Shown: positions 1-64,000 of the stretch, piece by piece
Numbering within the stretch: the stretch's first letter is position 1
Layout: each line of letters begins with the position of its first letter
Origin: Planctomycetota bacterium
Lineage (GTDB): Bacteria; Planctomycetota; UBA1135; UBA2386
DNA length: 64,000 bases
NCBI GenBank assembly: GCA_965223545.1
Contig: OZ245006.1
Location: 6,048,001 to 6,112,000, forward strand
Direction: 5' to 3'
The notes under the pieces: generated by a model
What the model was told of the DNA's origin: nothing
Database searches by the model: none
What the model saw: the letters and a program-made list of their open reading frames with translations, nothing else
Made by a program: the position numbers and the translations under genes

Positions 1-1
1 G

Positions 2-229
2 ATCACCGAGATCTACGCGGCGCGCGAGACCGACGCGCACCGTCGGTTGGCGTCCGCCGCCGGGTTGGCGGCCGCCGTGTGCGCCGCGGGCGGCCGCAGT
101 GCCGCGGCGGGGACGGTCGCCGAGCTGCCGGCGCGCGTCGCCGCCGAGTATCGCGCCGACGACGTGGTGGTCATCTTGGGCGCGGGAGACATCGAGCAGG
201 CGGTGGAGCATGTCGTTGCGCGACTCTGA
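2..229 (+). CDS. murC: UDP-N-acetylmuramate--L-alanine ligase, C-terminal fragment (runs off the left edge)
   Basis: The frame is open from base 2 and reads ITEIYAARE...DDVVVILGAGDI, a MurC C-terminal signature. It overlaps the murB start. Confidence 0.85.
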   Translation: MTEIYAARETDAHRRLASAAGLAAAVCAAGGRSAAAGTVAELPARVAAEYRADDVVVILGAGDIEQAVEHVVARL

Positions 230-1109
230 GCTGCGCAGTGCGCTGCAGCACGACCAGTGCGTGGTCCGTGAGAACGTGCCCCTGGCGCCGTTGACCCACG
301 TGCGGCTCGGCGGCCCGGCGCGCTTCTTTCTGGAGCCGCTGACCGAGACCGCGGTGGCGGTCGCGGTGCGCACTTGCCGCGAGCTCGAGATCCCGCTGCA
401 CACGCTGGGTGGCGGCAGCAACTTGGTCGTCGCCGACGCGGGGGTGTCGGGCGCGGTGATGTCGCTCGCCAAGCTCAGCCGCCTGGTGCGAGACGGCGAT
501 TCGATCGAGGCCGGTGCCGGCGTCGGCTTGCCGACGTTGATGCGCGCGGCGCGCGAGCTCGGCCTGGGCGGGCTCGAGGTCCTCTGCGGGATCCCCGCCG
601 TCGTCGGTGGCGCGGTGAAGATGAACGCGGGCACGCGCGACGGCGAGGTGTTCGACGTGCTCGCGCGGGTGACCATCGTCGACGCGCACGGCGAGGTCAC
701 GGTGGTCGAGCGCAGCGATTGCACGCCTTCCTACCGAAGCGGCGGACTCGGCGACGCCACCGTCTTGAGCGCGACGTTCGCGCTCTCAGAGGACGACCCC
801 GACGCGATCATGGCGCGGTTCGAGGCGTCGCTGCGCCGGCGCAACGCGACGCAGCCGGTGTCCGAGCGCAGCGTCGGCTGTGTGTTTCGCAACCCCGCCG
901 GCGGCTCCGCGGGCCAGCTCATCGAGCGCGCGGGGTGCAAAGCCATGCGCCGTGGCGGTGTCAGCGTGAGCGGCCTGCACGCCAACTACTTCGTCAACGA
1001 CCGATCCGGCACGTGCGCCGATTTCCGCGCGCTGATGGACGCAGTGGCCGAGCGAGTGTTGACCGAGACCGGGGAGCAGCTGGTTCCCGAAGTGGTCTTT
1101 TGGGAGTGA
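210..1109 (+). CDS. murB: UDP-N-acetylenolpyruvoylglucosamine reductase
   Basis: Motifs LGGGSNLVV, GIPAVVGGAVKMNAG, SVGCVFRNP, HANYFVN and LVPEV. ATG at 210. Confidence 0.95.
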   Translation: MSLRDSELRSALQHDQCVVRENVPLAPLTHVRLGGPARFFLEPLTETAVAVAVRTCRELEIPLHTLGGGSNLVVADAGVSGAVMSLAKLSRLVRDGDSIEAGAGVGLPTLMRAARELGLGGLEVLCGIPAVVGGAVKMNAGTRDGEVFDVLARVTIVDAHGEVTVVERSDCTPSYRSGGLGDATVLSATFALSEDDPDAIMARFEASLRRRNATQPVSERSVGCVFRNPAGGSAGQLIERAGCKAMRRGGVSVSGLHANYFVNDRSGTCADFRALMDAVAERVLTETGEQLVPEVVFWE

Positions 1110-1135
1110 GGGGGCGTCGCGGTGAGGGCGCGGTG

Positions 1136-1164
1136 AAGCGAGAAAAACGAGCCTGACACCGTAC
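1136..1164. repeat. Single copy of a REP-like extragenic repeat
   Basis: aagcgagaaaaacgagcctgacaccgtac matches the hairpin arm at 61372-61400 at 26/29 positions. It lies between convergent genes. Confidence 0.6.
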
Positions 1165-2154
1165 TTATCGTTTGAGGAGGATGGCGTCTTGGTGGGTGCC
1201 GTGGGCGTTGGTGAGGGTGCGCTCGGGCTGGAGGATGCGGCCCCAGGCGGCTTTGACGTAGTCGGTGTGGTGGAAGACGTTGGTGTTGAAGACGCGGGCG
1301 CGCGGATCGACGACGACGACCCGGTCGGTTGGCATCGGCGTGCCGAACAGCTCCGGTGTGACGGGGCGGCCGCCGAGCTGTGGAACGTGGTGGCGTTGCT
1401 CGGTGAGGTAGTGCGTGAGGAAGTGATCGGGGTGCGCCATCAGCTGCCAGGTGCGTTCCGAGTGGAAGGTGAGCAGGGCTCGCCCACCGGGGCGCAGGAC
1501 GCGCCGGAGCTCCAGCAGCCAGCCCTCTTCGTATTCGTCGATGTGGGTGAAGACCGAGAAGGCGCTGATCAGATCGAGGGAGCCGTCGGCGAACGGCAGC
1601 TGGGGCAGCACTGAGGTCTGCGCGACGATCGCGTTGGCCGGCAAGTGTTGCCGCGCCCAGGCCACGCTGTTTCGGTTGATCTCGGCGCCCAGCACGTGGG
1701 TGTCGGGGTGGGCGGCCGCGAAGTGGCGTAAGACCCTTCCGCTGCTGCAGCCGAGATCGAGGAAGCCGCGGTCCGGCACGCCGTCCGGCAACAGCTCGCT
1801 CAGCAGCAGGTAGTCGCCGACGCCACTGAGCCAGTAGGTCAGGTGCCGGTCGCCGTGATAGCCCTCGCGGTCACCCGGGCGCGGGATCGGCCAGGTGTCG
1901 CGCTCGATCCACGCGCGGATCTGCGCGGTCGACAGGGTGCGTACCTGCCGGGCGCTCTCGCACGGCGACAGGTAGGACAGGGCGAGGTCGATGGCCGTGG
2001 CGAGATCGACGCCGCGGTCGAGCTCGGCGCAGGCCGCGATCGGCGGCAGGGGCGTGCCGGGCGGTTCGGCTGGTTCGACCGTGATCGGCGTCGGGCCCGG
2101 CGGGGCGGAGCCGGGTGAGAGCCACTTGCGCAGGCGCGAACGGAGGAAGGCCAA
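1165..2154 (-). CDS. Class I SAM-dependent methyltransferase
   Basis: Motifs FLDLGCSSGRV, LPFADGSLDLISAFSVFTH and LRRVLRPGG. Confidence 0.85.
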   Translation of the reverse strand: MAFLRSRLRKWLSPGSAPPGPTPITVEPAEPPGTPLPPIAACAELDRGVDLATAIDLALSYLSPCESARQVRTLSTAQIRAWIERDTWPIPRPGDREGYHGDRHLTYWLSGVGDYLLLSELLPDGVPDRGFLDLGCSSGRVLRHFAAAHPDTHVLGAEINRNSVAWARQHLPANAIVAQTSVLPQLPFADGSLDLISAFSVFTHIDEYEEGWLLELRRVLRPGGRALLTFHSERTWQLMAHPDHFLTHYLTEQRHHVPQLGGRPVTPELFGTPMPTDRVVVVDPRARVFNTNVFHHTDYVKAAWGRILQPERTLTNAHGTHQDAILLKR

Positions 2155-2229
2155 GACCGCGACCAGAGTAGGCGGTGGGCACAGGGGTTGCGAAGCCCCG
2201 CGGTGCGATTGCCCTGCGCGGTCGCGGAC

Positions 2230-3390
2230 CTATGCGCGGCGGGAGCGCGCGAGCAGCGTCAGCCCGAGCGCGATCGCGCTGATCCAGCACAGGCGCAGGG
2301 CCCACTCCCCGCCGGTGGAAGGCATCCGGAGCGCATCGCGTCCGGCCGTCGCGGCGGTTGGTGCGTCGGTGACTTGTCCTGGCAACGCGCGCAGGCATGG
2401 ACTGTCGCTCTGCTGCAGGCGGTCGATGGCGCGCCGGCGCGTCTCCGCGCTGGCGCGGCCGAAGAGGGTCCAGACCGCGGCGATCGCCACTGGCTCCGAC
2501 ATCGCGATGTCGCGATCGGCGGCGGCGATCACCTCGGGCAAGACTTCGGCGTCGCCGCGCCGCACCAGAGCGGCCATCGCGGTGACCCGGGCTTCGTCGG
2601 TGGCGTACAGCAGCCGCTCGAGCGCGTCCGCCGCCGAGGGGGAGCGACTCAATGCGAGTTGCCGCGCCGCCTCGGCGCGGTCGGCGCCGCGCGCGCACCG
2701 TGCCGCCAACACCCAGGGGTCGCCGCGGTCAGCGGACCCTCCCGAGCGCGTCGCGAGCGCGACCAGCAGCATCGGCAGGGAGAGCCCACCTTCGCTGTGG
2801 CCAACGAGATCCGGCGCTCCGGCCGCCGTGGGCCGGGCGTAGGTCAACGGACCGCACATCGCCGGCCCCAGCCGCAGCAGGTGCGCCTTGGGATCGTCGT
2901 GGTCGGCGACTGCCGCGGTGTTGCCGACCAAAGCGGCGGTCTCGACGGCGGCAGCCGTCGTCGACGGGCGCAGGCCGAGCGACCGCAACCAGGCGAACAT
3001 CGCGTCGCGATCGCTGGCGTACCACTCCTCGCGGCCATCGGGCGTGGCGCGCAGGCGGATCGAGCAGCCGCCTTCGAGGGTGATGACTCCCTCGACGGCG
3101 GCGTCGGCGGGCGGGGTGACGGCCGCCGCGGTGGTCAGTCCGCGGTGGTCCGCGGTGATCTCCAGCGCCGCGGTCAGCCGTTCGACCGACAGCCCGGTGT
3201 GCGCGGCGAGCGCCTGCCGGCGGGCCCAGCTCCAAGCGCTCGGGCCGGCGTCGGTCGCCAGCTGCAGCTGCATCGACCGCAGCTGGGGTGCCTGGGCGGT
3301 CGCGGCCGACGCGACGGCGCACGCGATCGCCACCAGACCGGTTGCCCGCCTGTTGCCGACCCCCGGCGCGCTGCGCGGCGGCCGCGCCAC
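2230..3390 (-). CDS. Exported hypothetical protein with HEAT-like repeats and a C-terminal TM anchor
   Basis: Signal-like N-terminus, HEAT-like helices (ALERLL...ARVTAMAALVRRG) and a hydrophobic C-terminus. It overlaps the upstream stop codon by 1 nt. Confidence 0.6.
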   Translation of the reverse strand: MARPPRSAPGVGNRRATGLVAIACAVASAATAQAPQLRSMQLQLATDAGPSAWSWARRQALAAHTGLSVERLTAALEITADHRGLTTAAAVTPPADAAVEGVITLEGGCSIRLRATPDGREEWYASDRDAMFAWLRSLGLRPSTTAAAVETAALVGNTAAVADHDDPKAHLLRLGPAMCGPLTYARPTAAGAPDLVGHSEGGLSLPMLLVALATRSGGSADRGDPWVLAARCARGADRAEAARQLALSRSPSAADALERLLYATDEARVTAMAALVRRGDAEVLPEVIAAADRDIAMSEPVAIAAVWTLFGRASAETRRRAIDRLQQSDSPCLRALPGQVTDAPTAATAGRDALRMPSTGGEWALRLCWISAIALGLTLLARSRRA

Positions 3391-6300
3391 TACGACCTCG
3401 GCTCGTCTTCCAGGTCGAGGTCCCAGCCGTCGTCGCCGTCGGTGGCGACCGCTGCTTCGGCTTCGCCCTGTTCGGCTTCCGCGTCGAACACGGGCGCCGG
3501 CGCGTCTTCCAGCTCGGCGTCCTCGTCGTCGCCGTAGTCGCTGTCGTCGTCGTAGTCCTCGTAATCCTCGTCTTCGGCGCCGTCGTCGTAATCGCCTTCC
3601 AGGTCGTCCTCGTGCTCCGCGTGCGCTGCCTCGAGCTCGTCCTCTGCCTCGGCCCGTCGCCGGCTCCGGCGGCGGAGGAAGAACAGGCCGAACAGGCCCA
3701 CGACCAGCGCGGCGCCGCCGGCCCCGAGGGCCAGCGTGGTGCGCGACGGGGTCTTGCTCGCGGCACTGCCCGGGGTCGCGGGGGTAGTGCCGGCCTGCGC
3801 CGCCTCGATGCCGCGCACGGCCATCGCGGCCAGCGCGCGGAGCTGGCCATCCTCGTCGTCGGTCGCGCGGCGCTGCAGCTGCGGCAGCGCCGCCGTGGAG
3901 TGCGAGCCCAGCTCGGCGAGCCGCTGCATCGCGTAGCGCCGGACGGCGGCCGCGGGGTGGCCGGTGGCCTTGCCCAGCTCGGTCACCTCGGCCGGCGGTG
4001 CCAGCTTGGGCGACAAGACCTGGAACAGGTAGGCCAACGCCTTCATCTCGTGGGCGTCCTCTGCCCGCACACTTGCCGCGGCGGGGGCCAAGCAGGCCGC
4101 GTCGCCGATGTCGGCCAGCGCCACCAGCGCGGCGACCCGGTCGCGCCGGTCACTGCCCGCCTCGCGCTCCAGCAGCGCCAGCAGGCCTTCGATGGCCTCG
4201 GTGGCTCGCAGCTGGCCGAGGGTGTTGGCGGCCAGCGTTCGCAGCGCTGCGTTGTTGCTGAGCAGCCCCTGGATCACGGCCTTGCTCGATCGCTGGTCGG
4301 CGATCTTGTTGAGCGCGACCATCGCCTGCAGCCGCACGGCCTCTTCGGGATGCGCGGTGAGCGCCTCGCACAGGTCGGGCACGGCGTCGAGAGCGCGCAG
4401 CTCGCCGAGTGCGAAGGCGGCCCGGCAGGCGACGGCGGGGTTGCTGTGGTGCAGGGCGTCGACGACGCGCTGCGGCACGGTGGCGATGCCGCGTTGCTCG
4501 GCCTGCAGAATCGCGCTGAACAGCTCGGTGGAGTCGGCGTGCTCCTCGATGTTGGTCTGCTCGAGGTCGCGCCAGCCGGGCACCATCGAGCCGCCGAACC
4601 GGCCGTCCAGATAGAGGTCGGTCAGCGCCGCGGTCCGCATGCCGAGCGCGGCGGCGATGGCGTCGTTGCCGAGCAGCGGTCGGTTGGGCAGTGAAGCGAG
4701 CACGGTACCGGTGCGTTCGCGGCTGGGCCACGCGAGCACGGCGAAGTAGCGCTCGTCGGCCGTCATCACCTGGTGCATCAGGTACTCACCCGTGCGGAAG
4801 ACACCGTTGTGCTCGGTGGGCAGCAACGCTTCCTGCAGCACGAGGTCGTCCTTGCGCAGCATCTCGAGCGAGGCGAACCGCTCCCGCTCCGTCCACAGCG
4901 CGCGTTGGTTGGAGTGAATACGCAGCAGCGCGGTGCGCACCGACTCGGTCGGCGTCACCGCTTGTTGCCGCAGCGCCTCCTGCCGGGCCGCCATCAGCGA
5001 AGGCATCGCCACCGCGCCGGCCACTGCCAGCCCGCCGGCGGCGTAGATGTTGCCGATGGGCGAGGCGGAGGTCAGCACGACCTCGCGGTCGTCGATCGCC
5101 AACCGGTATTCGGCGTGCCCTTCGATGCGATCGAACTCCTGCGCCAAGGTCTGCACCGCGATCGGGTCCAGGCCGGTGTCGGAGCCGAGGATTGCAGTGC
5201 TCAGCGAGCGCATCGCTTCGCGCAGCGAAGTGCGGCTCACCGAGGTCGTGCCCGGCGGCAGCGTCGCCAGCAGCTCGAGCGCTTCGGAGTTGTCGCGCGG
5301 CTGTTGCAGCTGGTCCAGCGCGGTGTTCATCGTGCGCTCGTTGGCGGCGAACACCAGGTGGTTGTCGGTGAACGAGAGCTGCGGGGCGAAGCCGGGGGGC
5401 AATCCCAACCCGGCGTCGAGCAGGCTGTACACCGTGTTGTCGGCCCGGTCGCGGGTCGACGGGCTGGCTCCCATGCGCTCGAGCAGTCGCTGGAAGGTGC
5501 CGTGCAGACGCTCGGAGTTGCGCAGCTCGAGCAACATCGCGAACTCGGTCGCGTCCTCTTCACCCGGCCACTGCAACGACACGACCTGGTGGCCCAGGGG
5601 CTCCAGGACGTCGGCTTCCAAGCGGATGCCGAGGGCGCCACGCATCCCCTCCAGCGCTTCCTCGGCCATGTCCGCGGCGCGAGGTTCGGCGACGCGCAGT
5701 AGCGCCAGGAGCTGCTCGTAGACGGCGATTGCGTCGATGTGCGCGACCGAGAACGCGCTCACGTCGGGGGGAATCAGGTGCCCCGTGGTTGGCTTGACGG
5801 GCGTCCCCGGTCCGAGCAACGCGCCGAGCAGACCGCGCCTGGGGGCCGGATACGCGAGCCGAAGCTCGTCGCGCAGCAAGCCGTCGCGCGCGTGCACCGT
5901 GAAGCTGATGTCGGCGATCTGATCGAGCTCGAGCGCGCCGACGACGCGTTCGGCGTCGGCGTCGCCCACCATGGCCAGCGCATGCGCGACGATCGCATCG
6001 AAGCGGGCGTAGATCGCCAGCAGAGGTGCACCGCTGCCGGTGGCGCGGGTGACGAAGCTGCGGTAGCCGTCGCCTGCGCCGATCCCATCGTCGGCCGGCC
6101 GAAATCCGGACAGCACGTTCTGCACCAGGCTGGCGGTCGTGCCGGCCACCAGCCGGCCCTCGTGCACGGCGAGGATGATCGGGGCCTCGTCGAGCGTCGA
6201 CCACATCGAGATGCCGTCGAGGTCGGTCGCCTGCAGGGAGGCGTCGGCGCCCTGGGTCGCGTTGTCGAGCGCGGCGGCGACCGCCTCGCTGTGCGCGCCC

Positions 6301-6677
6301 AGGTTGAGCTGTAGTAGGCCGCCGATGCCGCGCGCGTCGTCCGGCACCACCGCGAGCGCACCACCGCCGGCGAGGATCTCGGTGACCGCGTCGCGATCCA
6401 GGCCGACCGCGTCTTGCACTCCCTCGAGCAGCGGAGCCATCGCATCCTGCAGATCGAAGGCACCGTTCAAGGTGCTGACGATGTGGAACAGGCTCGTGCT
6501 GCGCAGCTGTTCGAAGTGGGGCACGACGTCGTCGAGCGCCGCGAACAGCAGCGTGTCTTGCGGCAGTACCGCACCCCAGCGCTCCAGCGGTGAGGGCTGC
6601 GGCGCCGGGTCCTGTTGTGCCGGTGAGCTGGCCCCGAGGAGGGCGACGAGGCACGCGGCCTTCATGTGCATTGCCAT
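3390..6677 (-). CDS. Large exported protein: DUF3352-like region, internal pilin-like segment, HEAT repeats, TM helix and acidic tail
   Basis: Signal peptide MKAACLVALLGASSPAQ; internal GGLAVAGAVAMPSLMAARQEA; repeated AAFALGEL/AANTLGQL HEAT motifs; TM followed by RRRSRRR; D/E-rich tail. The start could be 6677, 6671 or 6665. Confidence 0.7.
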   Translation of the reverse strand: MAMHMKAACLVALLGASSPAQQDPAPQPSPLERWGAVLPQDTLLFAALDDVVPHFEQLRSTSLFHIVSTLNGAFDLQDAMAPLLEGVQDAVGLDRDAVTEILAGGGALAVVPDDARGIGGLLQLNLGAHSEAVAAALDNATQGADASLQATDLDGISMWSTLDEAPIILAVHEGRLVAGTTASLVQNVLSGFRPADDGIGAGDGYRSFVTRATGSGAPLLAIYARFDAIVAHALAMVGDADAERVVGALELDQIADISFTVHARDGLLRDELRLAYPAPRRGLLGALLGPGTPVKPTTGHLIPPDVSAFSVAHIDAIAVYEQLLALLRVAEPRAADMAEEALEGMRGALGIRLEADVLEPLGHQVVSLQWPGEEDATEFAMLLELRNSERLHGTFQRLLERMGASPSTRDRADNTVYSLLDAGLGLPPGFAPQLSFTDNHLVFAANERTMNTALDQLQQPRDNSEALELLATLPPGTTSVSRTSLREAMRSLSTAILGSDTGLDPIAVQTLAQEFDRIEGHAEYRLAIDDREVVLTSASPIGNIYAAGGLAVAGAVAMPSLMAARQEALRQQAVTPTESVRTALLRIHSNQRALWTERERFASLEMLRKDDLVLQEALLPTEHNGVFRTGEYLMHQVMTADERYFAVLAWPSRERTGTVLASLPNRPLLGNDAIAAALGMRTAALTDLYLDGRFGGSMVPGWRDLEQTNIEEHADSTELFSAILQAEQRGIATVPQRVVDALHHSNPAVACRAAFALGELRALDAVPDLCEALTAHPEEAVRLQAMVALNKIADQRSSKAVIQGLLSNNAALRTLAANTLGQLRATEAIEGLLALLEREAGSDRRDRVAALVALADIGDAACLAPAAASVRAEDAHEMKALAYLFQVLSPKLAPPAEVTELGKATGHPAAAVRRYAMQRLAELGSHSTAALPQLQRRATDDEDGQLRALAAMAVRGIEAAQAGTTPATPGSAASKTPSRTTLALGAGGAALVVGLFGLFFLRRRSRRRAEAEDELEAAHAEHEDDLEGDYDDGAEDEDYEDYDDDSDYGDDEDAELEDAPAPVFDAEAEQGEAEAAVATDGDDGWDLDLEDEPRS

Positions 6678-6858
6678 CGATCCCAAGTGGCTGAGGTTCC
6701 GTCCACTTGGTCCTATCGGGTGTCGGTCGCTCTCCCCTTCAGCCAAGCTGGAGGTTCGTAAAGTGACCCAGGGGAGGGTGTCGATATCGGATCGGGCGGT
6801 CCATCTCGGGCCGGCACCTTGGACCATGAGGGAGAACTCGGCAACCACGCACGATCCG

Positions 6859-8529
6859 ATGCCATCGGAGGTGAGCAGCGTCGACGGTCCGCCCGGGGCC
6901 GCCGTGCCGGCCGCCGGATCGGCGGGCTACGAGATCGAATCGGTGGTCGAGATCGAGGATGTTTGGGGTCCCGGCACGTTGCTGCTGGCCAGCGGCGCGC
7001 TCGGCCTGGCGACGGGAGGTGCGGCGTTCCTGCTGCCCCCCGCCGTCGCAGCAGCCGCCGGCGCGGTTGCAGCGGCGGGTGCCGCCGCCCTGTTCTTCCG
7101 GCATCGTCGCGTTCTGCGCCGCGAGTACCTGGGGCCCATTGCCCACGCTGTCGGCGTGATGGAACGGTTCGACCTGCGTGCCCCGGCCGAGCTGCGCGCC
7201 GAGGGCGCGCCCCTGGTCCGGTCGCTGGTGCAGTCGGTGGTCCACGCGCGCGCGGCGATGGTGCAGCGCGAGCGTCTCAGCCAGGCCAACCTGATGTCGG
7301 TCGAGAGCGCGTTCGACCGGATCCACGCCGTGCTGCAGTCGTTGGGCGAAGGCGTCGTGTTGGTGGATGCGCAGGGCCGGGTGATCTTGGCCAACGCGTG
7401 CGCGCGGCGGATCATGCTCAGCGACGGCCGCCCGTTCGAGGGGCGCGAAGTCGGCGAGCTCCTGCCGCCGCGCTTGGCGCGGGTGGTGCGCCGCGGCTTG
7501 GACGCGGTCGGCGGCGATGCTGCGTCGCCGACGTCGGAGCTCAGCGGCCTGCAGGTCGGTAGCCGCTACTACGACATCGCCGTGGTCCGGGTGGAGGGCA
7601 AGGACCAGTCCGGCACGCTGGGGACGGTGATCAGCCTGATCGACGTGACCCGCAACCACGAGATCGCGCGACTCAAAGAAGAGTTCTTGTCGTCGATTTC
7701 GCACGAGCTGCGGACGCCGCTGACCAACATCTGCGCGTTCACCGAGATTCTCGAGGGGGTCACCCCGAACAACGACAACGACTGGCGCGAGTTCCTCGGC
7801 ATCGTGCAATCGGAGAGCCAGCGCCTGATGGACCTCGTCGACGACATCCTGCAGCACAGCAGGCTGATGCGCGGCGAGAAGGACGTCGTCTTGGAGCACG
7901 TCGACGTCGGTGAGGTGATGCAGACCGTCACCGGCCTGTTCGGCGCCCGCACCGAGGCCTCGGGGGTCGAGCTGCAGGTGCGCGCCGCGGCGGACGAGAT
8001 CGTCGCCCTCGGCGATCACGACGCGATGCGCCAGGTGTTGTCTCGCTTGGTCGACAACGCGCTCAAGTTCACGCCGGCCGGGGGCACGGTCGTGGTCGGC
8101 GCCAAGACCACGGAAGCGTCGGTCGAGGTGTTCGTCGAGGACTCGGGGCGGGGCATTCCGGCCGAGTACCACGAGTGTGTGTTCGAGGGCTTCCGGCAGA
8201 TCGGCGACCACATGACGGACAAGCCGTCCGGCGCCGGCCTGGGGCTCTCGATCTGTCGCAGCCTGGTCAATCTGATGGGCGGCCACATCTGGTGCTCCAA
8301 CGCCGAGCTCGGCGGTGCGCGGCTGACGTTCGTCGTGCCGCGCGCAGGCGTCGGGGCGGACCGCGTCGACGATGACGTTGTCGCGTCCGACGCCGCGCCG
8401 GACCTCGATGCGATCCCGGCGCCGTTGTCGGCCGAGGCCGACGACAGCGTTGTCGACTCCGCCAACGCCGAGCAACTCGAGGTGGAGCAGGTCGCGCCGG
8501 CCGAACGCAACGACCCGACCGACGACTGA
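6859..8529 (+). CDS. PAS-domain sensor histidine kinase
   Basis: Two TM helices, PAS (EGVVLVDAQGRVILAN), H-box SISHELRTPL, N-box LVDNALKFT, G boxes DSGRGI and GAGLGLSI. The start could also be 6826. Confidence 0.9.
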   Translation: MPSEVSSVDGPPGAAVPAAGSAGYEIESVVEIEDVWGPGTLLLASGALGLATGGAAFLLPPAVAAAAGAVAAAGAAALFFRHRRVLRREYLGPIAHAVGVMERFDLRAPAELRAEGAPLVRSLVQSVVHARAAMVQRERLSQANLMSVESAFDRIHAVLQSLGEGVVLVDAQGRVILANACARRIMLSDGRPFEGREVGELLPPRLARVVRRGLDAVGGDAASPTSELSGLQVGSRYYDIAVVRVEGKDQSGTLGTVISLIDVTRNHEIARLKEEFLSSISHELRTPLTNICAFTEILEGVTPNNDNDWREFLGIVQSESQRLMDLVDDILQHSRLMRGEKDVVLEHVDVGEVMQTVTGLFGARTEASGVELQVRAAADEIVALGDHDAMRQVLSRLVDNALKFTPAGGTVVVGAKTTEASVEVFVEDSGRGIPAEYHECVFEGFRQIGDHMTDKPSGAGLGLSICRSLVNLMGGHIWCSNAELGGARLTFVVPRAGVGADRVDDDVVASDAAPDLDAIPAPLSAEADDSVVDSANAEQLEVEQVAPAERNDPTDD

Positions 8530-8533
8530 GCCT

Positions 8534-8583
8534 CCGGCGCCTCGAATCTTCGAGCTTCGACAACATTCTCGAGGCGACGTCGC
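8534..8583 (+). repeat. Left copy of a 50-bp imperfect inverted repeat
   Basis: 46/50 identical to the reverse complement of 9698-9747. It is internally palindromic (cgcctcga...tcgaggcg). Confidence 0.85.
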
Positions 8584-8797
8584 TGTCATGGCAAGGTCGC
8601 CGCTGCGCCGGAGGCTCGGAGAGACAGTGCCTCCTGGCTCAGCGCGGCGGCGGATGGGGCAGGCTTTCCAAGCCGCTCCGACACAAGCGGCATCCGAGTT
8701 TGGTTGCGGCCGTGGCCGCGCTGAGGCTCGATGCCCGGCGTAAGGACGTTGGACGTGGAGAGTCGCGGGCTCCCCTGACCGCGACCGGGTGCCGGGT

Positions 8798-9598
8798 CTA
8801 CTTCGGCAAGTCCTCGAGAAGCCGAGCCAGTTCGTCCCATTCCGTTCCCGTCGGCACGTGGCCGCCCACCATGACGACTACCGGCCATCCCCGAGCCTTC
8901 GCTCGTGCCGCAAACGGCGCGAAGTCGTCATCCGCCTCGTCCACGCCCGCCTCGACCGTCAAGATGTACTTCCCCGGGATCGCGCGCGCCGCCGGATTGT
9001 CGAGCGTGAGTTCTTCGGTAAGCGTACGAACCGGTTGTGGAGTACGACGATCTTGCCCCGTAGCGACTTCAGCTCCACCCGGCGGGCCTGGCGGAGCGAT
9101 CAGGCCGTCCTTTGCGGATGCGACCAAGTGTTTGCGGAATGCTTCTCTCTTCTGTCCCCGCGAAGCGGTGATCAGACTCTCCCCGTTTTCCGGTAGGAAG
9201 GCGTCGACGAAGATCAAGCACCGGATCCGTTCCGGGATCCGATCAGAGACCCCCTGAGGCACCATACCGCCATAGCTGTGAGCGACGAGTACAACGTCGT
9301 TCAAGTCTTCAAAGACAATTGTATTGACGACGTCTTCGATGTGCGTGCTCAGGCCCACTTCGGGCGTGGAGAGATGCACGCGTTCACCAAGTCCAGTCAA
9401 AGTCGGCCTGTAGACGGTGTGTCCACGCGCGGTGAGAGCTGACTCCAAAGGCGTGTAAGCCCAGCCGCCTCCCCACGCGCCGTGGACAACGACGTACGTG
9501 TGGTGGTCTTCGGCGTTCGCTGTGGAGTTGGAGGTCGCTGAACAGGAGACGAGGGCGGTCAGCACACCAAGTGCCGCAGCGGCGCTTCTGAGATTCAT
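8798..9598 (-). CDS. Alpha/beta-fold hydrolase (esterase), probable lipoprotein
   Basis: VVVHGAWGGGW, nucleophile elbow AHSYGG, C-terminal GGHVP, lipobox-like LVSC, and a GAGG RBS. Confidence 0.88.
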   Translation of the reverse strand: MNLRSAAAALGVLTALVSCSATSNSTANAEDHHTYVVVHGAWGGGWAYTPLESALTARGHTVYRPTLTGLGERVHLSTPEVGLSTHIEDVVNTIVFEDLNDVVLVAHSYGGMVPQGVSDRIPERIRCLIFVDAFLPENGESLITASRGQKREAFRKHLVASAKDGLIAPPGPPGGAEVATGQDRRTPQPVRTLTEELTLDNPAARAIPGKYILTVEAGVDEADDDFAPFAARAKARGWPVVVMVGGHVPTGTEWDELARLLEDLPK

Positions 9599-9697
9599 GT
9601 CGGAGTCCTCGCCATGGCCTAGAGCGGGGTGGCGTGCAGTGAGTCTAACTTCCACGGCGGTGCCCCTCCACCCGGCGGCGCGCGGCTGGCCTTCTCG

Positions 9698-9747
9698 GCG
9701 ACGTCGCCTCGAAGATGTTGTCGAAGCTCGACGGTTCGAGGCGCCGG
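9698..9747 (-). repeat. Right copy of the 50-bp imperfect inverted repeat
   Basis: Inverted partner of 8534-8583. Confidence 0.85.
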
Positions 9748-9754
9748 GACGCTG

Positions 9755-10156
9755 TCAGCTCTCCTGCCAGCTGACGATCGCCGGCAGAGCGTCGGGCGCG
9801 GTGGCGGCCAACAACACGTCGATTCCGGCGGCGCGGCGACCGCCCAGGCTCGCGCGCACCCGCACCCGCCATCGGCTCGTTGCACCGGCCTCCGCCAGCA
9901 CCGAGATGTCGATCCGGCACCGGCCGATACCGAGTTCGGCACCGCGGTAGCTGGGGTCGTGCCGCAACGCGGCCCGTGCCGCCTGGACACCGCCCTGGGC
10001 CGCGTAGAGCGCGGTCAGGCGGTCCGCGTACCGCGCGTCGCTGGTCGCCAGCGCGTCGGTGCCGGAGCGCAACGCGGTGTACGCCGCTCCCAGCACGGTC
10101 GCGATCAGGAGCGCGAACACCAGGACTGCGCCGTGCTCGTTGCGGCGGCGCATCAT
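9755..10156 (-). CDS. GspK/PilX-like minor pseudopilin
   Basis: RRRNEHG|AVLVFALLI N-terminus lacking Glu5; ALYAAQGGV; last gene of the pilin operon. Confidence 0.7.
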   Translation of the reverse strand: MMRRRNEHGAVLVFALLIATVLGAAYTALRSGTDALATSDARYADRLTALYAAQGGVQAARAALRHDPSYRGAELGIGRCRIDISVLAEAGATSRWRVRVRASLGGRRAAGIDVLLAATAPDALPAIVSWQES

Positions 10157-10659
10157 CGTCCTGTCCTCGGCGGCTGTGCGGCGTCGGCGTGGGCGCGACA
10201 GCGAGCGGAGGTCTCCAACACGCCACCCGCTTCGGCGCCTGCTCTGCGCGGCGCGATCTCCAGGCTGATGTCGACCAATGGCAGGTGCACGCGGACCTCG
10301 AGAGTCCGGATCCGGTGCGCCACGACTTCGACCCGGTCGCCGCAGCGGCGCAGCAGGGTGCCGTCCTCGATCGCGTACCGCACCTCACCGGCCGGCCCGC
10401 GCAGCACCGCGCCGTTCGCGGTGGGAGTGGCCTCGCTGGCGCGGCGCACGTCGGCGGTGAACCGCGAGAGCGCGCTCCGGCTGTGCAGGATGTCGTCGAC
10501 GTAGCCGGTCGCGGTGCGACCCTGCCGTGTGAGCTGCGCGGTGAGCGACAGCGCAGCACTGCCGAGCAACGTGAGCAGCATCAGCGCCGCGGTCGTCTCG
10601 ATCAGGGTGAGGCCGGTCGCCCGGCGGCTCCGTCGCGTCATCGGCAACCGTTGGGTCAT
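10153..10659 (-). CDS. Prepilin-type N-terminal cleavage protein (GspJ/PilW-like)
   Basis: RRATG|LTLIE class III signal; ATGA overlaps at both ends. Confidence 0.8.
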   Translation of the reverse strand: MTQRLPMTRRSRRATGLTLIETTAALMLLTLLGSAALSLTAQLTRQGRTATGYVDDILHSRSALSRFTADVRRASEATPTANGAVLRGPAGEVRYAIEDGTLLRRCGDRVEVVAHRIRTLEVRVHLPLVDISLEIAPRRAGAEAGGVLETSARCRAHADAAQPPRTGR

Positions 10660-11045
10660 CGGTGCGGGGGGAGCAGGGTCACCAGGGCGGCGTGTTGTCG
10701 GTGCGGTCGGTCCGGTGCGTGCCAGCTGACCTCGGCGCGGACCTCGTAGCAGCCATCGGGCCGCAGGCGGATCTCCCGCAGCCCCGCGGCGCGCGGCAGT
10801 GTGCGCCGGGCGGAGTCGGGCAGCGTGAACGCGTGACGACCGGCCTGCAGCGGCTTCCCATCGTCGATGCTCTCCAGCTGGGCGGCGGCCAGTGCCAGCG
10901 CCGCGGTGTGGCGGTGCGCGTTGGCGATGCGGTGGATTCCGTCGCGCTGGCCGACCGCGAACGCGCTCGCCAGCACGCTGAGAATGGCGAAGCCACACGC
11001 GACTTCGACCAGCGTGTAGCCCGCGGCCCGCCGCCGCCTCACCAC
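10656..11045 (-). CDS. Prepilin-type N-terminal cleavage protein (GspI/PilV-like)
   Basis: RRRRAAG|YTLVE class III signal; GTG start at 11045 or 11042 overlapping the GspF stop. Confidence 0.8.
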   Translation of the reverse strand: MVRRRRAAGYTLVEVACGFAILSVLASAFAVGQRDGIHRIANAHRHTAALALAAAQLESIDDGKPLQAGRHAFTLPDSARRTLPRAAGLREIRLRPDGCYEVRAEVSWHAPDRPHRQHAALVTLLPPHR

Positions 11046-12148
11046 AGGTTTGCCTCGGCGTGGAAGCGGTGGATCAGGCCGAACACGCCGGCGAACTGCA
11101 CCGCCAGCAGAACGCCGAACAGCACCACCGCGATCGGGTGCACCCACCGCATCCAGCGGTCGACGTGCCGTTGGAGGCGGATGGCACACTCGTCGGCCAG
11201 GCCCGCCAGCGACCGCGCCAGCGTCGGCGCCGGTGCGTCCGAGGCCAGCGCGGCGCGCACCGCGGCGAACTCGGGCAGCGCCGTGCGCGCCCACGCCGCC
11301 TGCGGCTCGACGCCTTCTTCGATCGCCTGCGCGGCGGCGACGGCGGCGCCGCTGAGGCGCGTGCTACCGGTGGCCGGGGCCGAGCGGCGCAGCGCCTCGG
11401 GCAACGGCAACCCGGCGCCGACCAACGCGCCGGTGCTGCGCAGCAGACGCTCGCCACCCGCCAGCCGCGCGATGGTGTCGAGAAAGGCGGCGCGGCGCGT
11501 CACCGCGTCGGCCAGCCGACGCAGCGGTTCGGCCCGGCCGCCCAGCAGCTGGTAGGTGATGCCGATGCCGACCACCGCCATCACTCCGAGCATGAGTGCC
11601 GTGGTGAGCCGCGCGATCCACACCGACGCCGAGCTCATCACGGTGCCGTCGCCCGCCAGCGTTTCGTGGCCGAAGCCCGCGAACTCGAGGTAGAAGGTCT
11701 GCAGCCCGATCAGGAAGGCGCCCAGACAGATCGGGTAGAACATGGTCATCGACAGGCGATGCCGCGCCGCCAGCGCCTGGGTCGTGTCGACCGACAGCGA
11801 GGTCAGCGTGGTCGGCAGCTCGGCGGTGCCCTCCGACGCGCGGATCGCGGCGATGATGCGCAGCGGAAACAGCGGTCGCGCCTGCTCGGCGAGCGCGCGG
11901 CTGAGGCTCGCGCCCGCGTTGATGTCGGCGGCGAGCGCCGCCAGCAGCCGCCGCGTTCCCGCTGGGTGTTCCTCGCTGGCGCGCTGCAGCAGCGGGCCCA
12001 AGGGCACCGCGCGGCGCGTGCCGGTCGCCATCAGCGTCAGCAGCTGACCGCGCAGATCGAGCTTGCGCCGCATCAGGTAGATCGGCACGAACAGCGCCGC
12101 GATCAGCGCACCGAGCAGGATCAGAGTGATGCCGAAGAAGGTGGGCAT
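11039..12148 (-). CDS. Type II secretion system F family protein (GspF/PilC)
   Basis: Two T2SSF-like repeats (AGASLSRALA, AGLPLPEALRR) separated by TM helices. Confidence 0.8.
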   Translation of the reverse strand: MPTFFGITLILLGALIAALFVPIYLMRRKLDLRGQLLTLMATGTRRAVPLGPLLQRASEEHPAGTRRLLAALAADINAGASLSRALAEQARPLFPLRIIAAIRASEGTAELPTTLTSLSVDTTQALAARHRLSMTMFYPICLGAFLIGLQTFYLEFAGFGHETLAGDGTVMSSASVWIARLTTALMLGVMAVVGIGITYQLLGGRAEPLRRLADAVTRRAAFLDTIARLAGGERLLRSTGALVGAGLPLPEALRRSAPATGSTRLSGAAVAAAQAIEEGVEPQAAWARTALPEFAAVRAALASDAPAPTLARSLAGLADECAIRLQRHVDRWMRWVHPIAVVLFGVLLAVQFAGVFGLIHRFHAEANLW

Positions 12149-12165
12149 GGCAGGCGCCGCCGTCC

Positions 12166-13240
12166 TTACGGCGACATCGCGTCGGCGTACTGCACCATGG
12201 GCAGCAGGTAGCTCATGGCGAAGCCCAGCACGATGATGCCGAGCATCAGCTCGGCCAGCGGCGTCGCCATCGCACAGAGCCGGTCCACCGATCGGTCGAG
12301 TCGTTCGCGGTAGATCCGGGCGACGTCGTCGAGCGCGTCCGAGGCCGAGCCGCTCGACTCGGCGGCTTCCACCAACCACAACAGGCTGGGCGAGATCAGA
12401 TCGCCGGCGCGGACCGAGTCGGTCAGGTTGGCGCCCTCTTCGGCCCGGCTCGACATCCGCTGGATGCACTCGCGCACGCGGTTGTCATCGGTGGCCGTGG
12501 CGCTCAGCATCAGCGCTTGCGGCAGCGACAGGCCGCGCCGCGCCAGCAGCGCCATGGTGGAGGCAAACGAGGCCTTGGCCGCGAACAGGCGCAGCCGGCC
12601 CACCAGTGGCAGTCGGTAGCCGATGCCGTCGAGGGCCGAGCCGGGGTCGAGCGGGCTGCGCAGCCAGGCGAAGGTGATCGCCGCGACCGTGACCAGCACC
12701 AGCAAGCCCAGGCCGCTGGCGGCCGGGATCCAGGTGGTGGTCGACGGCGCCACGGTCTCCGCACTCATCGCCGCGGTCAGATCGAGCAGCGACGCGCTGA
12801 GGTGGGGCCCGACGAACAACACCAAGATCGAGCCCAGGGCGACGACGAAGCCGGCGGCGACCGCCGGGTAGGCCAGCGCCTGGCGCAGCCGGTCCACCGT
12901 CGCCGCGCGCTCGTGGGCATGGTGGGCGATCTCGTCGAGCACGCCGGGGAGGTTGCCCGAGCGGATGCCGGCGTCGACCAACGCGCGGTACAGCTTGGGA
13001 AAGTGCCGCTGGTGCTGGCCGTAGGCGTCGCCGAGGGGCACTCCGTTCTCGATGGCCTCGGCCATCGCGCCGACCGCTTGCCGCAGCTTGCCGCGGCGCA
13101 GGTCGGATTGGAGCAGTCGCAGCGCTCTGGGCAGTGGCACTTGCGCGCGGCACAGCTCGGCGAGCGTGCGGTGGAACAGCGCCATGTCGTCGGCGGCCGC
13201 CCCCGGCGACTTCGCGACCGGCTTGGCGGGTGCCTGGCCT

Positions 13241-13260
<20 letters not shown>
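12166..13260 (-). CDS. Type II secretion system F family protein (GspF/PilC)
   Basis: FHRTLAELCRAQVPLPRAL, IENGVPLGDA, FPKLY, SGNLPGVL and ALAYP; AGGAGG before GTG at 13260. Confidence 0.9.
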
Positions 13261-14356
<1,096 letters not shown>

Positions 14357-14463
14357 TCCTTCCTTTGGTGGGGGACCGACTTCACCCGTTGCTATCGGAC
14401 GGTGAGCGGTGGCGCCTTGATGCCGGTGGTGGCGCTGCACGTTCGTGCGGATCGCGCACCCGG

Positions 14464-15111
14464 TCAGTCGCGGTGGGCGGGCAGGGTCTGCGGCGCGGCG
14501 GCATCGCCGCTCAACCAGAACGCGTCCCCGCTCCAGCGCCGGGCGGTGCCGTCGCCGACCAACACGGCGGCCCCGCGGCCGATGCCCAGGCCGAGCGCCG
14601 AAGGGGAGCGCGCCAGGCGCTGGCGGAGGCCGGCCCAAGCGGCGGCCTCGTCGTGCACGGCAACCCAGGCGTCGACGATGCCCAGGCCGCCGCGCCCCAT
14701 CTGCACCGCACCCGCCGACACGCCCACCAGCACCGCGCCGGCGGCGCGGCGGGCGGCGAGCTGCGCGTCGACGCCGGCGGTGCGGAATGCGCGCCAACCG
14801 CGGTCCGGGTCGCCCCCCGACAGCACGAGCAGGTCGGCGGCGTCGATCGCCGCGCGCGCCGCGTCGTCGAATGGCGCCGCGGCGTGGAGGTGTCGGCAGA
14901 TGCCAGCGCCCTGCATCGCGGCGGCGAAGACGTCGTAGTACTCCGGCAGATCGCCGTTGGCGGCGCCCAGATAGACCGCGCGCAGCGCGCCGCGATCGCG
15001 GCTGCCGAGCAGCGCGTCCCACAGCGAGGTGCCGCCGGCGGCCCGCGCGAACAGGGGGCGGCTGTCGGCGGTCAGAGCGGCCAGGGAGTGGGGCGACATC
15101 GCGGCCGGCAT
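14464..15111 (-). CDS. Peptidase S51 / type 1 glutamine amidotransferase-like protein
   Basis: ADLLVLSGGD and the GVSAGA nucleophile motif. Confidence 0.75.
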   Translation of the reverse strand: MPAAMSPHSLAALTADSRPLFARAAGGTSLWDALLGSRDRGALRAVYLGAANGDLPEYYDVFAAAMQGAGICRHLHAAAPFDDAARAAIDAADLLVLSGGDPDRGWRAFRTAGVDAQLAARRAAGAVLVGVSAGAVQMGRGGLGIVDAWVAVHDEAAAWAGLRQRLARSPSALGLGIGRGAAVLVGDGTARRWSGDAFWLSGDAAAPQTLPAHRD

Positions 15112-15140
15112 CCTGCCATAATCGCGGCCCGCGTTCTTCG

Positions 15141-16397
15141 ATGCTGGTCCACGCCGATCGCCCCGCCGACCGGGCCGCGCGCGCGCGGATCAGAGCCGCG
15201 GCCGCCGCCGCCGGTTTCGACCTCGCCGGCGCGCACCTGCTGCGCACGTCGTCCCGGCTGTGCCTGAGCGTCGAGCACGGCGACTACAACGGCACGCCGC
15301 TGTTCGGCATCGGCACCGATCGCTGCCTGTGGATCGCCGCCAAGCCGCGACCCGGAGGCGAAGTGCGCTTCCTGTCCATCGCCTTTGCCGGCGAGGGCAT
15401 CGTCCGCTACCGCGCCGGCGCGGCGCCGTCTCCGTCACCCGCCGCCACGGGGTGGGGGCGCTACGCGCGGGGCGCCGACTGGGTGCTGCGGCGCGCCGGC
15501 CATCGGCCGCGCCAGGGCTTCGATGCGATTGTCGACAGCGACATTCCCGGCGGCGGCATGTCGCGCTCGGCGGCGCTGTCGCTCAACCTGCTGCTGACCG
15601 TCCTGCGCCTGGAGCACCCCGACGCGGACCTCGAAGGGCTGGCGCCGCGCATGCAGTTCGCGCAGTGGGGACAGGCGGTCGAGGCGGACTACGCCGGAGT
15701 GCCGTGTGGCATCCTCGATCCGCTGATCATCGCGCACGCGCGGGCCGATGCCGGCGTCTGGTACGAGCCGGGCGCCGACCGCGCCGAGTGCGTGCCGTTG
15801 CCGGCGGGTGCGGAGGCGGCCGCGCGCTTCGTCGCGCTCGACACCGGCGTCGCCCGCGCCGGTCTCGAGCACTCGACCTACCCGCGCCGGCGGGCCGAGT
15901 GCGAGCGGCTGGTGCGGCTGGCGCAGCCGGAGTTCGGTATCCGCGCGCTGGCCGAGGTCCGCGACGGGGCGATGCTCGCGGCGTTGTTTCGCCGCTTCGC
16001 CGGCGAGCCGAAGCTGTGCGCGCGCCTGGCCTACGTCTTCACCGCCCAGCTGCGACTGCCGCGCCTGCTGGCGGCGTGGCGCGCCGGCGACTGGCGCGGC
16101 GTCGGGCGGGTGCTGCGCGCCGACGGGGTCGGGCTGCGCGATCTCTACCGGATCTCGGGCCCGGAGCTGGAGGCGATGTGCAGTATCGCCCGCGGGGTGC
16201 CGGGCGTGTACGGCGAGCGCATGCTCGGCGGCGGCGACGCCGGCGCGGCCGGCGCGATCGTGCGGCCCGACGCCGTCGAGGAGCTGCGCTGTGCGGTGGC
16301 GCGCGAGTACCCGCGGCGGCACCCGGCCGCCGCCCCGCGCGCCGCCGTGCACGAGCTGCAGTTGATCGACGGCATCGCGGCGCTGGCACCGCTCTGA
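15141..16397 (+). CDS. Galactokinase-like GHMP sugar kinase (divergent)
   Basis: SRLCLSVEHGDYNG, DIPGGGMSRSAA, GVPCGILD, RRAEC, ISGPELE and GERMLGGG follow the GalK motif order. Confidence 0.8.
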   Translation: MLVHADRPADRAARARIRAAAAAAGFDLAGAHLLRTSSRLCLSVEHGDYNGTPLFGIGTDRCLWIAAKPRPGGEVRFLSIAFAGEGIVRYRAGAAPSPSPAATGWGRYARGADWVLRRAGHRPRQGFDAIVDSDIPGGGMSRSAALSLNLLLTVLRLEHPDADLEGLAPRMQFAQWGQAVEADYAGVPCGILDPLIIAHARADAGVWYEPGADRAECVPLPAGAEAAARFVALDTGVARAGLEHSTYPRRRAECERLVRLAQPEFGIRALAEVRDGAMLAALFRRFAGEPKLCARLAYVFTAQLRLPRLLAAWRAGDWRGVGRVLRADGVGLRDLYRISGPELEAMCSIARGVPGVYGERMLGGGDAGAAGAIVRPDAVEELRCAVAREYPRRHPAAAPRAAVHELQLIDGIAALAPL

Positions 16398-16472
16398 TCG
16401 AGTCGGGGGCGGTCGAACGCCGAAGAGATCCGATGCCGGGCCCTGCGCCCGGTCGACCTCGAGCCATCCTGC

Positions 16473-18548
16473 ATGACTGGCAAATCCCCCAACGACCGCA
16501 CCGGGCTCTGGCTGGCCCTGATCCTGGTGTGTGCCTTCGCCGCGCACGCGCCGGCGCTGCTCAACGGATTCACCTTCGACGATGCCTTCTACGTCAAGGG
16601 CGAGACGCCGTACGGCACTCCCAACCCGATGGTGGCGACGCTGCATCCGCTGCCCGAGTACTTCCAGCGCCCCTACAACCACGGCGTCAGCGACGGTCGC
16701 GGCTACCGGCCGTTGACGGTCTACAGCTTCGCGCTGCTGCACCACTGGGCGCGCACGCCGGTGCAGAGTGGGATCCTCGGCGACCGTTTCGTCGAGTCCG
16801 CGTGGCCGCAGCACCTGTGCAACTCGCTGCTGCACGTGCTGTGCACTCTGCTCGTGTTCGGTCTCGTGCGCCGGCTGACGGGCGCCGGCCCGGCGCTGCT
16901 GGCGAGCTTGCTGTTCGGTGCGCTGGCGGTGCACACCGAAGCGGTGGCTTGGATCGTCGGTCGTGGAGAGCTGCTGGCGTTCGCCGGCGGCGCGACCGGC
17001 GCGCTGTGCTTTGCGAGTGGCCTGCTGTCTACCGGGCCGCGCCGCGCCGCGTGGCTTGCCGCGGCGGCGGCCGCCGTGTTCGTCGCGTGCGCGAGCAAGG
17101 AGAGCGGCGTCGCCTGGGCGCTCTTCGTGCCGCTCTACGCCATCGCCGTGCGCGTGCGCCGCGGCGCGGCGTGGCGCGCCGGAGCGGGAGCCTGCGCCGT
17201 GGCGTGGTTGGCTACCTGCGGTCTGCCGGTAGCGGTGTTCGCTTGGATGCGGCACGCGGTGCTGCAGCGCTACGTCGCGCCGCGCGGTGCCTTCGAGGTG
17301 CCCTACGAGTTCAATCCGCTGTTCGAGCTGGGGTTCTTCGAGCGGCTGCCGTCGGCGGTGATGCTGCTCGGCTACGGCCTGTACAAGACGCTGGTGCCGA
17401 TCGATCTGTCGTGTAGCTACCGGCACGCGGTGTTCGAGCTGCCCGTGGGCTTTGCGCACTGGGGCTTCCTCTCGACCGCGATCGGTCTCGCGGTGGCGGT
17501 CTACTTGGCTTGGCGGTGGCGTCAGCAGCCGCTGTGGTGGCTGGCACTGGCGAGCTTCACCGGTCTGGCCGTGGTGACGTCCAACTTGCCGTTCGCCATC
17601 GAGACGGTGTTCGCCGAGCGCTTCTACTACGCCCCCAGCCTGGGCCTGGCGCTGGTGGCCGCGGCGCTGGTGGCCGCCACGGGGGCGCGCGGGCGGCGGT
17701 TGTGCGCGGCCGCGGTGGTGTGCCTGTCGCTGGCCAACGTCGCCCTGTCGGCGCGGCGCTCGATGCAGTGGGCCGACGACGCCACCCTGTTCGCCGCCGA
17801 CGTCGAGAGCCAGCCGCGCAGCATCGAGCTGCAGCTCAACCTGGCAGGCCAGCGCTTCGACAACTTCGACGAGGCCGGCGGCCGCGCTGCGCTGGAGCGC
17901 GCGCTGCAGCTCGGCCCCCGGATCCCGCGCGTCCTGCGCGAGGTGGCCGCCTACCGCCTCGGAGTGGCGGTGCGCGCGGCGCGTGGCGGACGGCAGGAGC
18001 AGGCCGAGGCCGGCTTCGCCGAGGTCGAGGCCATGCTTCTCGATGCGCTGCAGTCCGAGCACTACCAACCGCGGCGCGACGGGCGCGACACCCAGGTGCT
18101 GCTGGCCGAGCTGTGTGTCGCGCGCGGCGACGACGATGGCGCGCGGCGGGCGCTGCAGCGCGCCTTGGAGTTCGATCCGCGCAGCGACCGCGTGCGCTTG
18201 CGGCTGAAGCTGAACGCTGAGGATGCCGGCGACGATGCGCGCGCGGCGTCGCTGTTGCGCGAGGGTCTGGCGCTGGACGGCGACTCCGCCTACCTCCTCG
18301 CCGCGCGCGGGCGTCGTGCGCACCGCGCCGGCGATCACGATGGCGCGGCGCGCGACTTTGCCGCGTCGCTGCCGCGCCTGCCGCACGAAGTTTGGGTGGT
18401 CGAGGCGTGGTGTGAGTACGCGGCGTCGTTGGCGGCGCTCGGTCGCACCGCCGACAGCGTCGAGATCGCGACCGCGTTTCTCGCCATGGGAGTGCAGGGC
18501 GAGCAGCGCGCGGCGCTGGAGCGATTGGCGGCGACCCCGCCGGGATGA
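16473..18548 (+). CDS. TMTC-like (DUF1736) multi-TM glycosyltransferase with TPR repeats
   Basis: FTFDD, YRPLT, HTEAVAWIVGRGELL, SKESG and AERFYYAPS, followed by TPR-like helices. Confidence 0.82.
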   Translation: MTGKSPNDRTGLWLALILVCAFAAHAPALLNGFTFDDAFYVKGETPYGTPNPMVATLHPLPEYFQRPYNHGVSDGRGYRPLTVYSFALLHHWARTPVQSGILGDRFVESAWPQHLCNSLLHVLCTLLVFGLVRRLTGAGPALLASLLFGALAVHTEAVAWIVGRGELLAFAGGATGALCFASGLLSTGPRRAAWLAAAAAAVFVACASKESGVAWALFVPLYAIAVRVRRGAAWRAGAGACAVAWLATCGLPVAVFAWMRHAVLQRYVAPRGAFEVPYEFNPLFELGFFERLPSAVMLLGYGLYKTLVPIDLSCSYRHAVFELPVGFAHWGFLSTAIGLAVAVYLAWRWRQQPLWWLALASFTGLAVVTSNLPFAIETVFAERFYYAPSLGLALVAAALVAATGARGRRLCAAAVVCLSLANVALSARRSMQWADDATLFAADVESQPRSIELQLNLAGQRFDNFDEAGGRAALERALQLGPRIPRVLREVAAYRLGVAVRAARGGRQEQAEAGFAEVEAMLLDALQSEHYQPRRDGRDTQVLLAELCVARGDDDGARRALQRALEFDPRSDRVRLRLKLNAEDAGDDARAASLLREGLALDGDSAYLLAARGRRAHRAGDHDGAARDFAASLPRLPHEVWVVEAWCEYAASLAALGRTADSVEIATAFLAMGVQGEQRAALERLAATPPG

Positions 18549-18601
18549 GTGCATGGTTTTCCGCGCCCGTGGTGAGGGCCGGCGCTACCATCGCCGAGGC
18601 C

Positions 18602-19132
18602 ATGACCGACGACCCCAGAGGCAAGTCCGGCCCGGCCGACGGCGCCAAGTCGAGCGCCGGCCTGCCGCGCTGGAAGCTGGTTCTGATCGCCTTCGCGGCG
18701 CTGCTGCTGCTGGTGGGCGTCGCGCTCTACTTCGCTGGCGGCGGCGAGCCACAGCGGACCCCCGTCCAACCGGGTACCGCGGGTGCCAGCTTCATCGAGC
18801 TCGGTGGTGGCGAGGCGACGCAGGGGCAGAGCTGGGCGCCCGGCCTGATGCGCATGGGCTTCAGCTTCTTCGTCGCCTTCGCCATCGGCAGCGTGTTTCG
18901 CTCGTTCTTCAAGATCTCGCTGCTCTGCGTCGGCATCTACGCGCTGCTGACCCTGGGCTTGCAGCACCTCGGCTACGTGACCGTGCACTGGGACCAGCTG
19001 GAAGGCATGTGGGCGGGCTTCACCGATCGGGTCAGCGAGGACTTCGGCCGGCTGCGCACCGCGATCACCGGCAGCTTGCCGCAGGCCGGCCTCGCGTCGG
19101 TCGGTTTGTTCGCCGGCTTCAAGAAGGGCTGA
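18602..19132 (+). CDS. FUN14-like membrane protein
   Basis: GFSFFVAFAIG...LQHLGYVTVHWDQL...GLFAGFKKG pattern. Confidence 0.7.
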   Translation: MTDDPRGKSGPADGAKSSAGLPRWKLVLIAFAALLLLVGVALYFAGGGEPQRTPVQPGTAGASFIELGGGEATQGQSWAPGLMRMGFSFFVAFAIGSVFRSFFKISLLCVGIYALLTLGLQHLGYVTVHWDQLEGMWAGFTDRVSEDFGRLRTAITGSLPQAGLASVGLFAGFKKG

Positions 19133-19560
19133 CCGCGGTCGCCCTGCTGCTCGCCACGGTCGCCTGCGGGCGCCCGCAGCAGGTCGTCCTCCGCTACGCC
19201 GACGGCGTGGTTAAGGCGCGCGGCGCCACCATCGAGGGCCAGCGGCACGGCCACTGGACGTTTTGGCACGCCAACGGCAACACCGCCGCCGATGGCGCCT
19301 ACGTCTGGGGGCAGGAAGACGGCGAGTGGCGCTTCTGGCACGAGAACGGCACGGTGCACAAGCGCGGGATCTACCGCCGCGGCGTGCCGCAGGGACCGTG
19401 GACGTTCTACTTCGACGACGGGCAGCCGGAGTTTCAGGGCAGCTACCGCGACGGGGTGGCGTGGGGGTTGTGGAGCGCGTGGCGCCCGGACGGCAGCGTC
19501 GACCCCGACCACACCGGCATGTATCGCGACGGGCGCTTGGTGCGCGGCGCCGAGCGCTGA
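19129..19560 (+). CDS. MORN-variant repeat (YwqK-like) protein, probable lipoprotein
   Basis: Repeats of G.W.FWH.NG...G.Y; lipobox-like TVAC. The start is inferred as CTG. Confidence 0.7.
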   Translation: MTAVALLLATVACGRPQQVVLRYADGVVKARGATIEGQRHGHWTFWHANGNTAADGAYVWGQEDGEWRFWHENGTVHKRGIYRRGVPQGPWTFYFDDGQPEFQGSYRDGVAWGLWSAWRPDGSVDPDHTGMYRDGRLVRGAER

Positions 19561-19646
19561 GCGGCGCCGCTCCGGCCGCTCTTGGTTTTCGCGCGGCGAT
19601 CCCTCGCCGCGACCACGCCGGCGCGTATCTTTGCCAGGCTCAAAGC

Positions 19647-20228
19647 ATGGTCAAGCTCAACAAGATCTACACCCGCACCGGCGACGACGGCTCCACCGGT
19701 CTCGGCGACGGCTCGCGGCGGCAAAAGCACGACCTGCGCATCGCCGCGTACGGCACCACCGACGAGGCCTCGAGCGCCCTTGGCCTGGCGTTGGTGCACG
19801 GCCTGGATGGCGAGCTCGAAGGCATCGTCCAGCAGCTGCAGAACGACCTGTTCGACGTCGGTGCCGATCTGTGCGTGCCGGGGACCGGCGGGGACGGGCT
19901 GCGGATCGCGCCGGCCTACACCGCGCGCGTGGAGCAGTGGATCGACCAGTACAACGAGCGCCTGCAGCCGTTGCGTTCGTTCGTGCTGCCCGGTGGGAGC
20001 GCGGCGGCGGCGTGGCTGCACTTCGCGCGCACCGTGTGCCGGCGCGCCGAGCGGCTGGTCTCGGAGCTCGGCGCGGTGGAGAGCGAGGCGGCGGCCCTCA
20101 ATCCCGAGGTGTTGCGCTTTCTCAATCGGCTGTCGGACTTGCTGTTCGTGCTGGCGCGCGTCGCCAACGACGACGGCCGCGCCGACGTGCTCTGGCGACC
20201 CGGCGGCGGCGGCGACGGCGTCGAGTGA
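19647..20228 (+). CDS. pduO: ATP:cob(I)alamin adenosyltransferase, PduO type
   Basis: KIYTRTGDDGSTGL, AYGTTDE, QNDLFDVGADL, FVLPGG, ARTVCRRAER and LNRLSDLLFVLAR. Confidence 0.95.
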   Translation: MVKLNKIYTRTGDDGSTGLGDGSRRQKHDLRIAAYGTTDEASSALGLALVHGLDGELEGIVQQLQNDLFDVGADLCVPGTGGDGLRIAPAYTARVEQWIDQYNERLQPLRSFVLPGGSAAAAWLHFARTVCRRAERLVSELGAVESEAAALNPEVLRFLNRLSDLLFVLARVANDDGRADVLWRPGGGGDGVE

Positions 20229-20241
20229 CGAAGGAGCGCGC

Positions 20242-20904
20242 TCAGCCGCGTTGGGCGGCGACGTACCAGCCGTAGCGAAACGAGTCGCCGAACCGCTCCT
20301 GCATCGCGTCGAACGCGCGCGTCGCGAGCCGCCGGGCGTGGCGGTGCTTGTGCAGCCAGGAAAACGCCTCCTGCATCGGCGCCACCCAGTGCGGCCGCAG
20401 GTCGGCGTTCGCCAGGCTGGCGAGGAACGACGCGCGGGTGAAGCGCTGGATGTGCGCCGCGCCGGGCTCGCGGCCGAACGGTTGGCTGCAGCGGAACCAG
20501 GCGCGGAACATGCGGTCCGACCAGGCGCGGCCGTTGGGCACCGCGGCGAGCAGGTGGCCGCCCGGCCGCAGCACGCGGTGCACCTCGGCCAACAGCGCGT
20601 CCGGCGCCGCGACGTGCTCGAGGACGTGCATGCAGCTGACCCCGTCGAAGCTGCCGTCGGCAAACGGCAGACCCGCCTCGAAGCTGCACACCACGCGCGG
20701 CACCCCGGCGGCCGCGCCGCGCGGATAGAGATCGGCCTCGACGATCACCCGCGCCGGCAGGTCGCGCACGTGCAGCGACGACTCCGGGTCGATGGTGCTG
20801 CCACCGCCGGCACCCACGTCGAGCCAGCAGCCGTCGCGGCTGGCCTCGACGATGGCGTCGAGCTGATGTGGCAGAGCGGTGGCGGTGGCGGGGGGAGCGA
20901 CCAT
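20242..20904 (-). CDS. Class I SAM-dependent methyltransferase (type 11)
   Basis: WLDVGAGGG, LPFADGSFDGVSCMHVLEHV and VLRPGG. Confidence 0.85.
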   Translation of the reverse strand: MVAPPATATALPHQLDAIVEASRDGCWLDVGAGGGSTIDPESSLHVRDLPARVIVEADLYPRGAAAGVPRVVCSFEAGLPFADGSFDGVSCMHVLEHVAAPDALLAEVHRVLRPGGHLLAAVPNGRAWSDRMFRAWFRCSQPFGREPGAAHIQRFTRASFLASLANADLRPHWVAPMQEAFSWLHKHRHARRLATRAFDAMQERFGDSFRYGWYVAAQRG

Positions 20905-21009
20905 CGGGTGGGAGCGGGGCGGTCGAGCCGCGGACAAGTCTATGCGAACCGACCGCCCGCTGCCGTGCGCGGTATTCTGGGCGGCTCCCCCAACTGAGGT
21001 TTTCCCCAA

Positions 21010-22446
21010 ATGAGTATCCTCCGGTCCTGCCTCGCCGCCTCCACCGCGCTGGCTTGCGCATCCTCCCTTTGTGGCCAGCCCACCTGGTCGTTGATCACTT
21101 CGCCGGACGAGATCATCGTGCTGGCCGGCGGCGCGGCCCCCAAGGCGCTGGGCTTCATCGACGACCAGGAGTCGGTGATCGTCACCCCGTCGTTCACGAC
21201 GAGCTACGCCGCGCGGCCTTTCTGGACGCTGACCACGCTCAACGTCATGCACGGCGATGGCGACAACGACGGCGATCTGCCGGACACGTCGCGCATCGGC
21301 GACCTCAACTGCCAGTTCGTGCGCCAGCGGCCACCCCACGCGGTCAGTGGCCCCGTCGATCCCAGCGACGTGTTCATCTCGCACGACTTCACGTCGACGA
21401 CCTTCGTCGCCACCAACACCGGCATCCAGCGCGTCGTCGATGGCGACGTCTACCGGGCCCGCAACGGCACCATCGAGTTCTTCGTCACCGAGGCGCAGCT
21501 GCAGACTGCGTTCGGCGGCGGCGACTTCGACGTCGATGCGCTGGCGCAGGACAGTCAGGGCAACCTCTACCTGAGCTTTCTGACCACGGTCACCATCAAC
21601 GGCACCATCTACAACGATGGCGCCATCCTGCACATCCCGGCGGCCGCCATCACCTATGACGCTGCGGGCCTGGTGTCGGTGATCGCCGCCAACAGCGCGC
21701 AGATCATCGCTGACGAGACCGACGTGGGCACCATGGTGTCGAACGCCGGGGCGATGAACATGACCGGGTCGCTGATCACGTCGATCTCTGATGTCTCCGG
21801 CCTGGAGATCGATCCGGCGGGCGGCACCTGGGTCAGCCCGTTCGGGCAGACGTTTCCCAATCTCCTGTTCTGCTCCAACACCGACGTCAACCTCGACAAC
21901 ATCTGGAGCACGAACGCCGGTGGCCAGCTGGCCGTGATCAACGGCGTGCAGATGGGCTATCAGACCGGGCCCGCCACCGGCTCCGTGCTCGGCATCGGTC
22001 TGCTGCCGTCCAACCAGGACGCGATCAGCGGTCTCGCGCTCGTGCCCGAGCAGCACCACTGGATCGCGATCGACAGCCCGCAGTCCGGCCGCCAGGTGCT
22101 CGGGGTGTTCGACATCGAGGTCGGCCGGTGCCAGCCGGGCTCGGCGGTCGGTCTGTTGTTGTCGATCTGGAACAACGAGATGCCGGGTGGCTGGATCAAC
22201 GGGTTCCCCAGCCCGCGGACCGTGTTCGGCGGCAACGCCCTCATCGAGCTCGACTTGGCGACGCTGTTCGCGCTGCCCGGAATGGTGGCCGACGCGCAGG
22301 GCTATGCGTCGCTGACCTTGCCGGCGCCGGCGACGATCTCGCCGGGGCCGGATCTGCTGCTGCAGGGAGTCGGGTTGCCGTTCAACACCGGCTTTCCCGG
22401 GAGCGTCGGGTTCGCGCTCACCGCGACCAGCAACATCACGTTCTGA
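21010..22446 (+). CDS. Secreted hypothetical protein (beta-rich) with C-terminal appended domain
   Basis: Signal peptide, strong GC3 codon bias, DVDALA and DAISGLAL repeats. Confidence 0.75.
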   Translation: MSILRSCLAASTALACASSLCGQPTWSLITSPDEIIVLAGGAAPKALGFIDDQESVIVTPSFTTSYAARPFWTLTTLNVMHGDGDNDGDLPDTSRIGDLNCQFVRQRPPHAVSGPVDPSDVFISHDFTSTTFVATNTGIQRVVDGDVYRARNGTIEFFVTEAQLQTAFGGGDFDVDALAQDSQGNLYLSFLTTVTINGTIYNDGAILHIPAAAITYDAAGLVSVIAANSAQIIADETDVGTMVSNAGAMNMTGSLITSISDVSGLEIDPAGGTWVSPFGQTFPNLLFCSNTDVNLDNIWSTNAGGQLAVINGVQMGYQTGPATGSVLGIGLLPSNQDAISGLALVPEQHHWIAIDSPQSGRQVLGVFDIEVGRCQPGSAVGLLLSIWNNEMPGGWINGFPSPRTVFGGNALIELDLATLFALPGMVADAQGYASLTLPAPATISPGPDLLLQGVGLPFNTGFPGSVGFALTATSNITF

Positions 22447-22464
22447 GGTGATGGCGACGGGCGG

Positions 22465-24156
22465 GTGAGCGGCGTGTCGTCGGAGGCTTCGGTTGCGAAG
22501 CGGTCGCGCTCTCGCCGGGGGGCGGCGCGCGCTGCCCTCGCCTTCGCTCTGGGGTTGCTCGCACTCGAGCTGATCCTCCAGCTCGGCGCGCTCGCCATCT
22601 GGTGCACCGCCCGGCGCCCGCCCGAAGCGCTGCCCCCAGGCGCGGGGCGCGTCGTGCTCTGCATCGGGGACTCGTTCACCTTCGGGCTGGGGGCATCGAC
22701 AAAGGAGTACTGCTATCCGATGCAGCTCGAGCGAATGCTGAACGCCGCCGGCGAGGACCGTTGGAGCGTCGTCAACGGCGGCTGGCCGTCGCGCACCTCG
22801 CGCGACGTGCTCCTCGAGCTCGACGATCAGCTGCGGCGCTACGCACCCGAGCTGGTCTACGTGTTGGTCGGACACAACGACGCATGGGGCAGTCCGGAGC
22901 TCGTCACCGAGCGGGCGCGCTCGGGCGCCGGATTTCCGCTGCGCTGGCGCACCGGCCGCATGCTCGCGCTGCTGTTCCACGGCCTGCGCGGAGTAGCCGA
23001 CGCTCCGCCACCGTTCGTCGGGCGCTGGCACGACGAGCGTGGGCGTGAGGTCACGTTCGAGGCGAGCGGCCGAATGTACACGGCCGACGACGAGATGCGG
23101 TGGTCGCAAGACCGCGACACACTCGTGCTGGACGCCGCGCACCGCGGCGTGATGCGCGTCGCCTGGCGCCGGGAGGACGACGAGCTCTGGCTGCGCGGGG
23201 GCCCGTGGGTTCCGGAGGTGACGCTCGCGCCGGGCGCGAGTCCGAGAAGGGCCGGCAGCCTCGAGGGCGCACGCAGCGATGTCGCGCACGCGGTGGCGAC
23301 CGGCGAACAGGAGGCCGCCGCCCGCGGCGAGCTGGCAAGGCTCCTGGCTCAGCGAGACCCCGAGCGCGCCCGCGCCGAGCTGGCACGGCTGTCGAAGCTC
23401 GCGAGCGCCGGCGATCCGCAGGCGCGCAACGCGGAGATCCGCGTGCACGCTGCGCTCGGCGACCACGCCGCCGCGCTACGCAAGATGCTCGATCTACTCG
23501 CCACCGCACCGTCGTCGTTTGAGGTTTGGGACCTGCTCGCCGCCGCCGGCACGCGGCCGGAGTACCGCGCCGGAGCGGAGCGCGCGTTGCGCGCTGCCGA
23601 GGTCGTGGCGCGACGAACGGATCGGAAAGCGCTCGGACTCGTGCTCAGTGGTCTGGCAACGGTGGTTCACGAAGACGCCGAGCAGGCAGTGCGCTGGATG
23701 GCGGAGGCCACTCTGCTCGGCAACAGCGACGAGACGCTGCTGTGGCACCTGCGCGGCTTGCGCGGGCGATTGACCCGCGAGGCGTACGTGCGCGCAGTGG
23801 ATGCGGTCGCGCGGGAAGACGGTGACCGCGCGCGGCTATTGCGCATCTGGGATGAGAGCGGCGTCGACCGCAGCGACAGCGTATTCGAGCAACACTTGCA
23901 CGAGATCGTGTCAAGGTGTCGGGTTGCCGGCGCGGAGCCCGTGTTGCTGGACTATCCGGTCGAGCGCGCGAGCATTCAGGCGACCGTGCGTCGTGTGGGC
24001 GAGGCGTTGGGTGTCGGCACGGTCGCGATCCGCGCGGCGTTCGCGGCGCGCGTGGATGGGGTGGAGCAGCTCTTTGCCGGCGATCGGCTGCATTGCAACG
24101 ATGCGGGGTATGAGATCGTCGCGCGCTTGGTGTTCGAGGACGTGCGTTCGCGATGA
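22465..24156 (+). CDS. SGNH/GDSL hydrolase with large helical insertion
   Basis: N-terminal TM, CIGDSFTFG, NGG and VGHND, with DRLH near the C-terminus. Confidence 0.8.
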   Translation: MSGVSSEASVAKRSRSRRGAARAALAFALGLLALELILQLGALAIWCTARRPPEALPPGAGRVVLCIGDSFTFGLGASTKEYCYPMQLERMLNAAGEDRWSVVNGGWPSRTSRDVLLELDDQLRRYAPELVYVLVGHNDAWGSPELVTERARSGAGFPLRWRTGRMLALLFHGLRGVADAPPPFVGRWHDERGREVTFEASGRMYTADDEMRWSQDRDTLVLDAAHRGVMRVAWRREDDELWLRGGPWVPEVTLAPGASPRRAGSLEGARSDVAHAVATGEQEAAARGELARLLAQRDPERARAELARLSKLASAGDPQARNAEIRVHAALGDHAAALRKMLDLLATAPSSFEVWDLLAAAGTRPEYRAGAERALRAAEVVARRTDRKALGLVLSGLATVVHEDAEQAVRWMAEATLLGNSDETLLWHLRGLRGRLTREAYVRAVDAVAREDGDRARLLRIWDESGVDRSDSVFEQHLHEIVSRCRVAGAEPVLLDYPVERASIQATVRRVGEALGVGTVAIRAAFAARVDGVEQLFAGDRLHCNDAGYEIVARLVFEDVRSR

Positions 24157-24390
24157 GTGGCGGAGCTCCGCGTGCGAGCCGATGGTTCTGGACACGACCA
24201 GTGTCGATGGCGCGACCCAGCGAGGCCAGCCAGGTCGTTGCCCTGGGGTGGCAACAACGGCCTTCAGACCGAAGTGATCTAGCTCGCGTTCACCGCGACG
24301 ACGCTGCGTGTTCAGCTACAGTTATCGGATGACATAAACAACTGGGTCGCAGAAGTTTCCACGTAGTCTCAAGACCGTCGGAGGTGAGAC

Positions 24391-24760
24391 ATGGAACCTA
24401 ACACGGTATGCAGTCGTCTTTGCTTGGACTCAGTCGGCACGGACGGCCTCACCCAGGAGGTGAGCCAAGTCGTCGCCCTGCAGGACTCCAACGCTGTGCA
24501 GCTGGAGGTCGTGGTCGTGGCGTTGACGGGCGACTCCATCACCGCACAGCTACAGTTCCTGCGATGGCACCAACTGGTCTGACCATGGCAGGGCGCATGC
24601 GACGTCAGCCGTAGGCCGACGCATGTTCGCCGGCAATGGCTCCGTCGGTGCGGCGAACGCCTGCCTCCTTGATCAAGGCGACGGGGAACGGCAAAGCGAT
24701 CCTCGACGCGCACGTCGCCGTGTCGTCGCAGGGCCGTGCCCGCGCTGTAACAACCGCCCC
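24391..24760 (+). pseudogene. Degenerate small gene, apparently with two frameshifts
   Basis: GGAGGTG RBS and ATG at 24391. Protein-like segments continue across frames: ...ITAQLQF / CDGTNWSD...GAANA / LIKATGNGKAILDAHVAVSSQ. Confidence 0.35.
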
Positions 24761-25186
24761 CATCCTTCGACCTGACATCACGACACGCCCTGTCATCTGC
24801 CGGACCTGCTCGAGTCACGTCGCGTGCTCCTGCGCGATCTAGTCCTCCCACCACTCCGTGGGCGTCAACGCGCCCCGGTCCATCGCACATGTCGGGAGAC
24901 ATCCTCGTCGTACCTGCTGGGGAGATGGCTGTGCCAACGGATGCGCCGGGTTCACCAGAAGCTCCGGAGATCTCGCTCTGTGTTGGCGCCAGCCCAGCGA
25001 CCTTGGACATCGGTGCCGTAGTGCAGCCCGGGGCCATGACGGAGCGACTGGGCCGGCCACCGCGTTTCCACTACGCTTCCGCCCTGCGCTGTGGAACAGT
25101 TCTGGCACGCAGCATGCAAGTTCGTGGCGCCACGTCGAACCGGCCTATCCGCCGGCTGCTTGCGCGGGTAGGACATCGGACAATCA

Positions 25187-25568
25187 ATGGAACAATTCAG
25201 CGAGGTTGCGAAAGCTAGCTTGCTTGTTGCTTGTGAGCATGCGCTGAAGCATGGTCGCACGGAAATCGGGACGCAAGATCTCCTTGTTGGTGTTCTGGAT
25301 GGCGATGCCAACTCCGCAGTCGCGGTTTTGGAAGTGTTGGGCGCTGGCGTCTCTGGCCTGCGGGCCCAGACCGCAGGATCGGCGGCCAATCTCTCTTGGA
25401 GTCAGCGTCAAGCACGCACTGAGTTCTCGGACAATGCGAAGCTCGTGCTTGAAGCAGCAATGCTCTCTGCGGCCAGGCTTCGGCATCGCCCTCTTGAAAC
25501 GGCTCACATCTTGGTTGGCCTACTCAGGCGGGGCGTCGATAACGCCAGGGAGCAACTCTCCGCGCTAG
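25187..25568 (+). pseudogene. Clp N-terminal (Clp_N repeat) domain protein, 5' part, interrupted by IS1634
   Basis: FSEVAKASL...EIGTQDLLVGVL and FSDNAKLVLEAA...LETAHILVGLL. The IS inserts at CTAG 25565-25568. Confidence 0.85.
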
Positions 25569-27557
25569 CCCAACTTCCGCAGTTCGACGGGTCGTCACGT
25601 TGAAAAGCAACGACTTACGTCGATTGGTTGGCACTACATCGCGGTCGAACGGAGTGGCGCGGGGACGGATAGCCTCCTGGGTAGCTGGATGCCGAGCCGG
25701 TCGAGCAGGTGCGCCTGCGCCTCGTTGGGGGTGACCACGCAGCGGACCCGGAGTTCGCGGCCGTCAGTAGTTGGCAGGAGCACGTCTGCGCTTTGGACCT
25801 GACGGAGCTCCTCGAGGATGGCGGCCGGGCTGTTGCCGAGTCCGGCCTTCTCCTGCCAGAGCTCGAGCGTTTTCCACAAGGCGTAGGCGAGGAAGCAGAC
25901 GAGGATGTGCGCCCTGACCCGGTCCTCGCGTTGATGCCACACCGGGCGGATCGACAGCTCGGACTTCTGGATCCGAAACGCGGACTCAGCATCAGTGAGC
26001 TGGATGTACGTCCGCCAAAGCTCCTCATCTGTCCAACCCGTCACGTTGGACCTGAGCAGGTAGCACCCGGCGCTCTGGTCCACCCAGTTCGTGTTCTCAC
26101 AAGCCTCCACGGCAAGCCCCGATGGTCGATCCGGGGCTTCGATCAACGAAACCGAGAAGCACGTGGAGGCCCGCGAGTTCTGGGCCAAGATGCGTCCGAT
26201 CTGTTGATTGACGCGGTCCCGTTCGATCGACTTCTTCGACGCCGCCAGTCGGCGTTCGAGCGACGCAAGCCTCGCGCGAATGCGTTCGGCTGCTCGCGCG
26301 ACAATTGCGGCGTCCTTCTCGATGCGCGCCTGGGAGCGACACAGGATGAACGTCTCCTCCCCGTCCTCGCTCGGGCAGAGCTTGACCTCGACATCCTCAC
26401 GAATGCTGCGCCAGTCTCGACGGTCGACGATCTCCTGTTCGAAGCGGCGCAGGTCCGAACGCGATGCGCCGATGACGTACCGTCGCCTTCCCTCCTTCAA
26501 CCATTTCAGGTTGCGCTTGCTCACCATTCCGCGGTCCATGACCCAGATGCGATCAGCAGCACCGAATCGCCGCTCCATCGTCTCGACGATCTCGCGGACC
26601 GTCGTGACGTCAGTCCGATTGCCGTCGAACACTTCGTGCGCAAGAGGGATTCCCTGTCTGGTCACGACCAGAGCGATGCAAACCTGTTTGCAGTCAGGCC
26701 GGTGATCTCGGCTGTAGCCACGCTGCGCCTGGGGGTTGCCCAGCATGAGGCCTTCGAAGTAGGTCGAGGTCACGTCGTAGAGCAGCAAGTCGTACTGAAC
26801 GTCGAACAACTCGCCGAGCCGTGCGCGGAGATGCTGCTCCAGCGCCTCTTTGTGCGGCAGGATCTGGTCGAGAGCCCGGTAGAGCCGGTCGTCGTTGACC
26901 TTGCCTTCCGGCAGGCCAAGCAGGTCGTCAAGCGCGGTCTGGCGGTACAGGACTTCAGCCAGGTGCAGCTCGCTGGAGGGCATGCACAACCGACAGATGA
27001 CCATCGCTGCCGCCATCGTCGACCACGGGACATCTTCACGGCCCCGCGGCATGAGCTCCCAGAGTGCGTCGTCGAACTTCAGTGCGTGCCACAGCGCCAG
27101 GCCGACGAAAACGTCGCCGAAGCGGCGTGTCCGGTCGAGGCTGACCTCCTTCAAGCGAATCGACTCGACCGGGTCGTCGTCTGTCACCGGTGGCTCAAAC
27201 AGGCTCGGGTGCATTCGGCGACCGGTCATCCGATCTGCCAGCGCACGAGCCCGGCGTCGCCCCTTCGCATCCAGTTTGCCCAGCTGCGCGATCACCTCCT
27301 GCCGCACTCGACGACCGTGCCGCACCGACCGAACGAGGAGCCAGTACTCGTGGGTCTTGCCGTTCTTTCTGACCGTCTTGCGTCGCAGGTACACGTCCGC
27401 CGCCTCGCACACAGTTGTCGTGCTCCCTGCCACACCGATCAACGGGGCGGGTTGGCACTACACGGCCGATCTGCGCCGCCGCGACGGTGGATAGCGGGCT
27501 GGCGCCGCGCCGAGGCTCCGAATTGGCCTCAAAAATCGTCGAGCTGCGGAAGTTGGG
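25569..27557 (-). mobile_element. Complete IS1634-family insertion sequence
   Basis: 21-bp terminal inverted repeats (cccaacttccgcagttcgacg / cgtcgagctgcggaagttggg, 1 mismatch), flanked by CTAG at 25565-25568 and 27558-27561. Confidence 0.92.
25634..27394 (-). CDS. IS1634-family DDE transposase
   Basis: LLYDVTSTYFEG, GYSRDHRPDCKQ, WVMDRGMVS, AESAFRIQKSELSIRPVWH and RVRAHILVCFLAY; GTG start at 27394. Confidence 0.95.
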   Translation of the reverse strand: MYLRRKTVRKNGKTHEYWLLVRSVRHGRRVRQEVIAQLGKLDAKGRRRARALADRMTGRRMHPSLFEPPVTDDDPVESIRLKEVSLDRTRRFGDVFVGLALWHALKFDDALWELMPRGREDVPWSTMAAAMVICRLCMPSSELHLAEVLYRQTALDDLLGLPEGKVNDDRLYRALDQILPHKEALEQHLRARLGELFDVQYDLLLYDVTSTYFEGLMLGNPQAQRGYSRDHRPDCKQVCIALVVTRQGIPLAHEVFDGNRTDVTTVREIVETMERRFGAADRIWVMDRGMVSKRNLKWLKEGRRRYVIGASRSDLRRFEQEIVDRRDWRSIREDVEVKLCPSEDGEETFILCRSQARIEKDAAIVARAAERIRARLASLERRLAASKKSIERDRVNQQIGRILAQNSRASTCFSVSLIEAPDRPSGLAVEACENTNWVDQSAGCYLLRSNVTGWTDEELWRTYIQLTDAESAFRIQKSELSIRPVWHQREDRVRAHILVCFLAYALWKTLELWQEKAGLGNSPAAILEELRQVQSADVLLPTTDGRELRVRCVVTPNEAQAHLLDRLGIQLPRRLSVPAPLRSTAM

Positions 27558-27629
27558 CTAGGAGTCAGCGCCTCGCAGGTTGAGGACGCCATCGGCAAGT
27601 TGAGCCCTACCCAGAGGGAAACCGGGTAG
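27558..27629 (+). pseudogene. Clp_N domain protein, 3' remainder
   Basis: Reads LGVSASQVEDAIGKLSPTQRETG*, in frame with ...EQLSA when the IS and one CTAG are removed. Confidence 0.8.
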
Positions 27630-27862
27630 CGCCTCCGGCGCCCGAATCTCATTGGTCGTCCAGACGATCCGCCGGTCCTTCGCTGCTCTGTCCGCTGTCT
27701 CGACGTCTGGTTCCAGCACCTGTTGTTCGACGCCGGCGGTGCACTCGCCGGATTCGCGCTGTCCAACGGTCTCCGGGTGCAGCTCGGAGCGTGAGAGTCG
27801 CGGACCTCCACTTCGCCCGGCTTGGCCCACCCCGCCGCCCAGTCTCCTCGCAGGAGTCCGCG

Positions 27863-29071
27863 CTACTGGACCTCGATCACCTGCGCATCGCTCAGCATGA
27901 GGGGGAAACCGGTCGACCCCGTCGGCGCCCGGCTCGTCGCCTGCAGCCAGAGGTTCGATCCGGACATTCCGGTGGGCACGGACTGGACCACGGGGCCACC
28001 GGTCAGGTCGGGCACAGCGAAGTAGACGCCGAGGAGCGTCCGGTCGAGTTGCAGGCCCGGGATGTTGCCGAGCGTCGGCGGGGTGCCGGTCGGCAACCAC
28101 TGAAAGTAGACCCCGGCGGGGTAGAGCTCGGTGGAGTCCAGCGGTGAAGTCAGCCGCACGAAGAGGCTGTCGCCCGCGACGGCGGACTTGGTCGAGGTGA
28201 GGGTCGTGATGCTGGTGTTGACCCCGACGCGCAGCTGGAAGTCGCTGTCCGAACCGGGATACGGGCGCACGCTGCGAGGTTGCGATCGGTCGGCGAAGCC
28301 GACCAGGCGTTCCCATTGCGCCTCGCTGATGCCGTCGGCCATGAGGCGGTTCACCAGCGGAGTTGGCACCGCGTAGTCGACGCCGAGGTCTTCGATGCGG
28401 CCGCCGTAGATCTCGATGAAGTACAAGCACGCACACAGCGCCTCGCCCTGGGCGGTCAGGTGGTGCAGGTCGTTGCGGTAGAGCACGAGCGGGTAGCCGG
28501 CCGTGCTGGCCCAGCAGGTCCCTTGCCGTGCCGTTCTGACCGGGGGGCTGGTCGGATGCGCGACGTTGATGGCGTCGGCGGCCCGTGCATACGCCGCCTG
28601 TGGATAGCTGAGCCACGTCGCCGCGTCCGGGAACCACGCGGGGTAGCGGCTGCTGTTGGGGTGGTCGGCGCCGGTTTCGTGGCCGACGAAGAGCCCCTGC
28701 GGACTGTGGCCGAAGAACACGTTGGCCAGCGTCAGCATGTTGTTGTGGAACGCCGCCGGATTGCCGAGGTTTGGCGTCGTCTCGACGGTGCCACCCTGGA
28801 CGATCATCGCGGTCCAGTCTTGGCCAGATGCCAAGGAGTTCGTGATCAAGCCTTGCGCGCCGACGTAGTTGCTGGTCGTGCCATTGCCGATGATGAAGCG
28901 GACGATGTTGGGGGCAGGGGCTCCGGATTCGACCACCAGGTCGGACAGATAGTCCGGTGTGGGGCCATCGATGATGCTGTTGCCGTAGATCAGGATGTTG
29001 TCCTGGGAGGGCAGACAGAAGCCGAGACAAGCGGCTGCCAGAGTCGAGAGCGAGCGGCGCGGAGACTGCAT
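27863..29071 (-). CDS. Secreted SGNH-like (DUF4886-like) protein with C-terminal appended domain
   Basis: Signal peptide, ILIYGNS block I and NDLHH block V-like motif. Confidence 0.7.
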   Translation of the reverse strand: MQSPRRSLSTLAAACLGFCLPSQDNILIYGNSIIDGPTPDYLSDLVVESGAPAPNIVRFIIGNGTTSNYVGAQGLITNSLASGQDWTAMIVQGGTVETTPNLGNPAAFHNNMLTLANVFFGHSPQGLFVGHETGADHPNSSRYPAWFPDAATWLSYPQAAYARAADAINVAHPTSPPVRTARQGTCWASTAGYPLVLYRNDLHHLTAQGEALCACLYFIEIYGGRIEDLGVDYAVPTPLVNRLMADGISEAQWERLVGFADRSQPRSVRPYPGSDSDFQLRVGVNTSITTLTSTKSAVAGDSLFVRLTSPLDSTELYPAGVYFQWLPTGTPPTLGNIPGLQLDRTLLGVYFAVPDLTGGPVVQSVPTGMSGSNLWLQATSRAPTGSTGFPLMLSDAQVIEVQ

Positions 29072-29380
29072 GCACGTGGTGCGCCCGCGCGTTTCGCGAA
29101 AGTTTCAGAAAGCGCGCACCAGGCGGCGGGCGATCCCGAGCCGTTCGACGCAATCGAGGCCGGTCTTCAGGGTCCTGGCTGACCCTGGAGACGGCCATGG
29201 CTGCTGACCTTTCGAAAGGCCCGTCGTCGCCGGGACTTCGATACCGCAGCTCCCGGAGGCTCGAAGACAACACCGGCCTCTGGGCTCAGCGCGGCCGCCG
29301 GCGACCGCGGGACCCGCGACCGACGCTCGGGTCGCGGAATGCTTCGTGTTTGGTTGCGGCCTCGGCCGCGCTGAGTCGAA

Positions 29381-29457
29381 TGGTGGGCCGTGCTGGACTC
29401 GAACCAGCGACTTCCACCTTGTGACGATGGCACTCTAGCCAACTGAGTTAACGGCCC
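29381..29457 (-). tRNA. tRNA-Val(CAC)
   Basis: GGGCCGTTAACTCAGTTGGCTAGAGTGCCATCGTCACAAGGTGGAAGTCGCTGGTTCGAGTCCAGCACGGCCCACCA folds into a cloverleaf with a TTCGA T-loop, anticodon CAC and encoded CCA. Confidence 0.95.
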
Positions 29458-29971
29458 GGTGAGCGGCGCAAGCTAGCGCCTGCCGGCCCGGCGATCAAGC
29501 CCGCGGCAGCCTGGTCGAGCGGCTCGCTTGACAGCTCGTGGCGGCAGTCTTGACGCTGGAGGTCACGGCGCCACACGCGCACGTGCGGAACGGCACGTTT
29601 GCTTCGACCACCAGCAGGCGTGCGGGTCGGTTTCCGGCGCGTTGGCCAGGCGCGCAGGAGGTCTGTCGTGGCCGAGCCGAACATCCGGCTGGCGTCATCG
29701 CTCAGTCCTGGGCCAGAGTCCCGGTGTGGCGCGTCCGGCGATCGTGGAGCTGATCGAGGCGATCGCGAGGCGGTAGGCCGGTCCACGCTCGAGCGGGAGT
29801 GCCGGCGGCTCGCGAGCAAAGAGCCACCGAACGTGCCGCAGGGGTTGGATGGCGTCGAGGTCGTCCGCGTCCTGTTCGTCTCGGCGCGCGCCAAGGGTGC
29901 GCCGTCGAAGTGCAATGGCGTCCTCGTGGTGGATGCGTCCGTGGTCATGCGCTGACAGACCAGCCATCCAC

Positions 29972-30034
29972 CGGCCGCGGTCGCAGGTCATCGCGCTGCG
30001 CTTCTTCGCCGGACTCTCGATCGAGGAGGCGACA
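29972..30034 (+). pseudogene. Remnant of an ECF sigma factor region 4
   Basis: SQVIALRFFAGLSIEEA resembles the LRFFAGLS.EE motif of ECF sigma factors. No intact upstream ORF. Confidence 0.5.
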
Positions 30035-30063
30035 AACGGCGATCGGCGTCAGCGTGAGCTTGC

Positions 30064-31029
30064 TCACGCGCCCGCGTCGGCAGTCTCGATCGTCGGTGGC
30101 ACGGCGCCCACCGCGCACGTGCCGACGGTGCGCGTCGTCGCCTGCTGGCCGGCGCCGGCGAACGCGTCGACCATGGCGTTGGCGATCGCCTCGCAGCGGT
30201 CGCCGTCGGTCGTCAGCGCGACCAAGGCGGGGCCGTGGCCGGAGATCGTGACCCCGGCGGCACCCGCGTCGCGGCCGGCGGCGAGGCAGGTGTCGAGGCC
30301 GGGGATCAGGCGGCGGCGGAACGGCACGTGCACTTCGTCCACCAGCCAGGCGTGCAGGTCGGTCTCGTCTGCCGTGGCCAAAGCGCGCAGCAGGCCGAGG
30401 ATGCGGCCGGCGGTGCGCGGCGTGACGCCGTGCGGCAGAGTGGGCGGCAGCACCCGGCGCGAGTCGGCGGTGGCGAGCCGCAGCTCGGGGCACACCAGGA
30501 CCACGCGCCAGTCGGCGTGGATCGGGTGCGGCTGCAGCTGGTAGCGCGGCTCGCTGGTCGTGCTGTGCGGGCCGTGCACCTGGCACGCGGCGGTGAGGCC
30601 GCCGTGCAGCGCGGCGGCGGCGTGCGCCGGGTCGGCGCCGAGCGAGATCGCCAGCTGTAGGAGCTCGTCGGGTACGGGGGGCTTCTTGGCAAACCGCGCC
30701 GCCACGCCGACGCCGGCGGCGTACTCGGCGGTCTGCGTGCCGAAACCGGCGCCATAGGGGACGTTGGTGTCGTAGCGGATCGTCAGGTGCTGCGGCAGCT
30801 TGAGGTCGAGCTGCTGGGTGGCGGCCGCCAGGCCGCGCAGCACGGCGTCGTGGCGCGGATCGAGGGCGCGCGCCTCGGCGGTGCCGTGCCGCTCGATGCG
30901 GTGGCCGCCCTCCGACTCGGTGCGCACCACGACGTGCGCGAGCAGGTCGAGTGCGACCGCGAGGACGCCGAACCCGGGACCCAGGTGGGCGCTGGTCGCG
31001 GGCACGGAGAATCGCAGCTCGTCACTCAC
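30064..31029 (-). CDS. thrB: Homoserine kinase-like GHMP kinase (divergent motifs)
   Basis: VPATSAHLGPGF, ATADSRRVLP, DEVHVPFRRRLIPG and ISGHGP. Confidence 0.7.
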   Translation of the reverse strand: MSDELRFSVPATSAHLGPGFGVLAVALDLLAHVVVRTESEGGHRIERHGTAEARALDPRHDAVLRGLAAATQQLDLKLPQHLTIRYDTNVPYGAGFGTQTAEYAAGVGVAARFAKKPPVPDELLQLAISLGADPAHAAAALHGGLTAACQVHGPHSTTSEPRYQLQPHPIHADWRVVLVCPELRLATADSRRVLPPTLPHGVTPRTAGRILGLLRALATADETDLHAWLVDEVHVPFRRRLIPGLDTCLAAGRDAGAAGVTISGHGPALVALTTDGDRCEAIANAMVDAFAGAGQQATTRTVGTCAVGAVPPTIETADAGA

Positions 31030-31102
31030 GGGGTGGGGAAGGCGGACCTGTCGTCGTTTTCGTCACTGGTCGAGGGCCTACTTGAGCGGGTCGATGCGGA
31101 GG

Positions 31103-32779
31103 TCAGCGACCTTTGCCATCTCGCTCACGCCGCGCGCGCTCGAAGCGTGCCAAGCGCTCCTGGAACAGGGCGCGCTTGTGCGGCACCACTTCCGCGAGGG
31201 CTTTCCTCTGCAGCTCGATGGCGGCGTCGACCTGCCCGTTCTCGAACTTCGCCAGCGCCAACGTGTCGAGCATGTAGGGGAACGGCCGCGGCGTGGCTTC
31301 GAGGATCGCGTCCGCAGCCAGCAGGGCGAGATCGGGGAAGCGTCCCCTGGTCTCCGGTGCGTCGAGCAGCCGCCAAGCGAAGCCGTTGAGCGCAATCGCA
31401 TCGCCGCGCAGGGCCTCGATCGCCGCGAGCCCCGCCGCGTGGGCTTCTTCGGAACGGATGCGGACCAGCGCGTCGAACTGCGCGAGCATTGCCGCGGGGT
31501 CGGCCTTGCGCATGGCTTCGTAGACGGCCCGTTCGAACTCGGGGATGCGGTGGCGCAGCGCGCCATCGGCCAGCAAGCTCTGCTCGAGCTCGCCGAGGGC
31601 CGGCAGGTCGGGCCCGATCGCCGCGATGAGCTGGTGGCCCGTTGCCTGCGCGGCAGCTTCGTCGCCCGAGCGGACGAGGGCGCGCAGCTTGGTGTACAGC
31701 AGCGCCGGCGATCCGGCTCGGTCGGCGAGCGCGCGGTCCACCGCCGCCAGCGTGGCGGTAATGAGTGCGGTGGCGTGGCGCGATCCGTCCAGCGTGCTCG
31801 CCAACCGGCCCAGCGCGAACGGTTCGGAGGTCGCCTCGACCAGTTCTTTGGCGACCGCCGCCGCGCGCTCGACCTCGGCGCGCGCATCCAGCGCGCGCAG
31901 CTGCGCCAGCCGCACGGCGAAGCCGCCCTGCTCGGCGAGCGGTTCGAGCGCCGCTGCCGCCGCCCCGATTGCGGCCGTAGCGTCGCGCGGAAGCAGGTAG
32001 AGCTCGCAGAACAGCGCTGCCTCGTGCGGGCGCTCGGCCATCGCACGCAGTGCGGCCGCGGCGACCTCGCGCGCCCGCTCGGGGTCCTGCGCGAGATCGG
32101 CGAAGGCGGCGTACTTGGTACCCCATGCGAGCCCCGCGTCGCCCTGCAACGCCAGGAGCTCGTCCGCCAAGCCGGCGAGCGCCGGCGCGTCGCCCAGGCG
32201 ATGCGCGCGGCTGATCGCCGGCCAGGCATCGCGGTAGCGCCGCGCGAATTCGATGTCGAAGCTGCCGTCCAGCAGGCGTTCCACGATCGGCTCGAGCAGC
32301 TCCGGAGTCGGTGCGATCCAGGCGATGCGAGGCGGCGTCGAGGCGTTGTCGATCACGAAGCGGCACGGCAGACCGCGCTCGCGCGCCGCTTCCATGTAAG
32401 CGCGCTGTGTCGCACCGTCCCGGTCGGCGCCGAGCGCGAAGCGAGGACCGTCCGCGGCGGCACCGCGCGGCGACACCATCCTCTCCTGCGGGCACTCGAT
32501 TCCCACCACGCGCACACCGCGGTCGCGCAGCCGGCCCTCCAGCTCATTGAGCCGTGGTACGGCCGCGCGGCACGGGCGGCACGTGGCCGCGGTGAACTCG
32601 AGGATCAGGACGCGCGCCGGCTCCGCCGTGCCAACCTGGACGGCCTCGCCTTGGATCCAGGCGGCGACGTCGAGCGGCGGGGCCGGCGAGCCGATGGTGA
32701 GCGGCTGCGCACCGAGCGCCGTCGCGAAGATGCCCACGACGAAGGCGGCCAGGCCGGGATTGTTCAGCGCTCGGTCCAC
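31103..32779 (-). CDS. Exported TlpA/redoxin-domain protein with TPR-like repeats
   Basis: LTIGSPAPPL, LEFTAATCRPC (CxxC), and C-terminal LNGFAW...LDTLA TPR. Confidence 0.82.
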   Translation of the reverse strand: MDRALNNPGLAAFVVGIFATALGAQPLTIGSPAPPLDVAAWIQGEAVQVGTAEPARVLILEFTAATCRPCRAAVPRLNELEGRLRDRGVRVVGIECPQERMVSPRGAAADGPRFALGADRDGATQRAYMEAARERGLPCRFVIDNASTPPRIAWIAPTPELLEPIVERLLDGSFDIEFARRYRDAWPAISRAHRLGDAPALAGLADELLALQGDAGLAWGTKYAAFADLAQDPERAREVAAAALRAMAERPHEAALFCELYLLPRDATAAIGAAAAALEPLAEQGGFAVRLAQLRALDARAEVERAAAVAKELVEATSEPFALGRLASTLDGSRHATALITATLAAVDRALADRAGSPALLYTKLRALVRSGDEAAAQATGHQLIAAIGPDLPALGELEQSLLADGALRHRIPEFERAVYEAMRKADPAAMLAQFDALVRIRSEEAHAAGLAAIEALRGDAIALNGFAWRLLDAPETRGRFPDLALLAADAILEATPRPFPYMLDTLALAKFENGQVDAAIELQRKALAEVVPHKRALFQERLARFERARRERDGKGR

Positions 32780-32840
32780 CGCCCTTGTCCTGCAGGTTCG
32801 GTCCGCGCTCGGTGCGCGCGCGGATGGCAACGATGTCCGT

Positions 32841-35800
32841 CTAACGCACACGCAAGTGCCCTACGCGTTCGCGTTCCCGGTCGGTCAGCGGGCCGACGTC
32901 GAGCGCCGCGACAGTCTTCTTCAGCGGCGCCGCGGTCAGCGACCACCAGCGCACTGTGCCGTCGCGGCCCGCGCTCACGAGCTGGCCACTCCGCGTGAAC
33001 GCCACGCTGTGGACGCCCGCGTGCTGGAGCTGGACGATCGTCGTTGCCGCATCGACGTCCCAGACCCGGATGTTCCCGTCCGCCGACAGCGTCGCGAGCA
33101 GGGTGCCGTCGAGGGAGAACGCGGCGCCGGTGACGCCGCTCTGGTGGCCGGCCAAGGCGACCGGCGTCTCGCGGTCCGCGCGCAGGTCCCATACGTACGC
33201 GGTCGCCTGCAACGTGCCGACCATCACGCGGCCGTGGTCGTTGGACAACGCCGTGCAGGTGGGCAAGAACTGCAAGGGAGCGCGCCAGGACTCGGCCCAC
33301 TGCGTGCCGTCGAACGACCACAGCCCCAGCTCGCGCTGGAAGGCGAGCGTCACCGCTCTGCCGTCCGCTGCGACGGCCGGGCGGCCTGCCCTCTCGTCGC
33401 AGAACAACGTGAACTCCCCATCACGCCAGAGCTCGACCTGGCCCAGGTTCGCCGTGAGCCAGCTGCCGTCCGCCAGCGGGTACATGGTTCTTCCGAGGGC
33501 GAACGGTAACACGTGCTCTCGGGTGGGGGGGGCTCCCGGCAGCTGCGAGGTGCTCGCCACGGCGACGCGCTTCTTGCTCTCGAAGGCGTAGGCGAACTCA
33601 TCCTCGCTCAGGAAGCGCGCCAGCGGCCTTCCGCGCTCCGAGGCGAGTCCACCGAACTGCCACTGACCGAGGTCGGCGCGCCGCTCTTCCAGTAGCCGGC
33701 CGGCGGCATCGCAGACGAAGACCTTGCGCTGGATGTCGGAGACGACCACCACGCGCTCGCCCAACGGTGAGAGCGCGACCGCGGGATCGCCGAGCCCGAC
33801 GAGGGCGGGGACGCCAGGAAGGGCACGGAGATCCGAGAGCTTGACGACGCCGCGGGTGGAGTAGCACAGGCCACCCTCCGGCGACCAGACCGGGAACTCG
33901 GCGTCGGGCAAGACATCGAGCTCGCGGCCTTCGAGGTCCCACACGTGGGCGACTCTGCCGCGCATTCCACCGACGATCCGCCGGCCGTCGGGAGAGAAGT
34001 GCGAGAAGCCGAACTGCTCGAGGCCGGCCTCCCAGGTGGCCAGCAGCTCGAGCGAGTTGCCGTCGTACATCGCGTGACGGCCTCCCGCGCACTGTACGAG
34101 CAGCAGGGCTCCCGATGGGGCGAACTCCCCGTTCCTCACGCAGTCTCGCTCACTGCGCCAGGGCAAGGTCTGCTGGCCGATCGGCTTGCCATCCAAGTCG
34201 AACATGCGGACCGTCCCGACGCCGTGCATCACCACGAGGCGGTTGTGCGAAGCGATGACGAAGCGTGCGTAGCCGCCCGGGCTCGCGATGCGTCGCTTGC
34301 CGTCCGCGCTCCAGACAGAGCCAGCTGCCGCGAACCGACCGTCCGGCAGAAACTCGGCGTCGAACCACGGCCCCCTCTGTGGCAGCGTCTCGAGGATGCG
34401 GCCGCCGCCGTCGCGCGTCCACAGGCTCACCTTGCGCCGAGATACCACCAGGAAGCGGGGGTCGGCCGGATCCTTCGGGAAACGGATGCTGAAGATCCCC
34501 TGACCATCGGCGGCGGAGAGCTTGGGCAGTACCCGCGGCTGGTCGCCGCTGAGGTCGTACCGGTGCACCCACACGCCCCCCTCGACGGGATTCTCGAACA
34601 ACGGGTCGGGGAACCAGACCCCCTGATCGGCCAGCGCGAGCTCGGAGCTGTCGGCCGAGAACGCGACGACTCGGCGCCGCAGCGCCGCCCAGCCGCGCCA
34701 GCCGGTGTCTTCGAGCGGCAGCGCGGTGAGGCGATCGCCGTCCCGGCGGAACAAGCGCGGCGGCTCGAACACTGCCGCGACCAGCAGGAAGCGACCGTCC
34801 GGCGAGAACTCGACCCGCGTCGTCCGCGGCTCCCTGGCGAGGACGTCGCACTGCCGCAGCCCGAACATGACCTCCTGGACACCGGCGACGATCGCGGGGT
34901 CGTCGTCGAGCTGCAATGCCTCGCGCGCGTACTTGAAAGCGAGTACCGGGTCCTGCTCCGCGACCTGCCGCGCGGCTCCCATCCAGGCCAGCGCGCGGAA
35001 CTCGGTGGCGTTGCGTGCCGCGAGCGCCTCGGAGGTCATGCTCTGGCGCAGGAAGACCAGTGACGCGAGCAAACCGATCAGGGTTGCCGTGAGGATCCCG
35101 GCCGCGGCGCGGTTGCGCTGGCACCAGCGGAGGGAGCGCAGCGCGAGGGTCGGCCGGCGGCTGTGGATCGGCTCGTGGGCGAGGATGCGGCGCAGCTCGT
35201 CGGCGAACTCCTCGGCCGTGGCGAAGCGGTCGCCGGGCCGCTTCTGCAGTGCTTTTTCCAGCAGCACGCAGAGCTCGCCGCTGATCCCGCGGTCGAGGGA
35301 GCGGGGGTCGGTGGGCGGCTCGGCCAGGATCTTGCGGTACAGGTCCTCGCGTGCCGACGAGTCGAACGGACTGTGCAGCGTCAAGCACTCGTAGAGCAAC
35401 ACGCCGAGCGCGTAGACGTCGGCCCGGCGGTCGACCGCGCCGCCCACGACTTGCTCTGGCGCCATGTAGGCAGGTGTGCCGAGCCGCTCGCCGGGGCGCG
35501 TGAGTGACGACACGTCCGCGCCGGCGTCGCGGGCGAGCCCGAAGTCGACCAACACCGGCTCACCGTCGCCGTCGATCAGCACATTGCCGGGCTTGACGTC
35601 GCGCTGGATCAGCCCCGCCAGGTGCGCGGCGTGCAGCGCCCGGGCGAGCTTCTCGACCAAAGCGACCTGGTCGAGCAGGCGGGCCTGGCTGCTGGCGCTC
35701 GCGGTGCTGGACGCGCGCTGCTGCCGGCACTGGTCGATCACGTCGGCCAGGGTCGGTCCGTCGACGAAGCGCATCGCCAGGTAGGGCACGCCGTCGATCT

Positions 35801-36212
35801 CGTCGGCCTCGTAGATGGAGCAGATGTTGGGGTGGTGGAGGCGGCTCGCGGAGAGCACCTCGCGGCCGAACCGCTGTCGCGAGCCAGCGAAGTACAGCTG
35901 CTCGCGGCGGATCACCTTGAGTGCGACCCGGCGGTCGAGCTTCTCGTCGTGCGCTTCGTAGACCACACCCATGCCGCCGCCACCGACCTGGCGCAGCAGG
36001 CGGAAGTGACCGAGGCGTTCGGGGCCGCTGCGGTCCTCGACCGCGGCCGGCGGGTCGACGATGCCGAGCTCGATCAGCTGGGTGAAGCGCCGGCGGATCT
36101 CGGTGGCCTCGCCGGGGTGCGCGTCGCAGAGCTGATCCACCGAGGCGGTCCACGCATCGGGCGGGCGGTCGAGGCAGCCGGCCAGCAGGTTGTCGACGAA
36201 GTCACGCTGCAC
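32841..36212 (-). CDS. Hanks-type Ser/Thr protein kinase with WD40 repeats
   Basis: VGGGGMGVVY, VALKVI, QRDVKPGN, DFGLAR, GTPAYMAPEQ and DVYALG; TM; GH..V...FS.DG WD40 repeats. Confidence 0.92.
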   Translation of the reverse strand: MQRDFVDNLLAGCLDRPPDAWTASVDQLCDAHPGEATEIRRRFTQLIELGIVDPPAAVEDRSGPERLGHFRLLRQVGGGGMGVVYEAHDEKLDRRVALKVIRREQLYFAGSRQRFGREVLSASRLHHPNICSIYEADEIDGVPYLAMRFVDGPTLADVIDQCRQQRASSTASASSQARLLDQVALVEKLARALHAAHLAGLIQRDVKPGNVLIDGDGEPVLVDFGLARDAGADVSSLTRPGERLGTPAYMAPEQVVGGAVDRRADVYALGVLLYECLTLHSPFDSSAREDLYRKILAEPPTDPRSLDRGISGELCVLLEKALQKRPGDRFATAEEFADELRRILAHEPIHSRRPTLALRSLRWCQRNRAAAGILTATLIGLLASLVFLRQSMTSEALAARNATEFRALAWMGAARQVAEQDPVLAFKYAREALQLDDDPAIVAGVQEVMFGLRQCDVLAREPRTTRVEFSPDGRFLLVAAVFEPPRLFRRDGDRLTALPLEDTGWRGWAALRRRVVAFSADSSELALADQGVWFPDPLFENPVEGGVWVHRYDLSGDQPRVLPKLSAADGQGIFSIRFPKDPADPRFLVVSRRKVSLWTRDGGGRILETLPQRGPWFDAEFLPDGRFAAAGSVWSADGKRRIASPGGYARFVIASHNRLVVMHGVGTVRMFDLDGKPIGQQTLPWRSERDCVRNGEFAPSGALLLVQCAGGRHAMYDGNSLELLATWEAGLEQFGFSHFSPDGRRIVGGMRGRVAHVWDLEGRELDVLPDAEFPVWSPEGGLCYSTRGVVKLSDLRALPGVPALVGLGDPAVALSPLGERVVVVSDIQRKVFVCDAAGRLLEERRADLGQWQFGGLASERGRPLARFLSEDEFAYAFESKKRVAVASTSQLPGAPPTREHVLPFALGRTMYPLADGSWLTANLGQVELWRDGEFTLFCDERAGRPAVAADGRAVTLAFQRELGLWSFDGTQWAESWRAPLQFLPTCTALSNDHGRVMVGTLQATAYVWDLRADRETPVALAGHQSGVTGAAFSLDGTLLATLSADGNIRVWDVDAATTIVQLQHAGVHSVAFTRSGQLVSAGRDGTVRWWSLTAAPLKKTVAALDVGPLTDRERERVGHLRVR

Positions 36213-36425
36213 GACGGCGAGAAGAGTGGGAAGACGGGCACTGCACGGTAGCGCAGGGGCGGATCGCCTGCATGAGTCCGGGCCGCCTGCAGATGGAGTC
36301 GGAGCAGGCCGGCGACCTCGCGAGATTTCTCGGTCATTTCGCAGGTTGTCCGTGGCAGCGGTGCAACTCCGCACCGGAAGCCATGGCGCAGCGCGCCACA
36401 ATCCGGTGCTCTACACTGCGACGCC

Positions 36426-37073
36426 GTGGAGGACATCGCTGGACCCGGACGCGCGCCGCGTCGGCGGGACGACCGCACCGAGCTCATGCTCGACGCCGCC
36501 GCGCGCCGCGAGCCGGGCGCCCTCGACCAGCTGATCGAGGAACACCTGGGCGACATCCGCGCTTTCGTCCGGCTGCAGGTCGACCCCGCGCTGCGCGCTC
36601 GCGAGTCGCAGTCCGACATCGTCCAGTCGGTCTGCCGCGAGGTGCTCGAGCACCTGCCGCAGTTCGAGTTCCGTGGCACCGGCAGCTTCCGCGCCTGGCT
36701 GTTCACCGCCGCGCTGAACAAGGTGCGGCAGAAGGGTGAGTTCCACCGCGCACAGAAGCGCGACGTCGCGCGCGAAGTGCGCGCTGACTCCGCGGTCCAG
36801 GGCGACGCGGTGGGCCCCGGGCTCTACGCGAGCCTTTGTCACGTCGGCCCCAGCCCCAGTGAGCACGCGATCGCGCACGAGCAGGCGGCGCGCATCGAGC
36901 AGGCGATCGATGCGCTCCCCGCCGACTACCGGCAGGCGCTGCTGCTCGCGCGGCTGGTGGGCCTCACACACAAGGAGATCGCCGAGCGCATGGACCGCAC
37001 CGAGGCCTCGGTGCGGAGCCTGATCAGCCGCGCCAGCCTCGGGCTGCTGGCGCGACTCGAAGAACGCGACTGA
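36426..37073 (+). CDS. ECF RNA polymerase sigma factor (kinase-associated type)
   Basis: SQSDIVQSV, FRAWLF and LPADYRQALLL...GLTHKEIAERMDRT. It is divergent from the kinase gene. Confidence 0.9.
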   Translation: MEDIAGPGRAPRRRDDRTELMLDAAARREPGALDQLIEEHLGDIRAFVRLQVDPALRARESQSDIVQSVCREVLEHLPQFEFRGTGSFRAWLFTAALNKVRQKGEFHRAQKRDVAREVRADSAVQGDAVGPGLYASLCHVGPSPSEHAIAHEQAARIEQAIDALPADYRQALLLARLVGLTHKEIAERMDRTEASVRSLISRASLGLLARLEERD

Positions 37074-37085
37074 CCGGAGTCGCCG

Positions 37086-39619
37086 TCAGAACACCAGCGC
37101 GTCGCTCGCCGCGAGCAGGCCGGTGCCACACGCTGGCGTGGCGAGCCATACGAACTGGCTACCGAGTCCGCCCGTGAGCGGTACGGCCGGCGGCACCGCC
37201 AGCCGGATCCGCGGCGCCGCGACCGCCAGCTGCACCGCCGACGCGAGCCACAGGTCGATGCCCAGCACGTTGGCGGGCGAGGCGAGCGGTAGGCCGATCA
37301 GCAAGACACCCGGCGTCCCCGGCCACTCGTTGCAGAGCAACTCGAACGCGCCGCCGGAGACGGGCATCGCGCTGATCTGCAGGTCCAGGTCGTCGCAGGC
37401 ACCCGAGCCAGCGCCGAGGCGGGTGACGTTGGTCGGGATCAGGTCCACGACGCTGATGAACGCGTCCGCCGCGCCACCGCCCAGGAACGGCTGGAACGTG
37501 CTCGGCGAGATGGGATGGGCGAGCGAGCCGGTGGCGCCGACCAGCACGGCCCGGCCGTCCGGCCGCACGGCGAGGTCGGTGATGAACGTCGGGCCATCGT
37601 CCAGGTAGCTGGCGTAATGCAGGTCGGCCGTCCCACCTCCCGCGGGGTCGAGACGCGCCACGGCGCCCGCGGGGTCGCCGCCACCCGGATGGACCGGGAT
37701 GGAGGCGCCCGCGGTGGTGGGCAGCCCCGGCTTCGCGATCAGGCTCACCAGGAGCACACCCGAACTCTCCGCCGTGATCGCCATGGACCCGTCGTCATCG
37801 GGCCCACCGAGGAATGTCGAGTAGCGCAGCGAGGCCGCGCCTGCGGCGGTCGGATCCAGCACCGAGACCACGCAGTCCATGCCGCCGCCGCCGTAGGTCG
37901 ACTGGAACGCGCCCGGCGTCGACGGGTACGTCCCGTCGCGGGTGAAGCCCGACACCGCGAGGTCGCCGTCGGGGGTGACCGCGACCTCCTCGACCGCGTC
38001 CTCGGTCTGGCCACCGAGGTAGGTCGAGTACTGCTGGTTGCTCAGCGTCGCGTCGAGCACGCTGACGAACATGTCCTTGCGGCCCGCGACGCTCGTGCTG
38101 AACGCCGTCCCGGTCACCGGGAAGTCGCGAGAGCGCGTGACGCCCGCGACCGCGATCTCGCCGCCCGGCATGACCGCGACGTCGATGAGGTTGGCGTTGA
38201 ACATGGCGATTGCGGCGAGCCAACCCTCGACGGACTGTCCACCGAGGAAGGTCGAGCGCAGCAGCTGGTTGGCCGCCGGGAAGCGCGGGTCGAAACGCAA
38301 CACGAAGGCGTCCAGCTGCCCGCCGCCGAAGGCCGGCTGGAAGGCGCCGGTCGTCGTCGGAAACCCCGGAGACGCCGTGTAGCCCGCGATCGCGAAGCCA
38401 CCCGCGGGGTGCGTCTCGATGGCCGCGGCCCGATCGTGGGCCGTGCTGCCGAGGTAGGTCGCGTAGGTGAGCCCGCCGGTTGCGTCGAGCTGCGTCACGG
38501 TTGCGTCGACCAGGCCGGCGTTGGCCGGCTGGTATGCACTCGCGGTCGTGGGGAAGTCGGTCGAAACGGAGGCGCCGACCACCGTCGTCGACCCGTTGGC
38601 GGTGACTTGCATGTCGAACGCGACGTCGTCGGCGCTGCCGCCCACCACGGTCGACCAACGGAGCTGTTCGCCGGCGCGATCGTCGGGTCGGGGTTCACGC
38701 AGGTGACGAAGAGGTTGTAGCCAAGGGGCAACGGACCCACCGTCCCGGGGAAGTCGATGCTGCTCGTCCACCCGGTAATGTAGGCCAGGTCGTTGTCGTC
38801 CAGGACGACCGCGAACGCGGTATCGTTGCCGGTGCCGCCGAGGTACGACCCGTACTCGATGACCGGGTCCACGACCAACGGCAAGCCGCGGTCGACCCGG
38901 TCGACTTCGACCGCGAAGCGTTGCGCGTCGACGACGGCGAAGCGCGAGGCCACCGGGCGCGGGCCACCATCGGTGACCTCCCAGCTCCGGGGTGCGGTGA
39001 GCGACACCTGTCCGAGTTCGGTGTCGATCAGCAGCCGGCCGTCTGGGGCGACTCGCAGCGCGTTTGCCCCGTCGATCCGTGTCACCACCGACGCCGCCGA
39101 CGCTCCGGGCGCCACGTGGAGGTCGTAGGCCAGTCGGCCGTCGCGGTGCTGCCACACGGCGTCGACACCGGGCGCGACGCCGGGCTGCACGGTCCGGGCG
39201 TAGGAGGGCACGCCCGATGTCCACGCGCTCGGGTCGGACCCGAGGTAGAAATTGAAGAACCCGGCTTGGCGATCCTCGCCTCGCGCCGGAGCGGAGCCCG
39301 CGGCGTTCTCGAAGGTCCAGCGCAGCGCCAGCGCCTCGCGCTCGGCAGAGGGGATGGGGTAGCCGTCACCTCCGTTGCCGGGTTCCGTGGTCGTTGCGCG
39401 GACGAGCACGAGGGTCAGCCCGTCGTCGTGCAGCCAGGCCGTGGTGGTCGGTCCTCGGGCGCGGAAGCGGACCGAGGCCGGCCACTGGCCGTGGTTCGCC
39501 ACGAAGCTCGGGGCGGTGCCACGGTCGACTTGGCGCTGCGACCACGCTGGCGCGGCCAGCGCGACCAACGCGGCCGGGACCAGAGCAAACGAGTGGAACG
39601 GGAGGGTATGGGGCTTCAT
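37086..39619 (-). pseudogene. Secreted SBBP (beta-propeller) repeat protein with a 1-nt frameshift near 38666
   Basis: The 5' ORF has a signal, FVANHGQW and LVVDPVIEYGSYLGG. The 3' ORF has STYLGG and SPGFPTT.GAFQ repeats. They join if one base is restored. Confidence 0.85.
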
Positions 39620-39713
39620 CCTGGGCCTCTGGGAAAACGGTGACCCCTACAAAGTCGGAGCGCCACCCGGGGCTCGCGGGATTTCCAGCTGGCCGTTGTC
39701 GTTCTCGAAACCG

Positions 39714-41588
39714 TCAAGGTCCCACTCGAGCAGCGGTGGGCGGCGCCGTGACGATCAGCGGCGACGGTGCGTCGGTTGCCTGCGCCGGTGCGCGGCGCCA
39801 CGCACGGGCGGGTTCGAGCAGCCGGAATGCGAGCCATCCCGGCAAGCCGAGCAGTAGCGTGCCGCCGACCCAGGCGCGCCGGCGCGCGGCGGGCATGGCG
39901 AGTGCTCGCGCCCGGCGGTGCGTTCCGATCGCCAGCCACACGCCGATCGCCAGCGGCAGCAGCGCCAGCCACGGGTAGAAGCCGCCGGTGAGCACGACGT
40001 CGAACAAGCCGCCGTAGCGTGACCCGCGGACCCTGGGTGGGAGCGCGCAGCTCAGCGCCCCGAGCAGCGGCGGCCGCAGCGCGGTCGCGGCGAACAGCGG
40101 TGTCGCGCGCAGCCAGTCGCCCGCGCTGCGCAGGCGGTGCTCGTGGCGCAGACTGCTGCCGTCGGGGGCTTCGGCGATCACGGTCGCGCCGAGCGGCGCG
40201 CGGTCCAAGACCCGGACCTTCATTGCGGGCCGGACGTCTGCCTGCGCGGTCGCCACATCGTTTGTCTCTGCCGGTGTGGCCGTGACGCCGCCCTCGATCT
40301 GATGCACGGTGTAGATCCCGCGTTCGCCGCGCACTCGCACGTCCTGAAACCACGCCGTCCCGTTGCGCTCGGTCTCGGGTCCCAAGTAGCGATCGTCCAG
40401 CTCCACCGGCACCAGCTGCGGCGCCGCGTACGGGTGCGGGATGTTGAGCAGCGCCCACAGCCGTCCGTTGCCGCGGTCGCCGATCACGGTCACCGCGTAC
40501 CACGACACCAACCCGTCGAGTGGGCCGACCCAACCGCCGTCCGGTGCGATCGCGGTGATGGCGCCGCGCGAGCGGTCGCGGACGAACACCGACGCTCCGT
40601 CCTCGCCGATCCATCCGTCGAACAGCGAGACGCGTGGCTCGGGTCGGTCGCAGCGGTCGTCGATCGGGTCGCGCGCGTAGGCCATGCCCCAGAACTCGGT
40701 GGGCCACGGCGCGTCCTGCACGGACAGCACGCCGCCGTCTTCGACCTGGCGCCACACCTCGCGCTGCGGTCCGCTGTCGATGCGCGCGGTCGTCACCCGG
40801 CCGTCTTCGGTCAGCACGACGCGCTGCAGGCCGCGCATGGTCCACTGCATCGCGTCTTCCTGCACCTGGTTGACGGCGAAGCTGACCACGCCGACGGCGG
40901 CCGCGGCGAGTGGCAGTCCGGCGAGCGCCAGCGGGCCCGCGGGGAGCGGCCGATCGCGGTCGCCCGCGTGCCGTTGGAGGCGCTGCGCGCCGAGGGTCAT
41001 CCACACCGCGCAGACCAGCATCCCCACGGTGTAGGTGGCGATCCCGGCGCTCTCGAGCGTGATGGTCGCGGTCGCCATCACCAGCGGCGCGAGCACGCCC
41101 AGCGCGAGCAGGCGGAGCAGCCAGTGGGTGGGGAGCGAGCCCGCGAGGTGGCCGGCGGCCGCGGTGGCGAGCGCGACGCTGCCGAGCAGGCCATAGTCGG
41201 CGACGCGCGGCCAGACCACGGCTGCGCTGCCGTCGATCGTCGCCGTGGCCGCGATCCCGGCGATCAACGGCGGCAGCCAGGCCCACGTGGCGACGGTTGC
41301 CGCGATCGCCACCGCGCGGGTCCAAAACAGGCGCGCGGCGGAGATCGGGCGGTGCTGCAGGTAGTCCTCGGTGCCGTAGAGCGATTCGCGCACGGCGGCG
41401 AAGAAGCCGAGCAGCGGGGCGACCAGCCACCACACCCACAGCAGCTCTTGGTAGGCCGAGTGCGCGAGGTTGAGCCAAGCGCGTTGGAAGCTCTGGCCGA
41501 GCAGCACGGTGGTCTGCACGATCAGGCCGGTGGCGGCGAACAGCAGGAGCCAATCGGCGTCCTTGCGCAGGAGTCCACGGGTCAGCAT
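39714..41588 (-). CDS. ABC transporter permease-like membrane protein
   Basis: Multiple TM helices and RESLYGTEDYLQHRPIS; coupled to the ABC ATPase gene. Confidence 0.75.
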   Translation of the reverse strand: MLTRGLLRKDADWLLLFAATGLIVQTTVLLGQSFQRAWLNLAHSAYQELLWVWWLVAPLLGFFAAVRESLYGTEDYLQHRPISAARLFWTRAVAIAATVATWAWLPPLIAGIAATATIDGSAAVVWPRVADYGLLGSVALATAAAGHLAGSLPTHWLLRLLALGVLAPLVMATATITLESAGIATYTVGMLVCAVWMTLGAQRLQRHAGDRDRPLPAGPLALAGLPLAAAAVGVVSFAVNQVQEDAMQWTMRGLQRVVLTEDGRVTTARIDSGPQREVWRQVEDGGVLSVQDAPWPTEFWGMAYARDPIDDRCDRPEPRVSLFDGWIGEDGASVFVRDRSRGAITAIAPDGGWVGPLDGLVSWYAVTVIGDRGNGRLWALLNIPHPYAAPQLVPVELDDRYLGPETERNGTAWFQDVRVRGERGIYTVHQIEGGVTATPAETNDVATAQADVRPAMKVRVLDRAPLGATVIAEAPDGSSLRHEHRLRSAGDWLRATPLFAATALRPPLLGALSCALPPRVRGSRYGGLFDVVLTGGFYPWLALLPLAIGVWLAIGTHRRARALAMPAARRRAWVGGTLLLGLPGWLAFRLLEPARAWRRAPAQATDAPSPLIVTAPPTAARVGP

Positions 41589-42505
41589 CACGAGTGCTCC
41601 GTCGGCGTGGGAAAGGGCGTGCGGTCCGGCGCGGTGGTCAGGTCGCAGAACAGCTCCTCTAGAGTCGGCGTCGTCCATTCGTCGTCGAGCCGAGCACCGC
41701 CGGCGTTGAGGCGGGCGATCCGCGTCTCGTCCAGGTCTAGCAGCGTCAGCTCGTAGCGGTGCCGCGCGCGGCGGGCGCACAGCACGCCGTTCGCCGGCGG
41801 TGCCTCGCCGTTGCGCGGCGTCCACAGCCGCCGTTGCACGCGCGCCTTCAGTTCGTCCATGGTGGCGTCCACGATCAGCCGCCCGCCGTGCAGGATGCCG
41901 ATGCGGTCCGCGACCCGTTCGACGTCGTGCAGGAAGTGCGAGGAGTACAGGACCGTGCTGCCGCTCTGCGCCAGCAGGTCGATCATCACGTCGAGCACCT
42001 CGCGCCGGGCCACCGCGTCGAGGCCGAGGGCCGGGTCGTCGCAGATCAGCACGCGCGGCCGGCCGGCGAGCGCGACCAGAAGTGCGAGCTGAGCGCGCTG
42101 GCCTCGCGACAGCAGCGCCGTGGGCCGTCGGTCGGGCAGCTCGCAGCGGCGCAGCGCCCGGGCCGCGTAGTCGGCGTCGAAACCGGGTCGGGTCTCGCGC
42201 TCGAACGCCAGCACGTCGCGCACGCGCATCGATGGGTAGAGCCGGTGGTTCTCGCCGACGAAGCCGATGGCGGCGCGGTCGGTGGGGCCGAGCGCGGTAC
42301 TGTCCTTGCCGAGCACCGCGGTCTCGCCCGCGTGGGGGCGCAGGAAGCCCAGCAGGATGCGCAGCGCGGTCGACTTGCCGGAGCCGTTGCGGCCGAGCAG
42401 CGCGTAGATCTGGCCCGGCTCGACCGCGAACGAGAGATCCCGCAGGACCGCGTGCGTGCCGAAGTGGCGGTGCACCGCCGAGAATTTGATCGCCGGATCG
42501 GTCAT
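41588..42505 (-). CDS. ABC transporter ATP-binding protein (YtrB-like)
   Basis: GRNGSGKST, LSRGQ, LICDDP and SSH. Confidence 0.93.
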   Translation of the reverse strand: MTDPAIKFSAVHRHFGTHAVLRDLSFAVEPGQIYALLGRNGSGKSTALRILLGFLRPHAGETAVLGKDSTALGPTDRAAIGFVGENHRLYPSMRVRDVLAFERETRPGFDADYAARALRRCELPDRRPTALLSRGQRAQLALLVALAGRPRVLICDDPALGLDAVARREVLDVMIDLLAQSGSTVLYSSHFLHDVERVADRIGILHGGRLIVDATMDELKARVQRRLWTPRNGEAPPANGVLCARRARHRYELTLLDLDETRIARLNAGGARLDDEWTTPTLEELFCDLTTAPDRTPFPTPTEHS

Positions 42506-42897
42506 GGTGTCGCTCTCTCCTGTCGCTCGTCCAGCTGGTCGAAGGCCGCGTCGACGGCGCGCTGCACGCGGGCGCGACTGAAGCCGAGGTGCTTGGCCTC
42601 GACCACGGCGCGCCGCACCATCGCGTCGAGCCGGCGCTGCCGCTCGCCGTCCTCGAGGGCGCTGGAATGTCCGGTGACGAAGCAGCCGGCACCCTGGCGG
42701 CGCACGATGACGCCGTCGTTCTCCAGCTGGTCGTACGAGCGGATGATGGTGTTGGGGTTGACGGCGAGCTGCCGGGCCAGATCGCGCACCGAGGGCAGCC
42801 TGTCACCGGCGCGCAACTCGCCGCGCACCACGTCGCGTTTAATCTGGAACGCGACCTGCAGGAAGATCGGCTCGCTGGATCCCGGGTCGATGTGCAC
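42502..42897 (-). CDS. GntR-family regulator, YtrA subfamily
   Basis: PIFLQV, GDRLPSVRDLA, VNPNTIIRSY and RQGAGCFV; short C-terminal domain; precedes an ABC transporter. Confidence 0.93.
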   Translation of the reverse strand: MHIDPGSSEPIFLQVAFQIKRDVVRGELRAGDRLPSVRDLARQLAVNPNTIIRSYDQLENDGVIVRRQGAGCFVTGHSSALEDGERQRRLDAMVRRAVVEAKHLGFSRARVQRAVDAAFDQLDERQERATP

Positions 42898-42923
42898 GGC
42901 GCGTCAACTCGATGAGAACTGTC

Positions 42924-42967
42924 CCAACTGTTCTAGTGAATGTAGAACAGTTGGCGCAGCCCGTCAA
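42924..42967 (-). promoter_or_regulatory. Sigma70 promoter with overlapping YtrA-type operator
   Basis: TTGACG (42967-42962), 17-bp spacer, TACATT (42944-42939). Perfect palindrome ccaactgttcta-N7-tagaacagttgg at 42924-42954. Confidence 0.85.
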
Positions 42968-43036
42968 GCCGCTGCCGGCCGGGGCCGGGAGCCGCCCGGC
43001 CGGTCGCCCACCGCGGGCCTGATCACGCGGCCCTGG

Positions 43037-44560
43037 TCAGTCGCCGAACTGGATGCCCTGCGCCAGCGGCAGCTCGGTGCCCCAGTTGATGGTGTTGGTC
43101 TGGCGGCGCATGTAGGCCTTCCACGAGTCCGAGCCGGACTCGCGGCCGCCGCCGGTGTCCTTCTCGCCGCCGAACGCGCCGCCGATCTCCGCGCCCGAGG
43201 TGCCGATGTTGACGTTGGCAATGCCGCAGTCGGAGCCCACCGGCGACAGGAAGCGCTCGGCGTGCCGCACGTTGAGGGTGAAGATCGCCGAGCTCAGCCC
43301 CTGCGGGACGTCGTTCTGGATCGCGATCGCCTCCTCGACGTCGTCGATCGGCACCAGGTAGAGGACGGGCGCGAAGGTCTCCTCGCGCAGGATCGGCATC
43401 TCGCGGTGGGCGCGGATGATGGTCGGCTCGACCCAATTGCCGCCCGCCAGAGCTCCGGTCATCTCGCGCTCGGTGCCGCCGCACAGCACTTGGCCGCCCT
43501 GTTCGACGGCCTGACCGATGGCCTGCATCATGCTGCCGATCGCGTTGGGGTCGATCAGCGGTCCCATCAGCGTGCCCGCGTCCAGCGGGTCGCCGATCGC
43601 CACCGTGCCGTAGGCGCGGACCAGGCGGTCCTGCAGGTCGTCGATGACGTCGCGGTGGGCGAGCACGCGCCGCGTGCTGGTGCAGCGCTGGCCGGCGGTG
43701 CCGACCGCGCCGAACAGGATCGCCCGCGTGGCCATCTCGAGATCGGCGTCCTCCATCACGATGAGCGCGTTGTTGCCGCCGAGCTCGAGGATGCAGCGGC
43801 CGAGGCGGGCGCCGACGCGGGCGGCGACTTGCTGGCCCATGCGCACCGAGCCCGTCGCGCTGATCACCGGCAGCCGGCGATCGTCCACCAGCGTGGTGCC
43901 CACCGGATCGGTCGGGCCGCACAGCAGGCTGACCAGCGCGCCGAAGCCATCGGGCTCGAGCACCTTGGCGGCCACCTTGGTCATCGCGATCGCGGTCAGC
44001 GGCGCCTTCGGCGATGGCTTCCAGACGTTGGAGTTGCCGCAGACCAAGGAGATCATCGAGTTCCACGCCCAGACCGCCGCCGGGAAGTTGAAGGCGGTGA
44101 TCACGCCGATCGGGCCGATCGGGTGCCAGGTCTCGCGCATCGCGTGCGATGGCCGCTCGGAGGGCATGGTCAGGCCGTACAGCTGGCGCGACAGGCCGAC
44201 CGCGAAGTCGGCGATGTCGATGCACTCCTGCACCTCGCCGAGCCCCTCCTGCAGGATCTTGCCGCTCTCGACCGACACCAGGTGGCCGAGCGCGTCCTTG
44301 TGCTCGCGCATCGCGAGACCGATCTTGCGCACGTACTCGCCGCGCACCGGCGCCGGCACTTCGCGCCAGCGCTTGAAGGCATCGTGCGCCTTGGCGATCG
44401 TCGCCATGTAGTCGGTCATCGCGGCTTCGCGCACGGTGGCGATGGTCTCGCCGGTGGCGGGCGACAGCGACGCGAGGGGCTCGCCGTCGGCGGCGCGCCA
44501 GGTGCCGTCATAGGCGCCGCTGTTCTCTGCTTTCAATCCGAGTTCGCGTAGGAAGTCCAT
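43037..44560 (-). CDS. Aldehyde dehydrogenase family 7 (alpha-aminoadipic semialdehyde / P6C dehydrogenase-like)
   Basis: GEVQECIDIADFAVGLSRQLYG, AFNFP, LELGGNN, GTAGQRCT and GAEIGGAFGGEK. Confidence 0.93.
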   Translation of the reverse strand: MDFLRELGLKAENSGAYDGTWRAADGEPLASLSPATGETIATVREAAMTDYMATIAKAHDAFKRWREVPAPVRGEYVRKIGLAMREHKDALGHLVSVESGKILQEGLGEVQECIDIADFAVGLSRQLYGLTMPSERPSHAMRETWHPIGPIGVITAFNFPAAVWAWNSMISLVCGNSNVWKPSPKAPLTAIAMTKVAAKVLEPDGFGALVSLLCGPTDPVGTTLVDDRRLPVISATGSVRMGQQVAARVGARLGRCILELGGNNALIVMEDADLEMATRAILFGAVGTAGQRCTSTRRVLAHRDVIDDLQDRLVRAYGTVAIGDPLDAGTLMGPLIDPNAIGSMMQAIGQAVEQGGQVLCGGTEREMTGALAGGNWVEPTIIRAHREMPILREETFAPVLYLVPIDDVEEAIAIQNDVPQGLSSAIFTLNVRHAERFLSPVGSDCGIANVNIGTSGAEIGGAFGGEKDTGGGRESGSDSWKAYMRRQTNTINWGTELPLAQGIQFGD

Positions 44561-44691
44561 CGTCTATGGCAATCGAGGGGGCTGGCGTTCGAAGAGGTCC
44601 GGGGGGCCGGGGCCCAATGGCCCCCCAACGGTAGGGGAGGCGGGGATCGGGAAAAAGCCGACGCTTGCGCGACCAGCTCCAGCGGCGTCCG

Positions 44692-45165
44692 TCAGGCCGC
44701 ACCGTCGCGCGTGCTCTCGCCGCGCCGCCGCGCCGCCTCGTGCTCGTCGCCCGGCACCCGCTGGCCGCGCAGCGCGGCGCGCAGCTCGGCGACCTCGTCC
44801 TGCAGCAGCGTGACCTGGCGGGCCAGGGCCTTGCTGCGAAACGCCAGCCGGGACAGGCGCAGCGACACCAGCAGCGACACCGCCATCAAGAACACCAGTG
44901 CGCCGAAGAACAGCGCCGAGGTCGGCAGCTTGGCGCCGATCGCGCCGGCAAACCAAGACAGCAGCCGCGGCTGCAGCGCGAGTGCCAGCAGGATGACGCC
45001 GGTGCCGATCCACAGCACCGAGTACTCCTCCCGCAGCTTGCGGCGCCGGACGAGCTCGACGACGACGACCAGCATGGTGACCGCGACGCCGATCGCCATC
45101 ACCTGCTGGTGCGTGGTCAGGGTGCTGCCCGACGCCGTCGCCTGCTGGGCGAGGGTGCCGATCAT
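44692..45165 (-). CDS. DUF2304-family membrane protein
   Basis: VRRRKLREEYSVLW, three TM helices and a coiled-coil tail; follows a GT2 gene. Confidence 0.85.
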   Translation of the reverse strand: MIGTLAQQATASGSTLTTHQQVMAIGVAVTMLVVVVELVRRRKLREEYSVLWIGTGVILLALALQPRLLSWFAGAIGAKLPTSALFFGALVFLMAVSLLVSLRLSRLAFRSKALARQVTLLQDEVAELRAALRGQRVPGDEHEAARRRGESTRDGAA

Positions 45166-45905
45166 GCCGGGCTCCTGGCGACGGTCGCGCGGCGCTCCGC
45201 GCGGTACGGCGACCGGCGGCGGACGGGGAGCAGGCACAGCGTGAGCACCATCTTGTAGGCGTAGTACGCGGCGCGCCCGCCGCGGTGCATGCTGACGCCC
45301 CCGCTGCGCTCCCGCATCTGCACCGGCGCCTCGCCCAGCCGCAGGCCGGCGCGGGCGACGATGATCAGCACGTCGGCGTCGGGGTAGTCCTCCGGAAAGC
45401 CGTGGTGGGCGAGCTCGCCGACGGCGGCGGCGTTCATCGCCTGAAAGCCGGACGTCGGGTCGGTGATCGTGGTCCGCGTCCACCACGTCACGATGCGGGC
45501 GAACAGGCTGGCGCCGAGCCGCCGCGCAAGGCTGGTCGGTGGTGGATCGCCGCCGAGGTAGCGCGAGCCGACGACCAAGTCGGCGCCGCTGTCCAGGCCG
45601 CGCAGCAGCACGGCGATGTCGCGGGGGTCGTGCTGACCGTCCGCGTCGAGCTGGACCACGCGCTGGTAGGCGCGCTGCTTGGCGTAGATGTAGCCGGTCA
45701 ACAGCGCCGAGCCGTAGCCGAGGTTGATGCCGTGCCGCAGCACTTTGGCGCCGCGCTGCCGCGCTTCCGCGGCGGTGTCGTCACTGCTGGCGTCGTCGAT
45801 GACGACCACGTCGGCATCGACGGGGGCCCTGGCGATGGCGTCGAGCACGGGACCGATCCGGCCGCGCTCGTTATAGGCGGGAATGATGATGAGGATCGGC
45901 GCCAA
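45162..45905 (-). CDS. Glycosyltransferase family 2 (polyprenol-phosphate sugar synthase-like)
   Basis: IIIPAYNE, IDDASSD, NLGYG, LDADGQH, GSRY and DPTSGF. Confidence 0.92.
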   Translation of the reverse strand: MAPILIIIPAYNERGRIGPVLDAIARAPVDADVVVIDDASSDDTAAEARQRGAKVLRHGINLGYGSALLTGYIYAKQRAYQRVVQLDADGQHDPRDIAVLLRGLDSGADLVVGSRYLGGDPPPTSLARRLGASLFARIVTWWTRTTITDPTSGFQAMNAAAVGELAHHGFPEDYPDADVLIIVARAGLRLGEAPVQMRERSGGVSMHRGGRAAYYAYKMVLTLCLLPVRRRSPYRAERRATVARSPA

Positions 45906-46171
45906 GCGTGGTGGGAAGTTCGGGGGATTGTGGCCGGCGGCTCCGGGGCGCTGGCCATCGGCATTGGAGCAAAGGATCGCGGCGGCGGCGGAGAGCGTCC
46001 AGAAAAAGCTGCCTCCGCTCGGTCGTCCGTAGCGCCCCTCTGCCCTTTTTGCCGGTTGCCGGATAGCGTGGTCGCCCCCCCGCGGTCCCGACGATGCCCG
46101 TTCGGGGGGAGCGGTGGCCGTTTGTGCCAAGCACCGCGCCACTTTCCATCGATCTGCCTATGAGGCCTCGC

Positions 46172-47215
46172 ATGAATGCTGCCCGCCTTTCGTTCCTTTC
46201 GACGTTGACCCTCGCCGCCCTCGGCATGGCGCAAGACCCCTTCGCGCCCGCTGCCGAGATGAAGAAGCTCGAGCCGCTGCTCGGCACCTGGGAGGGCACC
46301 GGCACCGTCGTGCCCGAGCCCGGCATGCCGGAGATGCCGTGGACGTCCAAGCACTCCTATGCCCTGGCACTCAATGGCCACTTCGTCCGCGAGGACGTGG
46401 TGATCGAGTTCGGGCCGATGATGCCCGACCCGCTGCAGATGACCACCTACATCGGCTGGGACCGCGAGAATGGCCGCTACGTCACCTGCTCGGCGACCAA
46501 CATGGGCATGGTCGACGTCAACGAGCTGCACTTGATGGGCAACCAGATGGTGCAGGTCGTCGCCGGCGTGGAGAACGGCGTCCCGACGCTCGACCGCTGG
46601 GTGACGGAGTTGGGCGATGGCGTGCAGACGTTCGAAGCGCTGCGCTGCGTCGGCAGTGGCGAGCCGTTCGTGCACCTCACCGGAGAGGTCAAGCGCACCA
46701 GCGAGCAGCCCAACGACATCGCCTGGGCGGATGCCGCCTTCATGTTGCAGCACGACATCAGCCCGATGCAGCACCTGGAGAAGATGGCGGGCACCTACAA
46801 GGTCGCGGGCAACATGATCCCCGCGCCCGGCGCGCCGCCGATGGACATCTCGGCCACCGAGACCGTGGCGATGTGGTTTGGCGGCACCGTCGCTCACATG
46901 CAGACCGCGGGCGATCCGATCGAGGGGATGCCCGGTACCTACGAGGGGGTCAGCTTCATCGGTTGGAACCCGCACAAGGGCCACTTCACCTCGTTCGGCC
47001 TGTCCAACATGGGAGAGGTGCACGCCGGCAAGGGCTGGTGGAGCGACCAGGGCTACGTCACCAACTTCACCGGCATGATGATGGGGCAACCCGCGGTGAT
47101 GCAGGGCGTGGTGCAGGTCGATGACGCCGGTGCCATCACCGGCGTGGTCATGCACCAGGCCGCGGGTGGTGCCGCGCCGGTGACCGCGTTCCAGGCCGGG
47201 TACACCAAGCAATAG
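46172..47215 (+). CDS. Exported protein with two DUF1579-like domains
   Basis: Signal peptide; two similar units (MKKLEPLLGTWEG / MQHLEKMAGTYKV; IGWD...NMG / IGWN...NMG). Confidence 0.7.
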   Translation: MNAARLSFLSTLTLAALGMAQDPFAPAAEMKKLEPLLGTWEGTGTVVPEPGMPEMPWTSKHSYALALNGHFVREDVVIEFGPMMPDPLQMTTYIGWDRENGRYVTCSATNMGMVDVNELHLMGNQMVQVVAGVENGVPTLDRWVTELGDGVQTFEALRCVGSGEPFVHLTGEVKRTSEQPNDIAWADAAFMLQHDISPMQHLEKMAGTYKVAGNMIPAPGAPPMDISATETVAMWFGGTVAHMQTAGDPIEGMPGTYEGVSFIGWNPHKGHFTSFGLSNMGEVHAGKGWWSDQGYVTNFTGMMMGQPAVMQGVVQVDDAGAITGVVMHQAAGGAAPVTAFQAGYTKQ

Positions 47216-47240
47216 GGCGCACCAAGCAATAGGGCGCACC
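47203..47240 (+). repeat. 17-bp tandem duplication over the stop codon
   Basis: caccaagcaatagggcg twice, followed by cacc. Confidence 0.9.
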
Positions 47241-47258
47241 GAGCAGCTGCCGGGGCGG

Positions 47259-48620
47259 TCAGCCCTGCGGCGGCGGATACGACTGGATCGGCCGCCGCTG
47301 GCAGATCGCCGCGATCCGGCGCTCGGCGTCTTGCTGCACGGCCGGGTCGATGCGGTACTCGCGGTCGGAGTCTTGCGTCGTGCCCGCCAGGATGTCGTGG
47401 ATGATGTCCACGCACTCCACCATGTCCGCCGGCTCCATGTGGCGGATCGCCAAGCCGTTGGTGCCGAGGCGAATGCCCGAGGTCACCGACGGTGGGCGGG
47501 TGTCGTAGGGGATGCGGTTCTTGTTGACGACGATGCCGCAGTCTTCGATCGCCTTCTCCGCGTTCACCCCGGTGATGCCCTTCTGCGCGACGTCGACGAC
47601 GACGATGTGGTTGTCGGTGCCACCGGTGATGACGCGGTAGCCCTTGTCCTGAAACGCCGTGGCCAGGGCGCGGGCCAGATCGACGACGCGCTGGGCCACG
47701 CCGCGAAACTCGGGGCTCTGCACGTAGGCGAGACCGCGCGCCTTGGACGCCACCGCGGACTGGTTGGGCGCGCCCTGGAAGAACGGGAACACCTTCTTGT
47801 CGATCATCTGCCCCAACGTCCACTTGCCGTCCGGCGTCTTCTTGTCGTAGTCGACGCCGCACATGACGAGACCGCCGCGGCCGCCGTACAGCTGTTTGTG
47901 CGTGCAGGTCGTGGTGAAGTGCGCGTGGTCGATCGGGTTGGGGTGCAGGCCGGCGGCGACCAGGCCGGCGATGTGGGTGATGTCGGCGAGCACGAAGGCG
48001 CCGACCTCGTCGGCGATCGCGCGAAACCGCGCCCAGTCGATCTGCCGCGAGTACGCCGTCGTGCCGCAGATGATGAGCTTCGGTTTGTGCTCGCGCGCCA
48101 GCGCCTCCATCCGCTCGTAGTCGATGCGCTCATCGGGGGTGAGGCCGTAGCCGATCGCGCGGAACACCTGTCCCGAGATCGACGCCTTGGAGCCGTGCGT
48201 GAGGTGCCCGCCAGAGTCCAGGTCCATGCCCAGCAGGGTGTCGCCGGGGCTCATGGTGCCGAACATCACCACCTCGTTGGCGGACGTCGCCGACATCACT
48301 TGCACGTTGGCGTAGCGCGCGCCGAATGCGCTCTTGGCGCGCTCGATCGCCAAGGACTCGATCTTGTCGATGTACTTGCAGCCGGCGTGGAAGCGCGCGC
48401 CGGGGTAGCCCTCGGCGGTGACGTTCATCGTCGGCATCGCCTCACAGATCAGGGCCGATGGGTCGGCGATGCTGGACGACGCCACCATGGTGAGCACGTT
48501 GGCTTGCCGGCGGTACTCGTCGTCGAGCAGGCGAAAGAGCTCGGGGTCGGCCTGCCGCAGCTTGTCGACGCCGGTGGCGACGAAGCGCGTCAAATTGTCC
48601 GCGGCGGTGGTGGGGTCCAT
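47259..48620 (-). CDS. Serine hydroxymethyltransferase-like PLP enzyme (non-housekeeping variant)
   Basis: AEGYPG, GGHLTHG, DITHIAGLV, THK (PLP lysine), GGTDNH, NKN and SGIRLGT; co-oriented directly downstream of the NRPS. Confidence 0.92.
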   Translation of the reverse strand: MDPTTAADNLTRFVATGVDKLRQADPELFRLLDDEYRRQANVLTMVASSSIADPSALICEAMPTMNVTAEGYPGARFHAGCKYIDKIESLAIERAKSAFGARYANVQVMSATSANEVVMFGTMSPGDTLLGMDLDSGGHLTHGSKASISGQVFRAIGYGLTPDERIDYERMEALAREHKPKLIICGTTAYSRQIDWARFRAIADEVGAFVLADITHIAGLVAAGLHPNPIDHAHFTTTCTHKQLYGGRGGLVMCGVDYDKKTPDGKWTLGQMIDKKVFPFFQGAPNQSAVASKARGLAYVQSPEFRGVAQRVVDLARALATAFQDKGYRVITGGTDNHIVVVDVAQKGITGVNAEKAIEDCGIVVNKNRIPYDTRPPSVTSGIRLGTNGLAIRHMEPADMVECVDIIHDILAGTTQDSDREYRIDPAVQQDAERRIAAICQRRPIQSYPPPQG

Positions 48621-48650
48621 CGTGGGGTCACTCCTCAGTGGCTTGGATAT

Positions 48651-51600
48651 TCAGGCGTCGTTGCCGATGCGGCTCTGCACCTCGTCGTCGGACAGCGCTT
48701 CGATCGCGGCGAGCATCTCGCAGATCTCACCGGCGTCGACTCCGGCCTCGCGGCCGCGGTGCTCGATGAGCGTCGACAGCGCCGCCACCGTGCGCGATTC
48801 GAAGATGTCCGGCAAGGCGATTTCGAACGGGAAGATCTCGCCCAGCCGCGCTTGGATCTGCACTGCCAGCAGCGAGTGGCCGCCGAGGTCCAAGAACGCG
48901 TCGTGGATGCCGACGCGGTCGAGGCCGAGCACGTCGGTCCACACACCGGCCACGACTTCCTGCACCGGGGTCTCCGGCGCCGCGTACGGCGACTCCATGT
49001 CGGGGCGCGAGGTGTCGGGTTCCGGCAGTGCCTTGCGGTCGACCTTGCCGTTGGGCGACAGCGGCAGCTGCTCCATCGGCACGTAAATCGCGGGCACCAT
49101 GTAATCGGGCAGCTGGCTGCCGAGCGCCCGCCGCAGGGTCGGGCCGAGCTGGCGCGCCAGCTTGCCCATCATCGGGTTGTTGGCGAAGTCGGCGGCGGTG
49201 GCTGCCGGGTCGACGGCGAGGCCGGCGCCGTCGGCGAACAGCACGTCGGCCGGCGCATCGCCGGCGCGGTGGAACGCGACGTCGAAGCCGCCCTGATCCA
49301 GCTCCGCCGCAAAGCGCACGTCGCACCGGTAGCCGAGCTCGTCGGCGAGCTGCCACATGGCCTCGGGGTCCAGCGCGGGCGGGGTGTTCGCGTCGATGGC
49401 GGCGCGCAGCGCGCCGGCGGTCGGTGGGCAGTCGGCGGCGGCCAGTGCTTGCACGATGCGCACATCGCGCTCGACCCGGGCGTTGCGCACGCCGCGCAGG
49501 ATCAGTAGCTCGGGCGCGTCGCCTTCGAGCTCGGCGCGCAGCGCCGCGACGTCGGTGCGCTCGTCCCAACGGCGCTCGACCGGTGTCGCGGCCGAGGTCT
49601 TCGCGACGTCGCCGATGTGCAGAGTCACGTCGTAGCGGAACTTGTTGAGCTCGTTGTGGAAGTCGCCGCGCTTGAGCTGGATCTGCACGAACCCGATCTC
49701 CGGCAGCTGCGTCTGCAGCCACGCGAAGAAGCGTGGGTCGATGACCAGCTCCTCTTCCTGTCGGATCAGCCGCTGGACCCGGGCGCGCAGCGTGTCGCAG
49801 GTGGCGTCGTCCGCCGCCTGGAACAGCTGCACCGAGCTCTGGTACGCGGTCAGCATCGGCAGACCGCGGACGTCGCCGACGAAGATCACGCCGCCCGGGC
49901 GCACTGCCTTGGCCGAGCCGCGCAGCACGTCCATCAGGTAGTCCATGCTCGGGAAGTCGAGCACGATCGAGTTGAGCACCACCGCGTCGAGACTGTCTTC
50001 GGCGATGCCCTCGAAGTTGTCGGCCCAGCGCCGGTCGAGGTGGACCTGCTCGAGCGCGCGCTGCTGCGCGTGGCGGTGGACGTAGTCGAGGGCCACCGTC
50101 GAGAAGTCGGTGCCCATGTAGTGCGAGCAGTGCGGCGCGATGCGGAACAGCAACAGCCCCATGCCGCAGCCGATCTCCAGCACGCGGTCGGGCGCGCGCG
50201 CCCGGATCCGTTCGACCGTCTGCTCGACCCACACCCGCATCTCGGCTTCCGGGATCGGCTGGTTGGTGTAGGACGAGTCCCAGCTGACGATGTTGAACGT
50301 CGGGTCGTCGCCGCCGTCGACGTTGGCGCTGTAGGCGTGGTCGTACACCGCCTGCCACTGCTCGACCTGCTCGTTGCTGAGCTCGTCGGCATCGCCCTCG
50401 GGACCGCGCCAGTCGGGGTCTTGCACGACGTAGGCGACCAGCCGCTTCTCGCCGGCGGCGTCGGTCTTGGTCACGACCACACCTTCGCGCACCGCCTCGT
50501 GGTCGCGCAGCCGCGCCTCGATCTCACCGAGCTCGATGCGGTAACCGCGGATCTTGACCTGGTTGTCCATCCGGCCGAGCAGCTCGAGGTTGCCGTCGGG
50601 CATCCACCGCGCCAGGTCGCCGGTGCGGTACATCCGCGCGCCCTCGGCCTTGGCGAACGGGTCGGTCAGAAAGCGCTCGGCGGTGAGCTCGGGCCGCTGG
50701 AAGTAGCCCTCGCCGACGCCGATCCCGCCGAGGAACAGTTCGCCCGGCACGCCCACCGGCAGCGGCTGCAAGTGGACGGGGTCGAGCACGTAGGCCAGCT
50801 GGTTGGCCATCGGCTCGCCGTAGGGAATGCTGTGCCACGCCGGGTCGACCGCACCGATCTCGTAGATGGTCGAGTCCATCGAGCACTCGGTGGCTCCGCC
50901 CATGCTGATCACCCGGCACTCGGGCAGCAGGGCGCGCAGCCGGTCCGGTAGGGTCACCGGAATCCAGTCGCCGCCGAGCAGCACCAACCGCAGGCTCTGC
51001 GGCACTTGGTCGGTGTGCACCTCGAGGTGGTCGACCAGCATCTTCAGCATCGCCGGTGCGGTGTGCCAGACCGTGACGCCGCGGGCGCTCATCAGCGCGG
51101 CCCAGTGCGGTGGATCCTGCAGCTTGTCGGGGTCCGGCAGCGCGATGGTGGCGCCGGCCGCCAGGATGCCGAACACGTCGTAGGCGCACATGTCGAACGA
51201 CAGCGACGCCAGGGCGATCAGCGCGTCGCCGGGTCCGACGTGGAAGCGGCGGTTGAAGTCGAGGAAGTTGTTGACCCGGCCGCGGTGGTTGAGGACCACG
51301 CCCTTGGGCGCACCGGTCGAGCCCGAGGTGTAGATGACGTACGCCAGATTGGTGCTGCGCACGCCGGCGTCGGGCGGCGTCGCCGGTTGGTCGGCCGCGG
51401 TGGCCGGGTCGTCGACGAACACCAGGCGGGCGTCGGTCGCCGGCATGGTGTCGGCGAGGTGGCGCTGGGTCAGTACCACGCCGACCTTGGAGTCGTCGAC
51501 CATGTAGGTCAGCCGCTCGCGGGGGTAGGCCGGATCCATCGGCAGGTAGGCGCCGCCGGCCTTGGCGATCGCCAGCAGGCCGACGACCATCTCCAACGAC

Positions 51601-52469
51601 CGCTCCACCGAGATGCCGACCATTTGGTCGAGCTGCACGCCGAGCCCGCGCAGGTGGTGGGCGAGTCGGTTCGCGCGGGCATCCAGCTCGGCGTAGCTCA
51701 GCGTCGCGTCGCGAAACGCGCAGGCGATCGCGTCGGGTTGGGCCGCGACCTGCTGCTCGAACAGACCGTGCAGGGTGGCGTCGCGCGGAAAGTCGATCGC
51801 CTTGTCGTTCCAGCCGTACAGGATCTGCTGGCGCTCGGTGTCGGTGAGCAGGGGGAGCAGGCCGACGGCGGTGTCGGGGGACGCGGCGACGCCGCCGAGC
51901 AGGGTGGCGAGGTGGCCGGCGGTGCGGGCGATGGTGTCGTCGTCGAACCGCTCCGCGTCGTAGTCGAACGCGCAGCCGTGCGCGTCGAACCCGAGGACGA
52001 GCTCGGTCGTCGCCGCCGCGCCCGAGCCATCGGTGTCGGCGCGACACGCGACCTGGAACAAGCACGCGTCGGGCTCGCCGATCGCGCGGGCGATCTGCGC
52101 GAGGGGCAGCGTGTGCTCACGCGCCGCCGCCATTTGCGCGCGCACGTGCGCGACGATCGCGGCGAACGTCGCGTTGCCATCGATCGACAGCCGCAACGGC
52201 ATCGGCCCCGTCGGCTGCAGCACGCCGATCACCAAGTCGGTCTGTCGGGTGACGCGGTGCAGCAGCACGGCGCAGGCGGCGACCTGCGCGGCGGGCTCGT
52301 CGCCGACCACGCCGCGGGCCGAGGCGTCGAGCGGGTGGTGGGCGTGCGCGGCGCGGGGGGGGTGGTCGGCGGCGCGCGTGCGCAGAGTTGGCAGCTCGAG
52401 CGCCGGTGGGCGTTCGCTGAGCGCGTCGCGCCAGTAGGACGGGGCGTCGGGAGCGTTGGCCTGTGACAT
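48651..52469 (-). CDS. NRPS: partial C, A domain interrupted by a methyltransferase, T
   Basis: YTSGSTGAPKG, GGATE, YRTGDL and QVKIRGYRIELGEIE; MT motif VLEIGCGMG; PLSPNGKVDR; T motif LGGHSLL. Confidence 0.95.
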   Translation of the reverse strand: MSQANAPDAPSYWRDALSERPPALELPTLRTRAADHPPRAAHAHHPLDASARGVVGDEPAAQVAACAVLLHRVTRQTDLVIGVLQPTGPMPLRLSIDGNATFAAIVAHVRAQMAAAREHTLPLAQIARAIGEPDACLFQVACRADTDGSGAAATTELVLGFDAHGCAFDYDAERFDDDTIARTAGHLATLLGGVAASPDTAVGLLPLLTDTERQQILYGWNDKAIDFPRDATLHGLFEQQVAAQPDAIACAFRDATLSYAELDARANRLAHHLRGLGVQLDQMVGISVERSLEMVVGLLAIAKAGGAYLPMDPAYPRERLTYMVDDSKVGVVLTQRHLADTMPATDARLVFVDDPATAADQPATPPDAGVRSTNLAYVIYTSGSTGAPKGVVLNHRGRVNNFLDFNRRFHVGPGDALIALASLSFDMCAYDVFGILAAGATIALPDPDKLQDPPHWAALMSARGVTVWHTAPAMLKMLVDHLEVHTDQVPQSLRLVLLGGDWIPVTLPDRLRALLPECRVISMGGATECSMDSTIYEIGAVDPAWHSIPYGEPMANQLAYVLDPVHLQPLPVGVPGELFLGGIGVGEGYFQRPELTAERFLTDPFAKAEGARMYRTGDLARWMPDGNLELLGRMDNQVKIRGYRIELGEIEARLRDHEAVREGVVVTKTDAAGEKRLVAYVVQDPDWRGPEGDADELSNEQVEQWQAVYDHAYSANVDGGDDPTFNIVSWDSSYTNQPIPEAEMRVWVEQTVERIRARAPDRVLEIGCGMGLLLFRIAPHCSHYMGTDFSTVALDYVHRHAQQRALEQVHLDRRWADNFEGIAEDSLDAVVLNSIVLDFPSMDYLMDVLRGSAKAVRPGGVIFVGDVRGLPMLTAYQSSVQLFQAADDATCDTLRARVQRLIRQEEELVIDPRFFAWLQTQLPEIGFVQIQLKRGDFHNELNKFRYDVTLHIGDVAKTSAATPVERRWDERTDVAALRAELEGDAPELLILRGVRNARVERDVRIVQALAAADCPPTAGALRAAIDANTPPALDPEAMWQLADELGYRCDVRFAAELDQGGFDVAFHRAGDAPADVLFADGAGLAVDPAATAADFANNPMMGKLARQLGPTLRRALGSQLPDYMVPAIYVPMEQLPLSPNGKVDRKALPEPDTSRPDMESPYAAPETPVQEVVAGVWTDVLGLDRVGIHDAFLDLGGHSLLAVQIQARLGEIFPFEIALPDIFESRTVAALSTLIEHRGREAGVDAGEICEMLAAIEALSDDEVQSRIGNDA

Positions 52470-52833
52470 CGGCGGTTGCGGCCGGCCGCATCCGGAACGG
52501 GCCCGAGCGACCGGGGGAGGAGGGCGAGGTGGAGGGATGACGAGACCGGCTGCGGGACCCGACCCGGGTCTGCTCGATGGTCGCAAATTCACTCTAGCTC
52601 GCGTTTTGGGGGCGTGCAAGGCGAGTGGATCCACACCCTTTCCACGGCCGCGGCCGCCGGGTCGAGGCCTCGACCCGCGGGCGCGCGGCGTTGTATTCTT
52701 CCCCGTTCTCCACAGGCCGGTCGGCAGGGCTGGCAGCGGTGCTCGGGGTCCGACGCACCGCGCGCCGAACTTGCCGCATTTCGCTGTCGCCACCGGCGTT
52801 GCAACGCCCGCCGGACGGGGAGCTCAACGACCC

Positions 52834-53874
52834 ATGCACGACACCTCACCGAAGAAGCCGCTCCCCAGGACGACCCGCCGGCGCGTATCCGGCGGCGGAG
52901 CTGCCGGGGTCCGTCTCGGCCCGCTGGGCCAGGCCGCCATCCCGCAGGTCGTGCGGCCCGCGGTCGACGGCACCGATCTGCTGGCCTGGGCCACCGCCAA
53001 CCTCGACACCCTCGACGGTTGGCTGCTGCAGCACCGCGCGCTGTTGTTCCGCGGGTTCGGCGTGCGCGCGGTCGAGCAGTTCGAGCAGTTCGTGCGCGCG
53101 ACATCCGACGGCAACCTGCTCGAATACCGCGACCGCACCACGCCGCGCACCACCGAGGGCAATCGCATCTACACCGCCACGGTGCACCCGGCCGACCAGC
53201 GCATCAACCCGCACAACGAAGGCACGTATTGGACGCGGTGGCCGCAGAAGCTGTACTTCTGCTGCCTCACCGCGCCGCGCAGCGGCGGCCAGACGCCGAT
53301 CTGCGACGTGCGCCGGGTCTATGAGCGCATCCCCGCCGAGGTGCGCGCGCCGTTCGAGGCCAAGGGCTTCATGCTGGTGCGCAACTACAACGACGGCTTC
53401 GGCCTGCCGTGGCAGGAGGTGTTCCAGACCGAGGACAAGGCGGAGGTCGAGAGCTTCTGCCGCGCCAACGACATCGAGTTCGAGTGGAAGTCCGGTGGCC
53501 GGCTGCGCACGACCCAGGTGCGGCCGTGCGTGCGCACGCATCCGCGCACGAATGAGAAGGTATGGTTCAACCACGCGGTGTTCTACCACTCCACCACGCT
53601 GGACCCGGCGACGCGGGAGGCCCTGGTCGGCGAGTTCGGCGAGAGCGGCCTGCCCTACAGCACTTGCTACGGCGACGGCTCGCCGATTCCGGCCGATGCC
53701 GCCGCCGCGGTGCGCGCCGCCTACGCCGCTGAGACGACGATGTTCTCGTGGCAGCCGGGCGACGTGATGCTGCTCGACAACATGAGCGTCGCGCACGCGC
53801 GCGAGCCCTACGAGGGCGAGCGCATGGTGCTGGTGTCGATGACCGACGCGATGGGCGACGGGGACGCGGCATGA
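52834..53874 (+). CDS. TauD/TfdA (SyrP-like) Fe(II)/2-oxoglutarate dioxygenase
   Basis: ALLFRGF, PHNE, GGQTP, VWFNH and WQPGDVMLLDNMSVAHAREPY. Confidence 0.93.
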   Translation: MHDTSPKKPLPRTTRRRVSGGGAAGVRLGPLGQAAIPQVVRPAVDGTDLLAWATANLDTLDGWLLQHRALLFRGFGVRAVEQFEQFVRATSDGNLLEYRDRTTPRTTEGNRIYTATVHPADQRINPHNEGTYWTRWPQKLYFCCLTAPRSGGQTPICDVRRVYERIPAEVRAPFEAKGFMLVRNYNDGFGLPWQEVFQTEDKAEVESFCRANDIEFEWKSGGRLRTTQVRPCVRTHPRTNEKVWFNHAVFYHSTTLDPATREALVGEFGESGLPYSTCYGDGSPIPADAAAAVRAAYAAETTMFSWQPGDVMLLDNMSVAHAREPYEGERMVLVSMTDAMGDGDAA

Positions 53875-56800
53875 CCGAGGTGACGCAGGCCAACGCGGTC
53901 GAGGGCTTTCGGCTATCGCCGCAGCAGCGCGATCTCTGGCGCCAGCAGATGGCGGCGGGTGCGGCCGCGTTCGCGGCGAGTGCTGCGGTCGAGATCGAAG
54001 GCGCGATCGACGCGGAGCGGCTGGCGCGCGCGCTGGAGGTGGTGGTCGGCCGTTACGAGATCTTGCGCACCGGCTTCCACAGCGTGGCGGGGGCGAGCCT
54101 GCCGGTGCAGGTGATCGGCGAGGCGGGTGGTGTCTCGGTCGCGGCGGAGCCGGTGACGGCGCCGTGGGCGGACGCAGCGGCTCTGCGGAAACCGCCGTTG
54201 TTGCATATCGCCTTGCAGCCCGCCGGCGATCGCAGCCGCCTGACGCTCACCGTTCCCGCCCTGTGTGCCGACGCGATCGGCTTGCACAACACCGTGGCCG
54301 CCTTGGCGGCGGTCTACTCCGGTGCCGAGGACGGCGACGAGCCGCTGCAGTACGCGGATCTCGCCGAATGGCAGAACGAGCTGCTGGAGGACGCCGACGC
54401 GCGCGCGTTCTCGCTGCGGGTGGCCGACGCCCGCGCGACCCTACCCGGCGTTCGTGCCGGGGCGGCCACCGCGGCGCAGGACGTGCTCCGGCAGGCGTTG
54501 CCGGCGGAGCTCGGCCAGGCGCTCGCCGCTGTGGCCGAACGGCGGCGGACGACGGTCGAGGTGGTCTGTCTGGCGGGCTTCGCCGCGCTGGTGCACCGTT
54601 TGACCGGGCGCGAGCAAGTCTTGCTCGGCGCGCGCGCCGATGGCCGCGCCTACGAGGGCCTCGATCGCGCCATCGGCCTGTTCGCGCGCGACGTCCCGGT
54701 CTCGGTGTTCGTCGATGGCGAGCGACCGTTCGCCGCGGTGGTCGACGATGCCGCCGCGGCGTGGAGCTCGGCGGGCGAGCGCGTCGAGCAGTTCTCGTGG
54801 GAGCGCGTGGAGGATGCCACCGAGGCGCCGTACTTCGCGCTGGCGTTCGCCGCCGAGGATCGCTCGCAGGTGTTCGCGGTTGGCGATGCCCGGTGGACCG
54901 TTGTCGGGACACGCGCGCACACGCAGCACGCCGACGTCCGCGTGCTGGTCGTGCGCGATGTCGATGGCTGGGCGATGGAGCTGCACGGCGACGCGGCGCG
55001 GGTCGATCGTGCCGCGGCGGCGCGCTGGCTCGACCAGCTGATCGCGCTGCTGGCGCACGCCGCGGACGAGGTCGACACCCCGGTCGGCGCGCTTCGCCTG
55101 CTCGATGCAAACGCCGCCGCCGACATGCTGCGCCGCTTCAACGCGGCCACAGCGCCCGTCGATACCGACCGCACCATCCACGCCACGATCGAGGCCGCGG
55201 TCGACCGTGACCCGAACGCGGTGGCCGTGCAGGCCGTCGACGGCGCCCTGACCTATGGCGAGCTCGAGCGCCGGGCCAACCAGGTCGCGCACCTGCTGCG
55301 CGACCTCGGCGTCGGAGTGGACGACCGCGTGGGCCTGTGCCTGGAGCGCTCGGCGTCGATGCTGGTCGGGCTGCTCGGCATCCTCAAGGCGGGCGCGGGC
55401 TACGTGCCGCTCGATCCGGGTTATCCGCGCGACCGGCTGGCGTTCTTGCTGGCCGACAGCGGCGCCCGCGCAGTGGTCACCGACGCCGCGGGTGCCATGG
55501 CGCTGCCGCCGCACGAAGTCGCGACGTTGTGCTTGGATGGGGATGCCGAGCGGCTGGCCGCGGCCAGTGCCGATCGGCCGCAGCCGGTGGCGGCCGCCGA
55601 TCATCTGGCGTACGTGATCTACACCTCGGGCTCGACCGGCACGCCGAAGGGCGTCGAGATCACGCATCGCACGCTGCTGCACTCGACCCTGGCGCGCGAG
55701 GCGGTCTACCCCGAGGCGCCCGGGCGCTATCTGTTGGTGTCGAGCTACGCCTTCGACAGCTCGGTCGCCGGTTTGTTCTGGACCGCGGTCAGCGGCGGGG
55801 CGCTGGTGCTGCCGGGCCAGGGGCTGGAGCGCGACCTGCGCGCGCTGCGCCAGCTGATCGATACCCACGCGGTGACCCACACCCTGATGCTGCCGTCGCT
55901 GTACACGACCTTGCTGCGGGAGACCGGCGGTGAGGGCATGCGGTCGTTGCGCTGCGTGATCGTCGCCGGTGAGGCGTGCTCGCGCGACACCGTCGATCTG
56001 CACCACGAGCTGCTGCCGGATGCGGGCTTGTGGAACGAGTACGGGCCCACCGAGGGCACGGTGTGGGCGACCGTCCACCATTGCGTGGCGGCCGACGAGG
56101 CCGCCCGCGTGCCGATCGGCGTGCCGATCCGCAACGTCCAGGCCTACGTGCTCGACGCGGCCGGTGGGCCGCTGCCGGTGGGTGTGCCGGGCGAGCTCTA
56201 CATCGGCGGTGACGGTCTGGCGCGCGGCTACCTCGGGCGGCCGGAGCTGACCGCCGAGCGGTTCGTGCGCAACCACCTGGCGGAGACGCCGGGCGATCGG
56301 CTGTACCGAACCGGTGACCTGGTTTGCCGCCGTGACGACGGCGCGCTCGACTTCCTCGGCCGCGTCGACCACCAGGTCAAGGTGCGTGGCTATCGCATCG
56401 AGCTCGAAGAGGTCGAGGCCGCCCTGGTCGAGCTCGACGGCATCGCCGAGGCCGCAGTGGCGGCACCGACGGCGGACGACGGCGCCGCGCGCCTGGTCGG
56501 CTACGTCGTGCCGGCCGCCGGCAGCACGCCGTCCACCGCGGCGATCGCCGATGCGCTGCGGGCGGCGCTGCCCGACTACATGGTGCCCGCGCAGTGGGTC
56601 GTTCTCGACGCGCTGCCGCTCAACCCCAACGGCAAGGTCGATCGCGCCGCCTTGCCCGAGCCCGCCGACGGTGCTGTCGACCGGCCCACTTACGCCGCGC
56701 CGCAGGGGGCGGTGGAGACGGTGCTCGCCGAGCTCTGGGCGGACGTCTTGCAAGTGGAGTCGGTCGGGCGCGAGGACAATTTCTTCCAGCTCGGCGGCCA

Positions 56801-57032
56801 CTCGCTGTTGGTGACCCAGCTGGTGTTCCGCGTGCGCGATACGCTGGGCGTGGAGATGCCGCTGCGCTTGGCGTTCGAGGCGCCCACGCTGGCGGCGCTC
56901 GGCGAAGCGCTGCTGGCCGATCCCGACCGCCGCGCCCGTGCAGAGAAGGCGGCCGCCCTGATCGAGCAGCTGTCGGCCATGTCGGAAGACGAGGTCGATG
57001 CCATGCTCGAGAGCGAGGATCGGCCGGACTGA
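53871..57032 (+). CDS. NRPS: degenerate C (interface-like), A, T
   Basis: EGFRLSPQQ; PALCAD in place of HHxxxD; YTSGSTGTPKG, NEYGPTE and YRTGD; T motif LGGHSLL; ATGA-coupled to the dioxygenase gene. Confidence 0.95.
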   Translation: MTEVTQANAVEGFRLSPQQRDLWRQQMAAGAAAFAASAAVEIEGAIDAERLARALEVVVGRYEILRTGFHSVAGASLPVQVIGEAGGVSVAAEPVTAPWADAAALRKPPLLHIALQPAGDRSRLTLTVPALCADAIGLHNTVAALAAVYSGAEDGDEPLQYADLAEWQNELLEDADARAFSLRVADARATLPGVRAGAATAAQDVLRQALPAELGQALAAVAERRRTTVEVVCLAGFAALVHRLTGREQVLLGARADGRAYEGLDRAIGLFARDVPVSVFVDGERPFAAVVDDAAAAWSSAGERVEQFSWERVEDATEAPYFALAFAAEDRSQVFAVGDARWTVVGTRAHTQHADVRVLVVRDVDGWAMELHGDAARVDRAAAARWLDQLIALLAHAADEVDTPVGALRLLDANAAADMLRRFNAATAPVDTDRTIHATIEAAVDRDPNAVAVQAVDGALTYGELERRANQVAHLLRDLGVGVDDRVGLCLERSASMLVGLLGILKAGAGYVPLDPGYPRDRLAFLLADSGARAVVTDAAGAMALPPHEVATLCLDGDAERLAAASADRPQPVAAADHLAYVIYTSGSTGTPKGVEITHRTLLHSTLAREAVYPEAPGRYLLVSSYAFDSSVAGLFWTAVSGGALVLPGQGLERDLRALRQLIDTHAVTHTLMLPSLYTTLLRETGGEGMRSLRCVIVAGEACSRDTVDLHHELLPDAGLWNEYGPTEGTVWATVHHCVAADEAARVPIGVPIRNVQAYVLDAAGGPLPVGVPGELYIGGDGLARGYLGRPELTAERFVRNHLAETPGDRLYRTGDLVCRRDDGALDFLGRVDHQVKVRGYRIELEEVEAALVELDGIAEAAVAAPTADDGAARLVGYVVPAAGSTPSTAAIADALRAALPDYMVPAQWVVLDALPLNPNGKVDRAALPEPADGAVDRPTYAAPQGAVETVLAELWADVLQVESVGREDNFFQLGGHSLLVTQLVFRVRDTLGVEMPLRLAFEAPTLAALGEALLADPDRRARAEKAAALIEQLSAMSEDEVDAMLESEDRPD

Positions 57033-57052
57033 GGCGTCCGCGCAGAGGCACG

Positions 57053-57856
57053 ATGAATCCGTTCTTCTTCGGCAGCTCCGAGCGGCAGCTGTTCGGCGTT
57101 CACCACCCACCAGAACGCGGCGGTGTGCGCGACAGCGCGGTGCTGATTTGCCCGCCGTTCGGCGCCGAGCACATCGCGGCCCACCGCGCGCTGCAGCAGC
57201 TCGCCGCTCGGCTGGCGCGGGGTGGCTTCCACGTGCTGCGCTTCGACTACTCGTGCACCGGCGATTCCGCGGGTGACGGCGAGGAGGCGCGCTTCGACGA
57301 TTGGGTCGCCGACGTCGGCACCGCGGCGCAAGAGCTGCGGGACACGAGCGGTGCGTCCAAGCTCAGCGTCGTCGGTCTGCGGCTGGGGGCGACCAGCGCG
57401 GCGGTGGCAGCGGCTGCCGGCGGGCTGGGTCCGCTGCACGCCTGCGTGCTGTGGGAGCCCATCGTCGATGGGGACGCCTATCTGCAGTGGTTGGCCGAGC
57501 GGCAGGCCGACTGGGTGCGGCGCACCTACCCCAAGCCCAAGCCGCAGACGCTCCAATGGCGGGTGCCCGAAGTGCTCGGCTTTCCACTGCCGGTGGCGCT
57601 GCAGGACGCGCTGCGCGCGCAGCGCCTGACCGATTTGGCCGCCTCGCCCGCACCGCGCGTGTTGTTGGTGACCAACGAGGGCACGGCGGCGGCCGAGCCG
57701 CTGCGCGCCGCGCTCGATGGCTCGGGCGCGGCGGTCGAATTGCGCGATGTTGCCGCCGAGCCGTGCTGGGTCGGCCACGCCGGTGGCACGATCGCGCTGG
57801 TGCCGGTCGAGGTCCAGCAGTCGATCGCTGCCTGGCTCGGGGAGGCGCACGGGTGA
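57053..57856 (+). CDS. Alpha/beta hydrolase-fold protein lacking a nucleophile (GLRLG type)
   Basis: LICPPFGAE, LRFDYSCTGDS, VGLRLG and LWEPIVDG. Confidence 0.85.
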   Translation: MNPFFFGSSERQLFGVHHPPERGGVRDSAVLICPPFGAEHIAAHRALQQLAARLARGGFHVLRFDYSCTGDSAGDGEEARFDDWVADVGTAAQELRDTSGASKLSVVGLRLGATSAAVAAAAGGLGPLHACVLWEPIVDGDAYLQWLAERQADWVRRTYPKPKPQTLQWRVPEVLGFPLPVALQDALRAQRLTDLAASPAPRVLLVTNEGTAAAEPLRAALDGSGAAVELRDVAAEPCWVGHAGGTIALVPVEVQQSIAAWLGEAHG

Positions 57857-58755
57857 GGGAGGCCGTCGTTCGCTTCGGTGCGCAGAAGTCGCTGGTCGGT
57901 GTGGTCACCGATCCGGAAAACGGCACCGCCACCGGCGGGCTCGGTTGCGTGTTCTTGAACGCTGGCTTCACGCCGCGCATCGGGCCGCAGCGGCTGTCGG
58001 TTCTGCTCGCCCGTCGGCTGGCGGCGATCGGCATTCCCGCTCTGCGGTTCGACTTCTCCGGCATCGGCGACAGTCCGAGTCGGCAGGACAACATGTCGTT
58101 TGCCGACAGCACGGTGTCGGAGACCCAAGAAGCGATGAGTCTGCTCGCCGCCACGCGCGGGGTGCAGCACTTCGTCTTGATCGGTGTCTGTTGGGGCGCC
58201 GACAACGCGCTGCGCGTCAGTCAGGTCGACGAACGCGTCGTCGGGGTCGGCGCAGTCGACTTCTACGCGCTGTTCTCGATGCGGTATCTGGTGCGTACCC
58301 ACCGCGGCCGGTTGGCGGATCCGCGCAGCTGGTGGCGGTTGTTGCGCGGCGCCAGTCCGGCGATCGGCCGCGCGCTCGGTGGCCTGCTCGAACTGGCCAA
58401 GCAGCGGCGCGCGGCGCGTGGCGACACCTCGGGGGACCTGCTGCCCGTCAAAGCGCCGGCGACCGTCGTCGCCGAGCTGCGCGCGGGCATCGAACGCGGG
58501 GTCGAGATGTGCTTCGTGTATGCGCGCGGGGCTCCGAGCTACGATCAATACGTGATGAACTTCGCCGCGCCGATGCGCGATCTGGAGGGGCCGGGCCGAC
58601 TGCGCATCGAGCTGTTCGATGACGCGGACCACGTGTTCACTCTGCTGAGCAACCAAGGCGCGTTGATGGACGCGCTCGTGGAATGGACCCGGCAGCTGGC
58701 GGCGCGCCGCGCCGCCGCGGGCGGCCCGACGGTGTCGGAGTCGTTGACTCACTGA
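57853..58755 (+). CDS. Alpha/beta hydrolase with Cys at the nucleophile elbow (GVCWG)
   Basis: NAGFTPRIGPQR, LRFDFSGIGDS, GVCWGA and ADHVF; GTGA overlap. Confidence 0.85.
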   Translation: MREAVVRFGAQKSLVGVVTDPENGTATGGLGCVFLNAGFTPRIGPQRLSVLLARRLAAIGIPALRFDFSGIGDSPSRQDNMSFADSTVSETQEAMSLLAATRGVQHFVLIGVCWGADNALRVSQVDERVVGVGAVDFYALFSMRYLVRTHRGRLADPRSWWRLLRGASPAIGRALGGLLELAKQRRAARGDTSGDLLPVKAPATVVAELRAGIERGVEMCFVYARGAPSYDQYVMNFAAPMRDLEGPGRLRIELFDDADHVFTLLSNQGALMDALVEWTRQLAARRAAAGGPTVSESLTH

Positions 58756-58766
58756 GGCGGAGGGCA

Positions 58767-61325
58767 GTGCGCTTGAGCTCGTTGATCGAGTCGCGGTCGA
58801 GTGACACGGCGCCGCTTTCGTTCGCGCAGCGGCGGATCTGGTTCCTGTCGCAGATCGAGGATGCGGCCCCGGCCTACAACATGCCCGTGCAGTTGCGCGT
58901 GCGGGGCTCGTTGGACACAGCAGCGCTCGACACTGCGCTGGCCGGCGTCGTGCGGCGCCACCGGGTTTTGCGCAGCCGGATCGTGCGCGATGGCGAGCAG
59001 CTCCTGCAGGTCACCCAGCCGCCGCTGTCGAGCGTGCTGCAGGTCGTCGACCTGCGCGGTGCGCGGGATCCGGAGCAGGAGGTGCGCGCGATCGCCCGGG
59101 CCGAGGCCGGTCAGGTGTTCGATCTCGAGGCGGGTTCGTCGCATCGCTTCGTGCTGGCGCGCGTCGCCGACGAAGACTGGGTGTTGCTGCTGACGTTGTC
59201 GCACCTGGTCGCCGACGGCTGGTCGGTCGGCGTCCTCTTGCACGAGGTCTCGGTGGGCTATGCCGCGGCGCGGCGGGGGGTGGCCGCCGAGCTACCGGAG
59301 CTGGCGCTCCAGTACGGCGAGTTCGCCGCCTGGCAGCGCGACCACCTCGGTCGCGTGACGTTGCAAGAGGAGTTGGACTACTGGCGGCGACAGCTGGCGG
59401 ATCTGCCGGTGCTGCGTTTGCCGAGCGACCACCCCCGCCCCGAGCGGCAGACCTTCGTCGGCCGACAGCTGCGTTTTCGGATCGATGCGGAGCTGGCGGG
59501 GGCAGTGCGACGGCTGGCGGGCGAGTGCCGGGCGACGTTCGGCATGACGCTGCTGGCCGCCTTCCAAGCGTTGCTGTCGCGGTGGAGTGGCCAGCTGGAC
59601 TTCGCGGTGGGAACGCCGGTGGCCAACCGCCAGCCGCCGGAGACCGAGCCGCTGATCGGGCTGTTCTTGAACAACCTCGTGCTGCGCGCCGACCTGCGGG
59701 GCGAGCCGTCGTTTGCGGAAGTCGTGCGGCGTACCGCGGCGACCATGGTGGTTGCCATGGAGCACCAGCAGCTGCCGTTCGAAGAGCTCGTCGCGGCGCT
59801 GCGGCCCCCGCGCGACTTGGGCCGGAGTCCGCTGTTCGACGTGATGTTCAACTTCCTGAGCGAACCGCACGTCGACGCTCAGCTGGCGGGGGTCGCGGTG
59901 GAGGAGTTCGGCTTCGAGGGATTCACTGCCAAGTTGGACCTGACCCTGGGGCTGCGCCCGCGCGAGGACGGCATCGAGGGGGTGGTCGAGTACAACAGCG
60001 ACCTGTTCGACGAGGCCACCGTCGAGGCCATGCGCGACGAGTACTTGGCTGTGCTGCGCGCGGTGACCGCCGACCCGGAGATTGCGTTGGCACGGCTCCC
60101 GGTGCGCGGCGTGGCGGCAGCCTTGCCGACTCCCGCGCCGGCCGAGGTGGCGGCTCCGGCTCCTCCGCGCGGCCCGATCCAGCGCTTCTTGGCCAAGCTC
60201 TGGTGCGAGGTGTTGGAGCTCGACGAGGTGTCGGTGCACGACAACTTCTTCGACCTCGGCGGCCACTCGCTGCTGGCGATGCGCGTCGCGGTCCGCATCG
60301 AGGAGCGGTTGGGCGTTCGCGTGCAGCCGATGGAGCTCCTGGTCAACACCCTCGAGCAAATGGCGCGCCGGTGTTCGGTGCCCGCATCCGCCCCGGCGTC
60401 TGCGCAACCGACCGTGGCTGTCGAGGCGGCTCCGGTCGCCGTCGCCGCGGCCACCGGGGCGGCGATGGTCGATGGCGAGATCCGCGAGACGGCGGTGTCG
60501 TTCGGTCCCGCTGGCAGCGTCGTCGGGGTGCTCGCCGAGCCGGCCGACGAGGAGCTGCGCCGGGGGGTCGGAGTCACCCTGCTCAACGCCGGCGCCACGC
60601 CGAGGCTCGGGCCGCAGCGATTGTCGGTCAAGATCGCGCGCCGCTTGGCGCGGCTGGGCTATTGCTCGCTGCGCTTCGACTACAGCGGCATCGGCGACAG
60701 CCCGAGCCAGCGCGACGGTCTCTCCTACCAGGAGCGCGGCGTGCAGGAAGTGCGCCAGGCGTTCGACTTCCTCGCCGAGGCGCGCGGCGTGCCCGCGTTC
60801 GTGCCGATGGGGATGTGTTGGGGGGCCGACAACTCGATGCGCACGGCGCTCGCCGACCCGCGCGTCGCGGGCGCGCTGCTGTTCGATTTCTACGCCCGCC
60901 CCTCAGCGCGCTACTTGACGCGCCTCTACGCCCGAAGGCTGCTTTCACCGCACAGCTGGCGCAACTTCGTCGGCGGCAAGAGCTCGGTGCTGCGCTACCT
61001 GGTCGAAGCCGTGCAGCACCGCACCCGAGGCGACCGCGTCGACGTCGAGGACCCGTTCGCCGTCCCCGAGCCGACCGAGGCCGACTTCGCCACTCTGGTC
61101 GAGCGCGGCGTGCGGCTGTGTCTCGTCTACGCCAACGGCGCTCCATCGTACGACCACTACCGCTACCGGTTCCGCCCGTGGCTGGAACGCCATCCACAAT
61201 CGATCCAAGTGCGGCTGCTACCCAACGCCGACCACCTGGTCACCCTGCTCGCCAACCAGGACGCCTTCGTCGAGATCATCGCCACCTGGATGCAAGACCA
61301 AGCCGCCGCCGACCCACGCTTCTGA
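58767..61325 (+). CDS. NRPS: C, T and Cys-type alpha/beta hydrolase (no A domain)
   Basis: LSFAQRRIWF, SHLVADGWS, IGLFLN, HQQLPFE and FFDLGGHSLL, then LRFDYSGIGDS, GMCWGA and ADHLV. Confidence 0.93.
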   Translation: MRLSSLIESRSSDTAPLSFAQRRIWFLSQIEDAAPAYNMPVQLRVRGSLDTAALDTALAGVVRRHRVLRSRIVRDGEQLLQVTQPPLSSVLQVVDLRGARDPEQEVRAIARAEAGQVFDLEAGSSHRFVLARVADEDWVLLLTLSHLVADGWSVGVLLHEVSVGYAAARRGVAAELPELALQYGEFAAWQRDHLGRVTLQEELDYWRRQLADLPVLRLPSDHPRPERQTFVGRQLRFRIDAELAGAVRRLAGECRATFGMTLLAAFQALLSRWSGQLDFAVGTPVANRQPPETEPLIGLFLNNLVLRADLRGEPSFAEVVRRTAATMVVAMEHQQLPFEELVAALRPPRDLGRSPLFDVMFNFLSEPHVDAQLAGVAVEEFGFEGFTAKLDLTLGLRPREDGIEGVVEYNSDLFDEATVEAMRDEYLAVLRAVTADPEIALARLPVRGVAAALPTPAPAEVAAPAPPRGPIQRFLAKLWCEVLELDEVSVHDNFFDLGGHSLLAMRVAVRIEERLGVRVQPMELLVNTLEQMARRCSVPASAPASAQPTVAVEAAPVAVAAATGAAMVDGEIRETAVSFGPAGSVVGVLAEPADEELRRGVGVTLLNAGATPRLGPQRLSVKIARRLARLGYCSLRFDYSGIGDSPSQRDGLSYQERGVQEVRQAFDFLAEARGVPAFVPMGMCWGADNSMRTALADPRVAGALLFDFYARPSARYLTRLYARRLLSPHSWRNFVGGKSSVLRYLVEAVQHRTRGDRVDVEDPFAVPEPTEADFATLVERGVRLCLVYANGAPSYDHYRYRFRPWLERHPQSIQVRLLPNADHLVTLLANQDAFVEIIATWMQDQAAADPRF

Positions 61326-61326
61326 A

Positions 61327-61400
61327 GTACGGAGTCCGGCTCGATTTTCTCGCTTGGCGGCGGTAGCCGCCAAGCGAGAAAATCGAGCCGGACTCCGTAC
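61327..61400. repeat. Perfect 35-bp inverted repeat with 4-nt loop (REP doublet or bidirectional terminator-like)
   Basis: gtacggagtccggctcgattttctcgcttggcggc-GGTA-exact reverse complement. It fills the gap between convergent genes. Confidence 0.9.
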
Positions 61401-61403
61401 GTG

Positions 61404-63998
61404 TCACGGCCATGTTCGGATCGCGTCGACTGCGACGAACGCGCCCGGGGTCGGGTCCCGGTCGTAGACGCGGAGCTCGGCGATGCGTCCGCGCCATGGG
61501 CGGATGTCGCAGATCTCGGTGTGCATGCCGCCGCCGCCCAGGCCGCTCGCGCGCCAGACGGTTTCGCCGCCGCAGATCAGCTCGATTCCGCAGCGCTTGC
61601 GGTCCGCGTTGCCGGCGATCCGGACGCTCAGCACCGACCCGGCGAGCCGCAGCGGGGGTGAGCGCAGGGTGCCGACGCGCGGCCGCCCTTTGGGGTCGGC
61701 ACTGCTGAGCACGAACTCGCCTTGGTGGCCTCGAATTCCGGCGGGGTCGTTGGCGTCGACGCGCACGCGTCGAACGGCGCCATTGCCGTGCCAGGCGGAC
61801 AGAGCGGTGTCTTCGAAGGTGAGCGCCGCGGCGGCTCCGCGGGTGACGCTCGCCTCGACCGCCATCGGGCGCGGTTGGGCTGCGGGCATTGCCCGCAGCC
61901 AAGCAGCGCAGCGTGTCGCCTTGAGCTCCGCGCCGAGCTGCTCGTAGAACGCCAGCAACGCCGCGCCGGTTTGTCGGTCGGGCTCGGCGAAGAAGCGGCG
62001 CAACAAGCGGATCTCGAGTGTCCAGTCGCGGGCGGCGACCGCGGACCGCAGCCGATCGAGGTCGGTGTGCAGCGCCGCCAGGAGACTGTTGTCGGCGTGC
62101 GTCGCCCACACCGCCGCCAAGTAGGCTTGGTCCAGCTCGCCGCCGGCTTCGAGCGTGTGGGCGGCTCGTCGGAGCGCGTCGGCCAGGCGAGGATCGCGTG
62201 TGACGGCGGAGCCGCCGCGCCGCACGAGCTGTCGAACATCGTTCTGCATCGAACGCAGCGTGGGGTGCCGGGCCTCCGGCAGGGCGCTCGGGTAGGCGAT
62301 CGCGGCACTGCGCGGTGCCCTCGACGGCGCGGCGCGTGTCGTGATCCAGTGCCAGGAGTCGCCGTCCGTGCAGAGGCCCAGCTCGAGATCGACGCTGGCA
62401 AAGTCAGCCGATCGGGGCAGCCCGGCTCGGTCCGCTTCCAGCTCGAGATCGACCCGGTACGGCTCGCCCGGCAGCCAGTGTCGCGCGAACCACAGCGCCT
62501 TCGCCGCGCTCTCGATGCCTTGCCGTTCCGGCCGCCGGCTCAGCTTCGCCTGCAGCAAGATGGGGCCGCTCTGCCCGGTCCGCGTCGTCAGCCAGACGGT
62601 GACCCCGAGCGCATGCGGCGCGCCTCCCGTGCGCACCGTGCTGCCCACGACGTCGACCGAGTCGGTGAGCGCGATGCGCTGCAGGCGGTCGATGTCCGGA
62701 AAGTAGTCGACGAACGCCCCTCGGTGGATGCCGCGAGTCCGCGGCGCGCCGACGTCGTGGCGATGCGCGTAGCCGAGGTGCCACTCGGGCGACGCGCGCA
62801 GGCCGCGCCAGGTCTGCCCGTAGACGTTCAAGAACAGCGGCCAAGCGGGCTGCTCGTGGAACACGTGCCGATAGCGGTGGCGGTCGCGAACGCCGGAGTC
62901 CAGTCGGTGCGAGGGGGCGTAGTGGGCGAGCACCGGATCGCGGAGCCCGAGCAGGTCCAGCCCCCGAAGCTGGGCGGAAGAGGCCAATGACGGCGCGCCG
63001 AAGTCGGTCGTCGCCAGCCTGGCCACCGGAACTCCGAGGGAGTCCCGCAGCCGCTCGGTGGCTTCGACCTGGGCGAGCACGGGGCAGTAGTGGCACGGGG
63101 TCCGGTGGTCTTGACGGGCGGCGCTGCGATCGAGCACGACGTGGTCGAGGATCACCAACGCGCTCAACAGCACCGACGCGACCGCCGCGCGTGGTCGACC
63201 TGGGGTCCAGCGTTCGGTCGTGGCGGCGAGGGCCCCGACCCCCAGGGCTGCCAGCACGCCGATCGCGACCGCCGCAGGTGTGAACAACCGCCCTCCCATG
63301 GCCCGGTCACCGCCGGCCCAGACCGGAAACGCGAGGCCGACGGCGAGCACGGCCGCAAGGGCGCAACGCGGGTACCATCCGGCCGGTGGCTCCGCGCCTC
63401 CGAACCGATCGGCGCGCCACCGCCACAGCGGGACCGACCCGAGCCCGATCGCGGCGAGCACCACCATCCCAACATCGAGGTCCTGGCGCCAGAACCGCAG
63501 CAGGTAGGTGAGGCCGTCGTCGAGAGTCGTCGATTGCTTGGCCCAGTAGGTGTTGGTCACCCACGTTCCGAAATAGAGGCCGCGCGCGAGATGCAGCAGG
63601 CCCACGCCGAGGGCGAACACGCCGGCGTCGCGGAGCAGTCGTCCGCGGTCGCGAAGCGTAGCGCCGCGGGAGTCGAGCAGTCGGAGCCCGCCGAGCGCCA
63701 GTCCATAGGCGACGCCCTCCGGTCGGGTCGCCGCGACGGCGACTGCGAGCGTCGCGGCGAGGGGGAATCGGCGGGGGCGCGCCCGCTCGCGGAGGTCGGC
63801 GAGCAGCATCGCACCGAGCAGGCAGGCGAGCAGGCCGTTCTCCAGCCCGGCGGGCATCCACCGCGTGAACGCGGTCAGCGAACACGCGATCGCGGCCGGC
63901 ACCAGGTCGTGGGCGCGCACGTCGCGGCAGGCACGCCCCTCGGTCACCTGGACCAGCCGCCCCGCGAGCACCAACGCCACCCCGCCCAGGCCGACGCC
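61404..63998 (-). CDS. Multi-TM GT-C-like glycosyltransferase with extracellular C-terminal domains (5' end outside the window)
   Basis: GLENGL, TRPEG, YFG...NTYWAK, GGD...RLFTP and DLLGLRD; the frame stays open to the window edge. Confidence 0.7.
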   Translation of the reverse strand, partial: GVGLGGVALVLAGRLVQVTEGRACRDVRAHDLVPAAIACSLTAFTRWMPAGLENGLLACLLGAMLLADLRERARPRRFPLAATLAVAVAATRPEGVAYGLALGGLRLLDSRGATLRDRGRLLRDAGVFALGVGLLHLARGLYFGTWVTNTYWAKQSTTLDDGLTYLLRFWRQDLDVGMVVLAAIGLGSVPLWRWRADRFGGAEPPAGWYPRCALAAVLAVGLAFPVWAGGDRAMGGRLFTPAAVAIGVLAALGVGALAATTERWTPGRPRAAVASVLLSALVILDHVVLDRSAARQDHRTPCHYCPVLAQVEATERLRDSLGVPVARLATTDFGAPSLASSAQLRGLDLLGLRDPVLAHYAPSHRLDSGVRDRHRYRHVFHEQPAWPLFLNVYGQTWRGLRASPEWHLGYAHRHDVGAPRTRGIHRGAFVDYFPDIDRLQRIALTDSVDVVGSTVRTGGAPHALGVTVWLTTRTGQSGPILLQAKLSRRPERQGIESAAKALWFARHWLPGEPYRVDLELEADRAGLPRSADFASVDLELGLCTDGDSWHWITTRAAPSRAPRSAAIAYPSALPEARHPTLRSMQNDVRQLVRRGGSAVTRDPRLADALRRAAHTLEAGGELDQAYLAAVWATHADNSLLAALHTDLDRLRSAVAARDWTLEIRLLRRFFAEPDRQTGAALLAFYEQLGAELKATRCAAWLRAMPAAQPRPMAVEASVTRGAAAALTFEDTALSAWHGNGAVRRVRVDANDPAGIRGHQGEFVLSSADPKGRPRVGTLRSPPLRLAGSVLSVRIAGNADRKRCGIELICGGETVWRASGLGGGGMHTEICDIRPWRGRIAELRVYDRDPTPGAFVAVDAIRTWP

Positions 63999-64000
63999 GA

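Follow-up and report, generated by a model that had tools for sequence, protein, structure and literature searches.

Does a compact group of seven genes in a planctomycete encode a complete non-ribosomal peptide synthetase (NRPS) pathway, or parts of an assembly line whose remaining parts lie elsewhere in the genome? The genes are located in a stretch of 64,000 nucleotides (the window), and a preliminary description had taken them for a compact, self-contained pathway forming a very short product through the single active C domain of N3.

Gene content and integrity of the locus

The locus comprises the following features (window positions; other genome positions are given with the prefix C1):

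48620-47259, minus strand: SHMT (SHMT*), 453 aa; PF00464
52469-48651, minus strand: N1, 1272 aa; half-C stub, A domain interrupted by an N-methyltransferase (MT), T (Pfam)
52834-53874, plus strand: TauD, 346 aa; PF02668
53871-57032, plus strand: N2, 1053 aa; His-less C, A(His), canonical T, acidic C-terminal helix
57053-57856, plus strand: H2, 267 aa; GLRLG elbow, alpha/beta-hydrolase fold
57853-58755, plus strand: H1, 300 aa; GVCWG elbow, Cys-nucleophile alpha/beta-hydrolase
58767-61325, plus strand: N3, ~852 aa; C-T-GMCWG, start uncertain by a few codons
61327..61400, no strand: perfect 35-bp inverted repeat immediately 3' of the N3 stop

The arrangement in two divergent operons bounded by convergent neighbours is real, with coordinates refined and flanking genes at 46172-47215 (plus) and 61404-64352 (minus). 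Pfam and NCBIfam bear out the domain orders of all seven proteins as first described (partial C-A-MT-T, TauD, C*-A-T, GLRLG, GVCWG and C-T-GMCWG), with three carriers and two A domains in total, and the C domain of N3 is the only one in the cluster that keeps the catalytic His (SHLVADG). The reported lack of a canonical thioesterase (TE), MbtH, transporter and regulator inside the cluster agrees with a Pfam search of the seven proteins, which gave no match for any of them (PF00975, GxSxG, for the TE); MbtH is also absent from a search of the whole genome (91% complete). The GC3 values of the seven genes are 0.86-0.94. TauD and N2 overlap by 4 nt, as do H2 and H1, and N2, H2, H1 and N3, spaced by 20, -4 and 11 nt, form a tightly packed operon. 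The inverted repeat is REP-like and occurs genome-wide (13 copies of at least 60 nt, including the present one); it is probably an operon terminator and not cluster-specific. A promoter/terminator scan of the locus stayed at chance level.

Misassembly of N3 was rejected. A contig from a public run spans 56500-60268 without any difference and bridges the C-T junction, so the missing A domain is not an assembly slip. This run is probably the source sample, and the contig therefore counts as independent with respect to assembly but not to population; the other three public runs gave short pieces only, and among the pieces listed none lies across the C-T junction of N3. No RNA dataset is among the runs listed as containing this DNA. 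The gene set is a variant of non-linear NRPS without a characterised match in literature searches, where no cluster with the same genes and order was found, and its product is undescribed.

Starter, histidine module and a distant condensation domain

The best PDB match of SHMT* is 7qcw (453 bits; other chains at most 380), which we take to be PbzB; the PLP-lysine loop TTCTHKQ is common to both, and the motif TAEG..RFH of SHMT* keeps the Thr and His of the PbzB type. In PMC10098953, this type is defined by TAEG..RYH in place of YAEG..RYY (T68/H78). The PDB identifier printed there is 7QWZ; 7qcw carries the motif at T76/H86 with the same spacing. A separate SHMT, presumably the housekeeping GlyA, is encoded at C1:2253843 (39% identity to SHMT*). 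From its membership in the PbzB/FmoH family, SHMT* is predicted, with high confidence, to make an alpha,alpha-disubstituted serine, i.e., alpha-methylserine or 2-hydroxymethylserine. Like the SHMT-NRPS pairs of PbzB (benzobactin), FmoH (JBIR-34/35) and AsmD (ashimide), as they appear in PMC10098953 and PMC13351049, it is a dedicated enzyme with TAEG..R[YF]H and a Thr/His pocket beside free-standing NRPS genes, and would supply such a serine. In contrast to those systems, the cluster has no benzoxazolinate or oxazoline machinery, and the residue would be an N-terminal starter, usually N-methylated and linked to His through a stand-alone C domain.

N1 has no complete C domain, its stub corresponding to the C-terminal half. 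The A code, DMYHLGMMDK, is shared without change by 19 of the 21 relatives in which it can be read; the other two have variants, and one further locus is unreadable. A PDB search with the A domain was not diagnostic, as 6lta, presumably FmoA3, and the Cys-type BmdB score alike. The MT matches 5wmm best (E 2e-45). Among the matches listed for close orthologues of N1 (73-83%), all those with organism names are MAGs. The starter cassette of SHMT*, A-MT-T and His module is present in 23 of the 301 genomes sampled from the order; it is thus recurrent, and no described product of it was found in literature searches. Co-inheritance and the type of MT suggest that N1 likely activates and N-methylates the SHMT* product.

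The A code of N2, DSALIAEVWK, is assigned to His, with beta-OH accepted, in PMC12283262. The active site of its C domain reads TVPALCADAIG (no HHxxxDG), the gene adjoins tauD, and in a quick tree the domain belongs to a clade (SH-aLRT 99) made up of 15 rows, all of them C domains without the His; it is probably an interface-like domain. TauD keeps the HNE...H metal ligands, is 50-65% identical to the TauDs in five relatives' cassettes and is a predicted Fe(II)/2-oxoglutarate dioxygenase, a beta-hydroxylase of carrier-bound His. PDB searches with TauD and the N2 C domain retrieved generic relatives only (generic C domains for the latter). In view of the code match, we are fairly confident that N2 would load His and that TauD, recruited by the dead C domain, would beta-hydroxylate it. 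Siderophore NRPSs reportedly contain modules with a TauD beta-hydroxylase and an interface (I) domain, beta-OH-His modules among them, as Reitz is said to have described in 2019. The present system resembles them in pairing TauD with a His-less C that precedes A-T, the His code being one that accepts beta-OH; unlike them, its cluster contains neither a siderophore transporter nor a TonB receptor, and its beta-OH-His route is a predicted one. TauD/interface-domain and beta-OH-His modules are named in PMC12971057 and PMC10212144.

In nine of the 12 close SHMT* loci, a stand-alone C domain follows immediately after SHMT*. In the present genome, an orphan C with an intact HHxxxDG motif (HHIVSDG) is encoded at C1:6948540-6950072, 839 kb from the cluster. 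It clades with 11 such stand-alone C domains (SH-aLRT 100, quick tree) and is the sole strong match to a docking-head profile made from the relatives' sequences (E 5.8e-8), while the acidic C-terminal docking helix of N1 is the sole strong genome match to the corresponding tail profile (E 2.9e-10). The relative G009 has the same gene order, with the orthologous C (63% identity) on another contig, although kin genomes are not independent. Orthology and co-occurrence thus point with good confidence to the orphan C as the enzyme that would make the N1-N2 bond in trans, its basic head presumably fitting the acidic N1 tail. The product probably starts with (N-Me)-alpha-substituted-Ser-beta-OH-His; the methylated serine-type residue and beta-hydroxy-His predicted earlier are in line with the SHMT* and TauD families, the N2 code and the MT type. 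By general coordination chemistry, its Xaa-His motif should bind Cu, Ni or Fe.

At three loci of relatives where the line runs on without a break or continues close by, C-A-T-C-A-T-TE comes after the His module. A candidate for the next module is encoded at C1:8052081. Its C domain groups with that of the relatives' third module (support 97, quick tree), but the A code (DAWFLGHVVK vs DALFAGCVIK in the relatives' third module) and the weak match of its docking head to the head profile (E 0.16) count against this link.

The view of a compact, self-contained pathway could therefore not be maintained. Because an essential C domain is encoded elsewhere, relatives have further modules after the His module and N3 stems from a glycine module (see below), the genes turn out to be in part a fragment of a larger line, which the preliminary description had named as evidence against itself. 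The first reading is partly supported, in that its inferences of in-trans assembly and of a non-canonical release hold up, as does the absence of any characterised counterpart. N1 and N2 would give the first two steps, H2/H1/N3 would be the unloading device, and the probable joining enzyme is encoded far away. Cluster-centred mining misreads such a lineage, with the essential C 0.84 Mb from the modules to be joined and the same split recurring in the nearest relative; the seven genes expressed alone would probably fail.

The H2/H1 pair and its carriers

H2 carries an Arg at the nucleophile position and is a predicted non-catalytic partner (all 56 aligned sequences keep R110, H44 and W134), whereas H1 is a predicted acyl-transfer subunit with a Cys nucleophile (C113 in 60 and H260 in 61 of 62 aligned rows). 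The H1 model (pLDDT 90) has an alpha/beta-hydrolase fold; a structural search gave no close solved relative, with all matches listed at most 18% identical and no SyrC/CmaE-type enzyme among them. The modelled H1:H2 heterodimer has an ipSAE of 0.91 (best of three controls, 0.00; 116 of 157 solved pairs come up to the mark, compared with 2 of 215 mismatched ones), at least 77% of contacts are common to the model runs, and the partner pLDDT is at least 89; as related esterases may have solved dimers, this may partly reflect memory. The best NCBIfam matches are TIGR03101 and TIGR03100 (hydrolase 2 and hydrolase 1, exosortase A system-associated; function unknown), which likewise form an Arg-elbow and Cys-elbow pair in the same order. 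However, the scores are about half of the curated cut-offs and below them (H2, 105 vs 203 bits; H1-type sequences, 80 and 80 vs 168 bits), no exosortase A/PEP-CTERM EPS operon is present among the flanking genes scanned, and a further H1 copy forms part of an NRPS module protein.

H2-H1 is a single chain in 118 of the 120 long homologues listed (one of these is fused to GT2 and one to a flippase), and H1 is fused to an NRPS module in two. Across phyla the pair comes after TE-less carriers, often in glycan loci. Directly before it, 44 of 45 carriers have Gln at Ser+30, compared with nine of 61 other carrier motifs. This carrier type, designated T*, includes the N3 carrier; N1 and N2 carriers lack the Gln. 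The putative signature is an addition of the present analysis, offering a sequence rule for the carriers unloaded by a widespread, unstudied pair; together with the small soluble proteins found here, it makes a TIGR03100/03101-like function directly testable. Position and modelled pairing argue that H2:H1 would rather likely take the chain from T* onto the H1 Cys and pass it to an acceptor, replacing a TE. In keeping with this, 12 of the 23 SHMT*-bearing genomes of the order gave no H1 match, and those with a line ending in a GxSxG TE are among these 12. As acceptor, a sugar or glycolipid seems slightly favoured over water.

Among 80 H1-family loci, 72 were gene-called (the other eight are omitted from all counts); 63 hold both H2 and H1, and 60 hold NRPS/PKS. 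At least one glycan gene is present in 27 of the 72 (raw counts), all among the 50 loci of at least 15 kb, and clustering found none in the remaining 45. A plasmid search with H1 yielded 24 records, all below 60% identity and annotated as hypothetical or alpha/beta hydrolase. No operonic glycan genes are present in the window; GT2 lies 1.3 kb beyond SHMT*, with an unrelated gene between. A GT-C-like neighbour was rejected as part of the system: it has six paralogues in the genome, a search of 36 cassette-related loci brought up nothing beyond the seed sequences, and the 80 H loci gave no match. DltABCD and AlgIJ-type MBOATs are envelope acylation systems. Similarly, seven of the 12 close SHMT* loci carry an MBOAT with a partner gene, as well as a hexapeptide acyltransferase, beside the cassette; in contrast, no MBOAT is found near the cluster in the window, and the MBOAT-bearing relatives also have a TE-ended module, so that glycan context does not imply transfer. 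The MBOAT was rejected as the relatives' release enzyme, as the same genomes carry TE-ended bimodular NRPSs. The C. difficile peptidylamido-glycan was rejected as an NRPS precedent, since neither 'NRP' nor 'non-ribosomal' occurs in PMC5207246.

Origin of N3 and alternative assembly routes

Judged from its sequence, N3 is a C-A(Gly)-T-hydrolase derivative that lost the A domain and the docking head: both are absent here, and the G009 orthologue is a TubC_N-C-A-T-H1 protein of 1459 aa with the A code DILQLGMVWK. A terminal C-T-release module without A domain is known from syringomycin synthesis (SyrB1/SyrC/SyrE module 9), and SyrC as well as CmaE (coronamic acid) are Cys-nucleophile alpha/beta-hydrolases shuttling aminoacyl groups. 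N3 resembles the former, and H1, with its Cys nucleophile, His base (C113, H260) and modelled fold, the latter; however, H1 presumably belongs to a different family, one that needs an Arg-elbow partner, and N3 comes from a Gly module. The simplest proposal, which we make only tentatively, is that N3 receives Gly in trans; free H1:H2 might carry it from one T* carrier to another, as SyrC/CmaE would.

As a whole, the locus is best explained as head and tail of a genome-dispersed NRPS, a reading to which we give about an even chance. The dipeptidyl chain would then pass, probably via C1:8052081, to a T* carrier (that of N3 or of the Gly modules C1:3060508 or C1:2526821), a route for and against which the chances seem balanced. 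The N2 tail has no match to the relatives-built tail profile, which counts against this explanation, and the canonical N2 carrier and the headless N3 likewise speak against the His line ending at the H2/H1 pair. Two separate pathways could be involved instead: SHMT*, N1, orphan C, TauD and N2 would deliver via C1:8052081 to an ordinary TE module (e.g., C1:302579), releasing a free short peptide, and H2, H1 and N3 would end a Gly/PKS line at C1:3.05-3.08 Mb through TubC_N docking. Relatives without H1 end the His line in a GxSxG TE, three NRPS genes of the present genome bear a TE, the N3 C domain groups with TubC_N-type modules, whose carriers are also closest to the N3 T (58% and 53%), and among carrier proteins just the PKS at C1:3079464 ends in an acidic SLiM-like tail (EREEIEI). 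Nevertheless, the single tight operon N2-H2-H1-N3, conserved in order in G009, and the occurrence of SHMT* and H1 within ~20 kb on one contig in six further genomes make this separation rather unlikely.

N3 itself could be a relic, at most a spare H1 domain, with the orphan TubC_N-C-A(Gly)-T* modules and free H1:H2 finishing the chain. It has lost two domains, its C branch is long (1.01 vs 0.54 for the G009 orthologue, quick tree), and the two orphan Gly modules lack a release domain, their carriers being of the T* type or close to it. We regard this as improbable, since its 852 codons are free of stops and frameshifts, the identity of each domain to its G009 counterpart (C 45%, T 62%, H 48%) is in the range seen for the neighbouring genes (N2 48-58%, H1 55%, H2 57%), and it retains the catalytic His and the carrier Ser as well as the Cys elbow and the H2 interface; 21 of 29 modelled H2-interface positions are identical between fused and free H1, compared with 116 of 285 positions overall. 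The same integrity, with a GC3 of 0.90, would suit a self-contained dipeptide route, in which free H1 shuttles beta-OH-His from N2 to the N3 T, the N3 C joins the N1 residue and the fused H1 releases the product, after the fashion of SyrB1/SyrC/SyrE. The A-less C-T-release architecture and the two H1 copies fit this as well, and C-T-H1 occurs once among the 120 homologues listed and may therefore be a local innovation. Against it stand the orphan C, retained intact and matched to the N1 tail both here and in G009, the lack of the T* signature in N2 and the descent of N3 from a Gly module, and we consider it very unlikely.

The dispersed line may be part of something wider, namely a genome-wide, docking-encoded NRPS/PKS network of scattered single-module genes in uncultured Planctomycetota, in which T* and the Cys/Arg heterodimer replace the TE and put peptides starting with N-methyl-alpha-substituted-Ser-beta-OH-His on surface glycans or glycolipids, while free H1:H2 also Gly-loads the A-less module. 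This is a speculative and doubtful extension; if true, it would represent a new mode of NRPS termination and metal-binding peptidyl-glycans.

TubC_N docking heads pair with SLiM-like tails. The TubC_N head of the N3 orthologue in G009 would suit the EREEIEI tail of C1:3079464 better than the N2 tail.

The seven-gene cluster and its probable distant condensation enzyme

The seven genes encode a serine hydroxymethyltransferase (SHMT) variant (SHMT*), the NRPS proteins N1 (half-C-A-MT-T), N2 (C-A-T with a His-less C domain) and N3 (C-T-H1), a TauD protein, and two alpha/beta-hydrolases, H2 (Arg elbow) and H1 (Cys elbow). They are real, with domain orders and motifs as in the preliminary description; gene starts were refined here. 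The source genome comprises 8.1 Mb in two contigs (91% complete), with the window at positions 6048001-6112000 of contig C1, and most of the window's closest homologues come from records with Planctomycetota MAG titles.

The N3 orthologue in G009, the sole relative with the window's gene order, is a TubC_N-C-A-T-H1 protein with the code DILQLGMVWK. In the accessible text of PMC12283262, DILQLGMIWK, one residue off this code, is assigned to Gly. By comparison, the window N3 has lost its docking head and A domain in frame. The direct C-T junction is truly in the DNA, since a public-run contig (the run is probably the source sample) covers positions 56500-60268 of the window without any difference. 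N3 has no stop, a GC3 of 0.90 and conservation like that of its neighbours, but a longer C-domain branch (quick tree). Fusion of H1 to an NRPS was found only in the window N3 and its G009 orthologue among the 120 long homologues listed.

Several other elements were noted in the window. Directly after N3 (61327-61400) lies a perfect 35-bp inverted repeat with a 4-nt loop, a REP/MITE-like element with 13 copies of at least 60 nt in the genome. A 17-nt tandem duplication (47198-47231) spans the stop codon of a DUF1579 gene, between convergent genes. Gene calls inspected by eye show a pilus/type II secretion-like gene run (9755-14356) and a transposase-like gene (25634-27412).

In nine of the 12 loci closest to the cluster, a stand-alone C domain directly follows SHMT*, twice fused to TauD. 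No stand-alone C is present in the window. Its orthologue is encoded 839 kb away from the cluster, amid unrelated genes (C1:6948540-6950072), with the HHIVSDG motif intact, and clades with 11 SHMT*-adjacent C domains (SH-aLRT 100; quick tree of 68 rows). Profiles built from relatives only gave this orphan C as the one strong match in the genome for the docking head (E 5.8e-8) and N1 as the only strong match for the docking tail (E 2.9e-10). The G009 counterpart (63% identity) is on another contig than the G009 cluster. The cluster's count of three carriers, two A domains and one C domain is thus settled outside the cluster, and the earlier reading as a compact stand-alone pathway for a very short product is not borne out.

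Further parts are scattered over the genome. In relatives without H1, C-A-T-C-A-T-TE comes after the His module, either immediately or at most about 30 kb on, often with a sulfotransferase; an MBOAT group is found in seven of the 12 close loci, and the His line of one relative sits in a Wza/Wzc/flippase locus. In the window's genome, the C domain of an orphan C-A-T (C1:8052081) groups with the relatives' third-module C (support 97), and its A code differs from theirs. The genome holds a dozen more dispersed NRPS/PKS genes, five of which carry Gly codes, and one PPTase match; at 91% completeness, it gave no match for MbtH. An orphan TauD and a sulfotransferase homologue are further scattered parts. 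The scattered loci noted individually are:

C1:3969454-3970485, second, orphan TauD (L201), 54-56% identical to the cluster TauD
C1:1535038-1537682, homologue of the cassette-linked sulfotransferase (L215), adjoining a polysaccharide flippase
C1:2830972-2838352, Dlt/AlgI-like unit (L203) with two divergent MBOAT genes, AlgX-like and GDSL partners and a small carrier protein
L207 168-9434 and L210 683-10462, two C-A-T-KS-AT-KR hybrids with DH and ER C-terminal to KR, at the protein end

The starter cassette and the His module

Judged by its sequence, SHMT* belongs to the PbzB/FmoH type. It carries TAEG..RFH, and its best PDB match has TAEG..RYH. According to the accessible text of PMC10098953, TAEG..RYH together with T68/H78 marks enzymes making alpha-methylserine or 2-hydroxymethylserine, and that of PMC13351049 agrees. 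A second SHMT elsewhere in the genome (39% identity to SHMT*) is presumably the housekeeping enzyme. SHMT* has 12 close homologues (71-77%); an N1 orthologue, which may or may not include MT, precedes every one of them. Of 301 genomes sampled from the order, 23 have SHMT* (20/136 in one family, 1/90 others in the window's family), as do four of 301 genomes sampled from the phylum. The cassette (SHMT*, N1 and N2) also occurs, with 71% SHMT identity, on short contigs in records titled Phycisphaerales (L001) and Pseudohongiellaceae (L002), reflecting either misbinning or transfer.

Of the 21 readable relatives, 19 share the N1 code, DMYHLGMMDK, exactly (two have variants; one further locus was unreadable), and the single paper turned up by a literature search with the code does not include it. 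A PDB search gave 5wmm, which we take to be the N-methylating TioS A-MT, as closest to the N1 MT domain. Among the matches listed for the N1 A core, 66 of 119 homologues have both diagnostic motifs, 36 of them with MT.

The N2 code, DSALIAEVWK, is listed as His, accepting beta-OH, in the accessible text of PMC12283262. The N2 C domain is devoid of both active-site His residues and clusters with its counterparts in relatives (quick tree), and the metal ligands of TauD are conserved. In siderophore NRPSs, a beta-hydroxylase is paired with an interface domain, an arrangement mentioned in the accessible text of PMC12971057 and PMC10212144. N2 and TauD resemble this arrangement. Several relatives have no TauD at the locus; instead, they possess a 2-ketoarginine methyltransferase-like gene and a HisC-like transaminase, with the code DSVLIAEVFK. 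This replacement suggests that the beta carbon of residue 2 is modified in more than one way.

A sister cassette (L186, L194, L195, L199, L217, L220), with no TauD in the stretches read, comprises the 2-ketoarginine-methyltransferase-like gene, the HisC-like transaminase, a different stand-alone C, then a His-like module and PKS; several of these genomes also have H2/H1, TEII and sulfotransferase. This cassette may make beta-methyl-His. The G009 N2 orthologue (L097 16644-19544) shifts frame just upstream of the carrier domain, either through an assembly error or as a real lesion.

The hydrolase pair and its carrier signature

H2 is distantly related to TIGR03101 and H1 to TIGR03100 (both scoring below the cut-offs), and the two are also distant relatives of each other (HHalign 98.9%). 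Cys113 and His260 are conserved in H1; in H2, the nucleophile position is invariably Arg. The H1 family was surveyed at 80 loci from many phyla. In the 72 that could be gene-called, both H2 and H1 were present in 63, NRPS/PKS in 60 and at least one glycan gene in 27; NRPS modules directly before H2 have Gly codes in most of those readable. Four loci from other phyla (L119, L162, L167, L177) encode A-T, P450, stand-alone C (in three of the four), C-A-T, H2 and H1, a design parallel to that of the window with P450 in place of TauD.

Modelling supports H1 and H2 binding as a heterodimer. The complex, built on alignments made in this analysis, reached an ipSAE of 0.91 (best control, 0.00), a mark that 116 of 157 solved pairs and two of 215 mismatched pairs also reached; runs share at least 77% of contacts, with partner pLDDT of at least 89. 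Part of this score may reflect resemblance to solved esterase dimers. The predicted interface includes the conserved His44/Arg45 of H2 and the H1 residues flanking His260, and the H1 domain of N3 keeps 21 of 29 modelled interface residues, compared with 116 of 285 residues overall. Furthermore, H2 and H1 form a single chain in 118 of the 120 long homologues listed, one fused to GT2 and one to a flippase.

Carriers directly before H2 possess a signature (T*), a Gln 30 residues after the phosphopantetheine Ser (44/45, versus 9/61 other carrier motifs in the same loci), with a shortened helix II-III link. Eight of these nine other carriers appear, on inspection, to be terminal with the H2/H1 pair fused or nearby. 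In the window's genome, the signature is present in N3 and in an orphan Gly module (C1:3060508), nearly so at C1:2526821, and absent from N1, N2 and the other modules. This distribution accounts for the retention of a free H1 next to the fused copy, and argues against H1 taking His straight from N2.

All parts come from families already known or catalogued, and trans-acting NRPSs have precedents. The literature searched, with subscription journals and MIBiG outside its coverage, yielded no paper on the hydrolase pair or on the cassette. Within non-linear NRPS, the system stands as a variant whose product is undescribed and whose putative release device is unstudied. It is not a compact stand-alone pathway, and it stands out by its dispersed architecture and by the T* signature as a testable carrier rule.

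From the His line to release and the glycan question

From the observed gene content, orthology, co-occurrence, codes, carrier signature and modelled dimer, we infer the chemistry as a whole, the module order after N2, the loading of N3 and the acceptor. The connection from N2 to a T* carrier is the weakest link of this model. Two genomes hold both in one operon, and six others carry SHMT* and H1 no more than about 20 kb apart; the docking elements would fit a separate Gly/PKS line equally well. Transfer to a glycan is tentatively suggested by locus context (27 of 72 loci with glycan genes, a raw count uncorrected for background) and by the GT2 and flippase fusions, and there is little glycan context in the window itself.

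A DUF2304 and GT2 glycosyltransferase pair (44692-45905) lies 1.3 kb beyond SHMT*, with the DUF1579 gene between. On the other side, the window ends within a gene for a 982-aa membrane protein (61404-64000, gene to 64352, minus strand) whose N-terminal part is GT-C/PMT-like by its Atlas neighbours. This protein has six paralogues in the genome, and homologues are found near the cassette in two further genomes (G224 and G266).
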